Origin: Burkholderiales bacterium | GTDB lineage: Bacteria > Pseudomonadota > Gammaproteobacteria > Burkholderiales > SG8-41 | DNA: 61,731 bases | Assembly: GCA_035456985.1 (NCBI GenBank) | Contig: DATICE010000090.1 | Location: 1 to 61,731, forward strand | Direction: 5' to 3' | In this document: positions 1 to 61,731 of the stretch, one piece after another | How positions within the stretch are numbered: position 1 is the first letter of the stretch | Layout: each line of letters starts with the position of its first letter | The notes under the pieces: model-generated | Database searches by the model: none | What the model saw: the letters and a program-made list of their open reading frames with translations, nothing else | What the model was told of the DNA's origin: nothing | Program-made: the position numbers and the translations under genes

Positions 1-93
1 GTAGTACGCCTGCGCCTTTTTCAGGCACCCCGCGAGCCCGTTCAGGTGCTTGACGAAGACAGGGACGGAAATGGGGTACATCGAAACGGCCAT
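1..93 (-). CDS. DUF1993-like protein, first 31 codons only (gene runs off the left edge)
   Basis: Reverse-strand ATG at 93-91 is followed by MAVSMYPISVPVFVKHLNGLAGCLKKAQAYY, open to position 1. The N-terminus resembles the DUF1993 family as I remember it. The fragment is too short to appear in the ORF track. Confidence 0.5.
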   Translation of the reverse strand, partial: MAVSMYPISVPVFVKHLNGLAGCLKKAQAYY

Positions 94-289
94 GCTGGTC
101 CTCCCGTAGAGTGGGTCAGGCCGGCTATTCTAGCCTAAGACCTCAGCGGCACTGGCAGTCGTATTCCGGGCGCACCGGGCTGTTCCCATCCGACGAAAAC
201 CGCACTAGAATGTTTTACGACGCCGCGCATCACATAACCATAACTTGCCTCCGAGGGCGACGGCGCGATTTCCGAAGAAGGAGGGGGTC

Positions 290-760
290 ATGTCCCAGAT
301 GGTCACCACGACGCTGACCGTCAACGGCCGGCGTTATTCCGTCACCACGCTACCCGATACGCCGCTCCTGTGGGTGCTGCGTGAGCATCTGAAGTTGACC
401 GGCACCAAGTACGGGTGCGGGGCGGGCCAGTGCGGCGCGTGCACCGTGCACATAGACGGCAAGCCCAACTATGCCTGCCTGAACCCGATCAAGGACCTGG
501 CGGGGCGCAGCATTACCACAATCGAGGGCCTGTCCCCCGATTCGAGCCATCCCTTGCAGAAGGCATGGATCGCGGAGCAGGTGCCGCAGTGCGGCTACTG
601 CCAGTCCGGGCAGATCATGCGCGCGGCGGCATTGCTCGAGGAGAAGCCTCGGCCTACGCGCCAGGAGATTGTCGAATACATGAGCCCGAACATCTGCCGC
701 TGCGGGACGTACGTGAGGATAGTGCGCGCGATCGAACGCGCGGCCAAGGAGGCAGTATGA
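290..760 (+). CDS. (2Fe-2S)-binding small subunit of a molybdopterin hydroxylase (IorA / aldehyde oxidoreductase small-subunit type)
   Basis: Two Cys clusters are present: [10 protein letters not shown]...YAC and QCGYCQSG...CRCGTY. GAAGGAGG lies a few nt upstream of ATG 290. I judged the track start at 245 too early. Confidence 0.93.
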
Positions 761-3012
761 GCCGCAGAGCCAGGATTGCAGCAGCTCGCAACCAGCCGGT
801 CGAGATGGGTCGCCGCCGCTTCATGGCCGGGGCCGCCGGGTTGACGTTTGGCGTCGTCGCCGGATTGCCGGAGATGCTTGCTTACGGCAGCGCGCAGGCG
901 CAGACGGCGAAGCGGGTCGTGGTCAATCCGTATGTGACCCTCTACACGGACGGCACGGTCGCGATCCAGTCGCCCGCGGCCGAGATGGGGCAGGGGTCGC
1001 TCACTTCGCTGCCGCGGATCGTCGCGGACGAGATGGATGCGGACTGGTCGAAGGTCAGAATCGTGCCCGCCTATCCCAGTGGCAAGACCTACGGCAACCC
1101 GCTGTTCGGGGGCGAGCAGTACACCGCGGGCAGCGCTACGGTCACCGGATACTTCAATAGTCTGCGGCAGTTCGGCGCACAGGTGCGCTACGTGTTGGTC
1201 GAGAATGCGGCGCGCCACTGGGGCGTGCCGATGGCCGAGCTTTCCACGCAGCCGGGTGTGGTCCTGCATCAGAAGAGTGGCCGACGGCTCACTTATGGAG
1301 AGATCGCGGCGTTCGCGAAGATCCCGGCACAGGCGCCGGAGGTCGAGGTCGAGCCCGTTTCGAAGGCGCAGTTCCGTCTGGTCGGCAAGGACATCGGGCG
1401 CATCGACGTGCCGGGGAAGGTGAACGGCACCGCGCAATACAGCATCGATGTCCAGGTGCCGGGCATGATCTACGGCGCCATCCTGCGCGAGCCGGTGGAA
1501 GGCGCGGCGCCGGAGCGCATCGACGACAGTGCTGCGCGCGCGATCGAGGGCGTCATCCGCACCGTACCGCTCAAGTACGGCGTCGGCGTGCTGGCCGAGA
1601 CGCCCTGGGCGGCGTTCAAGGCGAAGAATGCGCTCAAGGTGACGTGGAGCCGCAATGCGAGGGGCTGGGGCTTCTCGAACGATAAGGGCTACGCGCAGTT
1701 CGCGGCGGTCGCCAGGGACTCGAGCAAGGGCGTCGCATGGGAGACCACGGGCGACGCAGCCGCCGCGATCGCAAAAGCGGCGACGGTCGCCGAGGGCGAG
1801 TACCGCGCCGACTACTGTTACCACGCCCAGATGGAGCCGCTCAACTCGGTCGCGGCCGTCTCACCGGCGGGCGATTCGGTGGAAGTCTGGGTCGGCACGC
1901 AGAGCCAGACGATCACGGTCGTGGCGGTGGCGAGGGCGCTGGGCATTCCGGTGGAGAAGGTGAAGTTCAACGGGCTCCTTCTCGGCGGCGGCTTCGGCCG
2001 GCGCGGCAACCGCGACGTAGAGTTCATCGTGGATTCCGTGTTGATGTCGAAGGCGGCGGGGCGGCCGGTCAAGGTCATGTGGACGCGCGAGGACGACGTG
2101 CACAACGGGCGCTTCCGCCCGCTCTACGTTAACCGCATGCGCGCGGGGCTCGACGCATCGGGGAAGATCGTCGCCTGGCACCATCGCGTCGTGTGCGACG
2201 AGGTGCTCGCGTTCATGGACCCGGTGCGCAATAAGATGACCAAGGGTCGGGACAACATCGCGATGCGCGGCACGGAGCTGCCGACCTACGCGATTCCGGA
2301 CCGTTTGACCGAGGGGATGCTGCAGGCGACCGGCATGCGCACGAACCCGCTGCGCGCCATCGGCGTCGGCCAAAACAGTTTTGCGAACGAGGTCTTCATT
2401 GACGAGCTCGCCGCGAAGCAGGGCATGGACCCGGTCGCATTCCGGCTGCGCCAGCTCGACACGACACCGCGGGCACAACGTGCCCGCCAAGTGATCGAGG
2501 AGGTCGCGACGATGGCCGACTGGGGCAGGCAGCGCCCGGGAAGGGGTCTCGGGATCGCCTATCTCGACTACTCCGGCTCGCAGCTCGCCGGCGTCGCCGA
2601 GATCTCGGTTGACCGGGGAAGCGGTGCGATCAAGGTACACAACTTCTGGTGCACGATCGACGTGGGTGTACCCATCCATCCGGACAACGTGGTGGCGCAG
2701 ACCGAGAGCTCGATCGTCTACGGACTCGGGCTCGCGCTGACCGAGCGCATCACCATCGCGGACGGGACGGTGCAGCAGTCGAATTTTTTCGACTACCAGG
2801 TGCCGCGGATGCGGGACATTCCGGAGATCCACATCAAGCTCATCCCGACCCGCAACCACCCGACGGGCGCTGGGCAGATGGCGGTGCCGCTGGTTGCGTC
2901 CGCGATCTCCAACGCGGTGTTCCGGCTGACCGGCGCGCGGCTGCGCCAGCAGCCGATGCTGCCCGAGCGCGTGAAGGTCGCGCTCGCCGAGGCGCAGACC
3001 CGAGCAGCGTAG
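757..3012 (+). CDS. Molybdopterin-binding large subunit (IorB-like, xanthine dehydrogenase/aldehyde oxidase family) with a twin-arginine signal
   Basis: ATG 757 overlaps the upstream stop (ATGA). The N-terminus [32 protein letters not shown] is Tat-like. The product is 752 aa. The track start at 415 is read-through in a frame that overlaps the small-subunit gene. Confidence 0.9.
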
Positions 3013-3030
3013 CGACAACCCGTTCGATCG

Positions 3031-3062
3031 CGCCATCGGCCCCCGGGCCGGTGGCGTTTTTT
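3031..3062 (+). terminator. Rho-independent terminator after the hydroxylase operon
   Basis: CGCCATCGGCC-CCCG-GGCCGGTGGCG forms an 11-bp stem with one G-U pair, followed by TTTTTT (3057-3062). Confidence 0.75.
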
Positions 3063-3071
3063 CCTGCGATC

Positions 3072-3722
3072 TCAGGGTTTCCGGGATTTTGTCTCGCGCA
3101 TCAGGAGCCCGGTGGTCGAGACCCTCAGCTCGAGCTCGGCGGGGCGCGTAACCGGCACGAAGGTCGCCGAGCCGTACTCGGTATCGAGCACCGGCGCGAT
3201 GAACGTGTAGCGCCGGCCGAGCGCGTACAGGTCCACCGGCTTGTCGCGCGCGAGCGCGTGCACGGTGCGCATCGCTTCCTTCTCATCCTTGATCGAGTGG
3301 TAGCGCCCCGCCACGCGGTCGATCTCGTAGGCGGTGTGGAGCCCGATCATGTTGGCGTAGGGGTGCCACTTCAGGATGTGCGCGTCCACGTAGATTTCGT
3401 CCCCGGCGAGCTCGTAGCTCGACTCGCGGCCGTCGGGGAAGCGGAAGGTTGCGAGAAAGCGCTGCTTGCCGGTGGGCTTCACGACGATATGCGCCGCCAC
3501 CTCCTCCCGCGTCAGCGCGCGGTAGCCCAGCATGCCCGCCGAGATCGAGCCGGCCAGCGTGCCGAGCGTGAGCAGGAGCAGACCGGCGATCACCCGGTAC
3601 GCGGACTGCTTGAGTTGCAGGTAGATGAACGAGCCGATTCCGGCAAGAATCAGCACCACGCCCAGAACGCCGAAGATCGCGGCGACAAGGAAGAGCGGGG
3701 CGTCGGTCAGTTCCGAGAACAT
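3072..3722 (-). CDS. Hypothetical membrane protein (two N-terminal TM helices plus a soluble domain)
   Basis: 216-aa ORF with good GC3 bias. Hydrophobic segments are LFLVAAIFGVLGVVLILAGIGSFIYL and VIAGLLLLTLGTLAGSISAGMLG. I recognised no family. Confidence 0.7.
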   Translation of the reverse strand: MFSELTDAPLFLVAAIFGVLGVVLILAGIGSFIYLQLKQSAYRVIAGLLLLTLGTLAGSISAGMLGYRALTREEVAAHIVVKPTGKQRFLATFRFPDGRESSYELAGDEIYVDAHILKWHPYANMIGLHTAYEIDRVAGRYHSIKDEKEAMRTVHALARDKPVDLYALGRRYTFIAPVLDTEYGSATFVPVTRPAELELRVSTTGLLMRETKSRKP

Positions 3723-3737
3723 GGCAGGGAGATATTA

Positions 3738-4079
3738 CTACGTGCAGAAACGGCCGACATTGACCAGGACATTCGACAGCCGCCCGTCGAGCGGGATGAG
3801 GATCGCCCGCGTGCGCCGGGTGCAGATCAGCCACGCGCGCGTCTCCCGCTCGCACACGAGATGCGGCTCGGTCTCGCGCGCGGCTCCCTTCGCATCGGTG
3901 AACTGCCTGCGGCCAGCAGTGCACGAGAACCCGAGCGCTTCCATCGCGGCCGGGACGTCCTTGAACGCAGAGCCCACCGGCGTGCGCGCCAGTATCGCCG
4001 CGCTTTCGGTGTCGATCTCGTCGCCACCCGCGTAGCCGCACGCGCCGAGCGCGACAACGAGCGCGGCGGCGCCGCTCAT
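3738..4079 (-). CDS. Small putative lipoprotein
   Basis: An internal start gives MSGAAALVVALGAC, which is lipobox-like. Its ATG overlaps the upstream GNAT stop by 4 nt. The 276-aa track ORF is an over-extension into the GNAT gene. Confidence 0.6.
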   Translation of the reverse strand: MSGAAALVVALGACGYAGGDEIDTESAAILARTPVGSAFKDVPAAMEALGFSCTAGRRQFTDAKGAARETEPHLVCERETRAWLICTRRTRAILIPLDGRLSNVLVNVGRFCT

Positions 4080-4801
4080 CCGCGGCATTTCAGGACGGAC
4101 GCGGTGAGGTCGGAGAGGCGCACGCGCTGGCGTCCCTCTCCATCGAAATTCCCGGGGTCGAGCCAGCGCTGGAACGCCCGCTCCAGCTGCGGCCATTCGT
4201 TGTCGATTGCGGCATACCACGCGGTGTCCCGGTTGCGCCCCTTGTAGACGACGGCCTGGCGGAAGACGCCCTCGAACGAGAATCCGAGCCTCTGCGCGGC
4301 GGTGCGCGAGGCAGCGTTCAGCGCATCGCACTTCCATTCGTAGCGCCGGTAGCCGAGCCCGAAGACGCGCTGCATCATGAGGTACATCGCCTCGGTCGCG
4401 GCGCGGCTGCGCTGGAGGAGCGGCGAGTAATTGATGTGGCCCACCTCGATCACGCCGTTCCCGGGATCGATGCGCATGTAGCTCGCGACCCCGCCCGGCT
4501 GCCGGGTTGCTCCGTCGATGATGACGTAAAACAACGGATCCTCCCCCACGCAGGAGGATTCCATCCACCGCCGGTAAGCCGCGAGCGTCGCGAAGGGGCC
4601 CGCGCCGAGGTAGGTGAAATTGCGGCCGCTCGGGTCGAGCGAGTTCGCGCGGTGAAGATCCTCGGCGTGGCGCGACGGCTCGATCGGCTCGATGCGGCAG
4701 TAGCGCCCCTCCATCGGCGAGCGCGGCGGATGCGGCGGCGCCTTCCAGCCCGGCAGGGGGAAGCCGATCGGCTGCCCGAGCTCGTTGTAGCCGGCGCTCA
4801 T
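4076..4801 (-). CDS. GNAT family N-acetyltransferase (RimJ/RimL-like)
   Basis: 241 aa. The acetyl-CoA-binding core looks like QRSRAATEAMYLMMQRVFGLGYRRYEWKCDALNAASRTAAQRLGFSFEGVFR. Confidence 0.85.
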   Translation of the reverse strand: MSAGYNELGQPIGFPLPGWKAPPHPPRSPMEGRYCRIEPIEPSRHAEDLHRANSLDPSGRNFTYLGAGPFATLAAYRRWMESSCVGEDPLFYVIIDGATRQPGGVASYMRIDPGNGVIEVGHINYSPLLQRSRAATEAMYLMMQRVFGLGYRRYEWKCDALNAASRTAAQRLGFSFEGVFRQAVVYKGRNRDTAWYAAIDNEWPQLERAFQRWLDPGNFDGEGRQRVRLSDLTASVLKCRG

Positions 4802-4808
4802 GAACCGC

Positions 4809-5582
4809 TCAGGACTGGAGCGGCGCAGGCATCACGAACCACGTTGACCGCGCCAAGGCGCGGCATTCTCCCGATTCTGAAAAGAGCGCCGTGCCGGTGA
4901 AGTGACGGCGCTCGTCGCGGGCGAGCTCCCAGCCGACGACGATGTAGCGATCACCGACGGTCAGCGGCAGGCGCTGAGACGCCGCCATCTCGCCCAGCAG
5001 CACGGGCACCTTGTCCGGAAACTCGAACGAAAATGCGCCAGGGCAATCGAGCGCGGACCATATGAACTCGGTGCGCACGCGTCCCTTCCCGCCGCCGAGC
5101 GACGCGTCGGGGACCCACGTACAGGCGACGACACCATTGCGAAGCGGCCCGGCGAAGATGCGCAGCCCGTCGCCGGCCGCCCGCTCCGGGCCGCAAACAA
5201 AGCACCCCGGGAACGGATGGGAGCGAAACCCGCGGTACGACCGCGACGCAGCCTCCGCTTGCGCGAGGGTCGGCGCCGCGGGAATGTCGAGCGACATCAC
5301 AGCCGGCCGCGCCCGTGCGACGACGGTCGAGCCCTGGACCAGTTCGAGGCTCGATCCCGATTCCGTGACCTGCATATCGGCATCGAGCGGCGGCGGGCCC
5401 TCCAGCCGTACCAGCGAGGACCCGGATACGTAACGCGCGAGCCGGCCGCAGACATACCCCCCGTTGCCCGAATCAGGCGGGCCGCGGAAGCGCCGCTCGA
5501 TCCGGATCGTCCGGGGGAGGGTCCTGGATTCGGATGGCCTGTTGGTCACGGGCTGCCCATCATCGGTCACCGGCCGCGTCAT
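4809..5582 (-). CDS. Hypothetical protein (possibly a hotdog/thioesterase-like fold)
   Basis: 257-aa ORF with coding-like composition. It abuts the next gene with 0 nt between them. The functional call is weak. Confidence 0.65.
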   Translation of the reverse strand: MTRPVTDDGQPVTNRPSESRTLPRTIRIERRFRGPPDSGNGGYVCGRLARYVSGSSLVRLEGPPPLDADMQVTESGSSLELVQGSTVVARARPAVMSLDIPAAPTLAQAEAASRSYRGFRSHPFPGCFVCGPERAAGDGLRIFAGPLRNGVVACTWVPDASLGGGKGRVRTEFIWSALDCPGAFSFEFPDKVPVLLGEMAASQRLPLTVGDRYIVVGWELARDERRHFTGTALFSESGECRALARSTWFVMPAPLQS

Positions 5583-5846
5583 CTAATGTTTATGTTGTTG
5601 CTGTTCTGCGGTGAGCGCCGCAATCACGCGCTGGCGCTTGACCTCGATCTCCTTCGCGAAGCCGGGGTAGCGCTGCTCGACGAAGCCCGTGGCGAGCCCG
5701 ATCTTGAGCAGCGCAACGGCGAGACAGGCGGAAAGGTCGTCGAGCTCGGGGCTCTTCCGGGCAAGCTGCATCGCCTCGCACGTCTCGTCGCAGAGCTGCT
5801 GCAGCGCTTTGGCGGTTTCCTGGTCGAAGAGGGATTCCATGGTCAT
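5583..5846 (-). CDS. Small hypothetical protein
   Basis: 87-aa ORF directly upstream of 4809-5582 on the same strand. It looks helical and acidic. No family recognised. Confidence 0.5.
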   Translation of the reverse strand: MTMESLFDQETAKALQQLCDETCEAMQLARKSPELDDLSACLAVALLKIGLATGFVEQRYPGFAKEIEVKRQRVIAALTAEQQQHKH

Positions 5847-5971
5847 ACGTGTCGCAGCACCCGGGAATTTACCGCATTAGCGGGCTTGCTGGACCGATAT
5901 TCTAACCGGAGTCACGCGGTCCATTGCCCTGTGTCACAATCGCGCATCATTTATCCGGAGAGGGAGTGATC

Positions 5972-6748
5972 ATGGAGTGGGGACTGCGGGGGAAGGTCGT
6001 GGCCATTACCGGCGGCAGCGAAGGCATCGGGGGCGCGACCGCGATGCGTTTCGGACAGGAGGGGGCGCGAGTGGCGATCTGCGCGCGGCGCGCCGACGTC
6101 ATGGAGAGCGCAGCCGAGGCAATCCGCAAGGCGACGGGAGCGGAGGTCATGACGGTGGTGGCGGACGCCGCGCAGGCGGAGGACATGCCGCGCTTCATCG
6201 AGGAGACGGTCCGGCGCTATGGGCGCATCGACGCGGTCGTGAACAATGCCGGCGGCACCGGGCAGCGCCCGTTCGACGTGGTGGACGACAAGGCCTGGCA
6301 GAACGACATCGACATCAAGGTGTTTGCGCAGATCCGCAGCGCGCGCGCCGCGATCCCTCACATGAAAAAGCAGGGCGGGGGCCGCATCATCAATCTCAAC
6401 ATGGTCGGCGCCAAGCAGCCGTTCGCGGGATCGTTTCCGACCACGATTTCGCGCGCCGCGGGGCTCGCGCTCACCAAGGCGCTGTCGAAGGAGCTCGCGC
6501 CGTTCAACATCCTGGTGAACGCCGTCGCGGTGGGCAAGATCAAGTCGAAGCAGCAGGAGAGGAATGCCGCTCGCGAGAACGTGAGCGTCGCCGACTTCTA
6601 CGGGAAGGTCGGCAAGACGGTGCCGCTCGGACGGATGGGCGAGGCGGAGGAGGTCGCGAACGTCATCGCGTTCCTCGCGTCCGACGCCGCGAGCTATGTG
6701 ACCGGCTGCTGCATCAACGTCGACGGAGGGCTCTCCGGAGTCCTCTGA
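5972..6748 (+). CDS. SDR-fold oxidoreductase-like protein with an atypical active site
   Basis: TGGSEGIG cofactor motif and NNAG are present. GGAGAGGGAG lies upstream of ATG 5972. By eye the positions that normally carry Ser/Tyr/Lys read NLNM...TTISR instead of S...YxxxK. Confidence 0.88.
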   Translation: MEWGLRGKVVAITGGSEGIGGATAMRFGQEGARVAICARRADVMESAAEAIRKATGAEVMTVVADAAQAEDMPRFIEETVRRYGRIDAVVNNAGGTGQRPFDVVDDKAWQNDIDIKVFAQIRSARAAIPHMKKQGGGRIINLNMVGAKQPFAGSFPTTISRAAGLALTKALSKELAPFNILVNAVAVGKIKSKQQERNAARENVSVADFYGKVGKTVPLGRMGEAEEVANVIAFLASDAASYVTGCCINVDGGLSGVL

Positions 6749-6783
6749 GCCGCCGTCAGGCTCGCCTTCTAATCCTGGAGTCG

Positions 6784-7995
6784 CTAGGGCCGCAATTCGG
6801 AGGCGTGGATCATCCAGTTGCCCCCGGCGGGGCCCTGTGAGGTCGCAACGATGCCGGTGGCCGAGTTGCGATCGTGCGTGCACGCACCCACGCCGGTGCC
6901 GGTCACGCGCCGGCGGATCACGGGATTGCCCGCGCAGTCACGCTTGAGGGCCGGGGGATCGATCGAAGCGAGCTCGATCGCGACGCAGCCGTCTCCCACC
7001 GTCCCCACCTGGAAGCTCGTATCGATGTGCGCCGGCGTGATCAGCGCAACCGGTGTTCCGTCGGCGGCGAGCGAGACGTCGGGCTGAAGGATCGTGTCAT
7101 TCCCGAGCTGTGTCGCCAGCGCGTGGTCGGCCAGCTTGCCCGCATGTCGCCAGGTCCAGGTCGCCGGCGCGCCGGCCGGGTTGGTCGCGAATACCTGCAT
7201 GCTGGAGTTGACGTAGTCGGGGGTCACTCCGACGAAGGCCAGGCATTCGACGATGAGGTACAGGGTCTGGTTGCGCGTGAAGAGGGTGGGATTGTTGAGC
7301 ATGGCGCAATGCGGGACCGGCAGGCCGGCGAGCTGGTCGAGGTACGCCAACGGGCCGTATACCGGTGCCGTGTTCGTAACGCCTAGCACCGTCTCTGGCG
7401 CGCTGGCGAGGCCTGCCGGCGAATCTGCCGCGCCGATCCGCACGTGCCAGCTCGTCGCGTATTTCGGGTTGTACCCGGTCTGCGGCCGCAGAAAGTAGCG
7501 CAGGTGCGCGCCGTACCACGTGGTGCCTCCGGCCGAGGTGATGGTCGCGAGGGATGCCGTTTCCGAGCTGATCCGCCCGTTCTCGCCGCTGCCTTCGGGA
7601 TCCAGCATGGGCACGTCGTCCCACAGCGTGCCGACGAGCGTGAACGTCATGCCGCCATCGTCGCTGCGCGCGAGACGGTTTTCCGCTGCAGCCATCAGGA
7701 CCGGGTTGCCGTTGGTGTCCACGCCTGCGACGACGTGCGGCCAGGTATAGGCGAGCCAGACTCGTCCCGGTACGTCGGGATCACTCGCGAGGGACGGATC
7801 GGCAAAGCCCTTGAACGTGCCGGGATTATTGTGCGGCATGTCTCCCGCGATCTGAATCACGTTGCAACTGCCGGTCGCCGAGCAGTTCGCCTCGGCAACC
7901 GCGGGCGGCGCGCCGCACGACACGGTGTCGTCGCCACCGCCACCGCTGCAGGCGGTGACGAGCAGGCACAAAAGCACCGAAATGCGTGTCGCCAT
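6784..7995 (-). CDS. Lipoprotein with a BNR/Asp-box motif (sialidase-like beta-propeller?)
   Basis: MATRISVLLCLLVTACSGG is lipobox-like. SDDGGMTF matches the Asp-box pattern SxDxGxTW. 403 aa. Confidence 0.72.
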   Translation of the reverse strand: MATRISVLLCLLVTACSGGGGDDTVSCGAPPAVAEANCSATGSCNVIQIAGDMPHNNPGTFKGFADPSLASDPDVPGRVWLAYTWPHVVAGVDTNGNPVLMAAAENRLARSDDGGMTFTLVGTLWDDVPMLDPEGSGENGRISSETASLATITSAGGTTWYGAHLRYFLRPQTGYNPKYATSWHVRIGAADSPAGLASAPETVLGVTNTAPVYGPLAYLDQLAGLPVPHCAMLNNPTLFTRNQTLYLIVECLAFVGVTPDYVNSSMQVFATNPAGAPATWTWRHAGKLADHALATQLGNDTILQPDVSLAADGTPVALITPAHIDTSFQVGTVGDGCVAIELASIDPPALKRDCAGNPVIRRRVTGTGVGACTHDRNSATGIVATSQGPAGGNWMIHASELRP

Positions 7996-8071
7996 GAGCC
8001 GCTACGATCGGAGGCAGGAAGACCCGGGATAGCTCAGTCTGTCTCCGGTTTCCCGATTTCCGGATTCTCGC

Positions 8072-9229
8072 TCAGATCTTGCAGAGGATTTCCGCGCCGC
8101 GGGCGAGCGTCTCTTCCGACTTGGCGAAGCAGAAGCGCAGCACCTTGTGATCCGGCGGCTTGCGGTAGAACGCGGAAATCGGGATCGAGGCGATGCCACG
8201 CTCTTTCGTGAGGCGGACGGCGAGATCGGCGTCGCGCTCGCTGCTGATCGCGTCATACGCGAGGTTCTGGAAGAAGGTGCCGCGCGAGGGCAGCGGCTTG
8301 AAGCGCGACGCCCGCACGCCCTGAAGGAAGAAATCGCGCTTCCTCTGGTAGAACGCGGCGAGCGAGAGGTAGGCGTCCCTGTTCTCCATGTATTCGGCGA
8401 GCGCGTGCTGGAGCGGGCCGTTGGTGACGAACACGTTGAACTGGTGCACCTTGCGGAATTCCGCCATCAGCTCCTTCGGCGCGAGCACGTAGCCCATCTT
8501 CCATCCGGTGACGTGGTAGGTCTTGCCGAAGGAGGAGACGACGAAGCTCCTCTCGGCGAGCCCGGGAAAGCGCGCGGCGCTCTGGTGGCGGTGGCCGTCG
8601 AACACGATGTGCTCGTAGACTTCGTCGCTCACCACCACGATGTCGGTGCCGCGCAGCATCCCCTCGAGCATCCGCATGTCCTCGCCCGAGAGCACGCTTG
8701 CCGTCGGATTGTTGGGCGTGTTGATGAGGATCATGCGCGTCTTCGGCGTGATCGCCTGCTGCACCCGCTGCCAGTCGATGCTGTAGTCGGGATAGCGCAG
8801 CTGGACGTAGACGGGGGTGCCGCCGCTCACCTCGATCGCGGGCGCATAGCTGTCGTAGGCGGGCTCGAACAGGATGACCTCGTCGCCGGGCCGCACCAGG
8901 GTCGCGACCGCATTGAAAATGCCGTAAGTCGCTCCCGGCGTGACGGTCACCTCGTGCTCGGGATCGTATCTCGTGCCATAGAGCGCCTCGACCTTCTCCG
9001 CGATGCGCTCGCGCAGCCGCATGACGCCCGCCATCGGCGGGTACTGGTTGAGCCCCGCGTTGAAATACTTGGTGACCAGGTCGCGCAGCTCTTTCGCGCA
9101 GTCGAAGTCCGGGAACCCCTGCGAGAGATTGATCGCGTTGTGCTCCTGCGCGAGCCGCGACATCACGGTGAAGATCGTGGTGCCGACATTGGGCAGCTTG
9201 GACGCGATCGGGCGCGGGAATGCGGGCAT
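8072..9229 (-). CDS. Class I/II PLP-dependent aminotransferase (YbdL/methionine aminotransferase-like)
   Basis: The start is trimmed to MPAFPRPIASKLPNVGTTIF. The PLP-lysine motif SSFGKTYHVTGWKMGY is present. 385 aa. Confidence 0.92.
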   Translation of the reverse strand: MPAFPRPIASKLPNVGTTIFTVMSRLAQEHNAINLSQGFPDFDCAKELRDLVTKYFNAGLNQYPPMAGVMRLRERIAEKVEALYGTRYDPEHEVTVTPGATYGIFNAVATLVRPGDEVILFEPAYDSYAPAIEVSGGTPVYVQLRYPDYSIDWQRVQQAITPKTRMILINTPNNPTASVLSGEDMRMLEGMLRGTDIVVVSDEVYEHIVFDGHRHQSAARFPGLAERSFVVSSFGKTYHVTGWKMGYVLAPKELMAEFRKVHQFNVFVTNGPLQHALAEYMENRDAYLSLAAFYQRKRDFFLQGVRASRFKPLPSRGTFFQNLAYDAISSERDADLAVRLTKERGIASIPISAFYRKPPDHKVLRFCFAKSEETLARGAEILCKI

Positions 9230-9279
9230 GGCGGCGGGCGGGCTGCGAGGCGGTATTCTATCAGCGCGCCATAGCGCGC

Positions 9280-10158
9280 TTATTGGCCGGCGACGGGCTG
9301 TGCCGCCGGGCGCCGCGCGAGGTAGGTGAAGTCGTTGATGTAGCCCTGCAGGCGCTCGGCGACAGCGGTGCGCTGGTGTGGCAGCAATATGCCGTACACC
9401 GCCGCATACAGGTCGGCCTGCTGCTGCGTCCACTCCCGGAACAGCCGGTCGTATTTAGGGTCGCGGCCTTCCTCCCAGTTGACGAGCCAGTGCCGCAGCC
9501 GTTTCGAAAACTGGGCGGCATCACCGCGCTGCGACATGAGCTGCAGGAACTCGCGCTGGCGCCGCATCCGGTCCTGGTGCCGCAGTCCGTGGACGAGCGG
9601 CAGCTCGGCGGCCCACGCCAGGATCTGCTGGTCCTGTGCGTCGTCCAGGTGGCCGACCCATTCGCGGATGCGCGAGAGCACGCGGCGGCTGGTCTCCCGC
9701 CGCTGCTCCTCTTCGTCCGCATCCAAACGGAACTCCCGGACGAAGCGCCGGTTGAGCCTGTCCCACCGTTCCTGGAGCGTCGCGAGCTGCCCGGGCGTGA
9801 TGCTCATCAGCATAACCGCGGCATCGTCGGCCGCGTACGCTGCGAGCGTGCGGTAGCGCGCCCGCACGCCCTCTGTCACCCACAGGGCATCCTCGCGCGT
9901 GAAACCGCGCTCGAGCCGCGCTTTGGTTTCGGCCAGGAATTTCGCGTAGTCCGGCAGCTGCTCGTAGCGGTGCCATTCGTGTAGGCGCACGAAGCGCCTG
10001 TTGAATTCCTGCCTCTGCTCCACGTCGAGATCGAAATATTCATCGGCGGTCCACCACGCGATCGTGTCGAGCTGGGGATAGCCCATGCGCATCATGCTGC
10101 AGCCCGCGAGCGCGGCGAGCATGAGCGCGAGCATGCTCGCCCGCGCTATTGCCGACAT
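9280..10158 (-). CDS. Putative lipoprotein (DUF6279-like)
   Basis: An internal start gives MSAIARASMLALMLAALAGC, which is lipobox-like. The protein is rich in R/E/W. The start is uncertain; alternatives are 10176 and 10215. Confidence 0.65.
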   Translation of the reverse strand: MSAIARASMLALMLAALAGCSMMRMGYPQLDTIAWWTADEYFDLDVEQRQEFNRRFVRLHEWHRYEQLPDYAKFLAETKARLERGFTREDALWVTEGVRARYRTLAAYAADDAAVMLMSITPGQLATLQERWDRLNRRFVREFRLDADEEEQRRETSRRVLSRIREWVGHLDDAQDQQILAWAAELPLVHGLRHQDRMRRQREFLQLMSQRGDAAQFSKRLRHWLVNWEEGRDPKYDRLFREWTQQQADLYAAVYGILLPHQRTAVAERLQGYINDFTYLARRPAAQPVAGQ

Positions 10159-10229
10159 TATCCGGTCACCGATCATGTGCCGCCTGCGTGCCCGCCACGC
10201 GCCTCCCGCCGGCAATCGTAGTCCAAGGG

Positions 10230-11186
10230 CTACAGACGCTCGAGGTGCTCCACCATGCGCCGGCGCATCTTCGCATCCGGCAGGCGGCCGATGCCCCCCT
10301 GGAGGTTATCTTTGAGGTGAGCGACGCGGCTCGTGCCCGGTATGGCGCAGGTGACGGCGGGATGCGAAAGGATGTACTTGAGGAAGAACTGCGCCCAGCT
10401 CCTGCAGTCGAATTCCGCCGACCACGCCGGCAGTTCCCTGCCACGCACCCTGGGAAAGAGCGCGCCCATCGAAAACGGGCGGTTGGCGATCACCGCGACG
10501 CCGGACTCGGCGCATGCCGGCAGCAGCCGTGCCTCGGCTTCGCGCTCGGCCATCGAGTAGTTGAACTGTACGAAGTCCCACTCGCGCGAGCGCACCAGCC
10601 GCTCGAGATCGCCATACGCGCCCGCATGGTAGTGCGTGATGCCGAGGTAGCGGATGCGCCCTGCGTCCTTCCATTCGAGCAGGGTCTTCGCATGGACGGC
10701 GACGTCCTGGAGGTTGTGGACCTGCATGAGGTCCATCCTCCGCGTTCGCATCAGCTTGAGCGAGCTTTCCATCTGGCGGATGCCGGCGTCGCGCCCGCGG
10801 GTCCAGACCTTGGTCGCGAAGAACAGCTTTTCGCGCAGCCGCAGCTCCGCGGAAAGATCGCCCACCACCCGCTCGGCTTCTCCATACATGGGCGAGGAAT
10901 CCACGACAGAACCGCCGCCGTCGACGAGGAGGCGCAGCACTTCCTTCAGCTCGCCGCGCTCGGGCGAATCCGGACCGACGTCGAAGGTCTGCCAGGTGCC
11001 GACTCCGACCGCGGGCAGCAACTCCCCCGTGCGCGGTATCGGCCGCTTCAGGAGTGTGGAGGATTGCGCGATGGCCTTCTTCTTGTTCATGGCGGTGAGG
11101 GCGGCGCCGGCCGCGGCGAACTGCAGCAGCCTGCGCCGTATGGGGTTCAGAAGTTTGAGGTCAGTCTTAGCATGAACACGAGTCAC
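10230..11186 (-). CDS. Aldo/keto reductase with a Tat-type signal (paralog A)
   Basis: The N-terminus RRRLLQFAAAGAALTA precedes an AKR core (GVGTWQTF...SSPMYGEAE...MQVHN...YLGITHY...VQFNYS). The start is GTG 11186. Confidence 0.86.
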   Translation of the reverse strand: MTRVHAKTDLKLLNPIRRRLLQFAAAGAALTAMNKKKAIAQSSTLLKRPIPRTGELLPAVGVGTWQTFDVGPDSPERGELKEVLRLLVDGGGSVVDSSPMYGEAERVVGDLSAELRLREKLFFATKVWTRGRDAGIRQMESSLKLMRTRRMDLMQVHNLQDVAVHAKTLLEWKDAGRIRYLGITHYHAGAYGDLERLVRSREWDFVQFNYSMAEREAEARLLPACAESGVAVIANRPFSMGALFPRVRGRELPAWSAEFDCRSWAQFFLKYILSHPAVTCAIPGTSRVAHLKDNLQGGIGRLPDAKMRRRMVEHLERL

Positions 11187-11201
11187 GAGTCACCAGTCAC
11201 G
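11181..11201. repeat. Heptad tandem repeat AGTCAC(G/C) x3 at the 5' end of the AKR gene
   Basis: The sequence reads agtcacg agtcacc agtcacg. The predicted GTG start codon (11186-11184) lies inside the first unit. Confidence 0.8.
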
Positions 11202-11258
11202 CAGTTCGAAGCATTAGGGTAGACTATAACGCCGCGCCCATCCTGCCACTGCATCAAG

Positions 11259-11594
11259 ATGCTCAATCCCGACGGCCTCGCAGTTTTCTCCAAGCATGCC
11301 TGCCCGACGTGCACACTGATCGAGCCGGTGATGCAGCGCGTCGCGAAGGCGGTCCCCGCGTTCCAGGTAGTCTCGCAGGACGACCCGAAGTTCCCGTCCG
11401 GCGTCGCCAACCTGGTGGACGACCGCGAGCTCGACCAGTCCTGGGTCAACAATATCGAGGCGACACCCACCCTGATCCGCTTCCAGGGCGGGCGCGAGGT
11501 CGAGCGGGTCGTCGGCTGGGACCGCGATGGCTGGCGCCGGTTGACCGGCATCCGCGACCTGGGAGAGGGCCTGCCGGCGTTCCGCCCGGGGTGA
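11259..11594 (+). CDS. Thioredoxin-fold protein (CPTC motif)
   Basis: 111 aa. AVFSKHACPTCTLIEP carries a CxxC motif, and a downstream IEATPTLIRF matches the position of the cis-Pro loop. Confidence 0.8.
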   Translation: MLNPDGLAVFSKHACPTCTLIEPVMQRVAKAVPAFQVVSQDDPKFPSGVANLVDDRELDQSWVNNIEATPTLIRFQGGREVERVVGWDRDGWRRLTGIRDLGEGLPAFRPG

Positions 11595-11618
11595 GGCTCG
11601 CTCTCACTCGAGCCCGGG

Positions 11619-12701
11619 GTGGCCGAGAAACTGGAAGCGAAACACAGCGGCAAGACGCTGCTCGCCGCGCGCAAGATCGAATATCCCGATAGCGCTGACC
11701 CGGTCGAGGTGTGCTTCGAGCGCGGCTGGACCGACGGGCTGCCGGTGACGCCGCCCACCGACGAGCGCGTGATCGCCATGCTGAAGGGCACGACGCGCCG
11801 CCCCGACGAGGTGATCGGCAGGATTCCCCCGTTTCTCGCTCCCTGCACGGTCGAAAAGGTCGCGGTGAACGCCGTGATGGCGGGATGCAAGCCGGAATAC
11901 ATGCCCGTGCTGCTCGCGGCGCTGGAGGCGGCACTGGAGCCGGTCTTCACGCTGCACGGGGTGCTCGCGACCACTTATTTCTCGAGCCCGATCGTCATCG
12001 TGAACGGCCCGATCGCCCGCAGGATCGGCATGAACAGCGGCATCAACGCGCTCGGGCAGGGGAATCGCGCGAACGCGACGATCGGCCGGGCGCTCAACCT
12101 CATTGTGCTCAACGTCGGCGGCGGCCGGCCGGGCGAGGCGGACCGCTCGACGCTGGGCGCGCCAAGCAAATACACGCTGTGCTTCGCCGAGGACGAGTCC
12201 GATCCGCAGTGGGAGCCGCTGTCGGTCGCACGCGGCTTCGCGCGCGGTGTTTCCACCGTGACGCTGTTCCAGGGTCACGGCCCGGAGGCGTTCGTGGACC
12301 AGAAGTCGCGCACGCCGGAGGGGCTGACGCGCTCCTTCGCGCTGTCGCTCAACAGGATGGGACACGCCAACCTGGTGCAGTCGGCGCGCGCGATCGTGGT
12401 GCTCTCGCCCGAGCACTACGCGATCTACAAAGAAGCCGGCTGGGATCGCAAGAGGATTGAGCGGGCGTTATACGAAGCGACGATTCGCCCCGGGAAGGAG
12501 ATACTTGCCGGCAAGGACGGCGTGGGTGAGGGCGTGCCGCCGGAGCGTGCAAACGAAATGGTCCCGAAATTCCACGACGACGGGCTCATGGTCGTCCGCG
12601 CTGGCGGACCGGCGGGGTTGTTCTCGGCGATCCTTCCCGGCTGGCTCGCCGGCCGCAATAAACTGGAGCTGCAACCCGTAACGAAGGAGGTCAAGGCATG
12701 A
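11619..12701 (+). CDS. Conserved hypothetical protein (360 aa), partner of the selenoprotein
   Basis: GTG start. The ORF has strong GC3 bias. Its stop overlaps the ATG of the next gene (ATGA). No family recognised. Confidence 0.8.
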   Translation: MAEKLEAKHSGKTLLAARKIEYPDSADPVEVCFERGWTDGLPVTPPTDERVIAMLKGTTRRPDEVIGRIPPFLAPCTVEKVAVNAVMAGCKPEYMPVLLAALEAALEPVFTLHGVLATTYFSSPIVIVNGPIARRIGMNSGINALGQGNRANATIGRALNLIVLNVGGGRPGEADRSTLGAPSKYTLCFAEDESDPQWEPLSVARGFARGVSTVTLFQGHGPEAFVDQKSRTPEGLTRSFALSLNRMGHANLVQSARAIVVLSPEHYAIYKEAGWDRKRIERALYEATIRPGKEILAGKDGVGEGVPPERANEMVPKFHDDGLMVVRAGGPAGLFSAILPGWLAGRNKLELQPVTKEVKA

Positions 12702-13219
12702 TGAACTGGATGCGAGATCCCACTGCGGAAACTTCGGCCGTGAAGCGGCCGCGGCGCGCGCCGCCGAAATCGCTCGAGGGGCTGACCATCGGGCTCTTCG
12801 ATATCGGCAAGACGCGCACGCCCGAATTCCTCGACCAGGTGGAGAAGCGCTTCAACGAGCGCGGGCTGAAGACGAAGCGCGTCGGCAAGCCCACCAACGC
12901 CAAGGTCGCGACGCCCGAAAACCTGCAGAAGATCGCCTCGGAGGTGGACGTCGTCCTGATCGGGCTATCCGACTGAGGGTCGTGCACGTCGTGCAGTCTG
13001 CACGACCTCATGAACTTCGACGGCCGCGGCATCCCCGGCGTCTCGGTCGTCACACTCGGCTTCACCGACGCGGTGGCGGTGCAGTCGAAGGCGCTCGGCT
13101 TCGAGCCGGCGGTGCTCTACGTCCCGCACCCCATTCAGAACCGCACTGCGGACGAGCTGAAGAAGATCGCCGACGACGTGGTCGAGCCTGCGCTGAGGAT
13201 GCTTACGGCATCCAAGTGA
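12698..13219 (+). CDS. UGSC-type selenoprotein, 173 aa, with in-frame UGA (Sec) at 12974-12976
   Basis: Track ORFs 12698-12976 and 13010-13219 share one frame, and the 33 nt between them are open. Read-through gives VDVVLIGLSD-U-GSCTSCSLHDLMNFDGRG. A hairpin follows the UGA. The second half has no sensible independent start context. Confidence 0.8.
12978..13007 (+). promoter_or_regulatory. SECIS-like recoding hairpin downstream of the Sec UGA
   Basis: GTCGTGCA occurs twice (12979-86, 12988-95) and is followed by its complement TGCACGAC (12999-13006). One fold is a 7-bp stem at 12988-94/13000-06 with loop AGUCU. The alternative is a 9-bp stem at 12978-86/12999-13007. The apical loop lies about 20 nt 3' of the UGA. 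Confidence 0.6.
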
Positions 13220-13243
13220 CGACTGACGGCTGACGAGTGGTCA
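13216..13243. repeat. Heptad repeat (G/C)TGACG(A/G) x3 plus a degenerate unit, filling the convergent spacer
   Basis: The sequence reads gtgacga ctgacgg ctgacga gtggtca. TGA triplets at 13217, 13224 and 13231 fall in all three frames. The first is the selenoprotein stop, and TCA at 13241-43 is the AKR stop. Confidence 0.8.
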
Positions 13244-14221
13244 GCCCAGGGAATCGATAAACTCGACCATCTTCCTGCGCTGCGCAGCGTCGGGCAGCCG
13301 GCCGCGCGCGGCGCTCAGGTTGTCCACCACGTACTCCGGCTTGTCCATGCCGGGTATCACGCAGGTCACCGCCTCGCTCGCGAGGAGGTACTTGAGAAAG
13401 AACTGGCCCCACGTCGACGCGTCGAACTCCGCGGCCCACGCCGGCACCGGCTTGCCGCGCACGGCGCGGAACAGGCGGGCGCGGGCAAAGGGCAGGTTCA
13501 CGAGGACGGCGGTACCGGTTGCGGTGGCCGCCGGCAGCAGCCGTTCTTCCACGCTGCGCTCGGCCATCGAGTAGTTGACCTGGATGAAATCGAGCTTCTC
13601 GGTCCGCATGATCTCGATCAGCCGGTCGTTGGCGCGCGCCTGGCTCTGGGAGTGCGTCACACCGATGTAGCGGAACACGCCGCGCTCCTTCCACTCGCGC
13701 AGCAGCGAGAGCTGCGCGGCGATCTCGCCGCGGTCCACGAAGCCGACGTTGTGGATCTGCATGAGATCGAATTTCTGGGTGCGCAACCGGCGCTGCGATT
13801 CGTGCATCTCGGCGATCGCCCGGTCGCGGGTAGTGGCGCGCACCTTCGTCGCCACGAACGTCTTGTCGCGGACTTTCAGGTCGGCGAGCAGGTCGCCGAG
13901 CACCGATTCCGCAGCGCCGTAGGACGGCGCGGTGTCGATCAAGCGCGCGCCGCCGGCGAGCAGGGTCTCGATGACCGTGCGTCGCTCGGCGATCCGCGGC
14001 GCGTCCCCGGCGATGTCGAAAATTATGGCGGTGCCGAGGCCGACTACCGCGAGTTGCTCGCCAGTGCGCGGAATGGGGCGAGTGAGCAGTGGTTTCGCGG
14101 CTGCGGTGGCCGCGCCGGCGGGCGCGATTCCGAGCGCGGCGGCCGCGCCGAGGCCGGCGGTCATCACCAGCGCTTCGCGACGCGTGAACAGGCGGGGGGC
14201 GGGCTTGGCACGGTCCTTCAT
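13241..14221 (-). CDS. Aldo/keto reductase with a Tat-type signal (paralog B)
   Basis: FTRREALVMTAGLGAAAALGIAPAGAA precedes an AKR core that is collinear with 10230-11186 (roughly 40-50 percent identical by eye). Confidence 0.86.
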   Translation of the reverse strand: MKDRAKPAPRLFTRREALVMTAGLGAAAALGIAPAGAATAAAKPLLTRPIPRTGEQLAVVGLGTAIIFDIAGDAPRIAERRTVIETLLAGGARLIDTAPSYGAAESVLGDLLADLKVRDKTFVATKVRATTRDRAIAEMHESQRRLRTQKFDLMQIHNVGFVDRGEIAAQLSLLREWKERGVFRYIGVTHSQSQARANDRLIEIMRTEKLDFIQVNYSMAERSVEERLLPAATATGTAVLVNLPFARARLFRAVRGKPVPAWAAEFDASTWGQFFLKYLLASEAVTCVIPGMDKPEYVVDNLSAARGRLPDAAQRRKMVEFIDSLG

Positions 14222-14222
14222 G

Positions 14223-15530
14223 TCAGGCTCCTTTCAATAATTCGCGTGTGCGGCGCTCGTGCGCGCGGCCGAGCGCAATCGCGAGCGCAAGCCACGCGAC
14301 GGTGACGGGCACGGTGGCGAGCGAGATTGCGCCGAGCTCGAGTCCCGCGCCGCGGAGAGCCGCGAACAGCCAGCCGCTCACCGCGTCGCCGCCGCGGAAT
14401 ACCACGATGTCGATCACGTTCTTGGCTTTGTACTTCTCCTCGCGCTCGAGGACCGTGAACAGCACCTCGCGCGCCGGATTGGAGATCGCGAAGTTGGCGG
14501 TGCGCTGGAGGGCCTGGAAGGCGATCACGATCCACAGCGCGGGCGCGAGCCAGAGTGCAATGAATCCGAGGCCGAAGACCGCCGGCAGGAACGCCGCCGC
14601 CGGGCCGGCGCCAAAGCGCGCAATGAGCCGCCCGGTCGCGAGAAATTGCACCAGGATGGTCAGGATCCCGATCGCGAGATCGATGGTGGCGAAGATGCGC
14701 GTGCGCACCGCGGGATCGTCGGATGCCGCGGCCACGATGTTCGCCTGCTGGAAGTAGAGGAACGTCCCGGCGAGGGAGAGCAGCGTGACCCACAACGCGA
14801 TGCCGGCCAGGTAGGGTGAGCGCAATACCAGCGTGATGCCCGCAAGCCAGCCTCCGCCCATTCCCGCGTCCACCGGCTTTCCGGCGGAAATGGCTGCAGG
14901 CGCTTGCGCTTTCAAGTCCGCTGCCGCCGTCTCGAGGCGCAGCGCGCAGAGCACGGCGGCTTCGAGCAGCAGAGCGGCGACGATCAGGAGGTTGACGTGG
15001 CCAAGCGGCACCGCGAGCCCGACCGTCACCGCGGGTCCCAGCAGCGCGCCCGCCGAGCCCCCGGCGGCGATGAAGCCGAACAGCCGCTTGCCCTGCTCGG
15101 ACGCGTAGAGGTCGGCCATGAACGACCAGAACACCGATACGGCAAACAGGTTGAACACGCTGATCCACACGAAGAACACGCGCGCGACGTGGACGGTGCC
15201 GATGTCGAGCGCAAGCAGTATCCAGAAGATCGCGATGTTGGCGACGAAGAAATGGTAGACGAGCGGTATGAAGCGCCGGCGCGGGAGCTTGGCGACCACG
15301 GCGCCGTACACCGGCACCACGGCGAGCATCACGACGAAAGTGGCGGTGAACAGCCAGGGGAGGTTTCTCACGCCGCCCGCGATACCCATCTCGTCGCGCA
15401 AGGGGCGCAGCACGTAGTAGCCGGCGAGCAGGCAGAAGAAATACGCAAACGACCAGAGCAGCGCCCGCGCTTCGCCCGGGCGGACGGCAACCACGCGCGC
15501 CAGCCAGTACGGAACGGTCGCCTGGCTCAT
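14223..15530 (-). CDS. MFS-type transporter (ATP/ADP-translocase-like, TLC-related family)
   Basis: 435 aa with about 12 hydrophobic segments. The N-terminal FAYFFCLLAGYYVLRPLRDEMG motif is typical of this family. The stop is 1 nt from the downstream AKR start. Confidence 0.82.
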   Translation of the reverse strand: MSQATVPYWLARVVAVRPGEARALLWSFAYFFCLLAGYYVLRPLRDEMGIAGGVRNLPWLFTATFVVMLAVVPVYGAVVAKLPRRRFIPLVYHFFVANIAIFWILLALDIGTVHVARVFFVWISVFNLFAVSVFWSFMADLYASEQGKRLFGFIAAGGSAGALLGPAVTVGLAVPLGHVNLLIVAALLLEAAVLCALRLETAAADLKAQAPAAISAGKPVDAGMGGGWLAGITLVLRSPYLAGIALWVTLLSLAGTFLYFQQANIVAAASDDPAVRTRIFATIDLAIGILTILVQFLATGRLIARFGAGPAAAFLPAVFGLGFIALWLAPALWIVIAFQALQRTANFAISNPAREVLFTVLEREEKYKAKNVIDIVVFRGGDAVSGWLFAALRGAGLELGAISLATVPVTVAWLALAIALGRAHERRTRELLKGA

Positions 15531-15797
15531 CTAGGGATTGAGGCCCAGCGCCTTGCCGGCTTCGGCCGCCGCGTTCCCAGAGGCCGCGCGGCGAGGGCCA
15601 GGCCAACGGCGCATCGCAATAGCCGGCGGCGGCTGGATTGCATTGCGTCGTTCGTCTTCATGGCCGCGATTTCCCAAGTGACCGTGGATGAAGGCCGAAG
15701 CATACATCAAGAATCGTTCGCATCAGATGGGCGCGGCGAAGGTTGACCTGTCCGGCGCCGCACTGGATACTGGGGCACGATATTTCAGGGGGCGGGA

Positions 15798-16682
15798 ATG
15801 CGTCTGGTGACTTTTTCCGACGGCAAGGGTGCGCGCATCGGCGTGCACGACCCGGCCGCGGGCACGATCGTCGATCTGTCCGTGGGTACCCGGCTGCCGC
15901 GCGAGATGACGGCATTCATTGCGCTTGGCAAGAGCGGGCTCGCACGCGCCCGGCGCGCGGTGAGGAGCGGCGAGGGCCGCGTACCGGCGGACGGCGTCAC
16001 GCTCCTCGCTCCGATCCCGCGTCCCGCGAAGAACATTCTTTGCGTCGGCAAGAATTATCACGATCACGCGCAGGAATTCCAGTCGAGCGGAGTCGACGCG
16101 ACCGGCAAGGAGGTGGTGCCGGAGGTCCCGATCATCTTCACCAAGTGGCCGAACTCGGTGATTGGTCCGGCGGAGCCCATTCCCAGCGCCAACGACTACA
16201 CCGACTCGACCGACTACGAAGGCGAACTCGCGGTGGTGATCGGCGCGGGCGGGCGGAGAATCGCCAAGGACGATGCGTATGACCATGTCTACGGCTATAC
16301 CATCGTGAATGACGTTTCCGCGCGCACGCTCCAGAACCGGCACCGCCAGTGGTTCCTCGGCAAGAGCCTGGACGGCTATTGCCCGATGGGGCCGTGCATC
16401 CTGACGGCGGACGAGGTCAAGGATGTCGGCAAGATGCATCTCACGACGAGGGTCAACGGCGAGCCGCGCCAGGATGCGTACGTGAGCCAGCTGATCTTCG
16501 ACATCCCGACGCTGATCGAGACGATCTCGCGCGTGATGCTGCTGGAGCCCGGCGATCTGATCGCCACCGGCACTTGCGCCGGCGTCGGCATCGGCTTCAA
16601 CCCTCCTAAGTACCTGCGGAAGGGCGATACGGTGGCGATCACGATCGAGCCCATCGGCACGCTGGAGAACCCGGTCGTCTAA
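15798..16682 (+). CDS. Fumarylacetoacetate hydrolase (FAH) family protein
   Basis: 294 aa. FAH-family motifs include GKNYHDHAQE, DYEGELAVVIG, NDVSARTLQ and PGDLIATGT. Confidence 0.92.
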   Translation: MRLVTFSDGKGARIGVHDPAAGTIVDLSVGTRLPREMTAFIALGKSGLARARRAVRSGEGRVPADGVTLLAPIPRPAKNILCVGKNYHDHAQEFQSSGVDATGKEVVPEVPIIFTKWPNSVIGPAEPIPSANDYTDSTDYEGELAVVIGAGGRRIAKDDAYDHVYGYTIVNDVSARTLQNRHRQWFLGKSLDGYCPMGPCILTADEVKDVGKMHLTTRVNGEPRQDAYVSQLIFDIPTLIETISRVMLLEPGDLIATGTCAGVGIGFNPPKYLRKGDTVAITIEPIGTLENPVV

Positions 16683-16767
16683 ATGCACTCGGCGGCCGGG
16701 ACCGACGAACGCACAAGCGGTGCGTTCGACTGTAGAATCCGGATATAACGAGAAGAGGAGGGGAAAC

Positions 16768-17733
16768 ATGAGGACATTCGGTCTCGCGCTGTCGCTGCTC
16801 GCCGCGCTGCTGCCGCAGGCAGCAGCGGCGCAGGAAACATACCCGTCGCGTGCCGTCACGATCATCGTGCCGTTCCCGCCCGGCGGTATTGCCGACATCA
16901 CCTCGCGCACGCTGGCCCCGGGGCTGGAGCGCGCGCTCAGGCAGCCGATCGTGATCCAGAACCGGCCGGGCGCGGCCGGAACCACCGGAGCGCACGCCGC
17001 CGCCACCGCGGCGCCGGACGGATACACGCTGTTGTGCCACCTGGTCAGCATCTCGTCGCTGCCCGAGGTGGACAAGCTCTTCGGGCGCCCAACGGTATTC
17101 ACCCGCGATCAGTTCGTCGGCATCGCGCGCATCAACGCCGATCCCCCGATCATGGTCGTGCATCCCTCGGTGCCGGCAAGGAACCTGAAGGAGTTCGTCG
17201 CGCTCGCGAAAAAGCGCCCCAAGGACATGATCTTCTCCTCGTCGGGACCGTATGGGGCATCCCACGTGCCCTTCGCGATGTTCCTGCAAGCGGCGGGGCT
17301 TCAAATGCGCCACCTGCCGACGACCGGAGGGGCGCCGGCGATGACCGCGGTGCTCGGAGGCCACGCGGTGACCTGGGCCTCGCCCCCGGCGATCGCGCTG
17401 CCGCACCTGAAGGCGGGCAAGATCAAGGCGTTCGTGACGTGGGGCGCCAATCGCCTTCCGGAGTTCCCCGAGATTCCTACGTTCCGCGAGCAGGGCTACG
17501 ACATCGAGTATTACCTGTGGGCCGGGTTGTTCGCGCAGCGCAAGGTTCCTCCCAATGTGTTCAGCTCGTTGCGCGAGGCGGTCCGTAAGGCGGTCCAGGA
17601 CCCGGACGTGAGGAAAGGTTTCGAGAAGGTGCGCACGCCGATCGCGTACCAGGACGCCGACGAATTCAAGGCGTGGTGGGACAAGGACGCGGAGCGTGTC
17701 GCGAGGGCCGTGTACAGCATCGGCAAGCAATAG
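16768..17733 (+). CDS. Bug/TctC-family tripartite tricarboxylate transporter substrate-binding protein
   Basis: GAGGAGGGG lies upstream of ATG 16768. A signal peptide is followed by the YPSRAVTIIVPFPPGG hallmark. Confidence 0.92.
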   Translation: MRTFGLALSLLAALLPQAAAAQETYPSRAVTIIVPFPPGGIADITSRTLAPGLERALRQPIVIQNRPGAAGTTGAHAAATAAPDGYTLLCHLVSISSLPEVDKLFGRPTVFTRDQFVGIARINADPPIMVVHPSVPARNLKEFVALAKKRPKDMIFSSSGPYGASHVPFAMFLQAAGLQMRHLPTTGGAPAMTAVLGGHAVTWASPPAIALPHLKAGKIKAFVTWGANRLPEFPEIPTFREQGYDIEYYLWAGLFAQRKVPPNVFSSLREAVRKAVQDPDVRKGFEKVRTPIAYQDADEFKAWWDKDAERVARAVYSIGKQ

Positions 17734-17764
17734 GCGAAGTGACAACAAGACAGGAGGAAATCCC

Positions 17765-18742
17765 ATGAACACCCGCATATTCAGCGTTCTTCTGCTGGCG
17801 CTTCTCGCCGGCGCAGCGGCGGCACAGGATTCGTATCCGAGCCGCCCGGTCACCATGATCGTGCCGTTTCCACCCGGGGGCGTGGCCGACCTCACCGGCC
17901 GGCCCATTGCCGCCGCGATGGAAAAGGTGCTGAAGCAGCCGATCGCGCCGGTCAACCGCGCGGGCGCCGGCGGAAAGGTCGGCTATGCGGCCGCGGCCAA
18001 CTCCAAGCCCGACGGCTACACCATGTTGATTGCGCTCTCCAGCGTCTCGATCTTCCCGGAGGTGGACCACCTGTTCAACCTCAAGCCGGCCTATACGCTG
18101 GACCAGCTCGTGCCGATCGCGCTGATCTCCGCCGACCCGACCATACTCGTGGTGCATCCATCGCTGCCGGCCAGGTCGGCAAAGGAGTTCATCGCGCTCG
18201 CGAAAAAGAACCCCAACGAGATTGCGTTCTCCTCGTCCGGCCTGTACGGCACGTTGCACATCGCGATGGAGATGGTGGTCCAATCTGCCGGCATCAAACT
18301 GCGGCACGTGCCGTTCTCCGGAGGTGGGCCCGCGGTCAGCGCGCTGCTTGGCGGACACGTGTTCGCGCTCTCCTCGGGACCCGCGGCGGCGATCGGCCAC
18401 CTGCGGGCGGGCAAGCTCCGCGCGCTCGCCAGCTGGGGCGACAAGCGGCTCGCCGCGTTGCCGCAGCTGCCGACGTGGAAGGAGCTCGGCTACAAGAACG
18501 TCGAGTTCTACATCTGGGCCGGGTTGATGGTGCCGAGCGGCACGCCGGAGGCGGCGATCAAGGCGCTGCGCGCCGCCGCGGCCAAAGGTGTCCAGGACTC
18601 GGGTTTCAAGGCGGTGATGGCCAAGCTCGAAACGCCCGTCAACTACCTCGATGCGCCCGAGTTCCGCAGTTTCTGGGACCGCGACGCCGAGCGTCTCGTG
18701 CGCACGGTACGGCGCGTGGGCAAGGTCGACGCCAAGAAATAG
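17765..18742 (+). CDS. tctC: Bug/TctC-family substrate-binding protein (adjacent to tctBA)
   Basis: AGGAGGA lies upstream of ATG 17765. A signal peptide is followed by YPSRPVTMIVPFPPGG. Confidence 0.92.
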   Translation: MNTRIFSVLLLALLAGAAAAQDSYPSRPVTMIVPFPPGGVADLTGRPIAAAMEKVLKQPIAPVNRAGAGGKVGYAAAANSKPDGYTMLIALSSVSIFPEVDHLFNLKPAYTLDQLVPIALISADPTILVVHPSLPARSAKEFIALAKKNPNEIAFSSSGLYGTLHIAMEMVVQSAGIKLRHVPFSGGGPAVSALLGGHVFALSSGPAAAIGHLRAGKLRALASWGDKRLAALPQLPTWKELGYKNVEFYIWAGLMVPSGTPEAAIKALRAAAAKGVQDSGFKAVMAKLETPVNYLDAPEFRSFWDRDAERLVRTVRRVGKVDAKK

Positions 18743-18994
18743 CGCGTCGAGGGGCGAAACAGCGATCGGCGGAACATGGAGCAGGGGCCCCGTTTACGGG
18801 GATGCGACCGTGCAGCCGATCAATGGCGCGTCGTTCAAGTGCCGATCCTGCGCGCGTCTCCGGGGTCAGACCCCAGAGGGTCCCTCTTCCGCCCGTCGAC
18901 GCGCCCCATTCATGGAGATGTGATCCCCGGTGACGCGCAGGGCGGCCGATACCATGTGTCCGATTATTTGCGATGACATGTCAGAGGCCGCGGG

Positions 18995-19498
18995 ATGGCG
19001 ACCGGTGGCCGGAAGGAAGTGGTGAGCGATCCGGAAGCAGAGCAGAAGCGCGGCGGTCTGAAGAGCGACCAGTTCTCCGGGCTGATGCTCGTCGCGCTTG
19101 CTCTCTACGTGGGGTGGGAGAACCGGGTATATCCGGTCGGGACCCTCCAGGAGCCCGGGCCCGGCTACATGCCGCTTCTCCTCGTGATCTTTCTCGGCGC
19201 GATGGGGCTGCTGATCGCGCTGTGGGGCGCGCGGTCGAAGCCGCTCGCCGCGATGCAATGGCCGGAGGCCACCCGCGCGGTCGTGATACTCGTCGCGTGC
19301 GGATTCGCCGCGTTCGCGCTGGAGCGGATCGGCTACCGGCTCACCGTGATCGCGCTCCTCGTCTTCCTCCTCGGCGTGCTCGAGCGCAAGCGGCCGGTGC
19401 CGGTGGCCCTGGTGGCGCTCGGCTTCAGCTTTGCCTCGTTCTACGTGGTGGGCGACCTGCTGCACGTGCCGCTTCCCCGGAGCCCCTGGGGCTTCTAA
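18995..19498 (+). CDS. tctB: TctB-family small membrane subunit
   Basis: 167 aa with 4 hydrophobic segments, positioned between tctC and tctA. The start is uncertain. Confidence 0.78.
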   Translation: MATGGRKEVVSDPEAEQKRGGLKSDQFSGLMLVALALYVGWENRVYPVGTLQEPGPGYMPLLLVIFLGAMGLLIALWGARSKPLAAMQWPEATRAVVILVACGFAAFALERIGYRLTVIALLVFLLGVLERKRPVPVALVALGFSFASFYVVGDLLHVPLPRSPWGF

Positions 19499-19522
19499 CC
19501 GGCGTCGGCCGCCACCGAATTA

Positions 19523-21040
19523 ATGGTTGAAACTTTCAACGATCTCCTGCTGGGCTTTTCGGTCGCACTACAGCCCTCGATCCTGGTCTATGCGTTCGTA
19601 GGCTGCGTGATCGGTACGCTGGTCGGCATGATGCCGGGCCTCGGGCCTCTCGCCGGCATCAGCCTGCTGCTGCCCGCGACGTTCGGACTGAATCCGATCA
19701 TCGCCATCGTGCTGCTCGCCGGCGTCTATTACGGCGCGATGTATGGCGGCTCCACGACCTCGATCCTGATGCGGATTCCCGGCGAGGCCGCCTCGGTGAT
19801 GACCTGCATCGACGGCTACGCGATGACGCAGAACGGCCGCGCCGGTCCGGCGCTCGCCATCGCCGCGATCGGCTCGTTCATTGCCGGGACGCTCGGCGTG
19901 ATCGGGCTCATGCTGCTCGCGCCCACTCTTGCAGCGTTTGCGCTGCGCTTCGGGCCGCCGGAGTATACGGCGCTGCTGTTGATGGGGCTGTTCATACTTG
20001 CCTACATGAGCGGCGGCTCGATGCTGAAGACGCTCGCCATGGCGGGGCTTGGCCTGCTGATCGGCATGATCGGCATCGACATCATGAGCGGCTACACGCG
20101 CTTCAGCTTTAACATCGTGGAACTCGGAGACGGCGTCGGCATCGTGCCGGTGGCGGTGGGGCTTTTCGGCGTATCCGAAATACTTTTGACGGCAGGCGGG
20201 GCAACGGCGCCCGACGTGCAGCGGCCGAAGCTGCGTGACCTGATTCCCTCGCGCGAGGAGTTTCGCCTCTCGGCGGGGCCGATCGCGCGCGGGAGCCTGC
20301 TCGGGTTCCTGATCGGCATCATTCCGGGTTCTGCGCACATCATCTCCTCCTTCGTGTCCTACGGCATCGAGCGCCGGATATCGAAGCATCCGGAGCGCTT
20401 CGGCAACGGCGCGATCGAGGGCGTGGCGGGACCCGAGTCCGCGAACAACGCCGCGGCGAGCGGCGCGTTCGTGCCGATGCTCGCGCTCGGAATCCCGACG
20501 AGCCCCGTCACCGCGGTGATGATCGCGGCCATCATGGTGCACGGCGTGCTGCCGGGCCCGATGCTGATCCAGCAGCAGCCGGAGCTGTTCTGGGGGTTCG
20601 TGGCGAGCATGTACGTGGGCAATGTGGTGCTGCTTATCCTGAACCTGCCGATGGTCGGGTTGTTCGTCAACCTGCTGCGCATCCCCTACAGCTATCTCTA
20701 CCCGTGCATCCTGTGCTTCTGCATCCTCGGCACCTATTCCGTGGCCAACAACCTGATCGACGTGTGGATCCTGCTCGCGATGGGCGCGATCGGCTACGTG
20801 TTGCGCAAGTTCCGTTACGATCTCGCGCCCGTGGCGCTGGGTCTGGTGCTGGCCCCGATGATCGAACTGTCGCTGCGGCAGTCGCTCGCGATGAGCGCGG
20901 GCGACTACGGCATCTTCCTCGAGCGCCCCATCGCCACCACGATGCTGGTGCTCGGGCTGATCATGTTCCTGTTCGCCCTCAAGCCGCTCGTCTTCAAGGG
21001 CAAGGACTGGCGGTCGACCGTAGGCCTCGAAAACGAGTGA
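19523..21040 (+). CDS. tctA: TctA-family large permease
   Basis: 505-aa polytopic protein with typical TctA N-terminal sequence (GCVIGTLVGMMPGLGP...YYGAMYGGSTTSIL). Confidence 0.93.
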   Translation: MVETFNDLLLGFSVALQPSILVYAFVGCVIGTLVGMMPGLGPLAGISLLLPATFGLNPIIAIVLLAGVYYGAMYGGSTTSILMRIPGEAASVMTCIDGYAMTQNGRAGPALAIAAIGSFIAGTLGVIGLMLLAPTLAAFALRFGPPEYTALLLMGLFILAYMSGGSMLKTLAMAGLGLLIGMIGIDIMSGYTRFSFNIVELGDGVGIVPVAVGLFGVSEILLTAGGATAPDVQRPKLRDLIPSREEFRLSAGPIARGSLLGFLIGIIPGSAHIISSFVSYGIERRISKHPERFGNGAIEGVAGPESANNAAASGAFVPMLALGIPTSPVTAVMIAAIMVHGVLPGPMLIQQQPELFWGFVASMYVGNVVLLILNLPMVGLFVNLLRIPYSYLYPCILCFCILGTYSVANNLIDVWILLAMGAIGYVLRKFRYDLAPVALGLVLAPMIELSLRQSLAMSAGDYGIFLERPIATTMLVLGLIMFLFALKPLVFKGKDWRSTVGLENE

Positions 21041-21229
21041 CCTGCGGCTGACGGCCGCTGACCGGTCGCGCGGCGGGCCGTCTCTGCCGCAAGACGGGAA
21101 CTCAGGAGAATCAAGTCGCAACGGCTTGTCCGTCGTCACGGGGCGACACATTCCGGAATTCTTGTCCCGGACTGTGAGCTCTTTCAGTCACCGGTCCCGC
21201 GGTTCCAAAGTTGTTGTAGCATTCGCGCC

Positions 21230-22078
21230 ATGAAATACCTGGCTCGGCCGGCATTGGGCATACTGGCGCTCTGCGCGGCGGTTGCCCTTGCGAGCGACGT
21301 CAAGGACGGCGGGCCATACGTGCCCACGCCCCAGGCCGTGGTGGACGCCATGCTCGAGATCGCCAAAGTCGGGCCGGGTGATTTTGTCGTCGACCTCGGT
21401 TCGGGCGACGGGCGCATCGTGCTGACGGGGGCGACACGCCGCAAGGCGAGTGGCATGGGCGTGGACATCGACGGCGAGCTGGTCGACCTCGCCAACACCT
21501 CGGCGCAGCGCCTCGGCGTCGCGGACCGCGTGCGGTTCCTCCGGCAGGACGTGCTCGAGGCCGATCTCAGCCGTGCGACCGTGCTCACGCTCTACCTGCT
21601 GCCGAACATGATGGAGCGGTTGCGGCCGAAGCTCCTGAAGGAGCTCAAGCCGGGCGCGCGCATCGTGTCACACGATTTCGATCTCGGCGAATGGAGGCCG
21701 GACCGCAGCGTGGACGTGCAGACTTCGGAAAAATACGACATCTCGGGCAGCTGGACCTCCACCGTGTACCTGTGGACGGTGCCCGCCGCCGTGGAAGGCG
21801 CCTGGGTCGGCAACGTGGACGGTGCGCGTGGCGCGGCCTTCCGGCTGGAGATCAAGCAGCGCTACCAGCAGCTCGAAGGCCGCCTGGTGCGCGACGCCAG
21901 GGCGATGACAGTGCGCGATGCGCGGATCGACGGCACGCGCATCCGCTTCAGCGCGCCGGGGGCGGACGGGCGGCTCGAAACCTATACCGGCACCGTCCAG
22001 GACGGGAGAATCACCGGCGAAGCGCGTTCCGGGGCCGGATCGACGACAGTGCGCTGGAGCGCCACCCGCGTTCCTTGA
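21230..22078 (+). CDS. Signal-peptide-bearing class I SAM-methyltransferase-fold protein, array paralog 1
   Basis: The N-terminus MKYLARPALGILALCAAVALA has an AxA site. It is followed by PYVPTPQAVVDAMLEIAKV, motif I VVDLGSGDGRIV, GVDID, LTLYLLP and VSHDF. The conserved C-terminal domain has WTVPAAVEGAW...EIKQRYQQLEG...F.G.V.DG.I.G...W.A.R. Confidence 0.88.
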   Translation: MKYLARPALGILALCAAVALASDVKDGGPYVPTPQAVVDAMLEIAKVGPGDFVVDLGSGDGRIVLTGATRRKASGMGVDIDGELVDLANTSAQRLGVADRVRFLRQDVLEADLSRATVLTLYLLPNMMERLRPKLLKELKPGARIVSHDFDLGEWRPDRSVDVQTSEKYDISGSWTSTVYLWTVPAAVEGAWVGNVDGARGAAFRLEIKQRYQQLEGRLVRDARAMTVRDARIDGTRIRFSAPGADGRLETYTGTVQDGRITGEARSGAGSTTVRWSATRVP

Positions 22079-22092
22079 AAGGCTGAAATTCC

Positions 22093-22968
22093 ATGGAAAC
22101 TCATCGTCACTTGACGCGCCGCCGCCTGCTGATCGCGCTCGGCGCACTCCCCCTTGCGCAGTACGCCACGGCCGCCGACATCGAGCTCGCCCGCACCGGC
22201 GGGCCGTACGTACCCACCCCGCAGATCGTGGTGGACGAGATGCTGCGCATGGCGAAGGTCGGCGCGGACGATTTCGTGGTCGACCTCGGCTCGGGTGACG
22301 GGATCATCGTGCTGACGGCGGCAACGCGCCTCAAGGCGCGGGGACTCGGAGTGGATATCGATCCCGAGCTCGTCCAGTTTTCGAACAGCGAGGCAAGGAA
22401 ACGCGGTGTGGCCGATCGCGCGAGCTTCCGCGTGATGGACGTGTTCAAGGCCGACATCAGCAAGGCGTCGGTGGTGACGCTCTACCTGCTGCCCGGGATG
22501 ATGACGGATCTGCGGCCGAAGATCTTCGGCGAGCTGAAGCCCGGCACGCGGGTCGTGTCGCACGACTATAGCTTCGGAGACGAGTGGCGCCCCGACGACC
22601 AGTACACCTGGGACGTTCCCGAGAAAGAAAAGGTGAACGGCGTCCCGCGGGCGACCATTTACCTCTGGATTATCCCCGCACAGGTCGCCGGCCGCTGGCA
22701 GCTCAACCTCGCCGCGCCCGTCGCGGAGCGTTACGACCTTGCTATCAAGCAGCGTTACCAGAGCCTTGAAGGCGTGGTCAGCGGCAGCGGAGCCAAAGGT
22801 GTCCGGCTCACGCAGTCGCATCTTCAGGGGGAAACCATCTCGTTCGCGTTCCCGGCAGGGGGCGACCGCCACCGCTTCAAGGGGCGCGTCTCGGGCAACA
22901 CCATGGAAGGCACGGTCGAGCTCGCCGGCGGCAAGGGCGCGGCGAAGTGGACCGCCACCCGCCTCTAG
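22093..22968 (+). CDS. Array paralog 2 (Tat-like signal)
   Basis: The N-terminus HLTRRRLLIALGALPLAQYATAA is Tat-like. It has the same methyltransferase core (VVDLGSGDGIIV) and C-terminal domain (WIIPAQVAGRWQL...AIKQRYQSLEG...FKGRVSGNTMEG). Confidence 0.88.
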   Translation: METHRHLTRRRLLIALGALPLAQYATAADIELARTGGPYVPTPQIVVDEMLRMAKVGADDFVVDLGSGDGIIVLTAATRLKARGLGVDIDPELVQFSNSEARKRGVADRASFRVMDVFKADISKASVVTLYLLPGMMTDLRPKIFGELKPGTRVVSHDYSFGDEWRPDDQYTWDVPEKEKVNGVPRATIYLWIIPAQVAGRWQLNLAAPVAERYDLAIKQRYQSLEGVVSGSGAKGVRLTQSHLQGETISFAFPAGGDRHRFKGRVSGNTMEGTVELAGGKGAAKWTATRL

Positions 22969-22983
22969 TTCCCCGGTTCGCCG

Positions 22984-23031
22984 AGGAAAATCATGGACTG
23001 ACCTGACACCGGGTCTGTCCCTGATTTTCCT
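22984..23031 (+). terminator. Long imperfect hairpin at the boundary of the AT-richer island (possible terminator)
   Basis: AGGAAAATCA (22984-93) pairs with TGATTTTCCT (23022-31). An inner GGAC/GTCC pairing is possible. A T-rich tail follows. The hairpin is 16 nt after the paralog 2 stop. Confidence 0.4.
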
Positions 23032-23170
23032 TTCCCTGCGCCGCTCCGCGGCGAACAGGGACCCCAAGAACGGCGGTTGTCGGCCAATACCGGACACTCG
23101 CTTGTCGCCCGGAATTGCTCCATTTCGGTGCCCGGCGTAACGTATTGGCGAGGTGACGGTTGGCGAGGAG

Positions 23171-23218
23171 TGTCAATTAACAAGTCAACTAATTTGTCAC
23201 CTAATAAGTCAACCAATT
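23171..23218. repeat. Four tandem 12-nt units (T/A)GTCA(A/C)NNAANN upstream of a small gene
   Basis: The sequence reads tgtcaattaaca agtcaactaatt tgtcacctaata agtcaaccaatt. It ends 31 nt before ATG 23250 in locally AT-rich DNA. Confidence 0.8.
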
Positions 23219-23249
23219 CACGTTAGACGCTTTTGGGCTCGGACGGCTC

Positions 23250-23594
23250 ATGAAGAGCTACACCTTATGGTTCGTCCTTCTGATTCTTCAGGCATTTCTT
23301 ACGTTCGGGCTTTACATGACATGGAGTACTTTCCAGAGTATTCACGACGACTCTCTGTCGAAGGCTTTGCGCGAGACAACTCGCATGGAAAGTCAAACCA
23401 TTGCTGCAGGTCCTGCGCGAACCGTTATTGATCAACAAGCCTTCCAGATTCACAGCGCACGCTCTGACCAAGCTGAGTTGCTCGAATGGACGTCGTGGTG
23501 GTTCTATCTATCTCTCGCGATCTTCGCTGTGCAACTTTCGGCTTTACTCGGAGTGCTCTTTCTTGGCCGACGAAAGCAGCATGAAAGCGTCTAA
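23250..23594 (+). CDS. Small hypothetical membrane protein (TM helix at each end)
   Basis: 114 aa with LWFVLLILQAFLTFGLYM and WWFYLSLAIFAVQLSALLGVLFL. Codon usage is AT-richer than in the neighbours. I preferred it over the overlapping ORF 23153-23431. Confidence 0.55.
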   Translation: MKSYTLWFVLLILQAFLTFGLYMTWSTFQSIHDDSLSKALRETTRMESQTIAAGPARTVIDQQAFQIHSARSDQAELLEWTSWWFYLSLAIFAVQLSALLGVLFLGRRKQHESV

Positions 23595-23770
23595 CCACGC
23601 GATCGACCGCGACGCCAGAAAGTGCTTCGCGCTTCCCGGCGCGCGTCATCGCGGACGTTATGCGATCGTTGGACGTGCGATGACGAAGCGGCGGGGGCGT
23701 TGCCATCAAGACTTCTGATGGAACAGGCGGGCTCATTGTCCGGCGAGCTCGGAAGAATGACCTTGCTGGA

Positions 23771-24211
23771 TTGCTGGCGTGTTTGGCCGTCGCTTTCGAA
23801 CCGTACCGGGAGAGCTACACGCCCGAGGCGTTCCGAGACACTGTGCTAACCGCCCACAACGCCGATCGGCGGTTGAGGGACATGATGGTTCTTGTTGCTG
23901 AAAACGATTCGGGCAGAATCGTCGGAACGATCGCGTATCAGGTGGTGGCCCCCGGGGAGGGGCACCTCCGTGGGATGGCCGTCGTTCCGGAGTCTCAAGG
24001 CCGAGGCGTTGCCGAACGGTTGCTCTTCGCTGCGGAAGACGGGCTGCGAAGGTTGGGATGCGTGCGCGTGACTCTGGACACCACGGAGCCTCTCAAGAGA
24101 GCCATTTCGTTCTACTCGCGACAGGGGTACAAGCCGACCGGCACGGTGAAGGATTTCTTCGGAATGCCGCTGTTCGCGTATGAGAAGTCCTGGAAGGGGG
24201 GCGCCGCATAA
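23771..24211 (+). CDS. GNAT acetyltransferase, 5' end possibly damaged
   Basis: The core is HLRGMAVVPESQGRGVAERLL...FYSRQGY. The first listed start is TTG 23771, but in-frame upstream codons (23735 onward) encode IVRRARKNDLAGLLA without a canonical start. Confidence 0.7.
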   Translation: MLACLAVAFEPYRESYTPEAFRDTVLTAHNADRRLRDMMVLVAENDSGRIVGTIAYQVVAPGEGHLRGMAVVPESQGRGVAERLLFAAEDGLRRLGCVRVTLDTTEPLKRAISFYSRQGYKPTGTVKDFFGMPLFAYEKSWKGGAA

Positions 24212-24237
24212 CCACCGCGCAAAGTCACAGGAACCGG

Positions 24238-25842
24238 TCAGTTGACCAGGAACGCCGCCGGCAGCGACTGCACCACCGCGCGCCGGTAGACGATCTGGCT
24301 CTCCGCGATGTCGAACAGCGCCCGGTTGCGGGCGTCGGTCACGATCTCCCCGTCCCGCAGGAGCCCCAGGTCGAGCGTGAGCGGGCGCTCGAGCATGGCG
24401 TCGAGCGCCGCGGTGTGCTGCAAGGGCACGTAATCGAGCAGGATCTGCTGCGGCGCGGGCAGCGGGCGCGTGCCGGCGACAATGAAGCTGTTGATATGCG
24501 CCACTCCCAGCCAATCCGGCCGGTAGAGAACCATGTGGGGTAGTTCCTCGCGCAGCGTGGCAAGGAGATGCGCGTATGCGACCGGATGCTCGAGATCGGC
24601 AAAAGTGTTGAATACCGCGATGCCGTCGGGTACGAGGCAGCGCCTCAGGTCGGCGAAGAAATCCCGCGTGACGAGGTAGTCCGGAGTGCCGTCGCCGTGG
24701 AACAAGTCCACGACAATCAGGTCGTGGGCGCGGCTGCAGCGCTTCAACTGGGTGCGCGCGTCTGCGAGATGCACGCGCACGCGCGCGGGGTCGAAGCCGA
24801 AGTAGCGAGTGGCAGCCTCGAGCGAGGCGGGATCGATCTCGACCGCTTCGACATCCACCCCGTTCCTGGCAAGGCGCATCGGCACGATGCCCGCCCCGAG
24901 GCCGAGCACCAGCGCCGAGCCGATGCGGGGGCGATAAGCATAGGCGAGGGCCTCCAGCGCGTAGGTGTAGAACGACAGCGAGCGGCCGTTGGAGGCGACC
25001 GTGTTCTGCACCAGCCCGTCCTGGAAGTAGATGCGGGAGTAGAGGCCGGTGACGTCGGGGTCGCTGCGCAGGATCTTCACTGTCCCGAACAGGGAGCGGA
25101 AGCTCGCCTCGACCCGCCAGACCTTGCCCCCGTAGACTGCCGGCCACATGCGCCCGGTATAGGCGTCGGCCTGCCACAGCATCAGCCCCGCGACGAGCGT
25201 CGCGGCGGCGCCGGCGAGCCCCACCCGGACGCGGCCGGCGAGCGGCGCGGGCAGCCGCGCTGCGACGGCGAGCGGGAGCAGCGCCATCAATAGAGCCACC
25301 ACCAGCGTCGCCGAAAAGTTGTTCAGGTAGTGGATCAACCCGAAGCCGGTGGCGAGCACGCCCGCGACCGAGCCGAGCGTGCTGACAAAGAAAACCGTGC
25401 CGGAGCCGGCGTCGGCCGGACGCCCGCCGCCGCGCGCCATGAGGATAGCCACCAGCAGCGGGTTCATCGCCGAGGCCGCGAACAGCGGCACGAACAGCAG
25501 CGTCAGGCACGCCACGAACGCCCCCGTCACGAGGTCTGCGCTGGCAAGCTTTGGAAAAAGCCAGGGATAGGCGAGACAGGCCGCGGCGATGGCCAGGGAG
25601 GCGACGGCCGGCATTACCGCGAAGAGAAGCGTCAGGCGGGCCAGGTTGCCGGTGGCGCGCCGGCCGGCGGCGAGGCGGCCCCCCGCCCAGTAGCCGAGCG
25701 CGAGCGCGATCAACGTGATCGAGAGAATTCCAGTCCAGATATACAGGCTGACGCCGAAGTAGGGCGTCAAGATTCGCGAAGCGAGGAGCTCCAGCGCGAG
25801 CACGGAGGCGCCGGAGAGAAAGAGGATGGCGTAGAGAATCAT
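24238..25842 (-). CDS. Membrane-fused spermidine-synthase-like protein (polytopic N-terminus plus SpeE-type class I MTase-fold C-terminus)
   Basis: MILYAILFLSGASVLALELLASRILTPYFG is followed by about 7 hydrophobic segments. The C-terminal part has VLGLGAGIVP...VEIDP...DLIVVDLF. An alternative start at 25902 adds 20 aa. The rest of the 865-aa track ORF is antisense to paralog 3. Confidence 0.85.
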   Translation of the reverse strand: MILYAILFLSGASVLALELLASRILTPYFGVSLYIWTGILSITLIALALGYWAGGRLAAGRRATGNLARLTLLFAVMPAVASLAIAAACLAYPWLFPKLASADLVTGAFVACLTLLFVPLFAASAMNPLLVAILMARGGGRPADAGSGTVFFVSTLGSVAGVLATGFGLIHYLNNFSATLVVALLMALLPLAVAARLPAPLAGRVRVGLAGAAATLVAGLMLWQADAYTGRMWPAVYGGKVWRVEASFRSLFGTVKILRSDPDVTGLYSRIYFQDGLVQNTVASNGRSLSFYTYALEALAYAYRPRIGSALVLGLGAGIVPMRLARNGVDVEAVEIDPASLEAATRYFGFDPARVRVHLADARTQLKRCSRAHDLIVVDLFHGDGTPDYLVTRDFFADLRRCLVPDGIAVFNTFADLEHPVAYAHLLATLREELPHMVLYRPDWLGVAHINSFIVAGTRPLPAPQQILLDYVPLQHTAALDAMLERPLTLDLGLLRDGEIVTDARNRALFDIAESQIVYRRAVVQSLPAAFLVN

Positions 25843-25923
25843 GTCGATCGCTTGAGTCGGGTATAATCCGGGCCTTTCCGGAATCGCCGGTTCCACCGGC
25901 ATCAGATCGGAATTTAACCACAG

Positions 25924-26838
25924 ATGCCGCTCCCGCCGCGCTGGCACAAGGTCCCGGCCGCCGCCCGCTTCGCAATTCACGTGACGACGCTGGCGGCGCT
26001 CTCGCTGTCGCCGGCACGCGCTCTCGAACCCAGGGTGCCGTACGTTCCGACGCCGCAGGAAGTGGTGGAGCGTATGCTGGAAATCGCCAAGGTCGGCCCG
26101 CACGACTATCTGATCGACCTGGGCTCCGGAGACGGTCGCATCGTGGTCACCGCGGCGAGGAAATACGGGACGCGCGGCTTCGGCGTGGACTTGAATCCCG
26201 AGCGCATCCGGGAGAGCACGGAAAACGCGCGGCGGGCGGGCGTCAGCGACAAGGTTGCCTTCTACCAGCGCGACCTGTTCGAGACCAACCTCGCCGACGC
26301 CACGGTCATCACCATGTACCTGCTGCCCCAGGTCAACATCGAGTTGCGGCCGAGACTGCTCGAGTTGAAGCCCGGCACGCGCCTCGTCTCCCACGATTTC
26401 GATATGGACGACTGGAAGCCGGACACCCATATCAAGATCGACGCACAGGACAAGTACGGCGGCGCCGGCGGGCAAAGCGACATCTACTTCTGGATCGTGC
26501 CGGCCCGCGTTGCCGGGGTGTGGCGGTGGGAGCTGCCGGTCTCGGGCAAGCCGCTCGACTACGAGGTAACGCTGCAGCAGAGATACCAGGTGTTCACGGG
26601 GTCGGCCGCGGTCGGCGGCCGCTCGGCCAAGCTGCAGAACGCGCGCCTGCGGGGCGACACGATCCGGTTCTCGTTCACAGTGGAAGTGAACGGCGCGCCG
26701 GTAAAGCACGAGTTCAGCGGCAGGGTCGCGGGCGAAACCGTCACCGGCTCGGCGCGTTTGTCGGGCGCCCGCCTGCAGGGGCAGCACGAATGGAGCGCGC
26801 GGCGCATCGCGCCGGCGCCGCTCACCGCGCTCCACTGA
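25924..26838 (+). CDS. Array paralog 3
   Basis: The hydrophobic N-terminus ends in ARA. It is followed by VPYVPTPQEVVERMLEIAKV, LIDLGSGDGRIV, GVDLNP, ITMYLLP and VSHDF. The C-terminal domain has FWIVPARVAGVWRW...TLQQRYQVFTG...FSGRVAGETVTG...WSARR. Confidence 0.88.
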   Translation: MPLPPRWHKVPAAARFAIHVTTLAALSLSPARALEPRVPYVPTPQEVVERMLEIAKVGPHDYLIDLGSGDGRIVVTAARKYGTRGFGVDLNPERIRESTENARRAGVSDKVAFYQRDLFETNLADATVITMYLLPQVNIELRPRLLELKPGTRLVSHDFDMDDWKPDTHIKIDAQDKYGGAGGQSDIYFWIVPARVAGVWRWELPVSGKPLDYEVTLQQRYQVFTGSAAVGGRSAKLQNARLRGDTIRFSFTVEVNGAPVKHEFSGRVAGETVTGSARLSGARLQGQHEWSARRIAPAPLTALH

Positions 26839-26840
26839 GA

Positions 26841-27734
26841 ATGTTCCGCAGGATCCTCGTCGCGTGTCTCATCGCGACCCCGGTGGCTGCGCAGGATTGG
26901 GGCGATACCCCGTACGTACAGACGCCGCAGAACGTGGTGGACACGATGCTCGAGATCGCCAAGGTCGGCCCCCGCGATTACGTCATCGACCTCGGCTCGG
27001 GCGACGGGCGCATGGTGATCACGGCGGCGAAGAAATACGGCGCGCGCGGCTTCGGCGTCGACCTCGACCGGAAGCTCGTCGCGCTCGCCAATCGCAACGC
27101 CCGCCAGGCCGGCGTTGCGAACCGGGCGGTGTTCTATCAGCGCGACCTGCACGAGACCGACGTCAGCGCCGCCACGGTCATGAGCATCTATCTGCTGCCG
27201 GAAGTGAACCTGATGATCCGCTCGCGGCTCCTCGCGACCCTGAAGCCCGGCACGCGCATCGTGTCCCACGACTACGGCATGGGCGAGTGGCAGCCCGATT
27301 ACCAGACGGAGCTGGACGCCCCCGGCAAACCGGTCGGAATTTCCCAGCGCAGCAAGATCTTTTACTGGATGGTGCCGGGCCGCGCCGCCGGGCGCTGGTT
27401 CTGGCGGCTCGCGGGGGACGCCAAGCCCGCCGAGTTCGAGCTCGCCCTCCAGCAGAATTTCCAGGCGATCGACGGCACGCTCAAGACGGGCGGAAGCACC
27501 GTCCGCGTGGAAAACGCCAGGCTCGCCGGCGAGGACATCGCCTTTTCCGCGGCGGTGGGCGGGGCCAGGTACGAGTTCACCGGCCGCATCCACCGCCACA
27601 CGATCGAGGGCAAGGCGCGCGTTCTCCGCGGCGCGGAAGCACGGGAACTGCCGTGGTCCGCGACACGCACCGAGGTCTGGGACCCGCGGCACGCGTCCCT
27701 GACGACGGAACAGGCGCTCAAGGAAATCCATTGA
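26841..27734 (+). CDS. Array paralog 4
   Basis: ATG lies 2 nt after the paralog 3 stop. The N-terminus is MFRRILVACLIATPVAA. The same core (VIDLGSGDGRMV) and C-terminal domain are present. The track start at 26520 is an over-extension. Confidence 0.88.
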   Translation: MFRRILVACLIATPVAAQDWGDTPYVQTPQNVVDTMLEIAKVGPRDYVIDLGSGDGRMVITAAKKYGARGFGVDLDRKLVALANRNARQAGVANRAVFYQRDLHETDVSAATVMSIYLLPEVNLMIRSRLLATLKPGTRIVSHDYGMGEWQPDYQTELDAPGKPVGISQRSKIFYWMVPGRAAGRWFWRLAGDAKPAEFELALQQNFQAIDGTLKTGGSTVRVENARLAGEDIAFSAAVGGARYEFTGRIHRHTIEGKARVLRGAEARELPWSATRTEVWDPRHASLTTEQALKEIH

Positions 27735-28573
27735 ATCTGCGTTTATCCGCCGTTGCATTGCTCCTCTCCGGCAGCGCGCTCGCGGCCGCGCCGGGCACGT
27801 TTCCCGATGTCCCGACACCCTATCTGCCCTCCACCGAGATCGCGGTCGACGAGATGCTGCGGCTCGCGGGCACCGGCCCCGACGACCTGGTGGTCGATCT
27901 CGGCTCCGGCGACGGACGGGTGGTGATCGCTGCTGCGCGCGACTACGGCGCACGCGGACTCGGCATCGAGATCGACCCGAAGCTGGTCGCGGAAAGCGAG
28001 GCCAACGCGCGGCGGGCGGGGGTCGCGGAACGCGTCGCCTTCCGGCAGGGTGACGTCCTCGCTGCGGAGTACCGGAATGCCACCGTAGTTACGCTCTACC
28101 TGCTGCCCGGCTTGGTGGACAAGCTCAAGCCCCGTCTGCTCGCCGAGCTCCGGCCCGGCACCCGCATCGTTGCGCACGATTACGGGTTCACGGACTGGAA
28201 GCCTGATCGCAGCGTCGTAATCTCCAAGACCTACCATCTGTACCTCGTGCCGGCGGCCATCGCGGGAAAATGGCGGCTGCACGCAACGCTGCCAGAGGGC
28301 GAGCGCGAGTTCGCATTCGAGCTCGAGCAGCGCTACCAGGAAATCCGCGGCGGGGCACGCGTCGCCGGGGGCTATCTGCCCGCATTCGAAGCGCGGCTCG
28401 CGGGCGACCGCATCGCCTTCGTGCTGGTGGACGGCGGGACGAGCCACCGCTTCGAGGGTACGGTGCAGGGCACGCTTCTGATGGAAGGCACGGTGCGCTC
28501 GGGCCCCGGGCGCACCCCGGCCGCCGGCTCCTGGCGCGCGACGCGGGTTGTGCGCGGCGGTGACGAGGGATAG
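27731..28573 (+). CDS. Array paralog 5
   Basis: TTG start overlaps the paralog 4 stop (TTGA), with AAGGAAA upstream. The N-terminus is (M)NLRLSAVALLLSGSALAA. The core has VVDLGSGDGRVV. The track start at 26864 is an over-extension. Confidence 0.82.
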   Translation: MNLRLSAVALLLSGSALAAAPGTFPDVPTPYLPSTEIAVDEMLRLAGTGPDDLVVDLGSGDGRVVIAAARDYGARGLGIEIDPKLVAESEANARRAGVAERVAFRQGDVLAAEYRNATVVTLYLLPGLVDKLKPRLLAELRPGTRIVAHDYGFTDWKPDRSVVISKTYHLYLVPAAIAGKWRLHATLPEGEREFAFELEQRYQEIRGGARVAGGYLPAFEARLAGDRIAFVLVDGGTSHRFEGTVQGTLLMEGTVRSGPGRTPAAGSWRATRVVRGGDEG

Positions 28574-28590
28574 CGAACCCGAGTGACGCG

Positions 28591-29436
28591 GTGACGAAGC
28601 TCGTTCAAACAGGCCTCGTTTTTCTTGGCGTCCTGGCAGCTCAGTTCGCTCCTGCGCAGGAGGACGCCCTCCACAAGCGCGAAGTACCGTACGTTGCGAC
28701 GCCCCAGGTCACGGTGGACGAGATGTTGCGGCTCGCGGCGGTCGGACCGGAGGATTTCATCATTGACCTGGGTTCGGGCGACGGGCGGATCGTTGTCACC
28801 GCGGCCAAAAAATTCGGCGCACGCGGCCTGGGCGTGGATATCGACTGGCGCCTCGTCAACCAGGCCGAAGAGAACGCGCGGCAGGCGGGGGTGGCTGACC
28901 GCGCCAGGTTCCTCGAGCAGGACTTGTTCCAGGCCGATCTCGGTCAGGCGACCGTGATCACTGCCTACCTGCTTCCATTCGTCATGCTCAAGCTGCGTCC
29001 CAAGCTGTTAGCCCTCAAACCCGGCACGCGCATCGTGTCGCACGACTTTGATTTCGGCGACTGGCCGCCCGACCGCAAGACCAGCGTCCGGAAGAATGTG
29101 TATCTCTGGATCGTGCCGGCCCAGGCAGCCGGGCGCTGGCTGGCGCGGCTCGAATTGCCGCCGATCGAGCGCCTGTTCGAGCTGGAAATAAAGCAGCGCT
29201 ACCAGGAGGTATCGGCGCACGCGCGCCTGAACGGCGTACCCTCCCCGGTGTGGGAAACGAAGCTCGTGGGAGACCGCCTGAGCTTCGTCGTGGTGGACGC
29301 GACCGACCGTGACGACGAGGCAAGCTTTTATTTCGACGGCCGGGTGAGCAGTGATGTCATCGAGGGCGAACTGGCGCGTGGAGTCGGCGCCGGGCGCAGC
29401 GTGACCCGCTGGCGCGCGGTGAGGGTCGGTCAATGA
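28591..29436 (+). CDS. Array paralog 6
   Basis: GTG start. The N-terminus is MTKLVQTGLVFLGVLAAQFAPA. The core has IIDLGSGDGRIV. The C-terminal domain has WIVPAQAAGRW...EIKQRYQEVS...FDGRVSSDVIEG...WRAVR. Confidence 0.86.
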   Translation: MTKLVQTGLVFLGVLAAQFAPAQEDALHKREVPYVATPQVTVDEMLRLAAVGPEDFIIDLGSGDGRIVVTAAKKFGARGLGVDIDWRLVNQAEENARQAGVADRARFLEQDLFQADLGQATVITAYLLPFVMLKLRPKLLALKPGTRIVSHDFDFGDWPPDRKTSVRKNVYLWIVPAQAAGRWLARLELPPIERLFELEIKQRYQEVSAHARLNGVPSPVWETKLVGDRLSFVVVDATDRDDEASFYFDGRVSSDVIEGELARGVGAGRSVTRWRAVRVGQ

Positions 29437-29440
29437 CGGG

Positions 29441-29581
29441 TTGCCTCGCAAGCCGGCCGGGCGGCCGCTGCGCCTGGAGAGCGGCAGGATGCGTGGCGAC
29501 GAGATTCGTCTTATGCTCACGGCGAAGGTCGAGGGCCGGGCGCTGCGCCAGGAGTTCCACGGGCGCGTGGAATCTGTAACT
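29441..29581 (+). pseudogene. Relic of an eighth paralog (C-terminal-domain fragment only)
   Basis: The translation AGRPLRLESGRMRGDEIRLMLTAKVEGRALRQEFHGRVES aligns without gaps to paralog 3 GGRSAKLQNARLRGDTIRFSFTVEVNGAPVKHEFSGRVAG at about 50 percent identity. It has no methyltransferase domain, and only a TTG codon lies at its 5' end. Confidence 0.65.
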
Positions 29582-29597
29582 TGTATCCGGAAAAGGA

Positions 29598-30530
29598 ATG
29601 GACATGAACAGGGCGGCAGGTTGGATGAGGATTCTTGCGGTTTCGGCCGCGCTGTTCGCGCCGGCGGCCGCGGCGCAGGAGGGACGCGGCGACGTGATCT
29701 ACGTGCCGACGCCCCAGGTGGTGGTCGACGCAATGCTGCGGATGGCGAAAGTCGGCGCCAAGGATTTCCTGATCGACCTCGGCTCCGGCGACGGGCGCAT
29801 CGTCATCACCGCGGCGAAAAAGCACGGCGCGCGCGGCTTCGGAGTGGACCTCGACACCTACCTCCTGAAGATGGCCAATGCCAACGCGAGAAGGGAAGGC
29901 GTGGCCGACCGCGCGCGCTTCATCGAGCAGAATCTGTTCGAGACCGATCTCTCCCAGGCCAGCGTGATCACGAGTTACCTCCTGCCCGGCATGAACGAGC
30001 AGCTGCGCCCGAAGCTCCTCGCGCTGAAGCCCGGCACGCGCCTGGTGGCGCACGATTACGCGATGGGGGAGTGGGACCCGGATGATTCGGAAACGCTGAT
30101 CGTGCCGGAGAAGACGGTGGGTGATCCCGGCAAGAGCTACATTTTCTTCTGGATCGTGCCGGCCCGCGTCGCCGGCCGCTGGGAGTCGCAGATCATGGCC
30201 GCCGGCAAGCCCGAGTCGTGGCAGTTCAACTTCCAGCAGAATTTCCAGCTGGTGCATGGCACTGCGCTGGCAGGCAAGCGGGAGGTGAAGGTGCCGCAGT
30301 TCCGGATGGCGGGCGAGCAGCTCGCGTTCAAGGTCGAAGTCCCGGGGGCCGGCAAGCCCGTCACCTACCAGTTCCGGGGCTGGGCGAAAGGCGATGTGAT
30401 CGAGGGCAATGTGGTCGCGGGCGGGGACTCCGGCCAGCGGGTGATGCCGTGGCGGGCGACGCTGAGAGCGCGGGGCGAGCCCTACATGGGCGCAGCCGGC
30501 GCCATCGCCGTCGCAGGCGCCAACCGATGA
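29598..30530 (+). CDS. Array paralog 7
   Basis: The N-terminus is MDMNRAAGWMRILAVSAALFAPAAAA. The core has LIDLGSGDGRIV. The C-terminal domain has FWIVPARVAGRWES...NFQQNFQLVHG...FRGWAKGDVIEG...WRATLR. The start could also be 29604 or 29625. Confidence 0.86.
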   Translation: MDMNRAAGWMRILAVSAALFAPAAAAQEGRGDVIYVPTPQVVVDAMLRMAKVGAKDFLIDLGSGDGRIVITAAKKHGARGFGVDLDTYLLKMANANARREGVADRARFIEQNLFETDLSQASVITSYLLPGMNEQLRPKLLALKPGTRLVAHDYAMGEWDPDDSETLIVPEKTVGDPGKSYIFFWIVPARVAGRWESQIMAAGKPESWQFNFQQNFQLVHGTALAGKREVKVPQFRMAGEQLAFKVEVPGAGKPVTYQFRGWAKGDVIEGNVVAGGDSGQRVMPWRATLRARGEPYMGAAGAIAVAGANR

Positions 30531-31894
30531 GCGCCCCCGCTCAGCAGCAGAGTGCGGGAGGCCACCCGCGCCCGACGCTCACGGTGTTCGACGCGGTGGC
30601 GATGATCGTCGGCATCGTGATCGGTGTCGGCATCTTCAAGGCGCCGTCGATCGTGGCCGGCAACGTCTCCGGCGAAGGTGCATTTATTGCGCTGTGGGTT
30701 GCCGGTGGCGTGGTCTCGCTCATAGGCGCGCTGTGCTATGCCGAGCTCGGCAGCTCGCACCCGAACGCCGGGGGCGAGTACTACTTCCTCAGCAAGGCCT
30801 ACGGCAACTGGCTGGGATTTCTGTTTGCGTGGGCGCGCATGACGGTGATCCAGACCGGCGCGATCGCCGCGATCGCATTCGTGTTCGGCGATTACGCGAC
30901 CGCATTGCTGCCGCTGGGCGCGAAGAGCGCCGCAATCTATGCCGGGATCGCGGTGGTCGCAATCACGGCCCTCAACGTATCCGGTACCCACGAGAGCAAA
31001 TGGGTGCAGAACGTTCTGACCACGGCGCTCGCGCTCGCCGTTCTCGCCGTCGTGGTGAGCGGCCTCACCGCGCCCGGCACGCCGGCCACGGTGGCGCCGG
31101 CGGCCACCGACGCCAAGCCGTGGTTCTCGGGGCTTGCCCTGATCTTCGTGCTGCTCACTTACGGCGGCTGGAACGAGGCCGCCTATCTCACGGCCGAGAT
31201 GCGCGACACGCGTCGCAATATCGTGCGCGCGCTGGTGATTGGCATCGTCGTGATTACCCTGCTCTATGTGCTGCTCAATCTGGCCTACCTCAGGGTGCTG
31301 GGGCTCGGCGGCATGCAGGCCTCCAGGACGATCGCGTCCGATCTCATGCGCGCGACCTGGGGCGAGGGCGGGGCGTGGCTGCTCGGAATCGTGGTCGTGT
31401 GCGCTGCGCTCTCGACGCTTAACGCAACAGTATTCACGGGGGCGCGCACCAATTACGCGCTCGGCCGGGACTACGTGATCTTCCGCGGTCTCGGCCGCTG
31501 GGACGACAAGTCCTCCGCCCCGGTTAACGCGCTGCTCACACAGGGCGCGATCTCGCTCGCGCTGGTCGGGCTCGCGTCCTTCACTCCCGACGGCTTCCAG
31601 ACCATGGTCGCCTATACCGCGCCGGCGTTCTGGCTGTTCTTCCTGCTGACCGGCGTGTCGCTCTTTCCGCTGCGGCGGCACGCGCCGGCCAACGCGGACC
31701 CGTTCCGCGTGCCGCTCTATCCGCTGACGCCGCTCTTGTTCGCCGCGGCGTGCGCCTATATGCTGTATTCGAGCTTCAACTACGCGATGAGCCTCGACCC
31801 GGGCTCGATCGGCGCGATGGTAGGCATCGCGATGCTCGCTTCCGGCGTGCCGGTGCTGATGTGGGCGCGCCGGCGCGCCGCGGAGAGCCGCTGA
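30527..31894 (+). CDS. APC-superfamily amino acid/polyamine permease
   Basis: ATG overlaps the paralog 7 stop (ATGA). 455 aa with about 12 TM segments. Typical motifs are GVGIFKAP and YAELGSSHPNAGGEYYF. The track start at 30218 is an over-extension. Confidence 0.9.
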   Translation: MSAPAQQQSAGGHPRPTLTVFDAVAMIVGIVIGVGIFKAPSIVAGNVSGEGAFIALWVAGGVVSLIGALCYAELGSSHPNAGGEYYFLSKAYGNWLGFLFAWARMTVIQTGAIAAIAFVFGDYATALLPLGAKSAAIYAGIAVVAITALNVSGTHESKWVQNVLTTALALAVLAVVVSGLTAPGTPATVAPAATDAKPWFSGLALIFVLLTYGGWNEAAYLTAEMRDTRRNIVRALVIGIVVITLLYVLLNLAYLRVLGLGGMQASRTIASDLMRATWGEGGAWLLGIVVVCAALSTLNATVFTGARTNYALGRDYVIFRGLGRWDDKSSAPVNALLTQGAISLALVGLASFTPDGFQTMVAYTAPAFWLFFLLTGVSLFPLRRHAPANADPFRVPLYPLTPLLFAAACAYMLYSSFNYAMSLDPGSIGAMVGIAMLASGVPVLMWARRRAAESR

Positions 31895-31908
31895 GCGGCG
31901 GCCGTTCT

Positions 31909-33003
31909 TTACCGGTTACCCTGCAACACCTTTACCTGGGCGGGGTTGATCCCGACCTTGACGTGCACGCCCGGCGCGAAGCCGGCCTCGCCTATGTAGT
32001 GGGGTTGATCCACGATCAGGCTCCCGGTACCCACTTTCACGTTATAGCGCACGAATTCCCCGAGGAATTCGCGCTCGGTCACCGTGCCCTCGAGCCAGCT
32101 CCGGCCGCGATCGGGCGGGGTGCCGGGCGCGGTGAGTTGCATGGCGTGAGGCCGGATTGCGATTTCCGCCGGTCCGCTCGATGCAGCCGCGTTGGCGAGC
32201 ACAATCGCACCGAGTGTTTCACTGCGAAACACTACGCCGGCGTCGGATGTCTCGAGCGCGCCCTGCAGGAAGTTGATGGTGCCGACGAAGGTGGCGATGA
32301 AGCGGTTCGCCGGGGTGTCGTAGAGCTCGACCGGCGTGCCGACCTGCTGGATGACGCCTTGATCGAGCACCGCCACGCGGTCGGAGATCGAGAGCGCCTC
32401 CTCCTGGTCGTGGGTCACGAAAATCGTGGTGATACCGAGCTTGCGCTGCAGCGCGAGCAGCTCTCCGCGCATGTGGATGCGAAGCTTCGCATCGAGGTTC
32501 GAAAGCGGCTCATCGAGCAGCAGCACTTTGGGCTCGATGGCGATGGTGCGGGCGAGCGCGACGCGCTGCTGCTGCCCGCCCGAAAGCTGCCCCGGCCGGC
32601 GCGCGCCGAGCTCGCCGAGCCCGACGAGCTCGAGCGCCGCGGCGGTCCGGCGCTCGATCTCCGCGCGCGGGAGCCTGCGTTCCTCCAGCCCGAATGCCAC
32701 GTTTTGCCGCACCGTCATGTGCGGCCACAGCGCGTAATTCTGGAACACCATCCCGATGTCGCGCTCCCACGGCGGCACGCGGGTGATGTCCTCGCCGCCG
32801 ACGCGTATCGCGCCCGCCTGCGGACGGAGAAATCCCGCAAGAAGACGCAGCAGCGTCGACTTCCCGGATCCCGAGGGGCCGAGGAGGGCGAAGAACTCGC
32901 CCGGCTCGATTGCGATACTGACGTCGGTCAGCACCCGCGTCTTGCCGTACGCGAGAGAGACTTTCTCGAACTCGACCCTGACCTTCTTGAACGCTTCAGC
33001 CAT
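31909..33003 (-). CDS. ABC importer ATP-binding protein (PotA/FbpC type)
   Basis: Walker A GPSGSGKST, signature LSGGQQQRVALAR, Walker B LLLDEPLS, and a C-terminal regulatory/TOBE-like domain. Confidence 0.93.
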   Translation of the reverse strand: MAEAFKKVRVEFEKVSLAYGKTRVLTDVSIAIEPGEFFALLGPSGSGKSTLLRLLAGFLRPQAGAIRVGGEDITRVPPWERDIGMVFQNYALWPHMTVRQNVAFGLEERRLPRAEIERRTAAALELVGLGELGARRPGQLSGGQQQRVALARTIAIEPKVLLLDEPLSNLDAKLRIHMRGELLALQRKLGITTIFVTHDQEEALSISDRVAVLDQGVIQQVGTPVELYDTPANRFIATFVGTINFLQGALETSDAGVVFRSETLGAIVLANAAASSGPAEIAIRPHAMQLTAPGTPPDRGRSWLEGTVTEREFLGEFVRYNVKVGTGSLIVDQPHYIGEAGFAPGVHVKVGINPAQVKVLQGNR

Positions 33004-33020
33004 CAGGCGGTCCGCCCTTC

Positions 33021-33062
33021 ATCCTTCATCCTTCATCCTTCATCCTTCATCCTTCATCCTTC
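33021..33062 (-). repeat. Perfect heptanucleotide tandem repeat (GAAGGAT)x6 in the permease-ATPase spacer
   Basis: The plus strand reads atccttc x6. On the coding strand each unit carries an AGGA plus an ATG. The repeat lies between the permease stop (33068) and the ATPase ATG (33003). Confidence 0.95.
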
Positions 33063-33067
33063 AACCG

Positions 33068-34804
33068 TCAGGCCATGCGCTGGATGTCGCCGGCGGTATT
33101 CGCCCGGCGGCCGACCAGCCGGTGCGAAAGATAGGTGCCCACCGCGACAATCACCACGGCGAGGATGCCGAGCGCCGCCCCCGGGCCGCGGCCCGCTGCC
33201 GATTGCAGGTAGAGATAGATGCCGTAGGACATCGGCGCATCGTTCTGGGAGGAAACCAGCATGAGCGTCATCGAGAGCTCGACCGCGGCAGTCATGAAGC
33301 TGATGATGAAGCCCGCCAGCATGCCGCCCGCCATCAGCGGCACCACCACGCGCAGGATCGTGCGGCGCTTGGGCGCACCGAGATTCTCGGCGGCCTCCTC
33401 GAGCGACACGTGCAGCTGCTGCAGCGCGGCGACGCACGAGCGCAGCGCGTAGGGCAGGCGCCGGATCGTGTAACCGAGAGCGATCAGTATCCAGGACGCC
33501 GTGAGAAGTTCGCCGGTGAATGGGATCTCGATGCCCCGAAAGGTGCGCAGGTACCCGATCCCGAGGACGACACCGGGAATGGCGAGCGCGATCGTCACCG
33601 TGAAGTCGAGCGCATTGCGGCCGGGCACTTTGGTGCGCAGCATCAGGTAGGCGATTGCCGTGGCGATCACGACGTCGAGGGCGGCGGCGATCCCGCAATA
33701 GAGCATGGTGTTTCCGATCATCCGCGGGGAATCGCGGAATACCGTCGCGTAGTGCTCGAGCGTGTAGGCGTCGGGCAGCACGCTGAAGCTCCAGACCTTG
33801 GCGAGCGAGAGCAGCAGGATGCCGAGGTGCGGGGCCAGCACGACGGTAAGCACGAGCGCGATCCAGCCGTACGCAATGACTGTCTGGCCGGCGGTAAGCC
33901 TGCGCTTGGCGAGCCCCGCATAGCCGCGCTGCAGGGTGGCGTAGTCCTTGCCGCGCATGGTCCACATCGCGAGCCACAGGGCGAGGAGCGAGGCGATCAC
34001 CATGATGACGCTTGCCACGTAGCCGATCGGGTCCTCGATGCCGATCGAGGTGATGCGGAGGTAGGCCTGCGGCGCGAGAAGATTGGTCTGGTGCAGCACG
34101 AGCGGCGTGCCGAGGTCGTCGAAGACCTTGATGAATACCAGCGCCGCGCCCGCGACGTAGCCGGGCATCGCGAGAGGGAACACGATGCGGCGGAACAGCC
34201 GCAGGCCGCTCGCCCCGAGGTTCTGGGCGGACTCCTCCATAGAGCTGTCGATGTTGTTGAGCGCGACGACCAGGTTCATCAATATGAACGGGAAGTAGTG
34301 CAGCGCCTCGACGAAGACCACTCCGTTCAGTCCTTCCATGAACGGGATCTTGAATCCGAACCACTCGTCCAGCAGCAGATTGACCGAGCCGCTGCGCCCG
34401 AAGATGAGCTGCATCGCCACCGCACCGACGAACGGCGGCATGATGAGCGGCAGGATGCCGAGCGTCTGGATGAGAAGCGCGCCGCGGAACTCGAAGCGGA
34501 CCGTGAAGTAGGCGAGCGGCACGGCGATGAGGGTCGCGATCGCGACGCTCCACACGCCGACGTATATGCTGTTCCAGAACGACTCGCGCATCAGCGACAG
34601 GCTGAAGAACGAGCCGAAATGGGAGAGCGTGACGCCGCCCGCGCCGTCCGCGAAGGCGACGTAGACGACGGTTACGACCGGGACGATCAGGAAGACGAGC
34701 AGGAACGCCGCGATCAGCACCGCGACCGCGGCCTGCGACCACGTGTAATCAGCTCGGGCCCGGACGCCGGCGGCGAGCCACGATCGGAGGGCGAGCGATT
34801 TCAC
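33068..34804 (-). CDS. ABC importer permease, duplicated two-domain type (FbpB/iron(III)- or polyamine-type)
   Basis: 578 aa with two repeated six-helix halves, each with an EAA-like loop (e.g. SMEESAQNLGASGLRLFRRIVFP and SLEEAAENLGAPKRRTILRVVVP). Confidence 0.9.
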   Translation of the reverse strand: MKSLALRSWLAAGVRARADYTWSQAAVAVLIAAFLLVFLIVPVVTVVYVAFADGAGGVTLSHFGSFFSLSLMRESFWNSIYVGVWSVAIATLIAVPLAYFTVRFEFRGALLIQTLGILPLIMPPFVGAVAMQLIFGRSGSVNLLLDEWFGFKIPFMEGLNGVVFVEALHYFPFILMNLVVALNNIDSSMEESAQNLGASGLRLFRRIVFPLAMPGYVAGAALVFIKVFDDLGTPLVLHQTNLLAPQAYLRITSIGIEDPIGYVASVIMVIASLLALWLAMWTMRGKDYATLQRGYAGLAKRRLTAGQTVIAYGWIALVLTVVLAPHLGILLLSLAKVWSFSVLPDAYTLEHYATVFRDSPRMIGNTMLYCGIAAALDVVIATAIAYLMLRTKVPGRNALDFTVTIALAIPGVVLGIGYLRTFRGIEIPFTGELLTASWILIALGYTIRRLPYALRSCVAALQQLHVSLEEAAENLGAPKRRTILRVVVPLMAGGMLAGFIISFMTAAVELSMTLMLVSSQNDAPMSYGIYLYLQSAAGRGPGAALGILAVVIVAVGTYLSHRLVGRRANTAGDIQRMA

Positions 34805-34849
34805 CGCTGGCTGCGGGGAGCGCGTCGGGACCCGTCGGGAGAACGCGCG

Positions 34850-36172
34850 CTACTTCACCATTGCGGCGGCCTGGTTCGCGAGTTCGGCAGCCTTAATGTA
34901 GTTCTTGCGCGCGGTCGAGCTCCAGTACTCCTCTAGACCGGTCAACTCCTTCGTCTTAAGCGCATCGCGCTTGGTCTGGCTGAAGAGGGTGAGAAACTCC
35001 TTGTCCTTCGATTTCTGCTCGCTCACGATCGGCGAGAAGGCGAGCTCGCGCGCCTCCGCGAGCAGCTTCGCGGCCTGCGCGTTTTTCCTGCCGGCGAGCC
35101 GGGCGGCCGCCTCGTTGATCGCCTTGGTTGCGGCCACGAGTTCCCGGTGACGGAACGTGATGGTCTGGTCGAACAGCGAGTTCACCACGTAGTAGCGCGA
35201 TCGCGAGAGATCGGAGTTGAACTTGACCTTGGGCTTGATCTTGCCGCTGAACGGATCGGGATAGCCCGCCGGCGCGCTCTTGTAGGTTGCCGGCAGCACC
35301 GGCAACCGGCTGATCTTGGGGTCGAGCAGGAGCTTCTGGCCGGCTTCCGACAAGGCGAAGGCGATGAATTTCTTCCCGAGCTCGGCGTTTTTCGCGTTCG
35401 CGATGAGCCCGATGTTCGCCGGAACGATCGCCGTCACCGACGGGTAGACGAATTCCACGGGGAAGCCGGACGCTTTCGCCGACAGCCCGAAGAAATCAAT
35501 CACCAGCCCGATGCCGAACTGCCCGTTGTTGACACCATCGGGCACGCTGAAGCTGCGTTCGGTGATGGCAGCGGTATTGCCGCCGATCATGAGTACCTGT
35601 TGCCAGCCCTTGCTCCAGCCTTCACCCTGAAGGATGGTCTCGATCGTGAGGTGCGTGGTGCCGGATCGCGATGGCGAGGAGATCGCCACATGGCTATGAT
35701 AGACGGGCTTCACGAGATCCGCCCATTCCTTAGGCGCGGGCAGCCGGTTGGCTTTCAGGTAGCGGGTATTCCACATGAGGCCGTAGCCGGCAAGCGCCTG
35801 CCCGTAGTAGAACCCCTCCGGGTCGTTGATCGGGTAGCTGCCGATCAAGGCCGGCACCGCGGGGTTCTTGCCGTCGAACTTCTGGAGCAGGTTCTCGCTC
35901 GCCAGCACTTCGAAGGCGTCGGGCGCGGACGCCCAGAAGATGTCCGGCTTGCTGGCGGCGGGCGCCTCGCGCACGTAGGCAATCGAGGCGGATGTCCCGC
36001 GGCTCAGGATCTCCACCTTTACGCCGGGGTTCCTGGTCTCGAAAGCGCGCTTATAGACTTCGGTCAAGTCCTTGGGGAAGGATGTGACGATGGTGAGCTG
36101 CTGCTGGGCCTGCGCCGCGGTGCAACACAAGGCGATGACGGCTGTCGTCAGGCAACGGGTGATGAAGCGCAT
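34850..36172 (-). CDS. ABC transporter periplasmic substrate-binding protein (family 1, iron(III)/polyamine-like)
   Basis: The signal peptide is MRFITRCLTTAVIALCCTAAQA. 440 aa. It is the first gene of the SBP-permease-ATPase operon. Confidence 0.88.
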   Translation of the reverse strand: MRFITRCLTTAVIALCCTAAQAQQQLTIVTSFPKDLTEVYKRAFETRNPGVKVEILSRGTSASIAYVREAPAASKPDIFWASAPDAFEVLASENLLQKFDGKNPAVPALIGSYPINDPEGFYYGQALAGYGLMWNTRYLKANRLPAPKEWADLVKPVYHSHVAISSPSRSGTTHLTIETILQGEGWSKGWQQVLMIGGNTAAITERSFSVPDGVNNGQFGIGLVIDFFGLSAKASGFPVEFVYPSVTAIVPANIGLIANAKNAELGKKFIAFALSEAGQKLLLDPKISRLPVLPATYKSAPAGYPDPFSGKIKPKVKFNSDLSRSRYYVVNSLFDQTITFRHRELVAATKAINEAAARLAGRKNAQAAKLLAEARELAFSPIVSEQKSKDKEFLTLFSQTKRDALKTKELTGLEEYWSSTARKNYIKAAELANQAAAMVK

Positions 36173-36247
36173 GGGATTCCCTCCTTGTTTTATCGATATG
36201 GCTCCGATATTACCAGTGACAACTCCGAAGCGGACGCCAGGCCATTG

Positions 36248-36514
36248 TCAGCGCCTGCACTTGAAGATGACTTCATAGGCTTTTTCGGCCACGGCGTCGT
36301 CCATCAGGCAGGCAACCGCCTCCACGAGGTCCTTCGGCGCTTCCTCGATGATCAGGTCCGTGACCCAGGCGTGGACAAGACCCTTGCGCTTCTCATCGGG
36401 CATCGCCAGCAGGCGCTCCAGCGTTGCGCTGATCTTCACGTCGTTGCAGGCGGCCGCCAGCAGGTTCACGAAACCCTCGATTTCGGCGACGGTGCGGGGT
36501 GGCGTTCGAGCCAT
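36248..36514 (-). CDS. Small hypothetical protein
   Basis: Trimmed to MARTPPRTVAEIEGFVNLL... (88 aa). The upstream part of the 147-aa track ORF overlaps the next gene. Confidence 0.5.
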   Translation of the reverse strand: MARTPPRTVAEIEGFVNLLAAACNDVKISATLERLLAMPDEKRKGLVHAWVTDLIIEEAPKDLVEAVACLMDDAVAEKAYEVIFKCRR

Positions 36515-36564
36515 AAACGCTCCTTTTCCGGCAACGTTCCGGGGTTGCGGGGGCCTCCTGGGGG

Positions 36565-37005
36565 TCATCCCATGAGGTCGCGTGCGCTGAACTCCACAAT
36601 GCTCGGAGGTTTCTGCGTGAAGTCGCTGTAGCGCACCCACGTGGGACGCACACGCACGAACGCCCAGCCCGGCCAGTTCCCGCCGCTCCATCCTTCCGGG
36701 AACCGGCGGACGTAGATCGCCTTCAGGCGCTCAAGCTCCGCTCCCTGCGGCTCATCCGCCAGGCCCTCGTACTGGACCGTCCGTTCGTCCCCCGCGCCCC
36801 ACCCGCCTACGACGAGCGCGATCCTTGGGTTTTGTCGAAGATTCCGGATCTTTCGCGTGGAATCGAGAGTCTCGAACACGATCTGAAGGTCGTCGGTCAC
36901 CGCGAAGCCGATGATCGCGGCCTGCGCGTCACCGCCGGCCGAGGCCGACGCCTCGACAGCCCAGAACTGGCTGCGCAAGAACCCGAGGAGTCCCGCGCGG
37001 TCCAC
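36565..37005 (-). CDS. Pyridoxamine 5'-phosphate oxidase-family (FMN-binding split-barrel) protein
   Basis: 146 aa with a pattern typical of the family (K.RNL..NPR.ALVV...........VQ.EG.A). Confidence 0.75.
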   Translation of the reverse strand: MDRAGLLGFLRSQFWAVEASASAGGDAQAAIIGFAVTDDLQIVFETLDSTRKIRNLRQNPRIALVVGGWGAGDERTVQYEGLADEPQGAELERLKAIYVRRFPEGWSGGNWPGWAFVRVRPTWVRYSDFTQKPPSIVEFSARDLMG

Positions 37006-37048
37006 GCTTTCCCCGTTCGCGCAGCAGACGCGTCAAATCCAACGCCGC

Positions 37049-38092
37049 CTATTCAACGACGCCCAGGCGACCGTTGTGCGACCCCATGTACCACAGCCGG
37101 CCGCGCGCATCGGTCACCATCTTGCGGATGCCGACGTTGTTCGAAGGCAGCTGGACGACTCGCATCTGCTCGGTCTTAGGGTCGAAGCGCACCACGGTGT
37201 CGGTGTTGATCTCGTTCACCCACACGATGCCGCCGCCGTCCACCGTGATCGCGTATGGGCCAGCGTCGCCGCCCGGGAGCGGGTACTCCTTGACGACCTT
37301 CATCGCCACCGGATCGAGCTTTGCCATCTTGCCGTTGCCGTAGAGCGCCACCCACAGCATGCCGTCGGGCGCCGTTGCGACGCGGCGCGGGCGCGAGCCG
37401 CGTCCCATGTTCACCTCGCTCATCTGACCGGTCTTCGGGTCGAGCTTGCCCATCCGGTTGTCGCCCATGCGGCAGAACCAGACGTTGCCCGCCTTGTCGA
37501 GCGCGAGGCCGTACGGCCCGCCCGAGGACTGGTACTCCTTGATCGCGCCGGTCTTCGTGTCGATGCTCGCGACCTTGTCGCCGCTTTGCATCGTGAACCA
37601 GATGGTGCTCTGGTCGTCGGTAATGACGAGCGTGTGCGGCCCGCCGCTCCCGGATGGCGTCTTGAACTCCGTCATCTTGCCGGTCGCAGGGTCGAGTTTG
37701 CCGATCGTCCCGTTGCCGTTGCCGGTCGTCCACACCATGCCTCGGCGGTCCACCAGCAGTCCATGCGGCCGGTGGCCTGACGGCAGGTCCCATTCCCTGA
37801 AGCTCGTGGTCTTGGGATCGAAGCGCGCTACCTTGTTGCCGGTCATTACCGCAATGTAGATCGCGCCATCGGGGGCCACCGCCGGGTCCCGCGCGAAGCG
37901 CGGCGTCGGCACCGGCCACTCGCTCACTTTGCCAGCGAAGTTCGGATGCGAGCCAGGCGTGATCCCGTAGTTGGAGCCGCCGGCGAGCGCCGCGAGCGGT
38001 GTTAGCGCAAGCATCCAAGTCAATCGCCTCATCATGTCACGCCTCATCACGTTACGATTCACCATGTCACGAATCATCATGTCACGCCTCAC
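37049..38092 (-). CDS. Vgb-family beta-propeller protein (streptogramin-lyase-like, COG4257 type), exported
   Basis: Blade motifs repeat (GPHTLVITDDQSTIWFT, GPYGLALDKAGNVWFC, GPYAITVDGGGIVWV). A signal-like LTWMLALTPLAALAGG is present. GTG 38092 overlaps the upstream stop (GTGA), but in-frame ATGs at 38047, 38035 and 38032 are alternative starts. Confidence 0.82.
   Translation of the reverse strand: MRRDMMIRDMVNRNVMRRDMMRRLTWMLALTPLAALAGGSNYGITPGSHPNFAGKVSEWPVPTPRFARDPAVAPDGAIYIAVMTGNKVARFDPKTTSFREWDLPSGHRPHGLLVDRRGMVWTTGNGNGTIGKLDPATGKMTEFKTPSGSGGPHTLVITDDQSTIWFTMQSGDKVASIDTKTGAIKEYQSSGGPYGLALDKAGNVWFCRMGDNRMGKLDPKTGQMSEVNMGRGSRPRRVATAPDGMLWVALYGNGKMAKLDPVAMKVVKEYPLPGGDAGPYAITVDGGGIVWVNEINTDTVVRFDPKTEQMRVVQLPSNNVGIRKMVTDARGRLWYMGSHNGRLGVVE
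38030..38089 (-). repeat. 15-nt tandem repeat x4 (coding-strand units AGGCGTGACATGATG / ATTCGTGACATGGTG / AATCGTAACGTGATG / AGGCGTGACATGATG)
   Basis: The plus strand reads catcatgtcacgcct catcacgttacgatt caccatgtcacgaat catcatgtcacgcct. The first and fourth units are identical. Confidence 0.9.
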
Positions 38093-38898
38093 TTGTTCTT
38101 CCAGCGCGGCTTGCGTTTTTCCACGAACGCCGCGATCCCTTCCCGTCCGTCCTCGGTCTTCACGCTGTCCGCCATCGCCGCGGTGGCGATCTTGTAGGCC
38201 TGGTCGAGGTTGCCGCTTACCTGCTCGTAGAAAAGCTTCTTGCCGGCCGCGATGACGGCGCGCGATTTCGCCAGGATCGATCTGACCAGCACTTGCACCT
38301 CCGCATCGAGGCGGTCGGCCGGCACCACGCGGTTGACGAGGCCCCAGGCGAGGGCGGTGGCGGCGTCGATCGGCTCGCCGGTCAGCAGCATTTCCATCGC
38401 GCGCTTGCGGGAGATATTGCGCGCCAGCGGCACGCCCGGCGTGGAGCAGAATATCCCGTAATTAACGCCCGAGGTCGCGAAGCGGGCGTCCGTCACTGCG
38501 ACGGCAAGGTCGCACTGCGCGACGAGCTGGCAGCCGGCGGCGAAGGCGGGGCCGTGCACGCGCGCGATGACTGGCTGGGGGAGCTGCGTGAGCCCGGTCA
38601 TTACGGCCTGGCAGCGCTCGAAGGCTTGCTTTGCGAACCGCGGGTCGGCGTGCTCGTGCATTTCCTTGAGGTCATGTCCGGCGCAGAATGCCTTGCCGGT
38701 GCCGGCGATGATGACGACACGCACGGACTCATCGCGGGCAAGGTCGTGCACTGCCGATTGCAGCGCAGAGAGCAGCGCGGCGGACAGCGCGTTGTACTGG
38801 TCGGGACGGTTGAGCGTAAGCGTCGCGACGCCGCCGGCGTCCTCTCGCAGCAGCACCTCGGCTTCGGTGCCCGCGGTGGCGAGATGGATGGCTGTCAT
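38089..38898 (-). CDS. Enoyl-CoA hydratase/isomerase (crotonase) family protein
   Basis: Trimmed to MTAIHLATAG... (269 aa). Crotonase motifs are present (AGTGKAFCAGHDLKE and a later GG..LA). The 827-aa track ORF is an over-extension. Confidence 0.92.
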   Translation of the reverse strand: MTAIHLATAGTEAEVLLREDAGGVATLTLNRPDQYNALSAALLSALQSAVHDLARDESVRVVIIAGTGKAFCAGHDLKEMHEHADPRFAKQAFERCQAVMTGLTQLPQPVIARVHGPAFAAGCQLVAQCDLAVAVTDARFATSGVNYGIFCSTPGVPLARNISRKRAMEMLLTGEPIDAATALAWGLVNRVVPADRLDAEVQVLVRSILAKSRAVIAAGKKLFYEQVSGNLDQAYKIATAAMADSVKTEDGREGIAAFVEKRKPRWKNK

Positions 38899-39021
38899 GA
38901 CTTCGAGCTCCTCGTGGTGCCGGCCCCGGGGCAACGTTAAACTGAGCCTGTCGAAAGGATAATCATAACTCCGCCGGTTCGGGAACGGATTCACACGGAC
39001 ACCGGGCGGCCCCATCAAACG

Positions 39022-39048
39022 AAAAAAGCGGCCCGCAGGCCGCTTTTT
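39022..39048 (-). terminator. Rho-independent (bidirectional-looking) terminator after the ATPase-USP gene
   Basis: The sequence is AAAAAA GCGGCC CGCA GGCCGC TTTTT. On the minus strand a GC stem is followed by TTTTTT, 45 nt after the stop at 39093. Confidence 0.8.
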
Positions 39049-39092
39049 CCCGGCGGAGCGGGCCGCCAGGGCTTCGGTCTTTCGCAACCAGA

Positions 39093-42000
39093 TCAGTCGG
39101 CGGCGGCCGCCAACAACAGGCCGAGCAGCGCCGTGAGCGCGGCCGGAATGCCGTAGCGCTCGTACTTCGACACGGCGTCGCCTGCGATCAGCTCGACCGG
39201 CACCGGCGTCAGCTCGAGCACGCGGTTGGTGACGGAGCTCTCGATCCACCGCGTGAGCGAGTTCTTGCGCGCCGTACTCATGACGATCTGATCGCAGCGC
39301 AGGCGGCGTGCCGTATCCGCGATGCATTTCGCCTTGTCCCCCACCTCGGCGTGCACCGAGTAGGGTATGCCGCGGCTGTCGAGCATCTGCCGGATCGGCT
39401 TCAGCGCCTTCTCGGCCTCCTCTCGATGGTAGTCCAGGCGGTCCTTGCCGCTCGTGAACCCTGAGATGTGCTTGCTGAACGGCGCCTGGATGTTCAGCAG
39501 GTGAATCTCCGTCGCCGTATTGCCCATGAACTGCCCGATCACATGCCTCACCGCAAACTCGCTGTTGCGGGAGCCGTCGACCGGAAGCAGCACTTTGGTC
39601 ATGGTATTCCCTCCTGAGCTGTGGAGCACGGCGGATGACTGAGCTGCACGCTGCCGCGCAAAGCCGGCGGCAGGCGTCCCTGCGAGCCCTTCGTCCGATT
39701 TCAGCACCGTCCGGCTCCGGAAGTAGATCTTGAGCAGTTCCATGGCGATCGGCGAGGCGAAGAAGAACGGAAACATGAACAGCCAGTCGCTTGCCGTCAG
39801 CGGCACGGTGTCGAAAAACGGCTGCAGGAACGGCAGGTACACCACCGCCAGCACCAGCAGGAACGAGGCGAGCACCGCCCAGTTCATCCACTTGTTGGTG
39901 AATATGCCGAGGGAGAACACGCTGTGGTACTCCGAGCGCGCGGTATAGGCGCGGATGAGCTCGGAGGTGCACAGCGTGACGAAGGCGATGGTCTGGGCCG
40001 CCTCGAGATGGCCGGGATAGCGCTGCAACCCGAAGACGAACGCCAGCAGTATGGCGATGGCGTCCACAACGGCGATGACGCCGATGCCGATCGCCATGTC
40101 GCGATTGATGACCGGCTCCCGCGGCGGCCGCGGCTTGTGCTTCATGATGTCCGGATCGCCCTTCTCCATTCCGAGCGCAAGCGCGGGCGCGCCGTCGCTC
40201 ACCAGGTTCAGCCACAGCAGGTGAACCGGCCTCAGGGGAATCGGCAGGCCGAACAGCATCGAGCCGAATATGATCAGGATCTCGCCGGCGTTGCAGGCGA
40301 GCAGGAAGTACACGAACTTGCGGATGTTGGAATAGATGATGCGGCCCTGCTCGATGGCCGAGACGATGCTGGCGAAATTGTCGTCGGTGAGAACCATGTC
40401 CGCCGTCTGTTTGGACACATCCGTGCCGGTGATGCCCATGGCCACGCCGATGTTCGCGCGCTTGAGCGCCGGAGCGTCGTTCACGCCGTCTCCGGTCATC
40501 GCCACGACATGGTCGCGCGCCTTCATCGCATCGACGATCCGCGTCTTGTGCTGGGGCGAGACGCGGCAGCACACCTGAAGCTTGTCGGCACGGGCCGCCA
40601 GCGCCTCGTCACTCATTTTTTCGATTTCCGGCCCGGTCAGCACCAGCCCGCCCGGGGTGAGAATTCCGATCTCCTTCGCGATGGCCTCGGCGGTCTCCTT
40701 GTGATCGCCGGTGACCATGACGCTTTTCAGCCCGGCGCCATTCGCGACTCTGACCGCCTCCACGACCTCGGGCCGCGCCGGGTCGATCATGCCCAGCAGT
40801 CCGACGAACGTGAGCTCCTTCTCGATGGTCTCGGGGGTGCAGGATTCGGGGACGCTCGCCAACGGGCGGTAGGCCACGCCGAGCACCCGCAAAGCATTAC
40901 TCGCCAGGTCGCGGTTCTGGTCGAGGATTTCCCTGCGCTTTGCGTCCGTCAAGGCGACGGACTGCCCCGATTCCTGGAGATGGCTGCAGAGATCCAGCAG
41001 GACATCGGGCGCGCCCTTGACGAAGGCGACATGCTGCGGATAGCGGAAGCTCGGGGCGATCGCCTCGGCGCGGGCGGCATCGGGGCTGTGAATGGTCGTC
41101 ATCCGCTTGCGGTCGGAGTCAAAGGGAATCTCCTGGACCCTGGGCATCGCCTTTTCCATGGTTGCGCGCTCGAGCCCGGATTTCGTGGCGACGACGACCA
41201 TGGCGCCTTCCGTGGGATCGCCCACGATCCGCCACGACTGCCGGCCCGTCTCGTCGGCGCGTTCCACCAGCTTCGCGTCATTGCAGAGCAGCGCTCCGTG
41301 CAGGAGTACCGTCGCGTCGGGGTCGGAGCCCGTAGCGAAGGGCTGTCCATCCGCGGTGAACTGCCCCGTCGGGTTGTAGCCCTCTCCCGTGACGCGGAAC
41401 CGTTTCCCGCCCACCCAGCCCTGGACGACGGTCATCTCGTTCTGCGTCAGCGTGCCGGTCTTGTCGGAGCAGATGACCGTCGCGCAGCCGAGTGTTTCCA
41501 CCGCGGGCAGCTTCCGGATCAGGGCATGGCGCTTGACCATCTGCTGCATCCCCAGCGCAAGACAGATGGTCACGATCGCCGGCAGGCCCTCGGGGACGGC
41601 CGCGATGGCGAGGCTTACGGCCGTCATGAAAAGGTTGATGATGTCCTTCTGCTCGCCCTGCAGGTAGTTGAGGAATCCGATGGTGAAGATGTCCGTCAGC
41701 TTCGTGTCACGCAGGAGGCCGTAGATGAAGACGAAGGCGCAGATGCCGATGCAAATGGTGCCGAGCACCTTGCCGAGATGCTCCAGCTTCTGCTGCAAGG
41801 GCGTGGCTTCATCCTCGTAGGACTGGATCATTTCCGCGATGAGTCCGATCTGGGTGTTCATCCCGGTGCCGGTTACGAGGCCTTTGCCGCGGCCGTAGGT
41901 CACCATCGTGCTCATGAACGCCGAATTCTTGCGGTCGCCCAGCGGGATGTCCTTGTCGAGCACCACCGCGGCTCTCTTCTCAACAGGCACGGATTCTCCC

Positions 42001-42506
42001 GTCAGCGAGGCCTCCTCGACCTTGAGATTGACGCTCGTCACGAGGCGCATGTCGGCGGGAACGTAGTTGCCAGCCTCCAGCAGGACGATGTCGCCGGGAA
42101 CAAGCTCGCGCCCCGGGATCGCCGTCTCGACGCCGTCGCGGATGACCTGGGCGTTGGGTGCTGACATCTTCTTCAGCGCCGCAAGTGCCTGCTCCGCCTT
42201 CGACTCCTGAATCACGCCGACGACGGCGTTCAGCACGACGATCACCATGATGGCGATGGAATCGACCCACTCGCCGAGCGCCAGCGCGATGAGCGCCGCG
42301 ACAATAAGGATGATCACGAGGTAGTTGTTGAACTGGCCCCACAGCAAGGCGAGAAACCCCGGCCGCGGCTTTTCCCGCAGCTCATTGGCGCCCAGCTTCC
42401 GGAGACGATCCTGCGCCTCTTGCGAGGTCAGGCCTCGCTCCGCGTGCGTCTGAAACGCATCGACGACGCTTTCGATGGGCTGGTTATGGGTGTCTTTTTC
42501 CTGCAT
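39093..42506 (-). CDS. Cation-translocating P-type ATPase (type II-like) read in frame into a C-terminal universal stress protein (USP) domain
   Basis: [17 protein letters not shown] and [12 protein letters not shown] are present with 10 TM segments. No stop precedes [11 protein letters not shown]... (USP, internal ATG at 39602 with GGAGGG 6 nt upstream). The protein ends in a hydrophobic tail, [18 protein letters not shown]. Confidence 0.85.
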
Positions 42507-42627
42507 GGAGGTCTCCTTGACGGCTTTTCCCGCGGATCATGGAGCGAGCCGGCGGGAAATGAAAATTGCTTCTTGCGATGGCTACAATTGCGAAACGTAA
42601 GGCTCAATGGCGAATCAGAATTGCAGG

Positions 42628-42644
42628 CATTACGATTCGTAATG
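42628..42644. promoter_or_regulatory. 17-bp perfect palindrome CATTACG-ATT-CGTAATG (contains a T-N11-A LysR-type box)
   Basis: It lies in the AT-rich 426-bp divergent region between the P-type ATPase (minus strand) and the LysR regulator (plus strand). Confidence 0.4.
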
Positions 42645-42932
42645 GATCGAAAGCTTGATGGAAGGGAACCGATGTGGTATCAATAGTGCGCGACTCGGCT
42701 AGAGCCGGGCGCCCCTCAAAAGGGGAGTAGCTTCGGCAGCCCCGTGGCTGCTACGACGCGATCGTCAATTCGGGCATTGCCCCGGTCGCGCCGGCATCGA
42801 GAACGGTGCAAGCGAGACCTTTGCCACACAGGTGAAGGTCCGTTTCGTACAGGCGGCCTTCACTGCGAGGTGAAGGCCGCTGTGCATTTTGGGGCACGGC
42901 GGTAATGGCAACGGATCGGAGGAGCCATCGCC

Positions 42933-43886
42933 ATGCCGCAAGCGAACATCCGGCGTTTCCTGAAACATGGAACCCTGCCGCAGCTGCGCGTCTTCGAAGC
43001 CAGCGCGCGCCTCGGAAATTTCACCCGCGCCGCGCAGGAGCTGCACATGGCCCAGCCGACGGCCTCGGTGCAGATCAAGAAGCTGAGCGAGACGGTCGGC
43101 CTGCCGCTCTTCGAGCAGGTGGGCAAGCGCATCTACCTGACGGAAGCCGGCAGGCGGGTATACGCGGGCTGCAACGACGTCTTCCAGGCGCTCTCGAAGC
43201 TCGAGGAAATGCTGAGCGAAATGCGCGGGCTGGCGTCGGGTCAGCTGCGACTGGCCGTGACTTCGACGGCGAAGTATTTCGTCCCACGGCTACTCGGCGC
43301 GTTCGTCCAGCGTCATCCCGGCATCGAGGCATCGCTGCAGATCCACAACCGGAGCGAGTTGATCGCGCGGCTGGCAAACAACGAGGACGACCTCTACTTG
43401 TTCGCCGACCCGCCGGTCGAGCAGGAGGTCGTCGTCCAGGCCATCCTGTCCGACCCGCTGGTGGTGTTTGCGCGCAGCGACCATCCGCTGGCGGGGGAAA
43501 AGAGGATCGCGTTTGCGCGCTTCGCGCACGAGCCGTTCCTGATACGCGAACCCGGGTCGGGAACGCGCATGGTGGTGTTGAAGTTGTTCGAGCAGCACGG
43601 GCTCGCTCCGAAAATACGAATGGAGCTCAGCACCGACGAGGCGATCCGGGAAGCGATACTCGCCGGGCTCGGCGTCTCGATCCTGTCGCGCTACAGCCTG
43701 GGGCTGGAATCGGAACAGACGAAGCTCGCCTGCCTGGACGTCGAAGGGTTCCCCCGCGAGCGTCACTGGCATTTCGTCTATCCCGTGGGCAAGCAGCTGT
43801 CTATGGCCACGCGCGCATTCATGGACTTCGCGCGCATCGAGACAAAGAGCCTCGTGCGCGACGGCTTCGTCCAGCGTCCAGACTGA
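42933..43886 (+). CDS. LysR-family transcriptional regulator (CbbR-like)
   Basis: An N-terminal wHTH (FTRAAQELHMAQPTASVQIKKLSETVG) is followed by a LysR substrate-binding domain. 317 aa. Confidence 0.92.
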   Translation: MPQANIRRFLKHGTLPQLRVFEASARLGNFTRAAQELHMAQPTASVQIKKLSETVGLPLFEQVGKRIYLTEAGRRVYAGCNDVFQALSKLEEMLSEMRGLASGQLRLAVTSTAKYFVPRLLGAFVQRHPGIEASLQIHNRSELIARLANNEDDLYLFADPPVEQEVVVQAILSDPLVVFARSDHPLAGEKRIAFARFAHEPFLIREPGSGTRMVVLKLFEQHGLAPKIRMELSTDEAIREAILAGLGVSILSRYSLGLESEQTKLACLDVEGFPRERHWHFVYPVGKQLSMATRAFMDFARIETKSLVRDGFVQRPD

Positions 43887-44082
43887 CGCTCGAGCCGGGC
43901 GGGCTTTCAAAGCTCCCCCCGGTACGGATCCAGTCGTAGTTGACCGCGCCTTGCTCGGTCGCGGCGCCGAGCACCTTCATTCTCGCGTGCAGACCGAGGC
44001 TCGGGCGGAGGCGCTCACGCAGCGCTGACCGCCTTTCGGGCCGCGTGCTACGATTGCCGCTCCAGCGACAAGAGGAGATTTT

Positions 44083-44673
44083 GTGAAGCTTTACATGACG
44101 GAAACCTCAGGCAATGCCTACAAGGTGCGCTTGCTGCTTTCGATGCTGAACGTCCCGTTCGAGAAGGCGATGATCGATGCGCGGGGCGGAGAGCACAAGA
44201 AGGAGCCGTTCCTCAAGATCAATCCGCGCGGGCAGGTGCCGGCGCTGGAGGACGGGGGCCGCATCTACTGGGGCTCGACCGCATGCCTCATCTACGTCGC
44301 GCGCAAGCACGGCGGAGACCAGTGGCTGCCGACCGATCCCGCGGGGATGGCGGAAGTGGGTCAATGGCTGGAGCTGGCGCAGAACGAGCTGCATTACGGT
44401 CTGCAGTGGGCGCGCGGCAACAAGACCGGGATCAGGAAGGTCGGCAACTACGAGGAGTATCGCAGTTACGGAGAGGCGGGCTTGAAGCTGCTCGAGGGCC
44501 GGTTGAAGAGCAACCCATGGCTCGCGCTCGGGCGGCCGACGGTCGCTGATGTCGCCTGCTACCCGTACGTTTCGGTATCTCCGGAAGGCGGCTTCGCGCT
44601 CGAGAACTACCCGGGCGTGATGGCATGGATGAAGCGCTTCGAAACGCTGCCCGGCTGGATCAAGCGACTCTAG
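44083..44673 (+). CDS. Glutathione S-transferase family protein
   Basis: GTG start with AAGAGGAG upstream. The N-terminal thioredoxin-like part has KLYMTETSGNAYKVRLLL...NPRGQVPAL. 196 aa. Confidence 0.85.
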   Translation: MKLYMTETSGNAYKVRLLLSMLNVPFEKAMIDARGGEHKKEPFLKINPRGQVPALEDGGRIYWGSTACLIYVARKHGGDQWLPTDPAGMAEVGQWLELAQNELHYGLQWARGNKTGIRKVGNYEEYRSYGEAGLKLLEGRLKSNPWLALGRPTVADVACYPYVSVSPEGGFALENYPGVMAWMKRFETLPGWIKRL

Positions 44674-44682
44674 TCTTTCGCC

Positions 44683-45789
44683 ATGCCGGATTTCCGCTAC
44701 GGGCACGCAGCCGCGCAGAACTGGCAGGAAGCTGCGGAAGCCTGCATTGCACAGATCGGCCGGGGCCCGGCGAGCCTCGGGTTCCTCTACGTGACGGATC
44801 TGCTCGCCGACCACCTGGGCGACATCCTCGCGTTGTTCAGGAGCCGGACCGGCATACCTCACTGGGTCGGCACTGTCGGCATCGGCGTCTGCGCCACCGG
44901 CCGCGAATATCTCGACGAGGCGGCGATCGCGGCGATGGCCGGCGACTTCGAGCCCGATTCCTTTCGCGTCTTCTCCGGAGTGGCGAGCGCCACGGACGTC
45001 GACAACGTCACGCTCAAGTGCGGCGGCGCGGCGCCGAACTTCGCCATCGTTCACGCCGACCCCTACAACCGGCACATCGCCGATCTCGTGAGCCGCCTCG
45101 CCGGAAAGGTGGAGAGCGGGTTCCTTGTGGGCGGGCTCACCAGCTCGCGCCGGCAGAACCTGCAGGTGGCGGACGGCGTGGTGGAGGGAGGGCTTTCCGG
45201 AGTGTCGTTCGCCGACAACGTCACGGTTGCCACCCGGCTCACGCAGGGCTGCTCTCCGCTCGGGCCGAAGCACCAGGTCACTGCGAGCCAGCACAATGTC
45301 ATCATCCAGCTCGACGGGCGCGCCGCGCTCGATGTCTTCAAGGAGGACATCGGCGAGACCCTCGCGCGCGATCTCAACCGCGTCGGCGGCCAGATCTTCG
45401 CGGGGCTGCCGATCGCCGGCAGCGACACCGGCGACTACCTGGTGCGCAACCTCGTGGGCATCGATCCCGCCAACCGCCTGATCGCCATCGGCGAGCTCCT
45501 GCAGCCCGGCGCGAGCGTGATGTTCTGCCGGCGCGACACGAAGACCGCCAACGAGGACATGGCGCGCATGCTGGACAGCATCCGCAAGGGCATGTTCGGG
45601 CGGCCGCGCGGAGGCGTCTATTACTCCTGCGTCGGGCGCGGCGCGAGCCTGTTCGGGCCGGATTCGGCTGAGCTCAAGATGATCCGCGAGACGCTCGGCG
45701 AGTTTCCGCTGGTTGGCTTCTTCTGCAACGGAGAAATCTCGCACAACCGGCTCTACGGCTACACCGGCGTGCTGACGCTCTTCGTATGA
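44683..45789 (+). CDS. FIST (N and C) domain sensory protein
   Basis: 368 aa. The sequence pattern (GFLYVTD...HWVGTVGIGVC...GFFCNGEI) is typical of FIST proteins as I remember them. Confidence 0.75.
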   Translation: MPDFRYGHAAAQNWQEAAEACIAQIGRGPASLGFLYVTDLLADHLGDILALFRSRTGIPHWVGTVGIGVCATGREYLDEAAIAAMAGDFEPDSFRVFSGVASATDVDNVTLKCGGAAPNFAIVHADPYNRHIADLVSRLAGKVESGFLVGGLTSSRRQNLQVADGVVEGGLSGVSFADNVTVATRLTQGCSPLGPKHQVTASQHNVIIQLDGRAALDVFKEDIGETLARDLNRVGGQIFAGLPIAGSDTGDYLVRNLVGIDPANRLIAIGELLQPGASVMFCRRDTKTANEDMARMLDSIRKGMFGRPRGGVYYSCVGRGASLFGPDSAELKMIRETLGEFPLVGFFCNGEISHNRLYGYTGVLTLFV

Positions 45790-46493
45790 CGCTGCTCGAG
45801 CGCATCCTGGTAATGCTGCCTCTCACGTGGATGGACGTCGCGGCGCTCGTGCTGCTCGTGACGGCATGGACCACCTACCAGTGGTATGCGGATTACGGCA
45901 GGCCGGCGCGGCCGCAGCTCGGACGCGAGATGGATCGTTTCGTGCGCGGATGGATCGAGCGCATGGTCGAGCGCGACAACCGCATGGTGGATGTCAACGT
46001 GCTGCGCAATATCATGCGCAGCTCGCAGTTCTTCGCCTCCACCACGATGCTCATCCTCGGTGCGCTGGTCGCGCTGATGGGCTACGCGGAGCGGGCGGCG
46101 AGCGTGGTGGCAGAGCTGCCGTTCGGGCAGCAGGTATCGATCCGCCTGTGGGAGCTGAAGATCCTGGTGCTGCTGCTGATCTTCGTTTACGCGTTCTTCA
46201 AATTCTCATGGTCGCTCCGGCAGTTCGGTTTCTCCTCAATCCTGGTAGGCGCTGCGCGCAAGCCGCCGGGAAACGCGTCGGATTACGCCGCGGACATCAA
46301 CCGGATCGCCGTCATCCTCTCCTTCGCCAACCGCAATTTCAACCAGGGCCTGCGGGCCTATTACTTCGGGGTAGCGGCGCTGTCGTGGTTCCTGCACCCG
46401 GCGTTGATGATCGCGGTGACGCTGGGCGTGCTGTACGTGCTGCATCAGCGGGAATTCCGCTCGCGCACGCTCGAGGTTCTGGTAAGGGATTGA
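45786..46493 (+). CDS. DUF599-family membrane protein
   Basis: ATGA overlap with the FIST gene. 235 aa with 4-5 hydrophobic segments. The family call is from memory. Confidence 0.75.
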   Translation: MTLLERILVMLPLTWMDVAALVLLVTAWTTYQWYADYGRPARPQLGREMDRFVRGWIERMVERDNRMVDVNVLRNIMRSSQFFASTTMLILGALVALMGYAERAASVVAELPFGQQVSIRLWELKILVLLLIFVYAFFKFSWSLRQFGFSSILVGAARKPPGNASDYAADINRIAVILSFANRNFNQGLRAYYFGVAALSWFLHPALMIAVTLGVLYVLHQREFRSRTLEVLVRD

Positions 46494-46499
46494 CGCCGA

Positions 46500-47495
46500 T
46501 CAGGCGGCGCGTTTCTGCTGCCCGGCGGCGCGCGCCCTGGCGGGCAGGCCGGTTGCTTCCAGATCGGCGCGCATCTGCTCCTTCGCTTCGCGCGCCATCT
46601 CGGCGCAGGGCACGCGCACCGGGCCGCCCGCCATGCCGATCAACTCCATCCAGAACTTCTGCTCGGCGATGGCCATGCGCCCGCCCGTGCCGTAGCCGGG
46701 AATCCACTTTGCGAGCACCGAGCGCAGGGGGTTCAAGCTCCGGCAGATCTCGGTCGCCTTGTTCATGTCGCCTGCCAGAGCCGCCCGGGCGTAGTCGTTG
46801 ACCGGCGTGTAGCCGGGGACCTGGTAGAGATGGGGGCAGTAGTTGAGGAGCCACCGATCGCCGCACACGCTGATGTTGTAGAGAAACGGCGCCTCGTCCG
46901 CGACGCTCACTTCCACGTCCTTGCCGATGGCATCGCGCAGGGCGGTGGTTGGCTGGGGCTTGCTCACTCCCTGCTTGAAGCCGCAGATATTGGGCAGGGC
47001 GGCGAGTCGTTTCGCGAGCTTCGGAGAAATCGGGTAGGTGGCCTCGGTATTGAACAGCACGATGCCGATGTCCACGCGATCGCAGACGAACTTGTAGTAA
47101 TCGTACACGGCGTCGTCGCCGCGGGCGGCGACGTACGGCGTCAGGATGATCACGAAATCGATCCCGGCGGATTGCGCGTGCTGCGCGAGCTTCACCGCCT
47201 CGTACGGATTCTGGTGGTGGCAGCCCGCGATCAGGGGAATGCGGCCCTTCGCGACCTCGACGTTGATCTCGACGACGCGCATGCGCTCCTCGTTCGTCAT
47301 CGCCCAGAATTCGCCGACGTTGCCGATGCAGTAGTGGCCCTCGAGCTTGAGCCTGGAAATGCAGTGCTCGAGATTCGCGGCGTTGCCGGCCTCGTCGATC
47401 CGGTCGTCCGGGGTGAAATTCGTCGGCAGCGCGGTCCACACGCCCTTGAGGACGGACTTCGCGTATTCCTTGGCTTCGTGCTTGCGGTACTTCAT
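46500..47495 (-). CDS. Dihydrodipicolinate synthase/N-acetylneuraminate lyase family (class I aldolase)
   Basis: 331 aa. A TIM-barrel aldolase pattern is visible (GEFWAMTNEER...GCHH...PNICGFKQG). It is the last gene of the TAXI-TRAP operon. Confidence 0.82.
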   Translation of the reverse strand: MKYRKHEAKEYAKSVLKGVWTALPTNFTPDDRIDEAGNAANLEHCISRLKLEGHYCIGNVGEFWAMTNEERMRVVEINVEVAKGRIPLIAGCHHQNPYEAVKLAQHAQSAGIDFVIILTPYVAARGDDAVYDYYKFVCDRVDIGIVLFNTEATYPISPKLAKRLAALPNICGFKQGVSKPQPTTALRDAIGKDVEVSVADEAPFLYNISVCGDRWLLNYCPHLYQVPGYTPVNDYARAALAGDMNKATEICRSLNPLRSVLAKWIPGYGTGGRMAIAEQKFWMELIGMAGGPVRVPCAEMAREAKEQMRADLEATGLPARARAAGQQKRAA

Positions 47496-47568
47496 CGTCG
47501 GCTCCGGTGCGTGGATCGCTTCCGGGGAAGCATAGCAGAACCGGGGCCGGGTCCGGCGCGACGAGCGC

Positions 47569-49521
47569 TCAACCGGCGGCGGCCTCGGTCGCTACCCGCG
47601 CATTGCGGCGTCGCAGGATCCAGTAGCCCACGAACAACGCGACCGGGATGCAGCCGTACACGGCAACCTCCTCGACCGGGTGGAACAGCGCAAACAGAGC
47701 GAAGGCGGCGAGCACGATCCGCAGGCCCACGTCGAGCTCGCGACGGTTGGCGAAGTTCGCCTGGATGGCAAAGCTGCAGCCGACAGTCGAGGTAATCATT
47801 ATCAGCATGGCCTGAAGCTGCTGGATCCCGGGCTCCTTTACCAGCTCCGGCCGGGTGAATACCCCGAACATCAGGACGAAAAGCGAGACGCAAATCGTGA
47901 TGCCGCGGAACAACGTCTGCATGAATGGGGCGTCAGCGATTTTTGCCGTGACCGCCGCTACCACGGAGGTGGGCGGCGTGAGCTCGCCCCAGACGGCGAG
48001 GAAGAAGGCGAAGAAGTGCACGACCCAGGGGTCGACGCCGACCTTGATCATCGGGGGCGCGATCACGAGGGCGGTGATGATGTAGGTCGGCGCCGGCGGG
48101 AGCCCTGTTCCGAGTAGCGCGCCGAAAAAGAAGGCGACGGCGACCATGGCGACGAGATTGACCCCCGCTGTCTGAATCAGGATGGAGCCGATCTTCGTCG
48201 GCACGCCGGTGATGACCAGCGCCCCGGTCATGATCGACAGCGTCGCGAGCAGAAGCGTCAGGTCGGCGGTCATGCTCGCGAAGGAGTCCACGAAGCGCCC
48301 GAGCGGGGCGATCAGCGTGCGCAACGACCAGCCATGCAGTCGCGCGACCACCACCAGGTGCGCGGCGACCAGGGTGCCGCCGATAGCGAGGAAGACGTAG
48401 AGCGCGGCGAACATCGGCGCGAGGTTCCATGCGGCCATTAAACCGATCAGGCCGCCGACGACAGCGACGAACGCCGCAACGTTCATCCAGTCGGTCGAAC
48501 GCATGATCTCGGAGGTGACGGAGGCAAGGCGCGCGCGATAGCGCGTCGACAGCAGGTACACCGAAACCGCGACGCCGACGAAGTAGACCAGCGCCGGTGC
48601 GTAGCCGCGCGCGACCACGTCGAAGTAGCTGCGCCCCAGGAACTCCGCCATCAGGAAGGCGGAGATGCCCATGATGGGCGGCATCAGCTGCCCGCCGAGC
48701 GATGACGCGGTTTCGATCGCGGCAGCGACCACGCGCGGCATGCCGGCCCCGATCATGGCGGGAATGGTGGCCGAGCCAGTGGTGATGGCGTTCGCCGCGC
48801 TGCTGCCGCTCACCGCGGCGACCGCCATCGAACCGAGCACGGCGGACTGCGGCAGAGCGTGCGGCGAGCGCGCGGCGATTTGCGAGGCACCCTTGAGGAT
48901 CGAGTCGACGCAACCGAAGGCGCGCAGAGCGGAAAGGACCAGGATGAACGAGCCGATCAAAGTCAGGGCGAGCTGGGGCAGGTTGGAGTAGATGCCGGTC
49001 GACATCTCGATGCTCATCGCGCTGATGATGCGCTGCCAGGTGAGCCCCGGATGGAAGAACATGCCGGGCACCACCGAGCCGTACACCGCATAGAGGATCA
49101 GGATGATGTTCAGGATGAAAAGCGGCAGGTAGCGCTTGCGCGCGTACTCCATGATCAGCACCGCCATCAGCGCGCCCATGGTGAAATCGGTCGTGCTCCA
49201 GATCCCGGCACGCACCGTGCCGATCTCGAAGTATTCGACGTGCATGTACACGGCGACCGCGAGCGACACGACCGCGTATACGGTCGCTATGAGGTAGTTG
49301 GCGAGCGCCGGGAGCCGCGGGTAGAACTCATCCTTGCGCAGCTCGTCCAGCGTGAACAGGATGAAGGTGACCGGAACCAGAGTGCTCGCGAGCAGTACCG
49401 GCCCGCCCAGGCTGGTCCAGTAATAGACGAAGAGATAGGCGAAGAAGAAGACCGCGGTCAGGTAGTAGAGCCCATCGATCACGATGCGCGATCGGCGGGC
49501 GGTATCGGCGGCGGCGGTCAT
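47569..49521 (-). CDS. TRAP transporter fused permease (TAXI-associated 4TM/12TM fusion type)
   Basis: About 650-aa polytopic protein downstream of a TAXI binding protein. The start is uncertain between 49521 and 49587. Confidence 0.88.
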   Translation of the reverse strand: MTAAADTARRSRIVIDGLYYLTAVFFFAYLFVYYWTSLGGPVLLASTLVPVTFILFTLDELRKDEFYPRLPALANYLIATVYAVVSLAVAVYMHVEYFEIGTVRAGIWSTTDFTMGALMAVLIMEYARKRYLPLFILNIILILYAVYGSVVPGMFFHPGLTWQRIISAMSIEMSTGIYSNLPQLALTLIGSFILVLSALRAFGCVDSILKGASQIAARSPHALPQSAVLGSMAVAAVSGSSAANAITTGSATIPAMIGAGMPRVVAAAIETASSLGGQLMPPIMGISAFLMAEFLGRSYFDVVARGYAPALVYFVGVAVSVYLLSTRYRARLASVTSEIMRSTDWMNVAAFVAVVGGLIGLMAAWNLAPMFAALYVFLAIGGTLVAAHLVVVARLHGWSLRTLIAPLGRFVDSFASMTADLTLLLATLSIMTGALVITGVPTKIGSILIQTAGVNLVAMVAVAFFFGALLGTGLPPAPTYIITALVIAPPMIKVGVDPWVVHFFAFFLAVWGELTPPTSVVAAVTAKIADAPFMQTLFRGITICVSLFVLMFGVFTRPELVKEPGIQQLQAMLIMITSTVGCSFAIQANFANRRELDVGLRIVLAAFALFALFHPVEEVAVYGCIPVALFVGYWILRRRNARVATEAAAG

Positions 49522-49602
49522 CGTTGGAGACGGGTTGATACGAACAGCGGGGGCGGGCGCGCAGGCGCGCCCGCCCCCTGGGCTCAATTTACGTTGCCAG
49601 TC

Positions 49603-50625
49603 CTACTTCTTCGCGATCCGGCCGTCCCACTTCGCGTTCCAGACGCCCTTCTCGCGCATGTACTTCGCAAGTCCCGGATGGATCGGAACGTAATCCACCG
49701 ACGAGGCGACGCCGCGGCGCTGCAGGCCGGGCATGTCCTTCGCAACCTGTGCAAAGCCCGCATCGGCTTTGGCCAGTTCCGCGGCGTTCTTCTCGATCAC
49801 CATCAGCATCGTGTACAAGTCTTGCTCGGGTACCTCGAGGCCGACATGAAAACCGTAATAGAACGGCAAGAGGACCACCTTCTCGGCGTGTACGTCCTTC
49901 TTGAATGCCTCGGGCTTCACCTCCGTGGTGGCGAAGCCGACCTGCTTCAGGGCCTCGATCTCACTGGCGGATGGATTCAGGGCCGCCCAGTCGGCCGCGA
50001 GCGAAGCTTCAGTGATCCAGGGCGCCGGCGCGGATTCGCCCGCGGTATAGATGATGAACGCGTCGAGACCTCCCCCCTGGAGCAGCGACCCGGCGGCGGC
50101 GAGATCGACCTGGCGGTAGTTGTGCTTCACGCCCAGCGCGCCGTAGGCGCGCTCGAGATGGGCGCGCACGTCCCACGGCAGCGCCCCGGTGAACACGGCC
50201 TTGCCGGTGAGGTCTGCCCATCCCTTGTACTTGTCCCTGTTGCGCGAATGGACCGCGGTGCCGACCTCGATGGTGAACGTCCAGAACGACTGCACCGGCT
50301 GGCGCTTCATGCTCGCCTTGAAGCCCTTGAAACGGTTGGTGTCGCGGGCGAGCTCGTAGAACGCAATGTCGGCGCCGTAGTAGCCTTCGAATTGGCCCAT
50401 CGCGTAACCCTTGACGGTCACGATCGCTCCCGGCGTCGGCTGCACCGTGATCCGGTAATTCTTCATCTCTCGGTTCAGCAACTCGGCCAGTACGACAAGC
50501 GCTTTATGCCCGGACGATCCGACCGCCGATGTGCCCCAGGGAATCTCCTTCGCCTGTGACCACGCGGGAGCGCACCAGGCCGTAACCAGGCCCGCGACGA
50601 GGGTGATTAACGCGCGTTTGAACAT
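49603..50625 (-). CDS. TAXI-family TRAP transporter solute-binding protein
   Basis: AAGGAGGG lies upstream of ATG 50625. The signal peptide is MFKRALITLVAGLVTAWCAPAWSQA. The 545-aa track ORF is an over-extension. Confidence 0.88.
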   Translation of the reverse strand: MFKRALITLVAGLVTAWCAPAWSQAKEIPWGTSAVGSSGHKALVVLAELLNREMKNYRITVQPTPGAIVTVKGYAMGQFEGYYGADIAFYELARDTNRFKGFKASMKRQPVQSFWTFTIEVGTAVHSRNRDKYKGWADLTGKAVFTGALPWDVRAHLERAYGALGVKHNYRQVDLAAAGSLLQGGGLDAFIIYTAGESAPAPWITEASLAADWAALNPSASEIEALKQVGFATTEVKPEAFKKDVHAEKVVLLPFYYGFHVGLEVPEQDLYTMLMVIEKNAAELAKADAGFAQVAKDMPGLQRRGVASSVDYVPIHPGLAKYMREKGVWNAKWDGRIAKK

Positions 50626-50720
50626 GATGGATCCCTCCTTTGATGTCAGGGGAAGGTTCTGCTGACCTTCCTTGAGCCCCATTGTATTACACGCGGCCGG
50701 GCAATGCCTGAGGGGTGAAA

Positions 50721-51323
50721 CTAGAAGGAGGAGCCGGGCTCCTTCAGGAATTCCACCTCTTCGGGGGTCGATGCGCGCCCAAGGATCGCGTTGCGGTGGG
50801 GAAACCGGCCGAAGCGCTCGATGATGTCGCGGTGGTGGCCGGCGTAGTCGGCGAAGCTCGTGTACTCCTTGCGCCAGGCGGGCGCAACCTCGGTCGCAAG
50901 TCGCTCGAATGCGCGCGTGCCGAGCCGCTGCAGCCCGACGTCCTCGGCATGCTCGAACGGCAGGTAGAAGAACGCGCGCTGCGCGGGGATCAGCCCCCGG
51001 TCCACGCCCTGCTCGAGGCCGGCGGCGGCGAGACGCTGCGCCGCGGGATCCTGCGCGAAGGCGGCAGGCTTGCCCCGGTGGATATGGCGCGAGAACTGAT
51101 CGAGCAAAACGATGAGCGCGATTCGCCCGCGAGGCGTGGCGGCCCATTCGGCATCCAGCTCGCCGCGGGCGGCGCGCCGGTGCAGCTTGCCGAATTTCTT
51201 CCGGATGACAGCGTCGTGGTTGCGCCCGTCGCTGAACCACATCCGCTGCTTAACGCGGTCGAGCGCGCCGTCGGGCCCGCAGGCGCCGAACCAGAACTCC
51301 AGCACCTGGTCGATCTCGGTCAC
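50721..51323 (-). CDS. DUF924-family protein
   Basis: 200 aa. The pattern WF....D..I...F is present, followed by QFSR...R and FPHRN. The GTG start overlaps the upstream stop (GTGA). Confidence 0.8.
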   Translation of the reverse strand: MTEIDQVLEFWFGACGPDGALDRVKQRMWFSDGRNHDAVIRKKFGKLHRRAARGELDAEWAATPRGRIALIVLLDQFSRHIHRGKPAAFAQDPAAQRLAAAGLEQGVDRGLIPAQRAFFYLPFEHAEDVGLQRLGTRAFERLATEVAPAWRKEYTSFADYAGHHRDIIERFGRFPHRNAILGRASTPEEVEFLKEPGSSF

Positions 51324-51715
51324 GACTTATCCGATGGGTCGGGTTTGCGCTTCAGAAGCTCGCCGAGGTTCTCGAACGGCCGGTGGGTTGCCTGGGTTTC
51401 GTTTCCGCCCCTGGCCGGGTCGCGGCCGGCAGCGTCCAGATAACGCCGGTGCTCGGCTTCGTGGCAGTAGGTGCACAGCAGCTCCCAGTTGCTGCCGTCG
51501 GGGGGATTGTTGTCGTGGTTGCCGTCGCGGTGATGGACTTCGAGCAGCTGCAGGTTGGCGTGCGTGAAAGTCCGTGCGCACCGGCCGCATACCCACGGAT
51601 AGAGCTTGAGCGCCTGTTCGCGGTAGCCCTTCTCACGGGCATCCCGCGCGCGCCGGGCGTCCGCCACAACACGGTCAAGCCGCCCAGCGTCAGGCGATGA
51701 TTTCCTGGTTGGCAC
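51320..51715 (-). CDS. yajD: YajD-like HNH endonuclease-fold protein
   Basis: YREQALKLYPWVCGRCARTF...VHHRDGNHDNNPPDGSNWELLCTYCHEAEH closely follows the E. coli YajD pattern. The start is trimmed to GTG 51715. Confidence 0.8.
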   Translation of the reverse strand: MPTRKSSPDAGRLDRVVADARRARDAREKGYREQALKLYPWVCGRCARTFTHANLQLLEVHHRDGNHDNNPPDGSNWELLCTYCHEAEHRRYLDAAGRDPARGGNETQATHRPFENLGELLKRKPDPSDKS

Positions 51716-51826
51716 GATCCTCTGGGCCTCAGCGGAATAATAATGGACTCGCGGCTGTGCCTTGCCAAGCGGCGTGGTTTGACCTAGCCTTTTTTGCGCT
51801 TTTGACCAAGCCGAAAGGAGCTCTCG

Positions 51827-52519
51827 ATGCGCAGCGCAATGCAATGGACATTGTTGGGTACGGCCGGATTGTTGACCTTGACGGGCTGCGCGACCGGCGA
51901 GTCGCAACAGGGAGGTTCCGGAGGCCCGATGTCATTCTTCATCACCAGCGTGGGGCCGGGAAAAGGTGGCGACCTCGGCGGGCTCGAGGGCGCGGACCGG
52001 CACTGCCAGTCCCTGGCCACGGCGGCGGGTGCCGGTAACCGCACCTGGCGCGCCTACCTCAGCACGCAGGGCAAGGCCCTGAACGATCCCAATGTCGTGC
52101 ATGCGCGTGACCGCATTGGCACCGGCCCCTGGTACAACGCCAAGGGCGTGCGAATCGCGAGAAACGTCGAGGATCTGCACTCAGCGAGCAACAACGTGAA
52201 CAAGCAAACTGCTCTGGATGAGAGGGGCCGGATGATCAACGGCCGCACCGAAAAGCCGAACAAGCACGACATCCTCACCGGCTCGCGGCCCGATGGAACG
52301 GCCTTTGCGGGAGCGTTCTTTCCGGACCTGACGTGCGGCAACTGGACGAAGAGCGGTACCGAAGGTTCGGCGATGACGGGCCACCACGATCGCGCCGGTC
52401 CGATCGACCACGCGTGGGCGGTGTCCTGGAACTCGGCGCACCCGACGCTCGGCTGTACCCATCCGCAGATCGTCAAGACGGGCGGCGACGGCCTGTTCTA
52501 CTGCTTCGCAGCTAAATAG
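51827..52519 (+). CDS. Lipoprotein with an endostatin-like / C-type-lectin-fold-like domain (DUF1554-like?)
   Basis: The lipobox-like N-terminus is LLTLTGCATG. GGLEGADRHCQSLATAAGAGNRTWRAYLST, CGNWTKSGTEG and GLFYCF parallel GIRGADFQC...[13 protein letters not shown] and IVLCIE of collagen XVIII endostatin (from memory). Confidence 0.7.
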   Translation: MRSAMQWTLLGTAGLLTLTGCATGESQQGGSGGPMSFFITSVGPGKGGDLGGLEGADRHCQSLATAAGAGNRTWRAYLSTQGKALNDPNVVHARDRIGTGPWYNAKGVRIARNVEDLHSASNNVNKQTALDERGRMINGRTEKPNKHDILTGSRPDGTAFAGAFFPDLTCGNWTKSGTEGSAMTGHHDRAGPIDHAWAVSWNSAHPTLGCTHPQIVKTGGDGLFYCFAAK

Positions 52520-52529
52520 ACCGGTTCGG

Positions 52530-52976
52530 CTACTCGCGCGCCACGCGCACGTCGGTCGTCACCGAGTTCGCGATGAAGCACTCGCGGTGCGCTTTGTCGT
52601 GGAGCCACTCGAGGTCCGCGGGATCCGGCTGCTTTCCGCCCCCGTATACGATCTTTGGATGCAGATCGACGCGCGTGATCGCGAGCTTCCCCGCGGCGTT
52701 CTTCTCGAGGTGGCCCACCGCGGCGTCCTCGTAGCTCTCGACGACGAAGCCCTTGTTCGCGGCGAGCGCGAGGAAGGTCAGCATATGGCAGCTCGAAAGC
52801 GCGGCGACCAGCATCGCTTCGGGGTCGACACGGTTGGGATTTCCGAGGTAGGCGGTCGTCGCGGAAGCCGGGACCTCGTTCCCGTTCACGACCCAGAGGT
52901 GATCGCGGCTGTAGGTCTTGTAGGTGAAGTCCTTGCCGCCGCGGGACCACTTAACGGTCGCCTTGTGCTCTGACAT
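52530..52976 (-). CDS. OsmC/Ohr-family peroxiredoxin-like protein
   Basis: 148 aa with two conserved Cys contexts, LSSCHMLTF and AHRECFIANS. Confidence 0.88.
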   Translation of the reverse strand: MSEHKATVKWSRGGKDFTYKTYSRDHLWVVNGNEVPASATTAYLGNPNRVDPEAMLVAALSSCHMLTFLALAANKGFVVESYEDAAVGHLEKNAAGKLAITRVDLHPKIVYGGGKQPDPADLEWLHDKAHRECFIANSVTTDVRVARE

Positions 52977-52979
52977 ATA

Positions 52980-54566
52980 TCAAAACCCCACGGCCTGGCC
53001 GTCGGTGCGGCGCTCGGACGCCGCCAGATAGCCGTCTTCCATGCGATAGATCAATTGTGCGCGGCCGAAGTCGGTGCTCCAGCGGTCGGCCTGTACAACC
53101 TTGTGGCCGCGGGACTTAAGTTCGTCGATGACGGCGGCGGGCACGCCTTGCTCGATATTGACGACGTCGAGGCCGTCACTCACGCGCCAGCGCGGCGCAT
53201 CCGAAGCCGCCTGCGGATTCTGCCGGTAGTCTGCGAACCGCACCATCACCTGGGTGTGTCCCTGCGCCTGCATCGAACCGCCCATCACGCCGAAGCTCAT
53301 AACCGGCTTGCCGTTCTGGGTGATGAACGCCGGAATGATGGTGTGGAACGGGCGCTTGCGGGGCGCGACGACGTTGGCGTGTCCCGGCCGCAGCACGAAG
53401 CCGTAGCCGCGGTTCTGGAGGCTCACGCCGTCCACTACGATGCCGGATCCGAAGCCCTGGTAGTTCGACTGGATGAAGGACACCATCATGCCGGAATCGT
53501 CGGCGGCCGTGAGGTAGACGGTGCCGGCGCGGCCGGGCACGCCGTGCTGCGGGGTCTTCGCCTTCTTCATGTCGATCAAGCGCGAGCGGCTCCTCAGGTA
53601 CTCCTTGTCGAGCAGCCCGGAATTCTTCACGCGCATGGTGGCGGGATCCGACACGTACTCGTAGGCGTCGGCGAACGCGAGCTTCATCGCCTCGATCTGG
53701 AGGTGGAGACTCTCGGCGGAATCCACAGGGATCGCGCCCAGATCGAAGCCCTCGAGTATGCCCAGCGCCATCTGCGCCGCGATTCCCTGCGTATTAGGCG
53801 GGATCTCATGCAGCGTCCAGCCGCGATAGTCGTGGGCGAGGGGCTCGACCCAGTCCGCGGCGTGCGCGGCGAGGTCCTCGACCGTCATCGCGCCGCCGTG
53901 CTTGCGGGCGTGGTCCGCCATGCTCTGTGCGAGATCTCCCTTGTAAAAAGCCTCGCCCCGGGTTTCCGCAATGCGACGAAGCGTTCTGGCGTGGGCGGGC
54001 GCGACGAATTTCTCGCCTGCTTCCGGCGCGCGTCCGCGCGGCATGAAATGTTCGGCGAAGCCCGGGACGTCCTTGAGCAGTGGAGCCTGTTTTACCCACA
54101 ACCGGGAGATCGTTGGCGAGACCATGTAGCCGTCCGCGGCGTAACGGATCGCGGGCTCGAAGAGGTCGGCGAACGGCAGCTTGCCGAAGCGCTGCGAAAG
54201 CGCGACCCACGCGGAGACCGCGCCGGGAACGGTGACCGCGTCCCAGCCGCGGGTCGGCATTGCCGAATGTCCCTTGAAGCGCTCGGGATTCCACGCCGCG
54301 GGCGAGCGGCCCGATGCGTTCAGGCCGTGGAGCTTCCTGCCGTCCCAAAGAATACAGAACGCATCGGAACCGATGCCGTTGCTGGTCGGCTCCACCACCG
54401 TCAGAGTGATCGCGGCGGCGAGCGCGGCGTCCACCGCGTTGCCGCCCTTCTGCATCATGCTGAGTCCCGCCTGCGCCGCCAGCGGCTGCGACGTCGCCAC
54501 GACGTTCTTCGCCAGCACCGGCATGCGCTGGGACGGGTAGGGGAACTCCCAGTCAAACGGTTTCAT
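52980..54566 (-). CDS. ggt: Gamma-glutamyltransferase family protein without a signal peptide
   Basis: Trimmed to MKPFDWEFPY... (528 aa). The autoprocessing Thr context is GRAGTVYLTAADDSG, and the GGS motif MGGSMQAQG is present. The 901-aa track ORF is an over-extension. Confidence 0.9.
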   Translation of the reverse strand: MKPFDWEFPYPSQRMPVLAKNVVATSQPLAAQAGLSMMQKGGNAVDAALAAAITLTVVEPTSNGIGSDAFCILWDGRKLHGLNASGRSPAAWNPERFKGHSAMPTRGWDAVTVPGAVSAWVALSQRFGKLPFADLFEPAIRYAADGYMVSPTISRLWVKQAPLLKDVPGFAEHFMPRGRAPEAGEKFVAPAHARTLRRIAETRGEAFYKGDLAQSMADHARKHGGAMTVEDLAAHAADWVEPLAHDYRGWTLHEIPPNTQGIAAQMALGILEGFDLGAIPVDSAESLHLQIEAMKLAFADAYEYVSDPATMRVKNSGLLDKEYLRSRSRLIDMKKAKTPQHGVPGRAGTVYLTAADDSGMMVSFIQSNYQGFGSGIVVDGVSLQNRGYGFVLRPGHANVVAPRKRPFHTIIPAFITQNGKPVMSFGVMGGSMQAQGHTQVMVRFADYRQNPQAASDAPRWRVSDGLDVVNIEQGVPAAVIDELKSRGHKVVQADRWSTDFGRAQLIYRMEDGYLAASERRTDGQAVGF

Positions 54567-54574
54567 TTGCGTTG

Positions 54575-55555
54575 TCACTGTGGCTCGATGCCGGCTTCCT
54601 TGACTACCTTGCGCCACTTGGCGATCTCGGATCGGATGGCCGCCGCGTGCTCCTCGGGCGTGCTGCCGATGGGCTCGGCGCCGCGCTCGACGAGGAACCT
54701 GCTGTTCTGCGAATCCTTGATCGCGCTCACCAGAGCGCCGTTGAGCTTTTCCACGATGGGGCGCGGCATATTGGCCGGCCCAACGAAACCGAACAGGCTC
54801 TGCACGATGTAGCCGGGCAGGCCCGATTCCTCCATGGTCGGGACATCCTTGGCTGAAGCCGCCCGTCTCGCGCCGGTCTGGGCAATGAGCCGCAGCTTCC
54901 CGGCCTGCACGTGGCCGACGAGCAGCGGCATGCTCGCGAACTGCATCTGCACGTAGCCCGACATGAGATCGATGACGGCCGGCCCGGCGCCCTTGTACGG
55001 CACGTGCACCAGCTTGATCCTGGCGGCGGAGTTCAGCATTTCTCCGGCCAGGTGCCCGATCGTGCCGGGCCCGGAGGTGGAATAGAAGATCTCGCCCGGC
55101 CGCTTCCTGGCGAGCCCGATCAGCTCCTTGACGTTGTTCGCGGGCAGCGTCGGATGCACCACCAGCCCGGAGGGGACGTCCACGATGAGGCCGAGTCCCG
55201 TGAAGTCCTTCTGGGTGTCGTAGGGGATCTTCTTCATCAGCGAAGGATTGATCATGAAGCTCGCGGCGACGAGCCCCGTGGTGTAGCCGTCTGGCAGGCT
55301 CCGCGCGATGATCTCGCCCCCGATCGTCGCGCCGGCGCCGGGGCGGTAATCCATGACGAACGCCTGGCCGATCGCCTCGCTCATCTTCGGCTGCAGGAGC
55401 CGGAAGAAAATATCGCTGTTGCCCCCGGGGGAGGCCGGGTTGACCACCCGGATCGGCTTGGCCGGGAACGTCTGGGAAAACACGGCGCCGTAATGCAGCG
55501 CGGAGCAGGCCGCCACCACGCCACAAAAAAGTCGCACTGGTGAGAACATCGACAC
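54575..55555 (-). CDS. Bug/TctC-family substrate-binding protein (orphan)
   Basis: A signal peptide is followed by the FPAKPIRVVNPASPGG hallmark. 326 aa. Confidence 0.92.
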   Translation of the reverse strand: MSMFSPVRLFCGVVAACSALHYGAVFSQTFPAKPIRVVNPASPGGNSDIFFRLLQPKMSEAIGQAFVMDYRPGAGATIGGEIIARSLPDGYTTGLVAASFMINPSLMKKIPYDTQKDFTGLGLIVDVPSGLVVHPTLPANNVKELIGLARKRPGEIFYSTSGPGTIGHLAGEMLNSAARIKLVHVPYKGAGPAVIDLMSGYVQMQFASMPLLVGHVQAGKLRLIAQTGARRAASAKDVPTMEESGLPGYIVQSLFGFVGPANMPRPIVEKLNGALVSAIKDSQNSRFLVERGAEPIGSTPEEHAAAIRSEIAKWRKVVKEAGIEPQ

Positions 55556-55710
55556 CTCCTCGTGATCTTGCAGTCGGCTCCTGCGAGCGTTCCCATCGAG
55601 CGACGCGCAAGCGCCGGAGCCATTTAAGTCGCCGGATTATAGCAGCCGGATTCCCACGGCCCGCGCTACAATCCGCCATCGGCATTGCGCGACGGAATCG
55701 GGACTACCAC

Positions 55711-57432
55711 ATGGCTTCGAGCCGCATGAGCGTCATGGGCACCCGGCACCTCATCTCCGCCGGGCACTACCTCGCCGCGCACGCCGGGTTCCAGATTCTC
55801 GAGGCGGGCGGCAATGCGGTCGACGCCGGAGTCGCGGCCGGTATCGCGATCGGCGTGCTGCAGACCGACAAGGTCAACTTCGGCGGCGTCGCGCCGCAGA
55901 TCATCTACACCGCGAAGACCCGGCAGGTGCACTGCATCGATGGCCTCGGCGTCTGGCCGAAGGCGATCACGCCCGATTATTTCGTCAGAAAGCACGGCGG
56001 CAAGATACCGAAGGGCGTGGAGCGGTGCGTGGTGCCTGCTGCGCCGGACGCGTGGCTCACGGCGCTCGAGCACTTCGGAACCATGAGCTTCGGCGACGTC
56101 GCATCCCACGCGATCCGGTTCGCGCGCGACGGCTTCCCGATGCACCCGATGATGTCGGACTTCATCAAGCAGAACCAGGAAACCTACCGGGGCTGGCCGG
56201 CGAGCCGCAAGGTGTTCCTGCCGAAGGGCCGCCCGCCGGAAGTCGGGGAGGTATTCGTGCAGCCCGACCTCGGCCGCACGATGCAGTACATGGCGGACGA
56301 GGAGAAGAAGGCCGCGCGCCGCCGGGGACGGAAGGCCGGGCTCGGGGCCGCGCGCGACGCCTTCTACAAGGGCGACATCGCGCGCGTGGTGACGAAGTTC
56401 ATCGAGAGAGAGGGCGGGCCGATGCGCTACGAGGACTTCGCCGGCTTCCGCGTGAAATTCGAGCCCACGGTGCGGCTGCGCTTCGACGGCATCGAACTGC
56501 ATGCCTGCGGACCATGGTCGCAGGGCCCGGTGCTGCCGATGGCGCTGAACATCCTCAAGGGCTTCGATCTCAAGGCGATGGGACACAACTCGCCGGAGTA
56601 CATCCACGTCGTGACCGAGGCACTGAAGCTCGCCTACGCCGACCGCCACCATCACTTCGGCGATCCGCGCTTCGTCAGGGTTCCGATCAAGGGGTTGATG
56701 TCGGAGCGCTACGCGGAGCACCGGCGGTCCATGGTGAGCCTGGAGAAGGCGTGGCCGGAGATGCCGCCGGCGGGCGATCCGGACACGCTGGAGCCGTTGA
56801 GCCACCGCTGCGTGCCGGCGCCGGAGCCAGACGACGCCCCGGGTCCGGGAGATACTTCATATCTGTGCGTGATCGACCGCCACGGCAACGCTTTCTCGTG
56901 CACGCCGAGCGACGGCTCGGACAAGACGCCCATCATCCCGGGCGTGGGGATCCTGTGCTCCGGCCGCGGCACGCAGTCCTGGTCGAATCCTACGCATGCG
57001 AGTTCGGTCGCGCCCGGCAAGCGGCCGCGGTTGACGCCCAATCCCGCGCTGGCATTCAAAAACGGGCGCGCATACATGCCGTTCGGCACACCGGGCGGCG
57101 ACGTGCAATGCCAGGCAATGCTGCAGGTCTTTCTCAACGTCAACGTGTTCGGCATGGCGCCCCAGGCCGCGGTCGAGGCGCCGCGTTTCGCCGGCTACAG
57201 TTTTCCCGGCTCGTTCGAGCCCCATCCGTACTATCCGGGACGGCTCCATCTCGAGTCGAGCCTCGCGCAGGAGGCGGGGAACGATCTAAGGGAACTCGGG
57301 CACAAGGTCTACGAGTGGGACGACATGACGTGGCTTGCCGGGGCGGTGTGCACCATCGTCGCCGACCATGAGAACGGGGTGCTGCACGGCGGCGCCGATC
57401 CGCGTCGGCCCGCCTACGTACTCGGGTGGTAG
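55711..57432 (+). CDS. Gamma-glutamyltransferase family protein (second, divergent paralog, no signal peptide)
   Basis: Trimmed to MASSRMSVMGTRHLISAGHY... (573 aa). The Thr context is GPGDTSYLCVIDRHGN, and GTPGGDVQCQ is present. Confidence 0.88.
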   Translation: MASSRMSVMGTRHLISAGHYLAAHAGFQILEAGGNAVDAGVAAGIAIGVLQTDKVNFGGVAPQIIYTAKTRQVHCIDGLGVWPKAITPDYFVRKHGGKIPKGVERCVVPAAPDAWLTALEHFGTMSFGDVASHAIRFARDGFPMHPMMSDFIKQNQETYRGWPASRKVFLPKGRPPEVGEVFVQPDLGRTMQYMADEEKKAARRRGRKAGLGAARDAFYKGDIARVVTKFIEREGGPMRYEDFAGFRVKFEPTVRLRFDGIELHACGPWSQGPVLPMALNILKGFDLKAMGHNSPEYIHVVTEALKLAYADRHHHFGDPRFVRVPIKGLMSERYAEHRRSMVSLEKAWPEMPPAGDPDTLEPLSHRCVPAPEPDDAPGPGDTSYLCVIDRHGNAFSCTPSDGSDKTPIIPGVGILCSGRGTQSWSNPTHASSVAPGKRPRLTPNPALAFKNGRAYMPFGTPGGDVQCQAMLQVFLNVNVFGMAPQAAVEAPRFAGYSFPGSFEPHPYYPGRLHLESSLAQEAGNDLRELGHKVYEWDDMTWLAGAVCTIVADHENGVLHGGADPRRPAYVLGW

Positions 57433-58211
57433 GACTGCTGTCAAGGGGTCGTAGGCAGGCAGACGGCGTGTCCACCCCGGCTGCCGAGCGTGCCGTCATT
57501 TTTCTGATCTTCGGGGCGGGTCTTTGGCTCGGGCCGGAGGGGTTCGCGGCCAGCATCGCGGTTGACGTCGGCCACTATCTCTCCGAGCCGGGCGTTATCA
57601 GCGCGCGCGGCGTCCCCGAGTTCGATTACAACCTGCGGCTCGCGCGGGAGATTTCGGATACGTTGCGTCGGGCCGGGCACAGGACGCTGCTGATCGGCGA
57701 CGACGGCCTTGCGGAGAACCTCGGCAGCCGCGCTCCGCGCGCCGCGGGGATGGACCTCTTCGTCTCGATCCATCACGACTCGGTGCAACCGCGCTTCCTA
57801 TCGAGCTGGGAGAGCGGCGGCGAAGCGTTTCTCTACAGCGACCGGTTTTCGGGCTTTTCGCTGTTCGTGTCGCGCCTGAATTCTCACACGGAAGCGAGCC
57901 TGAAATGCGCGTCGGCGATCGGCGCCGCGCTGAGGAGCGCCGGATTCGTCCCCTCGCGCTATCATGCCGACCCGATCGTGGGCGAGAGCCGGCCGTTTGC
58001 CGACGAGGCGAACGGCGTGCATTATTTCGACAACCTGGCGGTGCTGAAGACGGCGAGCATCCCGGCGCTGCTCTTCGAGGCGGGTGTCATCGTCAACCGC
58101 GACGAGGAGCTGCGCATGCGCGACTCCGATGTTCGCCGAAGCATCTCCGGCGCGGTCTTGTCGGCGGTGAGCGGCTGCCTGGACCAATCAGATTCGAAGG
58201 CGGGGAAATGA
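57426..58211 (+). CDS. N-acetylmuramoyl-L-alanine amidase (Amidase_3 family)
   Basis: Zinc-ligand contexts VDVGHY, SIHHDS and LFEAGVIVN are present, with an N-terminal hydrophobic segment. The start is uncertain: GTG 57426 overlaps the upstream gene, and GTG 57468 is an alternative. Confidence 0.82.
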   Translation: MVGLLSRGRRQADGVSTPAAERAVIFLIFGAGLWLGPEGFAASIAVDVGHYLSEPGVISARGVPEFDYNLRLAREISDTLRRAGHRTLLIGDDGLAENLGSRAPRAAGMDLFVSIHHDSVQPRFLSSWESGGEAFLYSDRFSGFSLFVSRLNSHTEASLKCASAIGAALRSAGFVPSRYHADPIVGESRPFADEANGVHYFDNLAVLKTASIPALLFEAGVIVNRDEELRMRDSDVRRSISGAVLSAVSGCLDQSDSKAGK

Positions 58212-58271
58212 AGACAACCAGCGGGTCCGCGCCGATCCCGCCTGCCGTCGCGACGTTCCGCCGGTAGCACG

Positions 58272-59123
58272 ATGCGGCGCATGCTCGGGGAACTGCTGAT
58301 ACCGCTCGGCATCGCCTACGGGGCGGTGCTGGTGCTCGTGTTCCTGTTCCAGTCCCACCTGGTGTTCTTCCCTGGCACGGGGCGCGAGGCCGTGCTCACC
58401 CCCCAGTCCTACGGATTGCGGTTCGACTCGGTGCAGATTCGAACCGCCGACGACGAGACTCTGGACGCGTGGTGGGTGCCCGCCGAGGGCGCGCGCGGGG
58501 TCGTGCTGTTCTTCCACGGCAATGCCGGCAACATCTCGCATCGCCTTGATTACCTCCAGATGTTCCACCGCCTGCGCTACACGACGCTCATCGTCGATTA
58601 CCGCGGCTATGGCAAGAGCACCGGCACGCCGTCCGAGGCGGGAACCTATCGCGACGCGGAGGCGGCGTGGGAATATCTGCGCCATGCGCGGATGGCGCGT
58701 CCGCAGGACATCGTGATCGCGGGTGAGTCGCTGGGCGCGGCGGTCGCGACCTGGCTCGCGGCGGAGGTATCCCTCGCGGAGGGGAAAGGCCCGGGTGCCG
58801 TCCTGCTGTTCTCGACGTTCACGTCGGTCAACGATCTCGGTGCGCAGGTCTACTGGTTCCTGCCGGTGCGGCTGCTCTCCCGGATCGGCTACGACAACCA
58901 GGCGAACCTGAAGCGGATCCGCGCGCCGGTATTCATCGCGCACAGTCGCGACGACGACATCGTGCCCTACGCGCACGGCAAGCGGCTCTACGAGACGGCG
59001 AATGAGCCCAAAACATTCCTGGAGATGCGTGGCGGGCACAACGACGGATTCGTCTTTGTGCGGCCGGAGTGGGTTGCCGAATTAGGCGCGTTCCTCGACC
59101 GCCTCAATCCAGGAAAACCGTGA
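58272..59123 (+). CDS. Alpha/beta hydrolase with an N-terminal TM anchor
   Basis: The nucleophile elbow is AGESLGAAVA. HGNAGN, a later DDDIV Asp context and GGHND are present. 283 aa. Confidence 0.88.
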   Translation: MRRMLGELLIPLGIAYGAVLVLVFLFQSHLVFFPGTGREAVLTPQSYGLRFDSVQIRTADDETLDAWWVPAEGARGVVLFFHGNAGNISHRLDYLQMFHRLRYTTLIVDYRGYGKSTGTPSEAGTYRDAEAAWEYLRHARMARPQDIVIAGESLGAAVATWLAAEVSLAEGKGPGAVLLFSTFTSVNDLGAQVYWFLPVRLLSRIGYDNQANLKRIRAPVFIAHSRDDDIVPYAHGKRLYETANEPKTFLEMRGGHNDGFVFVRPEWVAELGAFLDRLNPGKP

Positions 59124-59175
59124 TACGTGACGTGATAAGGCGCGACGTGACAATGCGTGACGAGGTAAGGCGCGC
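59116..59175. repeat. 15-nt periodic GTGA-rich repeat, about 4 units, 3' of the hydrolase gene
   Basis: The sequence reads aaccgtgatacgtga cgtgataaggcgcga cgtgacaatgcgtga cgaggtaaggcgcgc. A 14-nt exact match to the 38030 locus (ttcaccatgtcacg) lies at 59204-59217. Confidence 0.75.
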
Positions 59176-59223
59176 CTATTCAACAACCAAACACCGGACA
59201 CGCTTCACCATGTCACGCGCCAT

Positions 59224-60015
59224 CTAGAGACCAAGAATGGCCTGAACGCTGTCCACCAGCGACTCGGGCTTGAAGGGCTTGGTCATGTAGCCGCTCGCCC
59301 CGTAGGCGAGCGCTGCCACCACGTCGTCGTGCTCGGTTTTCGCGGTCATGACGATGATCGGAACCGACTTGTAGACGGGATGCTCGCGCAGGCGGCCGAG
59401 CAGCTCCAGACCGATGGTATCGGGCAGCACCATGTCCATGGCGATCACGTCCGCGGGCGGCTGCTTGTTCAGCTGCTCGACGATCTCATCCTGCATCGCA
59501 GCGGCGCGGATCTCGAATTTCGCGAGCAGGAGCGCGCGTGTCACGACGAGCGTGTTGCCCTGATCGGAGTCGATGACCAGCACGGTGTACTTGTCGCCGC
59601 CGGCGCGCGAAGGGACGCGCTTGGCAGCCCGGTTGATGATGTGAACGTAATAGCCGGCCTTTTTCGAGGCCTTGAGCCCCGACAGCGTTGTCTCCGCCTG
59701 CTTGATCTGCTCGATCGTCGGTACCTTCACCGGCCGGTTGATGAAGTTCGCGAAATCGAGCGGAGCGTCCGGTTTCGCCGCCGCCGCCGGGGGGGCACTG
59801 CCGGCGAGCTCGATGTAGCCGTCAACGAATAGCCGGTCGAGCGCCGCGTCGAGCTTGTCCGGCGCCGCTTGCGGGAGCTTGGCCCGCAACTGCTCGACCG
59901 TCGAGTTGTCGATCAGCCCGAGCAGCGTCTTCATGCCAGGTGGAAGTTTGCCCGGCGTTTCTGCCGCTTCGGCCTTGCCCTTGGCAGTCTTTACGTAGGC
60001 GATCCCGTTTGCCAT
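59224..60015 (-). CDS. Response regulator: unrecognised N-terminal domain (about 140 aa) plus C-terminal receiver
   Basis: Receiver motifs VLVIDSD, DVIAMDMVLPD, IIVMTAK and YMTKPF lie at the C-terminus. I recognised no DNA-binding or enzymatic output domain. Confidence 0.85.
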   Translation of the reverse strand: MANGIAYVKTAKGKAEAAETPGKLPPGMKTLLGLIDNSTVEQLRAKLPQAAPDKLDAALDRLFVDGYIELAGSAPPAAAAKPDAPLDFANFINRPVKVPTIEQIKQAETTLSGLKASKKAGYYVHIINRAAKRVPSRAGGDKYTVLVIDSDQGNTLVVTRALLLAKFEIRAAAMQDEIVEQLNKQPPADVIAMDMVLPDTIGLELLGRLREHPVYKSVPIIVMTAKTEHDDVVAALAYGASGYMTKPFKPESLVDSVQAILGL

Positions 60016-60030
60016 TGTTGACCTATTTTC

Positions 60031-61137
60031 TCATGCATCGAGCAATCTCGCGACGTGGTCCGCGATAGCAAGCGACGAGGTCAGTCCCGGAGACTCGATG
60101 CCGAAGAGGTTGACGAGCCCGGCCACGCCGTGGTCGCGCGGCCCCAGTATCGCGAAATCCTGCGCGGGCTCGCCGGGCCCCGCGGTCTTCGGCCGGATGC
60201 CGGTGTAACCGGGGTGCAGCGTCCCGTCCTTGAGCCCGGGGTAGTAGCGGCGGATCGCGGCATAGAACTCCGCTTCCCGGCTGGCGTCGAAGCGGTAGTC
60301 GACGCTGTCGATCCAGGCGAAGTCGGGCCCGAACTTGACCCGACCACCGAGATCGATGGTGACGTGGACGCCGAGCCAGTCCTGACGCGCGACCGGATAG
60401 ATCAACCGGCGGAACGGCGCCGCGCCGGAGAGCGTGTAGTAGTGGCCGATCGCGTAGAAGGATTGAGGAATCGTTTCCGGCGGGACGCCCGCGATCGAGC
60501 GAGCGACCGCCTGCGCGCCGAGCCCCGCGCTGTTTACCACTGCACCGCATTCGATCGTTGTGGATTCCGCGCCGCCGACCTCGAGTACGATGCCGCCCCG
60601 TTCCACGCGCCCAGACACGACGGGACTCCCGAGCGCGAGCGCTGCGCCGCCGCGCTCGGCGTCGCCGAGGTAAGCGAGCATGAGCCCGTGGCTGTCGACG
60701 ATGCCGGTGGACGGCGAGAGGAATCCCGCGACGCAGCGCACCTCGGGCTCGAGGGCGGCGAGCTCGTCGCGGGCGAGCGGCCGCAGGTCCTCGACACCGT
60801 TCGATGCGGCCTGATCCAGGTACTTCCGCAGCCCGGGAAGCTCGCTCTCGTCGCACGCGACGATGATCTTGCCGATGCGCTTGTGGTGCACCGCCCGCTC
60901 GGCGCAATAGCGGTAGAGCGCTTTGCGCCCCGCGACGCACAGCCGCGCCTTGAGCGATCCCGTGGGGTAATAAATCCCGGCGTGAACGACTTCGGAATTG
61001 CGCGCGCTGGTATGGGTGCCGAAAGCGTTTTCCGCCTCCAGCACCACCACCTCGCGTCCGCTCATGGCCAGCCGGCGCGCGACGGCGAGGCCGACGACGC
61101 CCGCGCCGATTACCGCGCATTCGACCCGCTCTGCCAT
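60031..61137 (-). CDS. FAD-dependent oxidoreductase (L-2-hydroxyglutarate oxidase/DAO-like)
   Basis: The N-terminal dinucleotide fold is [18 protein letters not shown]...VVVLE. 368 aa. Confidence 0.88.
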
Positions 61138-61174
61138 GGATCACCGGTCAGGAACGAAAGCGCGTCAGTTTACA

Positions 61175-61731
61175 ATGGACATGATCATGGAGTGGGACCC
61201 TGGCTTCCTCGCGCGCTCGCCGATGTTCGAGCCGTTGCGCGCGCTCGGGGCCGCGCTGGCGGGTCCCGATTGGCCCACCCGTCAGGCGCTCCAGGACCTG
61301 CTCGCGCGCCGGGAAGAACCGGTGATGACCCGCAGCGGCCTGCCGGTGCACCTCGTGCCGGCGGGCGGCCGGAAGAGGTCCTTCGAGGAGCGCTACGAGG
61401 CGCGGATCCATCTCAGGGGCGAGATGGTGTTTCGGGACCGCAACTGGCACGATCTGCTGAACGTGCTGGTGTGGCTGACGTTCCCGCGCGCCAAAGCCGC
61501 GCTCAACGCGCGCCATTTCGAGGCGCTCGTGGCCCAGCACGCCGCCGGCGCGGCGAATCGCGGTCCCGCGCAGGACGCGCTGACGCTGTTCGACGAGGGC
61601 GGTGTCATCGTGGCGTCGCGCGACAAGAAGCTGCTCGGGTTGCTCGCGGAATGGCGCTGGAAGGAGCTGTTCTGGAGCAACCGCGCACAGTTGCCGGCGC
61701 GGATGCGCTTTTTTCTCTTCGGCCACGCGCT
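61175..61731 (+). CDS. DUF3025-like protein, 5' partial (runs off the right edge)
   Basis: ATG 61175 (or 61181/61187) opens a frame that stays open to the window end: MDMIMEWDPGFLARSPMFEPL...RNWHDLLNVLVWLTFPRAKAALNARH.... It has strong GC3 bias. It is absent from the track because there is no stop. I preferred it over the Arg-rich antisense ORF 61148-61726. Confidence 0.7.
   Translation, partial: MDMIMEWDPGFLARSPMFEPLRALGAALAGPDWPTRQALQDLLARREEPVMTRSGLPVHLVPAGGRKRSFEERYEARIHLRGEMVFRDRNWHDLLNVLVWLTFPRAKAALNARHFEALVAQHAAGAANRGPAQDALTLFDEGGVIVASRDKKLLGLLAEWRWKELFWSNRAQLPARMRFFLFGHA

Follow-up and report, generated by a model that had tools for sequence, protein, structure and literature searches.

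We identified two overlapping genes on the forward strand of the window (the whole stretch of DNA analysed, 61,731 nucleotides), each of which is interrupted by an in-frame TGA. The downstream gene (12698..13219; 173 codons including Sec-93) encodes a selenoprotein of the UGSC family and ends in its own stop, TGA 13217-13219. It appears as two ORFs, 12698-12976 and 13010-13219, which share a frame and are separated by a single stop, TGA 12974-12976. Read-through of this codon yields the peptide ...VVLIGLSD-U-GSCTSCSLHDLM..., in which the TGA corresponds to U93 of the motif U-G-S-C-T-S-C, with C96 encoded at 12983-12985 and C99 at 12992-12994. A Shine-Dalgarno-like element read from the sequence, GAAGGAGG (12683..12690), lies 7 nt 5' of the ATG. 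The upstream gene, here called the partner (11259..12701; 480 codons if its TGA is read through), encodes a thioredoxin-like domain, a linker with Sec or Cys at position 112, and a 360-residue domain. The two genes share the four nucleotides ATGA (12698..12701), such that the UGSC start codon (12698-12700) lies over the partner's stop TGA (12699-12701). An earlier note on this DNA had proposed recoding of the downstream gene; the second TGA in the upstream gene and the partnership of the two genes were absent from it.

The downstream protein is matched almost end to end by two family models. Pfam PF24696 ('UGSC family') gives 129.8 bits (gathering cutoff 25; E=1.5e-37, positions 3-171 of 172), and NCBIfam NF041046 ('UGSC family (seleno)protein') scores 119.4 bits (E=1.2e-34, positions 2-146 of 147), slightly below its equivalog cutoff of 125 when Cys is used in place of Sec. 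The NCBI label that had been suggested for the gene is borne out by the latter match. Both marks of family membership were found, namely a score above the profile threshold and the U/C-G-S-C motif with Cys in the non-Sec homologs. Since 2007-2008 the family has been listed as the 'UGSC-containing protein' of Zhang and Gladyshev (PMC1976440, PMC2398784), and the window gene by itself is therefore a further member of a known family. Few selenoprotein families are as abundant as UGSC in ocean and freshwater metagenomes: GOS contains 255 of its Sec sequences, and in several non-marine samples it ranks first (PMC2398784); the GOS paper also reports a 'UGSC/Unknown_1 fusion'. Nearly twenty years later the family is still entered as uncharacterised (PMC13188914). 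The literature gives its function as unknown, ventures a 'likely Trx-like fold' and does not mention a partner gene. The window protein shares with the known family the full-length profile, the U-G-S-C column, the Cys homologs and a SECIS directly 3' of the UGA, and nothing essential differs; what we find in place of the Trx-like guess is a flavodoxin-like model, together with a conserved partner.

A shared frame alone is weak evidence for recoding, since five of the seven stops with coding-like flanks in the window are ordinary gene junctions. Two TGA codons considered as recoded stops are of this kind, one at 58209 (+) between an amidase and a hydrolase gene, the other at 52980 (-) between genes for gamma-glutamyltranspeptidase and OsmC. 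UGA elsewhere in the window is an ordinary stop, including the terminators of the UGSC and partner genes. The homologs provide the comparative evidence for read-through at 12974. The column occupied by U is Cys in all 22 full-length homologs, where the motif reads LSD-C-GSCTSC rather than the LSD-U-GSCTSC of the window. Among UGSC genes that adjoin a partner gene, TGA occupies this column at 74 of the 76 loci from genomes and 65 of the 69 from metagenomes (139/145 together), and Cys at the remaining six. The TGA forms span many phyla with the protein sequence conserved on both sides of the codon, and *GSCTSC is present in 70 of 76 UGSC genes at the neighbouring loci.

Directly 3' of the UGA we found the repeat described in the earlier note, in which two copies of GTCGTGCA (12979-12986 and 12988-12995) precede TGCACGAC (12999-13006). 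The second copy contributes to a core hairpin (12988..13006) that begins 11 nt past the UGA codon and consists of an 8-bp stem, GUCGUGCA/UGCACGAC, capped by the apical loop GUC (12996-12998). The folding energy of this hairpin is -12.0 kcal/mol (z=-3.5), and that of a 46-nt version -21 kcal/mol, with none of 200 shuffles folding as well. All four published bSECIS features are present: an 8-bp stem, a 3-nt loop starting with G-U, a UGA-to-loop distance of 19 nt, and a folding energy of -12 kcal/mol. An apical loop about 20 nt past the UGA had been predicted, in agreement with the 19 nt measured. The prediction of more than one SECIS-like hairpin held only for the conserved stem built on the second copy of GTCGTGCA. 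The alternative stem built on the first (12978-12986 with 12999-13007) has 74% of cells paired, a value matched by 425 of 500 shuffles.

The core hairpin is conserved across 72 distinct sequences, with 94.1% of cells paired versus 6-52% in slid controls. G23 and U24 are invariant, A18 always stands opposite U30 (5/5), and C21:G27 is replaced by U:A in three sequences; a distant Sec form from Acidovorax carries a G:C swap and keeps all eight pairs. True compensatory changes are few because the encoded peptide is almost invariant, and the hairpin, because it sits inside the catalytic motif, dictates the sequence of the protein. Sec forms keep a mean of 7.5 of the 8 pairs, versus 4-6 in Cys forms, whose folding energies range from 0 to -6.3 versus a mean of -10.5. 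The residue following SC[S/C/G] is Leu, Val or Met (a NUG codon) in most Sec forms and Thr in the five Cys forms nearest to the window's gene. Like the Escherichia coli fdhF-type SECIS and the bSECIS consensus (PMC13188914), the element is an in-coding stem-loop directly 3' of the UGA. However, its sequence is unrelated to that of the fdhF element, and no bulged U was found in it.

If TGA 12974 were a true stop, the region would be either a pair of short ORFs unrelated to each other or a pseudogene in decay, with an incidental hairpin. Standard ORF calling does split the gene in two, as had been anticipated, same-frame neighbours arise by chance in the window, and no Sec machinery was seen in it. 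Against these points, the 139 of 145 homologous genes from many phyla would all have retained a stop at one column between conserved flanks, with Cys taking its place in the remainder and the hairpin conserved in TGA forms only. In addition, the second half has neither a ribosome-binding site nor a conserved start. A true stop is therefore effectively refuted by the comparative data, and we regard it as extremely improbable. The proposal that the two ORFs are one UGA-recoded gene is upheld by the family profile, which runs end to end, and by the full-length Cys homologs, whose existence had been named as a check. These comparisons show a single UGSC-family gene whose UGA-93 is very probably decoded as Sec, with the predicted aid of the mRNA hairpin at 12988-13006. 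The predicted Sec peptide is ...VVLIGLSD-U-GSCTSCSLHDLMNFDGR.

The partner regularly accompanies UGSC. In 77 of 81 sequences examined the UGSC gene lies directly downstream of it, usually with the ATGA overlap, which also occurs in Cys-form loci (L081, L082 and L083) and suggests translational coupling of the two genes. The partner is likewise found upstream of Cys-form UGSC genes, the pair extends to Arthrobacter and the archaeon Natrinema (hhalign E values of 2e-47 and 2e-57), and on the Acidovorax plasmid p2-T1 the two proteins are fused in frame (E=7e-51). Judged by gene order, the two form a tightly conserved pair in which UGSC comes second. Beyond the pair the context is variable and no general third gene is seen. 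The commonest third genes are selA and selB (12 loci), followed by those for an aldo-keto reductase, a CoA-transferase, an SDR and TctC (4-8 loci each), and carboxylate transporters (TctC and others) and GntR/FCD regulators recur nearby. In Arthrobacter, trxB-trxA is located immediately 5' of the pair, and trxA and the 360-residue domain are separate genes.

Single-ORF homologs of the partner (476-495 residues) cover 99-100% of the read-through product. Its N-terminal domain has a predicted thioredoxin fold (pLDDT ~90) that matches PDB thioredoxins, and contains a CPTC redox motif (C15 and C18, encoded at 11301..11312 according to the translation) that is kept as C-P/E-T-C in every full-length homolog. 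A PDB sequence search with the partner returned thioredoxins only. The fold search matched the thioredoxin domain only, the C-terminal domain finding no match at E<0.001 with a model of moderate quality (pLDDT 77). No Pfam or NCBIfam model covers the 360-residue domain, also when Pfam was searched at E<=1 over 20 homologs, and the domain shows no similarity to the GrdB, GrdE and PrdA models. It is nevertheless highly conserved, with many invariant polar residues and two universally conserved cysteines, C210 and C308.

The in-frame TGA of the partner (11592..11594) would encode U112 within the motif RPG-U-GS, and aligns with a Cys that is invariant in 16 of 16 aligned full-length homologs. Over all loci this column is TGC in 77, TGT in 21 and TGA in 17 (98 Cys versus 17 TGA), and the TGA forms are confined to the window's own betaproteobacterial clade. 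The predicted Sec peptide is ...GLPAFRPG-U-GSLSLEPGVAEK. A candidate SECIS (11607..11627, forward strand) begins 12 nt past the UGA codon and pairs CUCG-(A)-GCC with GGC-CGAG around the loop CGGGGU. With 7 bp and a bulge, 20 nt from UGA to loop, and -9.6 kcal/mol, it formally has the features of a SECIS, but its z-score is -1.1, and +0.2 in a 49-nt context. Of 17 distinct TGA forms, 16 share one sequence over this segment and the single variant refolds; in Cys forms these codons show free variation. The 7 wobble positions of the segment are all fixed, versus 56 variable ones among the 58 in the codons on either side (Fisher p=5e-8). All 12 UGSC genes found downstream of TGA-form partners are themselves TGA forms. 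Against a SECIS, the conserved peptide E-P-G-x-A-E by itself partly encodes the arms of this hairpin.

The TGA at 11592 could instead end a 111-residue thioredoxin, with the 360-residue protein reinitiating at GTG 11619 (V121), which is where gene callers place its start. Such a split resembles the separate trxA and domain genes of Arthrobacter, and would fit both the ordinary thermodynamics of the hairpin (z=-1.1) and the restriction of every TGA form to one clade. However, the stop falls exactly on an invariant Cys codon, one base change (TGC to TGA) away, and the eight codons that separate the TGA from the GTG remain in frame, with variation mostly at third positions. In all forms the GTG encodes the conserved Val of E-P-G-V-A-E, and it has no Shine-Dalgarno sequence in front of it. 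Also against a split, the 21-nt hairpin segment is frozen at its wobble positions (p=5e-8; 16 of 17 distinct sequences), and partners of the TGA form are confined to loci whose downstream UGSC gene uses Sec as well. We consider a split partner improbable. The second UGA appears, from these sequence comparisons, to be a Sec codon not previously reported. The linker Cys codon being UGA in a betaproteobacterial clade, the locus most likely encodes two selenoproteins. The best explanation of the whole, to which we assign a probability of roughly 85%, is thus a UGSC Sec gene with a SECIS, set in a conserved pair at a locus that most likely specifies two selenoproteins. What is new on this reading is the pairing of UGSC with its partner and the candidate Sec in the latter, UGSC itself being already known.

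Genes for Sec synthesis and insertion are found beside the pair in relatives. In 12 loci from diverse lineages selA (560 bits) and/or selB (362 bits) lie directly downstream of it, and in two of these loci tRNA-Sec follows; selD was not seen beside the pair. Within the 62-kb window, none of selA, selB, selC and selD is present in the ORF annotation, and no tRNA and no Rfam family was found. Two adjacent ORFs of selA and selB size (466 and 594 residues, 36247-33068) encode an ABC-transporter binding protein and a permease. Because the window holds no sel genes, we infer the Sec competence of its genome.

Sec-machinery genes commonly adjoin the gene of a client selenoprotein, for example formate dehydrogenase, so adjacency is to be expected for a main or sole selenoprotein. 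The pair could also serve selenium handling, as a delivery, recycling or storage system for the Sec pathway, and this would account for the selA-selB-selC genes that adjoin it in some genomes (selA and/or selB in 12 loci, tRNA-Sec in two). We think this quite improbable, given that the same adjacency is expected of a client, that selD is not among the adjacent genes, and that Cys forms of both proteins occur in haloarchaea and Arthrobacter without sign of Sec use.

The predicted structure of UGSC (pLDDT 87) places strand 85-91 before the redox motif and helix 95-109 after it, so that the arrangement proposed in the earlier note, a beta-strand followed by a redox motif at the start of a helix, recurs in a confident model. 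The model is a parallel alpha/beta fold of the flavodoxin type, and its best fold matches in the PDB are to flavodoxins and to TIR and DJ-1 domains. No thioredoxins are among its PDB fold matches, and a PDB sequence search with UGSC gave no match at E<=1. As modelled, UGSC is flavodoxin-like, not thioredoxin-like.

The motif U93-G-S-C96-T-S-C99 has the UxxCxxC spacing of the GrdB/GrdF/GrdH/PrdB selenoproteins, a likeness that the earlier note had pointed out and that is documented for GrdB (PMC13188914). It is accompanied by weak but reproducible profile similarity. The GrdB, GrdF and GrdH profiles match the Sec-bearing C-terminal ~90 residues of UGSC in 19, 16 and 5 of 23 members, at 18-24 bits versus cutoffs of 65-800, with residues 77-170 falling on profile positions 331-425. 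UGSC has no full-length GrdB/GrdF/GrdH/PrdB match above cutoff. It is, by profile comparison, a non-member of this family (TIGR01917, TIGR01918) that at most shares a related domain. Both systems use thioredoxin, which in the UGSC pair is supplied by trxB/trxA in the Arthrobacter operon or fused to the partner in the window. The GrdB-type proteins are larger (~430 residues, PrdB ~240) than UGSC (173), and their hosts are Stickland fermenters, whereas UGSC is carried mostly by aerobic bacteria of water and soil. No pyruvoyl proprotein gene (GrdE/PrdA) and no GrdA, GrdC or GrdD gene was found among the neighbours of UGSC. The profile searches lend no support to partner and UGSC as two parts of a split GrdB, or to the partner as a proprotein of the GrdE/PrdA type, the C-terminal domain of the partner matching no model.

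We tentatively infer that the pair is a thioredoxin-driven two-subunit reductase. The features counted in its support are the fused thioredoxin fold, trxB-trxA in Arthrobacter, the GrdB-type matches, the UxxCxxC motif, and the nearby regulators and transporters. NADPH would supply electrons, by way of thioredoxin reductase, to the CPTC site of the fused thioredoxin; from there they would move to the linker Sec/Cys-112, which would act as a swinging redox arm, and then to the U93-x-x-C96-x-x-C99 centre of UGSC. UGSC would in turn reduce a small, probably carboxylate-bearing substrate held by the 360-residue domain with its C210 and C308, and so play the role of the Sec-bearing C-terminal domain in GrdB and PrdB of the Stickland reductases. 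The position of U/C112, in a Gly-rich, low-confidence and, in the model, probably flexible linker (RPG-U-GS) directly after a CxxC thioredoxin domain, suits an electron relay between two redox centres. Flexible Sec-bearing redox arms are known from GrdA (CxxU) and from the C-terminal GCUG of mammalian thioredoxin reductase. The likeness to these lies in a relay-suited position and is an analogy only; neither shows sequence homology with the partner, whose linker is internal whereas GCUG is C-terminal.

Alternatively, the pair may be a general antioxidant or thiol-disulfide oxidoreductase, such as a peroxidase or a disulfide reductase, and not a dedicated substrate reductase. The literature assumes such a role for most 'Trx-like' aquatic selenoproteins, and reviews place UGSC with Trx-, Prx- and Grx-like redox proteins; the fused thioredoxin domain and several conserved cysteines of the partner, as well as neighbourhoods that vary and point to no single pathway, are consistent with it. 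However, the UGSC model is flavodoxin-like and lacks the thioredoxin fold, and the only detectable relatives of UGSC are substrate-specific subunits of GrdB-type reductases. The large 360-residue domain is highly conserved and rich in invariant polar residues, which points to a specific active site, and the recurrence of carboxylate transporters and GntR/FCD regulators also argues for a dedicated substrate. A general oxidoreductase accordingly seems unlikely to us, although it is to be taken seriously.

Under the dedicated-reductase reading, UGSC may be the catalytic selenol subunit of an unrecognised two-component reductase, very widespread in Bacteria and Archaea and distantly related to Stickland 'protein B'. 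The other subunit would be a domain without known family or fold, the thioredoxin would be fused or co-encoded, and the partner would also be a selenoprotein in one betaproteobacterial clade. We hold this identification to be possible, at somewhat less than even odds; if true, both the selenoprotein family of the partner and the two-selenoprotein operon would be new. The conserved partner, the built-in or co-encoded thioredoxin supply and the reproducible GrdB-type link provide a handle on the function of UGSC, and from this context a testable hypothesis emerges for what was an 'unknown redox protein'. At this locus two genes, not one, are broken up by current annotation, and since no profile model exists for the partner, its Sec forms are now annotated in databases as truncated fragments.

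The ORFs at 12698-12976 and 13010-13219 (+ strand) lie in one frame with the TGA at 12974-12976 as their sole interruption, as an earlier note on this DNA had read from the sequence, and translation reproduces the read-through product given there, ...ASEVDVVLIGLSD-U-GSCTSCSLHDLMNFDGR.... A shared frame is weak evidence alone. The window has 244 stops flanked on each side by 50 or more open codons; a coding-like GC3/GC2 pattern is present in both flanks for seven of them, and five of these seven are ordinary junctions of unrelated genes. The case therefore leans on homology and comparative data. With Cys in place of the TGA, the 173-residue product matches the Pfam 'UGSC family' (PF24696) over positions 3-171 of 172 (E=1.5e-37; 129.8 bits, cutoff 25 bits) and the NCBIfam 'UGSC family (seleno)protein' (NF041046; E=1.2e-34), where its score of 119.4 bits is slightly below the equivalog cutoff of 125 bits. 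A database search returned 477 relatives. The best full-length ones are single ORFs of 171-198 aa with 50-59% identity, several of which carry the name 'UGSC family (seleno)protein', and the U column is occupied by Cys in 22 of 22 aligned homologs, within the invariant context LSD-C-GSCTSCS.

A 'UGSC-containing protein' was noted in 2007 (PMC1976440). In the Global Ocean Sampling data, to which it contributed 255 Sec and 21 Cys sequences, UGSC ranked with the most abundant selenoprotein families (PMC2398784). A 2016 count placed it in 26 sequenced organisms (PMC5029168), and a 2026 review still has it as uncharacterised (PMC13188914). Judged by profile matches, homologs and this literature record, the gene at 12698-13219 is thus a newly found member of an already known family, and the family label given in the earlier note was right.

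We compared 80 genome loci and 80 metagenome loci retrieved via the neighbouring (partner) gene. At the UGSC column, 74 of 76 genome loci and 65 of 69 metagenome loci have TGA and all others have Cys; the protein is conserved on either side of the TGA in both sets. The lineages covered include Proteobacteria, Gemmatimonadota, Chloroflexota, Actinomycetota, Nitrospirota, and Myxococcota. There is no global reassignment of UGA: it serves as the stop codon of both paired genes and of several neighbours in the window. No tRNA-Sec, selA, selB or selD was found within the 62-kb window.

The sequence following the UGA contains two copies of GTCGTGCA and then the complement TGCACGAC, as had been described, and hairpins using either copy had been proposed. 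The stem formed with the second copy is conserved. The alternative on the first copy is not, being 74% paired and equalled by 425 of 500 shuffles. The conserved core hairpin (12988-12995 with 12999-13006, + strand) spans 19 nt at +15 to +33 relative to the UGA and consists of an eight base-pair stem with the loop GUC. Published bacterial SECIS elements have a stem of 4-16 bp, a loop of 3-9 nt with G then G/U, a distance of 16-37 nt from the UGA and an MFE of -7.5 kcal/mol or below; the hairpin, with a spacing of 19 nt, agrees with all four criteria. It folds at -12.0 kcal/mol (z=-3.5), and a 46-nt version reaches -21 kcal/mol, a stability attained by none of 200 shuffles.

Across 72 distinct TGA-form sequences 94.1% of cells are paired, compared to 5.6-52% when partners are slid by one to three columns, and no shuffle reaches the observed pairing or covariation score. 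The near-invariance of the encoded peptide, T-S-C-S-x-H-D, leaves little room for true compensatory events; those found are few and consistent. In the same numbering relative to the UGA, A18 pairs with U30 in five of five cases, C21:G27 changes to U:A three times, and a distant Acidovorax Sec form swaps C21:G27 to G:C while keeping eight of eight pairs. Synonymous sites are also constrained, as the 5'-arm Ser codon is TCG (68) or TCA (5) and never TCC or AGC, and the loop codon of Sec forms is invariably NGT, so that G23 and U24 are invariant. Eight Cys-form genes encode a near-identical peptide yet pair at just four to six of the eight positions, with local free energies of 0 to -6.3 kcal/mol versus a mean of -10.5 kcal/mol for 75 Sec forms.

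The element also leaves a mark on the protein. Most Sec forms follow SC[S/C/G] with Leu, Val or Met, whose NUG codon closes the stem (12995-13000 in the window, and the same codons in the related loci L001-L167); the five Cys forms nearest to the gene in the window have Thr instead. The preceding codon is NGT without exception in Sec forms and differs in Cys forms. On this codon usage, the SECIS constrains the UGSC protein sequence. These data confirm the observation of a TGA-interrupted UGSC gene and support its interpretation as a selenoprotein. Taken alone, the gene, rightly placed by the earlier note in an already described selenoprotein family, is modest in itself; the added value comes from its neighbourhood.

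An ATGA (12698-12701, + strand) combines the start of UGSC with the stop of the ORF before it, with GAAGGAGG located 7 nt ahead of the UGSC ATG. This 360-aa ORF matched no Pfam or NCBIfam profile. It is in frame with a preceding small thioredoxin-like ORF, and only the TGA at 11592-11594 separates them (...GLPAFRPG-TGA-GSLSLEPGVAEK...; joint gene 11259-12701, + strand). This TGA is absent from the earlier note. The read-through partner has more than 8000 relatives, many of which are single ORFs of 476-495 aa at 99-100% query coverage, some named 'thioredoxin family protein'; the closest (86-91% identity) are called as fragments of 359-361 aa. The TGA column is Cys in 16 of 16 aligned full-length homologs (motif RPG-C-GS). 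Over all loci it reads TGC in 77, TGT in 21 and TGA in 17, and TGA forms occur solely in the clade to which the window belongs, Betaproteobacteria/Burkholderiales from groundwater and soil. In all twelve cases where a TGA-form partner has a UGSC gene downstream, that gene is also a TGA form.

A candidate partner SECIS, CUCG-(A)-GCC / GGC-CGAG with the loop CGGGGU, starts 12 nt after the TGA (11607-11627, + strand). At -9.6 kcal/mol and a spacing of 20 nt it formally agrees with the SECIS criteria, and its z of -1.1 is ordinary for GC-rich sequence. Selection on wobble positions is a stronger argument for this hairpin than folding energy. In eight TGA forms the third position varies in none of seven hairpin codons versus 56 of 58 surrounding codons (Fisher p=5e-8), and 16 of 17 distinct TGA forms, metagenome loci included, share an identical 21-nt hairpin segment; 31 Cys forms sharing the peptide x-E-P-G-x-x-E have 30 distinct nucleotide sequences there. 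The sole TGA form with another segment (L090, metagenome contig Ga0209640_10021065) reads CTTTCGCCCGGGGTGGCGGAG in the 48 nt after its TGA, encoding L-S-P-G-V-A-E, and four substitutions rebuild a hairpin in a shifted register with similar stability (-9.5 kcal/mol).

A split gene, with separate thioredoxin and domain genes instead of a second selenocysteine, is the rival reading, and this arrangement does occur in Arthrobacter. Here, the eight codons from the TGA to the GTG chosen by gene callers are in frame and vary chiefly at third positions, and that GTG is a conserved Val codon with no Shine-Dalgarno sequence ahead. We place the probability that the TGA at 11592-11594 is a second selenocysteine codon at roughly 0.85; it would be an unannotated one, in a protein family without a profile model. 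The limited literature searched, the 2026 review's section on operons among it, makes no mention of the partner as a selenoprotein or of a UGSC-partner operon, a silence that falls short of proving novelty.

Partner and UGSC form a conserved two-protein module in Bacteria and Archaea, fused in at least one plasmid. In 77 of 81 sequences examined, the gene that directly follows the partner, read in the same direction, belongs to the UGSC family. Two of the four exceptions stop at a contig edge, and the only ones away from contig ends are L003 and L023. At L003 (4331 and 5534-6886) a TGA-form partner is followed by a 450-aa ORF in place of UGSC, and L023 has a Cys-form partner and no detectable UGSC gene. 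The reverse approach, starting from Cys-form UGSC proteins, likewise places the partner directly upstream, and the two genes share the same 4-nt overlap. A plasmid of Arthrobacter sp. ERGS1:01 (NZ_CP012477.1; L084 2630-5804) carries on one strand, in this order, trxB - trxA - partner domain (hhalign E=2e-47) - UGSC; its UGSC is a 271-aa Cys form with a C-terminal extension, and the series is a natural source for biochemical reconstitution. The haloarchaeon Natrinema has UGSC - partner domain (hhalign E=2e-57). A conjugative IncP plasmid of the cultured isolate Acidovorax sp. T1, p2-T1, carries an in-frame fusion of a UGSC domain in Sec form (GSGD-U-GSCTSWS) with the partner domain (E=7e-51; L085 4977-7475, NZ_CP021650.1). 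The 3' end of the fusion gene passes into IS91/Y2-type transposase sequence, and the record annotates just a 97-aa hypothetical protein there.

Genes for selA (TIGR00474, 560 bits) and/or selB (TIGR00475, 362 bits) adjoin the pair in 12 loci of diverse lineages, directly downstream in most. Two of these (L042 and L045, 5991-9400 in each) carry selA, selB and then tRNA-Sec (anticodon UCA), placing selenoprotein genes and Sec machinery in one compact cluster; the others are L019, L028, L029, L034, L039, L043, L050, L053, L061 and L075. This proximity suggests that UGSC is a principal client of the Sec machinery in such genomes.

The UGSC model, a confident prediction (pLDDT 87.4, pTM 0.82), has a parallel alpha/beta fold in which Sec-93 sits between strand 85-91 and helix 95-109, the strand-then-helix setting the earlier note had anticipated. 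Its PDB neighbours are flavodoxins, flavodiiron flavodoxin-like, TIR and DJ-1 domains (TM about 0.45) and include no thioredoxins; the literature's 'likely Trx-like fold' is therefore unsupported, and the fold assignment is corrected accordingly. The sole sequence-related families are GrdB, GrdF, GrdH and a general selenoprotein-B model (matched by 19, 16, 5 and 7 of 23 UGSC members, respectively). GrdB-type matches are confined to the C-terminal ~90 residues, the Sec-bearing part of those enzymes. The likeness to GrdB pointed out in the earlier note is borne out by the common UxxCxxC motif and weak profile matches. In the partner model (pLDDT 77), residues 1-110 form a confident thioredoxin fold and the U112 linker has low confidence; a search with the C-terminal domain returned no PDB fold at E<0.001. 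Of the Cys residues in the partner domain, only C210 (AGCKP) and C308 are retained across Betaproteobacteria, Arthrobacter and Natrinema.

This anatomy tentatively suggests a thioredoxin-driven reductase, a possibility to which we give somewhat less than even odds and which draws on co-occurrence, fusion and weak homology. Electrons would pass from NADPH to TrxB, to the thioredoxin CPTC of the partner, to linker Sec/Cys-112, to U93/C96/C99 of UGSC, and to a substrate bound by the 360-aa domain. In the related loci, recurrent neighbours of UGSC genes are GntR/FCD regulators and carboxylate transporters, TctC among them, a hint that the substrate may be a small organic acid. The scheme offers a concrete testable hypothesis for a long-orphaned, environmentally abundant selenoprotein.

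A tripartite tricarboxylate transporter set (TctC, TctC, TctB, TctA; 16720-21040, + strand) follows the pair at a distance of about 3.5 kb; TctC adjoins UGSC in three related loci (L082, L083, L013) and is near it in the Acidovorax plasmid (L085). Two paralogous aldo-keto reductase genes (10230-11186 and 13241-14221, - strand) lie on either side of the two-gene unit, and a similar gene is upstream in about six related loci. The 21-nt gap between the convergent UGSC and aldo-keto reductase genes is the site of an inverted repeat, GGCTGAC-GAGTG-GTCAGCC (13228-13246), which has no T-run after it and may be a bidirectional terminator. Four methyltransferase-domain ORFs (Methyltransf_25/31; 21062-22078, 22087-22968, 25918-26838 and 29580-30530, + strand) within 10 kb look like paralogs. 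A pair of gamma-glutamyltranspeptidase homologs occupies opposite strands within a short distance (52983-54200, -; 55444-57432, +); past the first, and in frame with it, comes an OsmC-like gene, the TGA between them being an ordinary stop.

Follow-up and report, generated by a model that had tools for sequence, protein, structure and literature searches.

The known systems closest to the proteins described here include aKMT, a broad-specificity protein-lysine methyltransferase of Sulfolobus islandicus (PDB 5fa8/5fad/5jwj), and FAM173A (ANT-KMT) and FAM173B (ATPSc-KMT), all of which have the seven-beta-strand core in common; aKMT is a published homolog of FAM173A/B (PMC9006661, PMC5828452). Among solved structures, PDB 5bxy from Salinibacter ruber, a structural-genomics entry in complex with SAH, is nearest to the core and shows that this bacterial branch binds AdoHcy. 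It was deposited as an "RNA methyltransferase", a label for which we found no supporting assay. Carriers supplying SAM to other compartments and returning SAH are represented by mitochondrial SAMC (SLC25A26), CTL843 of Chlamydia (DMT family) and the putative Golgi SAM transporter samt-1 (PMC3104491, PMC4667130, PMC7614267).

We have analysed a stretch of 61,731 nucleotides (the window) from a soil Burkholderiales genome that contains, at positions 21230-30530, seven plus-strand paralogs (P1 to P7) of 280-310 aa each. All consist of an N-terminal signal, a SAM methyltransferase core of the aKMT/FAM173 type and an all-beta C-terminal domain of ~100 aa. The features of the region are:

21230-22078, plus strand: P1, signal-bearing aKMT-type methyltransferase with a C-terminal barrel at 21782-22075 (open reading frame; NF041081 127 bits)
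22093-22968, plus strand: P2, paralog with a twin-arginine-type signal, TRRRLLIALGALPLAQYATAA; barrel at 22675-22965
24238-25842, minus strand: SpeE-like fused 7-TM/spermidine-synthase-like protein, divergent from P3 (NF037959 158 bits)
25924-26838, plus strand: P3, paralog opening the operon that runs from P3 to the APC exchanger; barrel at 26500-26835
26841-27734, plus strand: P4, paralog with signal MFRRILVACLIATPVAA; barrel at 27375-27731
27731-28573, plus strand: P5, paralog with a TTG start and a 4-nt overlap with the P4 stop; barrel at 28250-28570
28591-29436, plus strand: P6, paralog with a GTG start; barrel at 29116-29433
29454-29572, plus strand: relic of a deleted eighth paralog (3' end of the barrel domain), matching the extra paralog of related locus L020
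29598-30530, plus strand: P7, paralog whose stop overlaps the permease start; barrel at 30159-30527
30527-31894, plus strand: SLC7/LAT-type APC amino-acid exchanger (Pfam AA_permease_2, E 1e-50)

A preliminary description of this DNA had reported the seven-paralog array, and this observation was confirmed. All seven open reading frames were found, the three-part architecture was recovered in the alignment and in an AF2 model of P3, and there is no further copy elsewhere in the whole window; its interpretation was supported overall. P1 and P2 are 14 nt apart. The spacings given for P3 to P7 (2, -4, 17 and 161 nt) are correct, and the single operon proposed for these genes is supported and continues into the permease through an ATGA overlap of the P7 stop with the permease start. 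The 161-nt gap between P6 and P7 has the length reported but is not a plain intergenic region, since it contains the ~120-nt relic. When this segment was compared with the extra paralog of L020, 81% of nucleotides were identical over 119 nt (E 8e-29), as were 71% of amino acids over 38 aa; the segment still reads GRMRGDEIRLMLTAKVEGRALRQEFHGRVES. In L020, L001, L006, L021, L012 and L025 the extra paralog is flanked by the orthologs of P6 and P7. Judged by this similarity, the spacer marks the place of an eighth copy that has been deleted.

In profile searches the core matched 5bxy (E 7e-63, 51% identity) and Sulfolobus aKMT (E ~1e-50, identity ~45%), and the P3 model (pLDDT 86.9, pTM 0.80) matched both by Foldseek at TM 0.89-0.92 (0.91 for 5bxy). 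The motifs VPYVPTP, D-L-G-x-G-D-G, (D/N)-x-F, (Y/F)LL and S-H-(D/E)-F and the acidic end of beta2 are common to the paralogs and aKMT/FAM173. The resemblance to FAM173 suggested before thus holds by transitivity, the cores being clearly homologous to aKMT, itself a FAM173A/B homolog. With the NCBIfam equivalog of aKMT, NF041081, the paralogs score only 110-132 bits (E 1e-32 to 1e-38) against a cut-off of 200 bits. By this measure they are a distinct subfamily and not the characterised cytosolic aKMT enzyme, membership of a family of that kind being one of the outcomes that would have refuted the preliminary description. The homologs of P3, which number in the thousands, are named only "SAM-dependent methyltransferase" or "hypothetical". 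The SAM-binding residues were expected to be conserved across the paralogs, and in 150 relatives the canonical positions are indeed 97-100% conserved (DLGSGDG of motif I 97-100%, the acidic position closing beta2 100% D/E, motif III 100% D/N). Conservation extends beyond the SAM pocket to features common to active aKMT, namely Y/F-L-L after beta4, H148, W155 and the PYVPTP pre-motif. Catalysis by the paralogs is inferred, and lysine specificity is an extrapolation from ~45%-identical relatives that have neither signal nor barrel.

The N-termini were assigned by our own heuristic criteria (hydrophobic segment, AxA-type site and K/R charges). In the window copies, 1-4 K/R are followed by 11-16 uncharged residues (21 in P5) and AxA-type sites, as in the P1 signal MKYLARPALGILALCAAVALA, and the charges flanking the h-region are positive on the N-side and neutral or negative on the C-side. 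Of 154 ORFs of the family, which come from Proteobacteria, Bacteroidota, Melioribacteraceae, Aminicenantes and Fervidibacterota, 145 have a hydrophobic segment and an AxA-type site that precedes PYVPTP by a few residues, so that, within the limits of heuristic calls, the proposal that these N-termini are signals was borne out. Two relatives of the window, L013 and L014, have core-only copies, predicted to be exported, without the barrel. The single Tat-like signal noted previously is that of P2, which reads TRRRLLI; its lineage keeps the twin-arginine motif, RRR being found in the L001 ortholog by a formal motif scan and in the L016 ortholog (MLRRRVLAAL) by N-terminal listing. RR motifs occur in ~15 of 151 family members. 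Actual export and cleavage are inferred, and we know of no periplasmic SAM pool.

This paradox would be removed if the N-terminus were an uncleaved anchor and the catalytic domain cytoplasmic, as in mitochondrial FAM173A/B, with cytoplasmic loops of membrane proteins such as the adjacent permease as targets. The same two domains, "pre-MTase" and MTase, follow an N-terminal transmembrane segment in FAM173B, and FAM173A has a membrane carrier as its methylation substrate (PMC9006661, PMC5828452). We nevertheless disfavour a cytoplasm-facing anchor and regard it as very unlikely, because h-regions of only 11-16 residues, K/R on the N-side, a neutral or acidic C-side and AxA-type ends predict an N-in/C-out orientation and cleavage. 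Twin-arginine motifs on some copies, the presence of the barrel otherwise in secreted proteins and the absence of any invariant or ≥90% conserved lysine in 21 permease orthologs also argue against it. The proteins might instead be exported without turnover, either as binders of SAM, SAH or nucleosides that scavenge or sense for the permease, or as single-use enzymes pre-loaded with SAM. The Tat pathway exports folded, cofactor-loaded proteins, which would suit the signal kept in the P2 lineage, and a neighbouring permease of the amino-acid type would be apt for taking up compounds like SAM. However, most copies have Sec-type signals and would thus cross the membrane unfolded, residues shared with active aKMT are conserved beyond the SAM pocket as well, and a single ligand would hardly explain why seven diverged copies are kept under selection. 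To our knowledge, APC carriers do not use binding proteins either, and we consider this reading unlikely.

The C-terminal domain, left unplaced by the preliminary description, is confidently modelled as a calycin-like barrel: the AF2 model of the ~100-aa domain (pLDDT 88.9) has nine strands in an up-and-down antiparallel arrangement. By Foldseek it comes closest to ligand-binding barrels (Cap15, FABP/CRBP, lipocalin-like), with weak matches throughout (E ~0.01, TM 0.4-0.63); for this domain, no match in sequence or structure reached significance. Ligand binding is therefore only a fold-level analogy. The first strand carries G-x-W and the domain ends in W-x-A-x-R, with a conserved Arg after the last strand, while Q-x-(Y/F)-Q is specific to the methyltransferase-fused type. 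Secreted proteins also contain the module, either singly or repeated 2-16 times in tandem, its other homes being signal-bearing or T9SS repeat proteins, some with sub-threshold Pfam matches to Calycin_like and Lipocalin_4. It forms a large family of its own (3060 clusters at 50% identity) that has no Pfam model.

Core and barrel have diverged very differently. The paralog identity of 40-65% estimated before holds for the core (47-64%, mean 56) but not for the C-terminal domain (22-41%, mean 32). Over the full length the other paralogs are 41-48% identical to P1, and 50 alignment columns are invariant in P1-P7, including DLGSGDG, YLLP, HD and the C-terminal W.A. Other Burkholderiales MAGs contain 1:1 orthologs of each paralog in the same gene order, and comparison with orthologs gave dN/dS values of 0.16-0.30: P1 0.29 (67% identity to its L001 ortholog), P2 0.23, P4 0.24, P5 0.16 and P6 0.20 (81, 85 and 81% identity to their L020 orthologs), and P7 0.30. 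The expansion is therefore old and under purifying selection, as had been proposed from identity alone.

The decisive conserved partner of the methyltransferase is the APC exchanger. It adjoins the methyltransferase in 25 of 80 methyltransferase-seeded loci, across phyla, and in the reciprocal scan 55 of 80 permease-seeded loci had a methyltransferase alongside, or ~26 of 35 (~74%) when at least 1.2 kb was available on both sides. The pairs are on the same strand and in both gene orders, and no other neighbour is common to these loci across phyla. The permease is 47-56% identical between phyla (dN/dS 0.10), and its best PDB relatives are xCT, BasC, b0,+AT, y+LAT and LAT1. Its nearest structural relatives are obligatory exchangers, y+LAT swapping cationic for neutral amino acids. 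Both this permease and the SpeE-like protein had been suggested as conserved neighbours; the first is, across phyla, but the second only within Burkholderiales arrays. The SpeE-like protein (start at 25842 taken from public gene calls) scores above the NF037959 cut-off of 40 and reaches 32 bits with Pfam Spermine_synth; its motif I is GLGAG, not GGGDG. In 11 orthologs there are seven hydrophobic segments, and loops 2, 4 and 6 contain K/R; orthologs are near full length in 10 loci, with partial matches in 3 more.

What the exchanger carries is inferred. With the enzymes still periplasmic, it could move the methyl acceptor or product (a free amino acid, polyamine or betaine precursor) for methyltransferases that convert extracytoplasmic amines in detoxification, osmolyte formation or nutrient conditioning, SAM arriving by another route. 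The permease consensus keeps the SLC7 alpha-amino-acid-binding motifs (GxGIF in TM1, YGGWN in TM6), ordinary amino acids are the substrates of its closest relatives, the barrel looks like those of small-molecule binders, a SpeE-like protein is present in Burkholderiales arrays, and polyamines are also carried by yeast Sam3 (PMC3670898). This remains possible but rather improbable: it leaves the SAM supply unexplained, the SpeE-like gene is conserved inside the array in one Burkholderiales clade only and missing from the module beyond it, and a single, highly conserved permease is found beside 1 to at least 7 methyltransferases, the putative substrate-binding barrels of which share only ~32% identity. 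Such a ratio fits a shared cofactor better than copy-specific substrates.

The best explanation, which we hold tentatively and at somewhat less than an even chance, is a periplasmic methylation module in which the exchanger trades SAM for SAH. All seven proteins would be exported, six through Sec-type signals and the P2 lineage through its twin-arginine signal, and would act as SAM-dependent N-methyltransferases of the aKMT/FAM173 (lysine/primary-amine) type. The catalytic core would be the constant part and the fast-diverging barrel the variable one. Because the latter would select the target, the paralogs may be sub-functionalised by substrate, in line with the mean identities of core (56%) and barrel (32%), the 1:1 orthology and the dN/dS range. 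The acceptors, also inferred, may be lysine residues in certain envelope proteins, or else lipids or small molecules that carry an amine. The single co-translated exchanger would serve all paralogs by handling their one common ligand, exporting SAM and taking back SAH like the mitochondrial and chlamydial carriers; SAM transport is plausible, as an inference from synteny. SAM permeases of the APC family are known, namely Sam3 of yeast and Gap4 of Candida (PMC3670898, PMC5177730), and so is bacterial SAM/SAH counter-exchange (CTL843; PMC3104491). Counted against the module are the lack of experimental support for localisation, with signals called by heuristics alone, the weak barrel matches and the extrapolated lysine specificity. 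About a quarter of the exchanger orthologs with adequate flanks have no adjacent methyltransferase, and one methyltransferase subfamily lies beside prfB/lysS without an exchanger. There is also no known periplasmic pool of SAM, no SAM riboswitch or SAM-cycle gene was found near the module, and export of cationic SAM opposes the membrane potential unless coupled to another ion. The array and its link to the exchanger point to an undescribed methylation system that would work in the periplasm.

Compared with known systems, the window proteins have cleavable-looking Sec/Tat signals where aKMT has none and FAM173, which likewise has an N-terminal hydrophobic segment (PMC9006661), has an anchor. 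Unlike both, they have a C-terminal barrel in addition to the core, and an APC exchanger is linked to them; 5bxy is a core only (158 aa), without the barrel. The barrel shares with the calycin superfamily (lipocalins, FABP/CRBP, the Cap15 barrel, bacterial lipocalin-like proteins) the up-and-down architecture, the G-x-W of the first strand and the Arg after the last one, but is a separate family without a significant match to calycin barrels. The logic is like that of SAMC, CTL843 and samt-1, where a compartment with no SAM synthesis of its own houses a methyltransferase and is served by a carrier that imports SAM and removes SAH. The window carrier differs from these in belonging to the SLC7/LAT-type APC family, and the compartment would be the bacterial periplasm.

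The seven plus-strand ORFs that encode the methyltransferase paralogs, here called P1 to P7, were found exactly where the preliminary description had placed them, and no further paralog is present elsewhere in the 61.7-kb window. The array and its neighbours are arranged as follows.

17696-21040: TctC/TctB/TctA tripartite tricarboxylate transporter, directly upstream of P1
21230-30530, plus strand: methyltransferase paralogs P1 to P7
23250-23594: small 2-TM ORF, no family match
23771-24211: GNAT acetyltransferase, between P2 and the SpeE-like gene
24238-25842, minus strand: SpeE-like gene (fused 7-TM/spermidine-synthase-like)
29454-29572: relic of an eighth paralog (3' end, ~120 nt) in the 161-nt spacer between P6 and P7 (81% nucleotide identity, E 8e-29)
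30527-31894, plus strand: APC permease of the SLC7/LAT type, directly after P7
31909-34804, minus strand: ABC transporter of a generic PhnT2/PotA type

P1 and P2 are spaced by 14 nt and come as a pair after tctA. The spacings of 2, -4, 17 and 161 nt reported among P3-P7 are correct, and the stop of P7 and the start of the permease share an ATGA overlap. Because of these small spacings and the overlap, the proposed single operon stands as one tightly packed unit made of P3-P7 and the permease, divergent from the SpeE-like gene. In a MAFFT alignment P2-P7 were 41-48% identical to P1, with 50 invariant columns that include DLGSGDG, YLLP, HD, W..PD and the C-terminal W.A. The catalytic cores of the paralogs share 47-64% identity (mean 56) and the C-terminal domains, predicted to be barrels, 22-41% (mean 32); the divergence between paralogs is concentrated in the barrel.

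For the core, Pfam returns generic methyltransferase families only, and the public names of the family are either "class I SAM-dependent methyltransferase" or "hypothetical". The NCBIfam model NF041081 ("protein-lysine N-methyltransferase, archaeal", aKMT) matched with 110-132 bits (E 1e-32 to 1e-38), below its equivalog cut-off of 200 bits in all seven cases. Judging from these scores, the cores are clearly homologous to aKMT but not equivalogs of it. A profile of the seven paralogs run against the PDB retrieved 5bxy at E 7e-63, a Salinibacter ruber structural-genomics entry crystallised with SAH, and the Sulfolobus aKMT structures (5fa8, 5fad, 5jwj) at ~1e-50. The AlphaFold2 model of P3 (pLDDT 86.9, pTM 0.80) matched 5bxy and the aKMT structures in Foldseek with TM 0.89-0.92 and 45-51% identity. 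The resemblance to FAM173 named in the preliminary description is right, since aKMT is a published homolog of human FAM173A and FAM173B (PMC9006661, PMC5828452); the core belongs to the aKMT/FAM173 superfamily without being an equivalog.

The class I fold is common to all seven paralogs, as are motif I (D-x-G-x-G-x-G), an acidic position closing beta2 and D/N in motif III. Across 150 near-full-length relatives drawn from many phyla, conservation of motif I is 97-100%, and both the acidic residue (D/E) and the D/N of motif III are found in 150/150. A (V)PYVPTP "pre-MTase" segment precedes the core in 7/7 paralogs and aligns residue for residue with aKMT and 5bxy. Beyond the cofactor pocket, the relatives also keep positions that they have in common with aKMT (the PYVPTP pre-motif, (Y/F)LL, H148 and W155). 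Conservation of the SAM-binding residues had been set beforehand as a test, and they are retained in the seven paralogs and in the 150 relatives; that the SAM site is kept as a working one looks firm. Core-only copies that bear a signal and lack the barrel were found in two loci of other genomes (L013, 10001-10477; L014, 8613-9089), ~65% identical to the P1 core and located directly after tctA, the position of P1 in the window. PDB entry 5bxy is also core-only. The order tctA-then-methyltransferase recurs in the loci L001, L002, L006, L013 and L014, all of close relatives.

The N-termini of the window copies carry one to four K/R ahead of 11-16 uncharged residues (21 in P5), and then an AxA-type site and a neutral or acidic segment right before PYVPTP. 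With patterns of our own (positively charged n-region, h-region of ~7-15, small residues at -3/-1) and no trained predictor, a signal-like layout was found in 145 of 154 family ORFs from Burkholderiales, "delta" proteobacteria, Alphaproteobacteria, Bacteroidota, Melioribacteraceae, Aminicenantes and Fervidibacterota; the ORFs without it were mostly clipped at contig ends. The claim that all seven proteins carry signals is supported in this way, at the level of patterns only. The P2 signal reads T-R-R-R-L-L-I, to be compared with the Tat consensus (S/T)-R-R-x-F-L-K; the motif is kept in P2 orthologs, and the P2 lineage retains its RRR. R-R-x-hydrophobic-hydrophobic appears in about 15 of 151 family members, some of them canonical (TRRQFIA, SRRELLI). 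The charge distribution and the short h-regions argue for an N-in/C-out orientation with cleavage, i.e. a periplasmic enzyme, export being inferred from pattern tests alone. That the proteins are built for export looks firm on these tests, with no experimental data for any full-length member. A cytoplasm-facing anchor, as in FAM173, is disfavoured by the length of the h-regions, their flanking charges, the AxA sites and the Tat motifs, and also by the secretion of the barrel's relatives and by the permease, which has no conserved lysine among 21 orthologs and is rejected as a methylation target for this reason. The Tat-type P2 hints at another possibility, single-use enzymes exported pre-loaded with cofactor, to which a purely non-catalytic binding role can be added; however, most copies are of the Sec type and the residues of the catalytic region are conserved.

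The C-terminal domain of about 100 aa had been left unplaced by the preliminary description. There is no model for it in Pfam or NCBIfam, and Pfam finds nothing for this domain in the window proteins. Foldseek with the whole P3 model gave matches to the methyltransferase core only, and the C-terminal domain required separate modelling and search. Taken alone, it is predicted by AF2 (pLDDT 88.9) as a nine-strand up-and-down antiparallel barrel. Against the PDB only fold-level matches were obtained (E about 0.01, TM 0.4-0.63; the best one E 8e-3, TM 0.55), all of them to small ligand-binding barrels: Cap15, FABP/CRBP, Rv2717c, Tp0751 and a Bacteroides lipocalin-like protein. The first strand contains G-x-W (G190 97% and W192 99% conserved), and a terminal W-x-A-x-R is also conserved. 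We take the calycin signature to be G-x-W in strand A plus a basic residue after the last strand, and the barrel has both. The domain can be placed at the fold level, sharing with calycin/lipocalin-like barrels, which have eight to ten strands, the up-and-down antiparallel strand layout and the G-x-W, but neither Pfam (by sequence) nor Foldseek against the PDB (by structure) gave a significant match to any known calycin family.

A search with a barrel profile of 1.84 billion representatives gave 3060 clusters, in which the barrel stands by itself, follows the methyltransferase as one or two copies, or is repeated in tandem 2-8 times; one protein of 3047 aa has 16 copies together with a T9SS sorting domain. 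The repeat proteins inspected start with a signal peptide, are named "hypothetical" in their sources and give only sub-threshold Calycin_like and Lipocalin_4 hits in Pfam. Since it stands alone, fused and repeated in signal-bearing proteins, the barrel is a mobile, extracytoplasmic module without a family model. Stand-alone barrel proteins were rejected as partners because none was found near any methyltransferase in 80 loci. Some family members are ~380-400 aa long (the copy at L080 5689-6831 has 380 aa), and the ~390-aa representatives P0184, P0186, P0197, P0238 and P0252 have two barrels after the methyltransferase core.

A scan with one genome per species detected at least 582 relatives. 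Most loci have one or two copies, and a set of Burkholderiales MAGs contains arrays of 5-10. In six of these loci (L020, L001, L016, L006, L021 and L012) the window paralogs are matched one to one by orthologs whose order is unchanged, with 55-85% identity against at most 52% between window paralogs. With dN/dS of 0.16-0.30 against these orthologs, every remaining copy is under purifying selection, and the view of the expansion as old and maintained is borne out. An extra paralog lies intact between the P6 and P7 orthologs in L020, L001, L006, L021, L012 and L025. The 161-nt "gap" between P6 and P7 is a deletion scar, and because the window spacer keeps a remnant of the relatives' extra paralog the ancestral array had eight copies. 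The largest array seen, ten tandem paralogs on one Burkholderiales MAG contig (L068, 1912-11980), has several copies with twin-arginine signals; the ten share just 36-54% identity with the paralogs of the window, suggesting that this array expanded independently.

Conserved neighbours had been proposed in the APC permease and the SpeE-like protein. By tblastn and clustering of ORFs within 4 kb of the methyltransferases in 80 loci, the permease was the sole cross-phylum neighbour (25/80 loci), including Stella vacuolata, Sphingomonas, Rhodospirillales, Prolixibacteraceae, Mariniphaga, Balneolaceae, Melioribacteraceae and Fervidibacterota; the SpeE-like protein was conserved only within Burkholderiales arrays. 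Permease and methyltransferase are direct neighbours that always share a strand, in either gene order, and the flanks beyond the pair are unrelated between loci; L048 and L080, for instance, have nothing else in common. In the complete genome of S. vacuolata ATCC 43931 (AP019702) the methyltransferase is at ~2,496,154-2,497,017, with the permease immediately upstream. In the reverse test, a profile of 21 permease orthologs run on metagenomes, a methyltransferase accompanied the permease in 55/80 loci, and in about 26 of the 35 that are flanked on each side by 1.2 kb or more (our own count). The permease has a dN/dS of 0.10 and 47-56% identity between phyla. It matches Pfam AA_permease_2 (E 1e-50), its top PDB relatives are xCT, BasC, b0,+AT, y+LAT and LAT1 (E 1e-49 to 1e-43), and its 195 bits against TIGR00911 (cut-off 702) fall short of equivalog status with the eukaryotic LATs. 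The functional tie of the methyltransferases to one exchanger looks firm. A separate single-copy subfamily (mature end ...DAGPYVPSPQ) adjoins prfB and lysS in 11 Burkholderiales loci and has no adjacent permease (L007, L009, L017, L019, L023, L026, L027, L029, L031, L035 and L046). Rfam gave no riboswitch or other RNA clue to SAM: the window had no match, and the matches in nine diverse loci were all tRNAs.

The SpeE-like gene had near-full-length matches in 10 loci and partial ones in three more, and its product meets NF037959, "fused MFS/spermidine synthase" (158 bits, cut-off 40). True spermidine synthases have G-G-G-D-G, whose Asp selects decarboxylated SAM, and D-S-T-D-P at the putrescine site. 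Both are missing from all 11 orthologs, which have LGLGAG as motif I and DLFHGDGTPDYL at the second site, and by these motifs the protein does not qualify as a spermidine synthase. Its hydrophobic segments number seven, and K/R cluster in loops 2, 4 and 6 (11/11 orthologs); on this hydropathy count and the positive-inside rule, its SAM-fold domain is predicted to face the periplasm, which would allow the protein to be another extracytoplasmic enzyme of the SAM family in the cluster. The GNAT and the small 2-TM ORF were discarded as members of the system because they are absent from every related locus. They fall in an islet of lower GC (23130-24211; 0.61 against ~0.67) with an AT-rich stretch of repeated (A)AGTCAAC motifs at ~23170-23225, which looks like a local insertion since its elements are in no related array. 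The downstream ABC transporter is too generic to be informative, and Bug/TctC receptors, which the clustering also recovered, are common in Burkholderiales and are not cross-phylum neighbours.

Readings in terms of defence were also discarded. The match to mad2 of the MADS anti-phage system (PADLOC) covers only ~130 residues of the Rossmann core (E about 1e-16), the unrelated SpeE-like protein matches mad2 equally well, pointing to generic Rossmann-core matches, and no MADS partner genes are present; the similarity to Cap15 is at fold level only.

Every characterised aKMT/FAM173 member that we know of acts on lysine-like primary amines, and because of this we infer by analogy that the window proteins may be periplasmic N-methyltransferases of such amines, export, catalysis and acceptor all being inferred. 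Methylation of the lysine epsilon-amino group would be an extrapolation from aKMT and FAM173 (PMC9006661, PMC5828452). A Synechocystis lysine-methylome paper was set aside, as it concerns CpcM and not an aKMT-type enzyme. The barrel would supply target selectivity, which would explain its divergence between retained paralogs. The best clue to the role of the exchanger is stoichiometry: a single carrier, strongly conserved, goes with anything between one enzyme and at least seven, and because these have in common the cofactor and not the barrel, the exchanger may handle the cofactor. As precedents, the y+LAT carriers, which belong to the same family as the permease, perform cationic-for-neutral exchange. 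APC-family SAM permeases are known (Sam3, Gap4; PMC3670898, PMC5177730), and CTL843 is a bacterial precedent for SAM/SAH counter-exchange (PMC3104491). Exchange of SAM out for SAH in would resolve the cofactor paradox, by inference only; exporting SAM means moving a cation against the membrane potential, and ion coupling would be needed. Alternatively, the cargo would be an amino acid or polyamine that serves as methyl acceptor or is the product, SAM arriving by another route. This is compatible with the alpha-amino-acid motifs, which are intact in the carrier, and with the SpeE-like neighbour; it leaves SAM supply open and fits less well the pattern of one carrier for many enzymes. In the SAM/SAH-exchange proposal, an SLC7-type exchanger of diderm phyla would hold a periplasmic SAM pool and feed exported aKMT-type enzymes whose barrels pick the targets; as a whole we consider it rather unlikely to be correct. 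In one Burkholderiales clade the system would have expanded to 5-10 enzymes plus the SpeE-like membrane protein with its domain predicted to face the periplasm.

To our knowledge, SAM-dependent chemistry in bacteria is taken as confined to the cytoplasm, and a search of about 8.3 million full texts found the phrase "periplasmic methyltransferase" in no paper. The signal-bearing methyltransferases form a large family, under strong selection and spread widely over the phyla; with the SAM site intact and the tie to a single exchanger gene, this family makes methylation and SAM supply outside the bacterial inner membrane a directly testable question, and S. vacuolata ATCC 43931 provides the module in a cultured organism. 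If true, SAM/SAH exchange would represent an envelope pathway of a new kind, the first for periplasmic methyl transfer, with the first bacterial SAM exporter; envelope modification would gain a new pathway, SLC7-type carriers a new class of substrate, and a large, unannotated barrel family a function. Compared with the aKMT/FAM173 family the core is known, and what is new is the signal, the barrel and the link to an exchanger, all three undescribed there.
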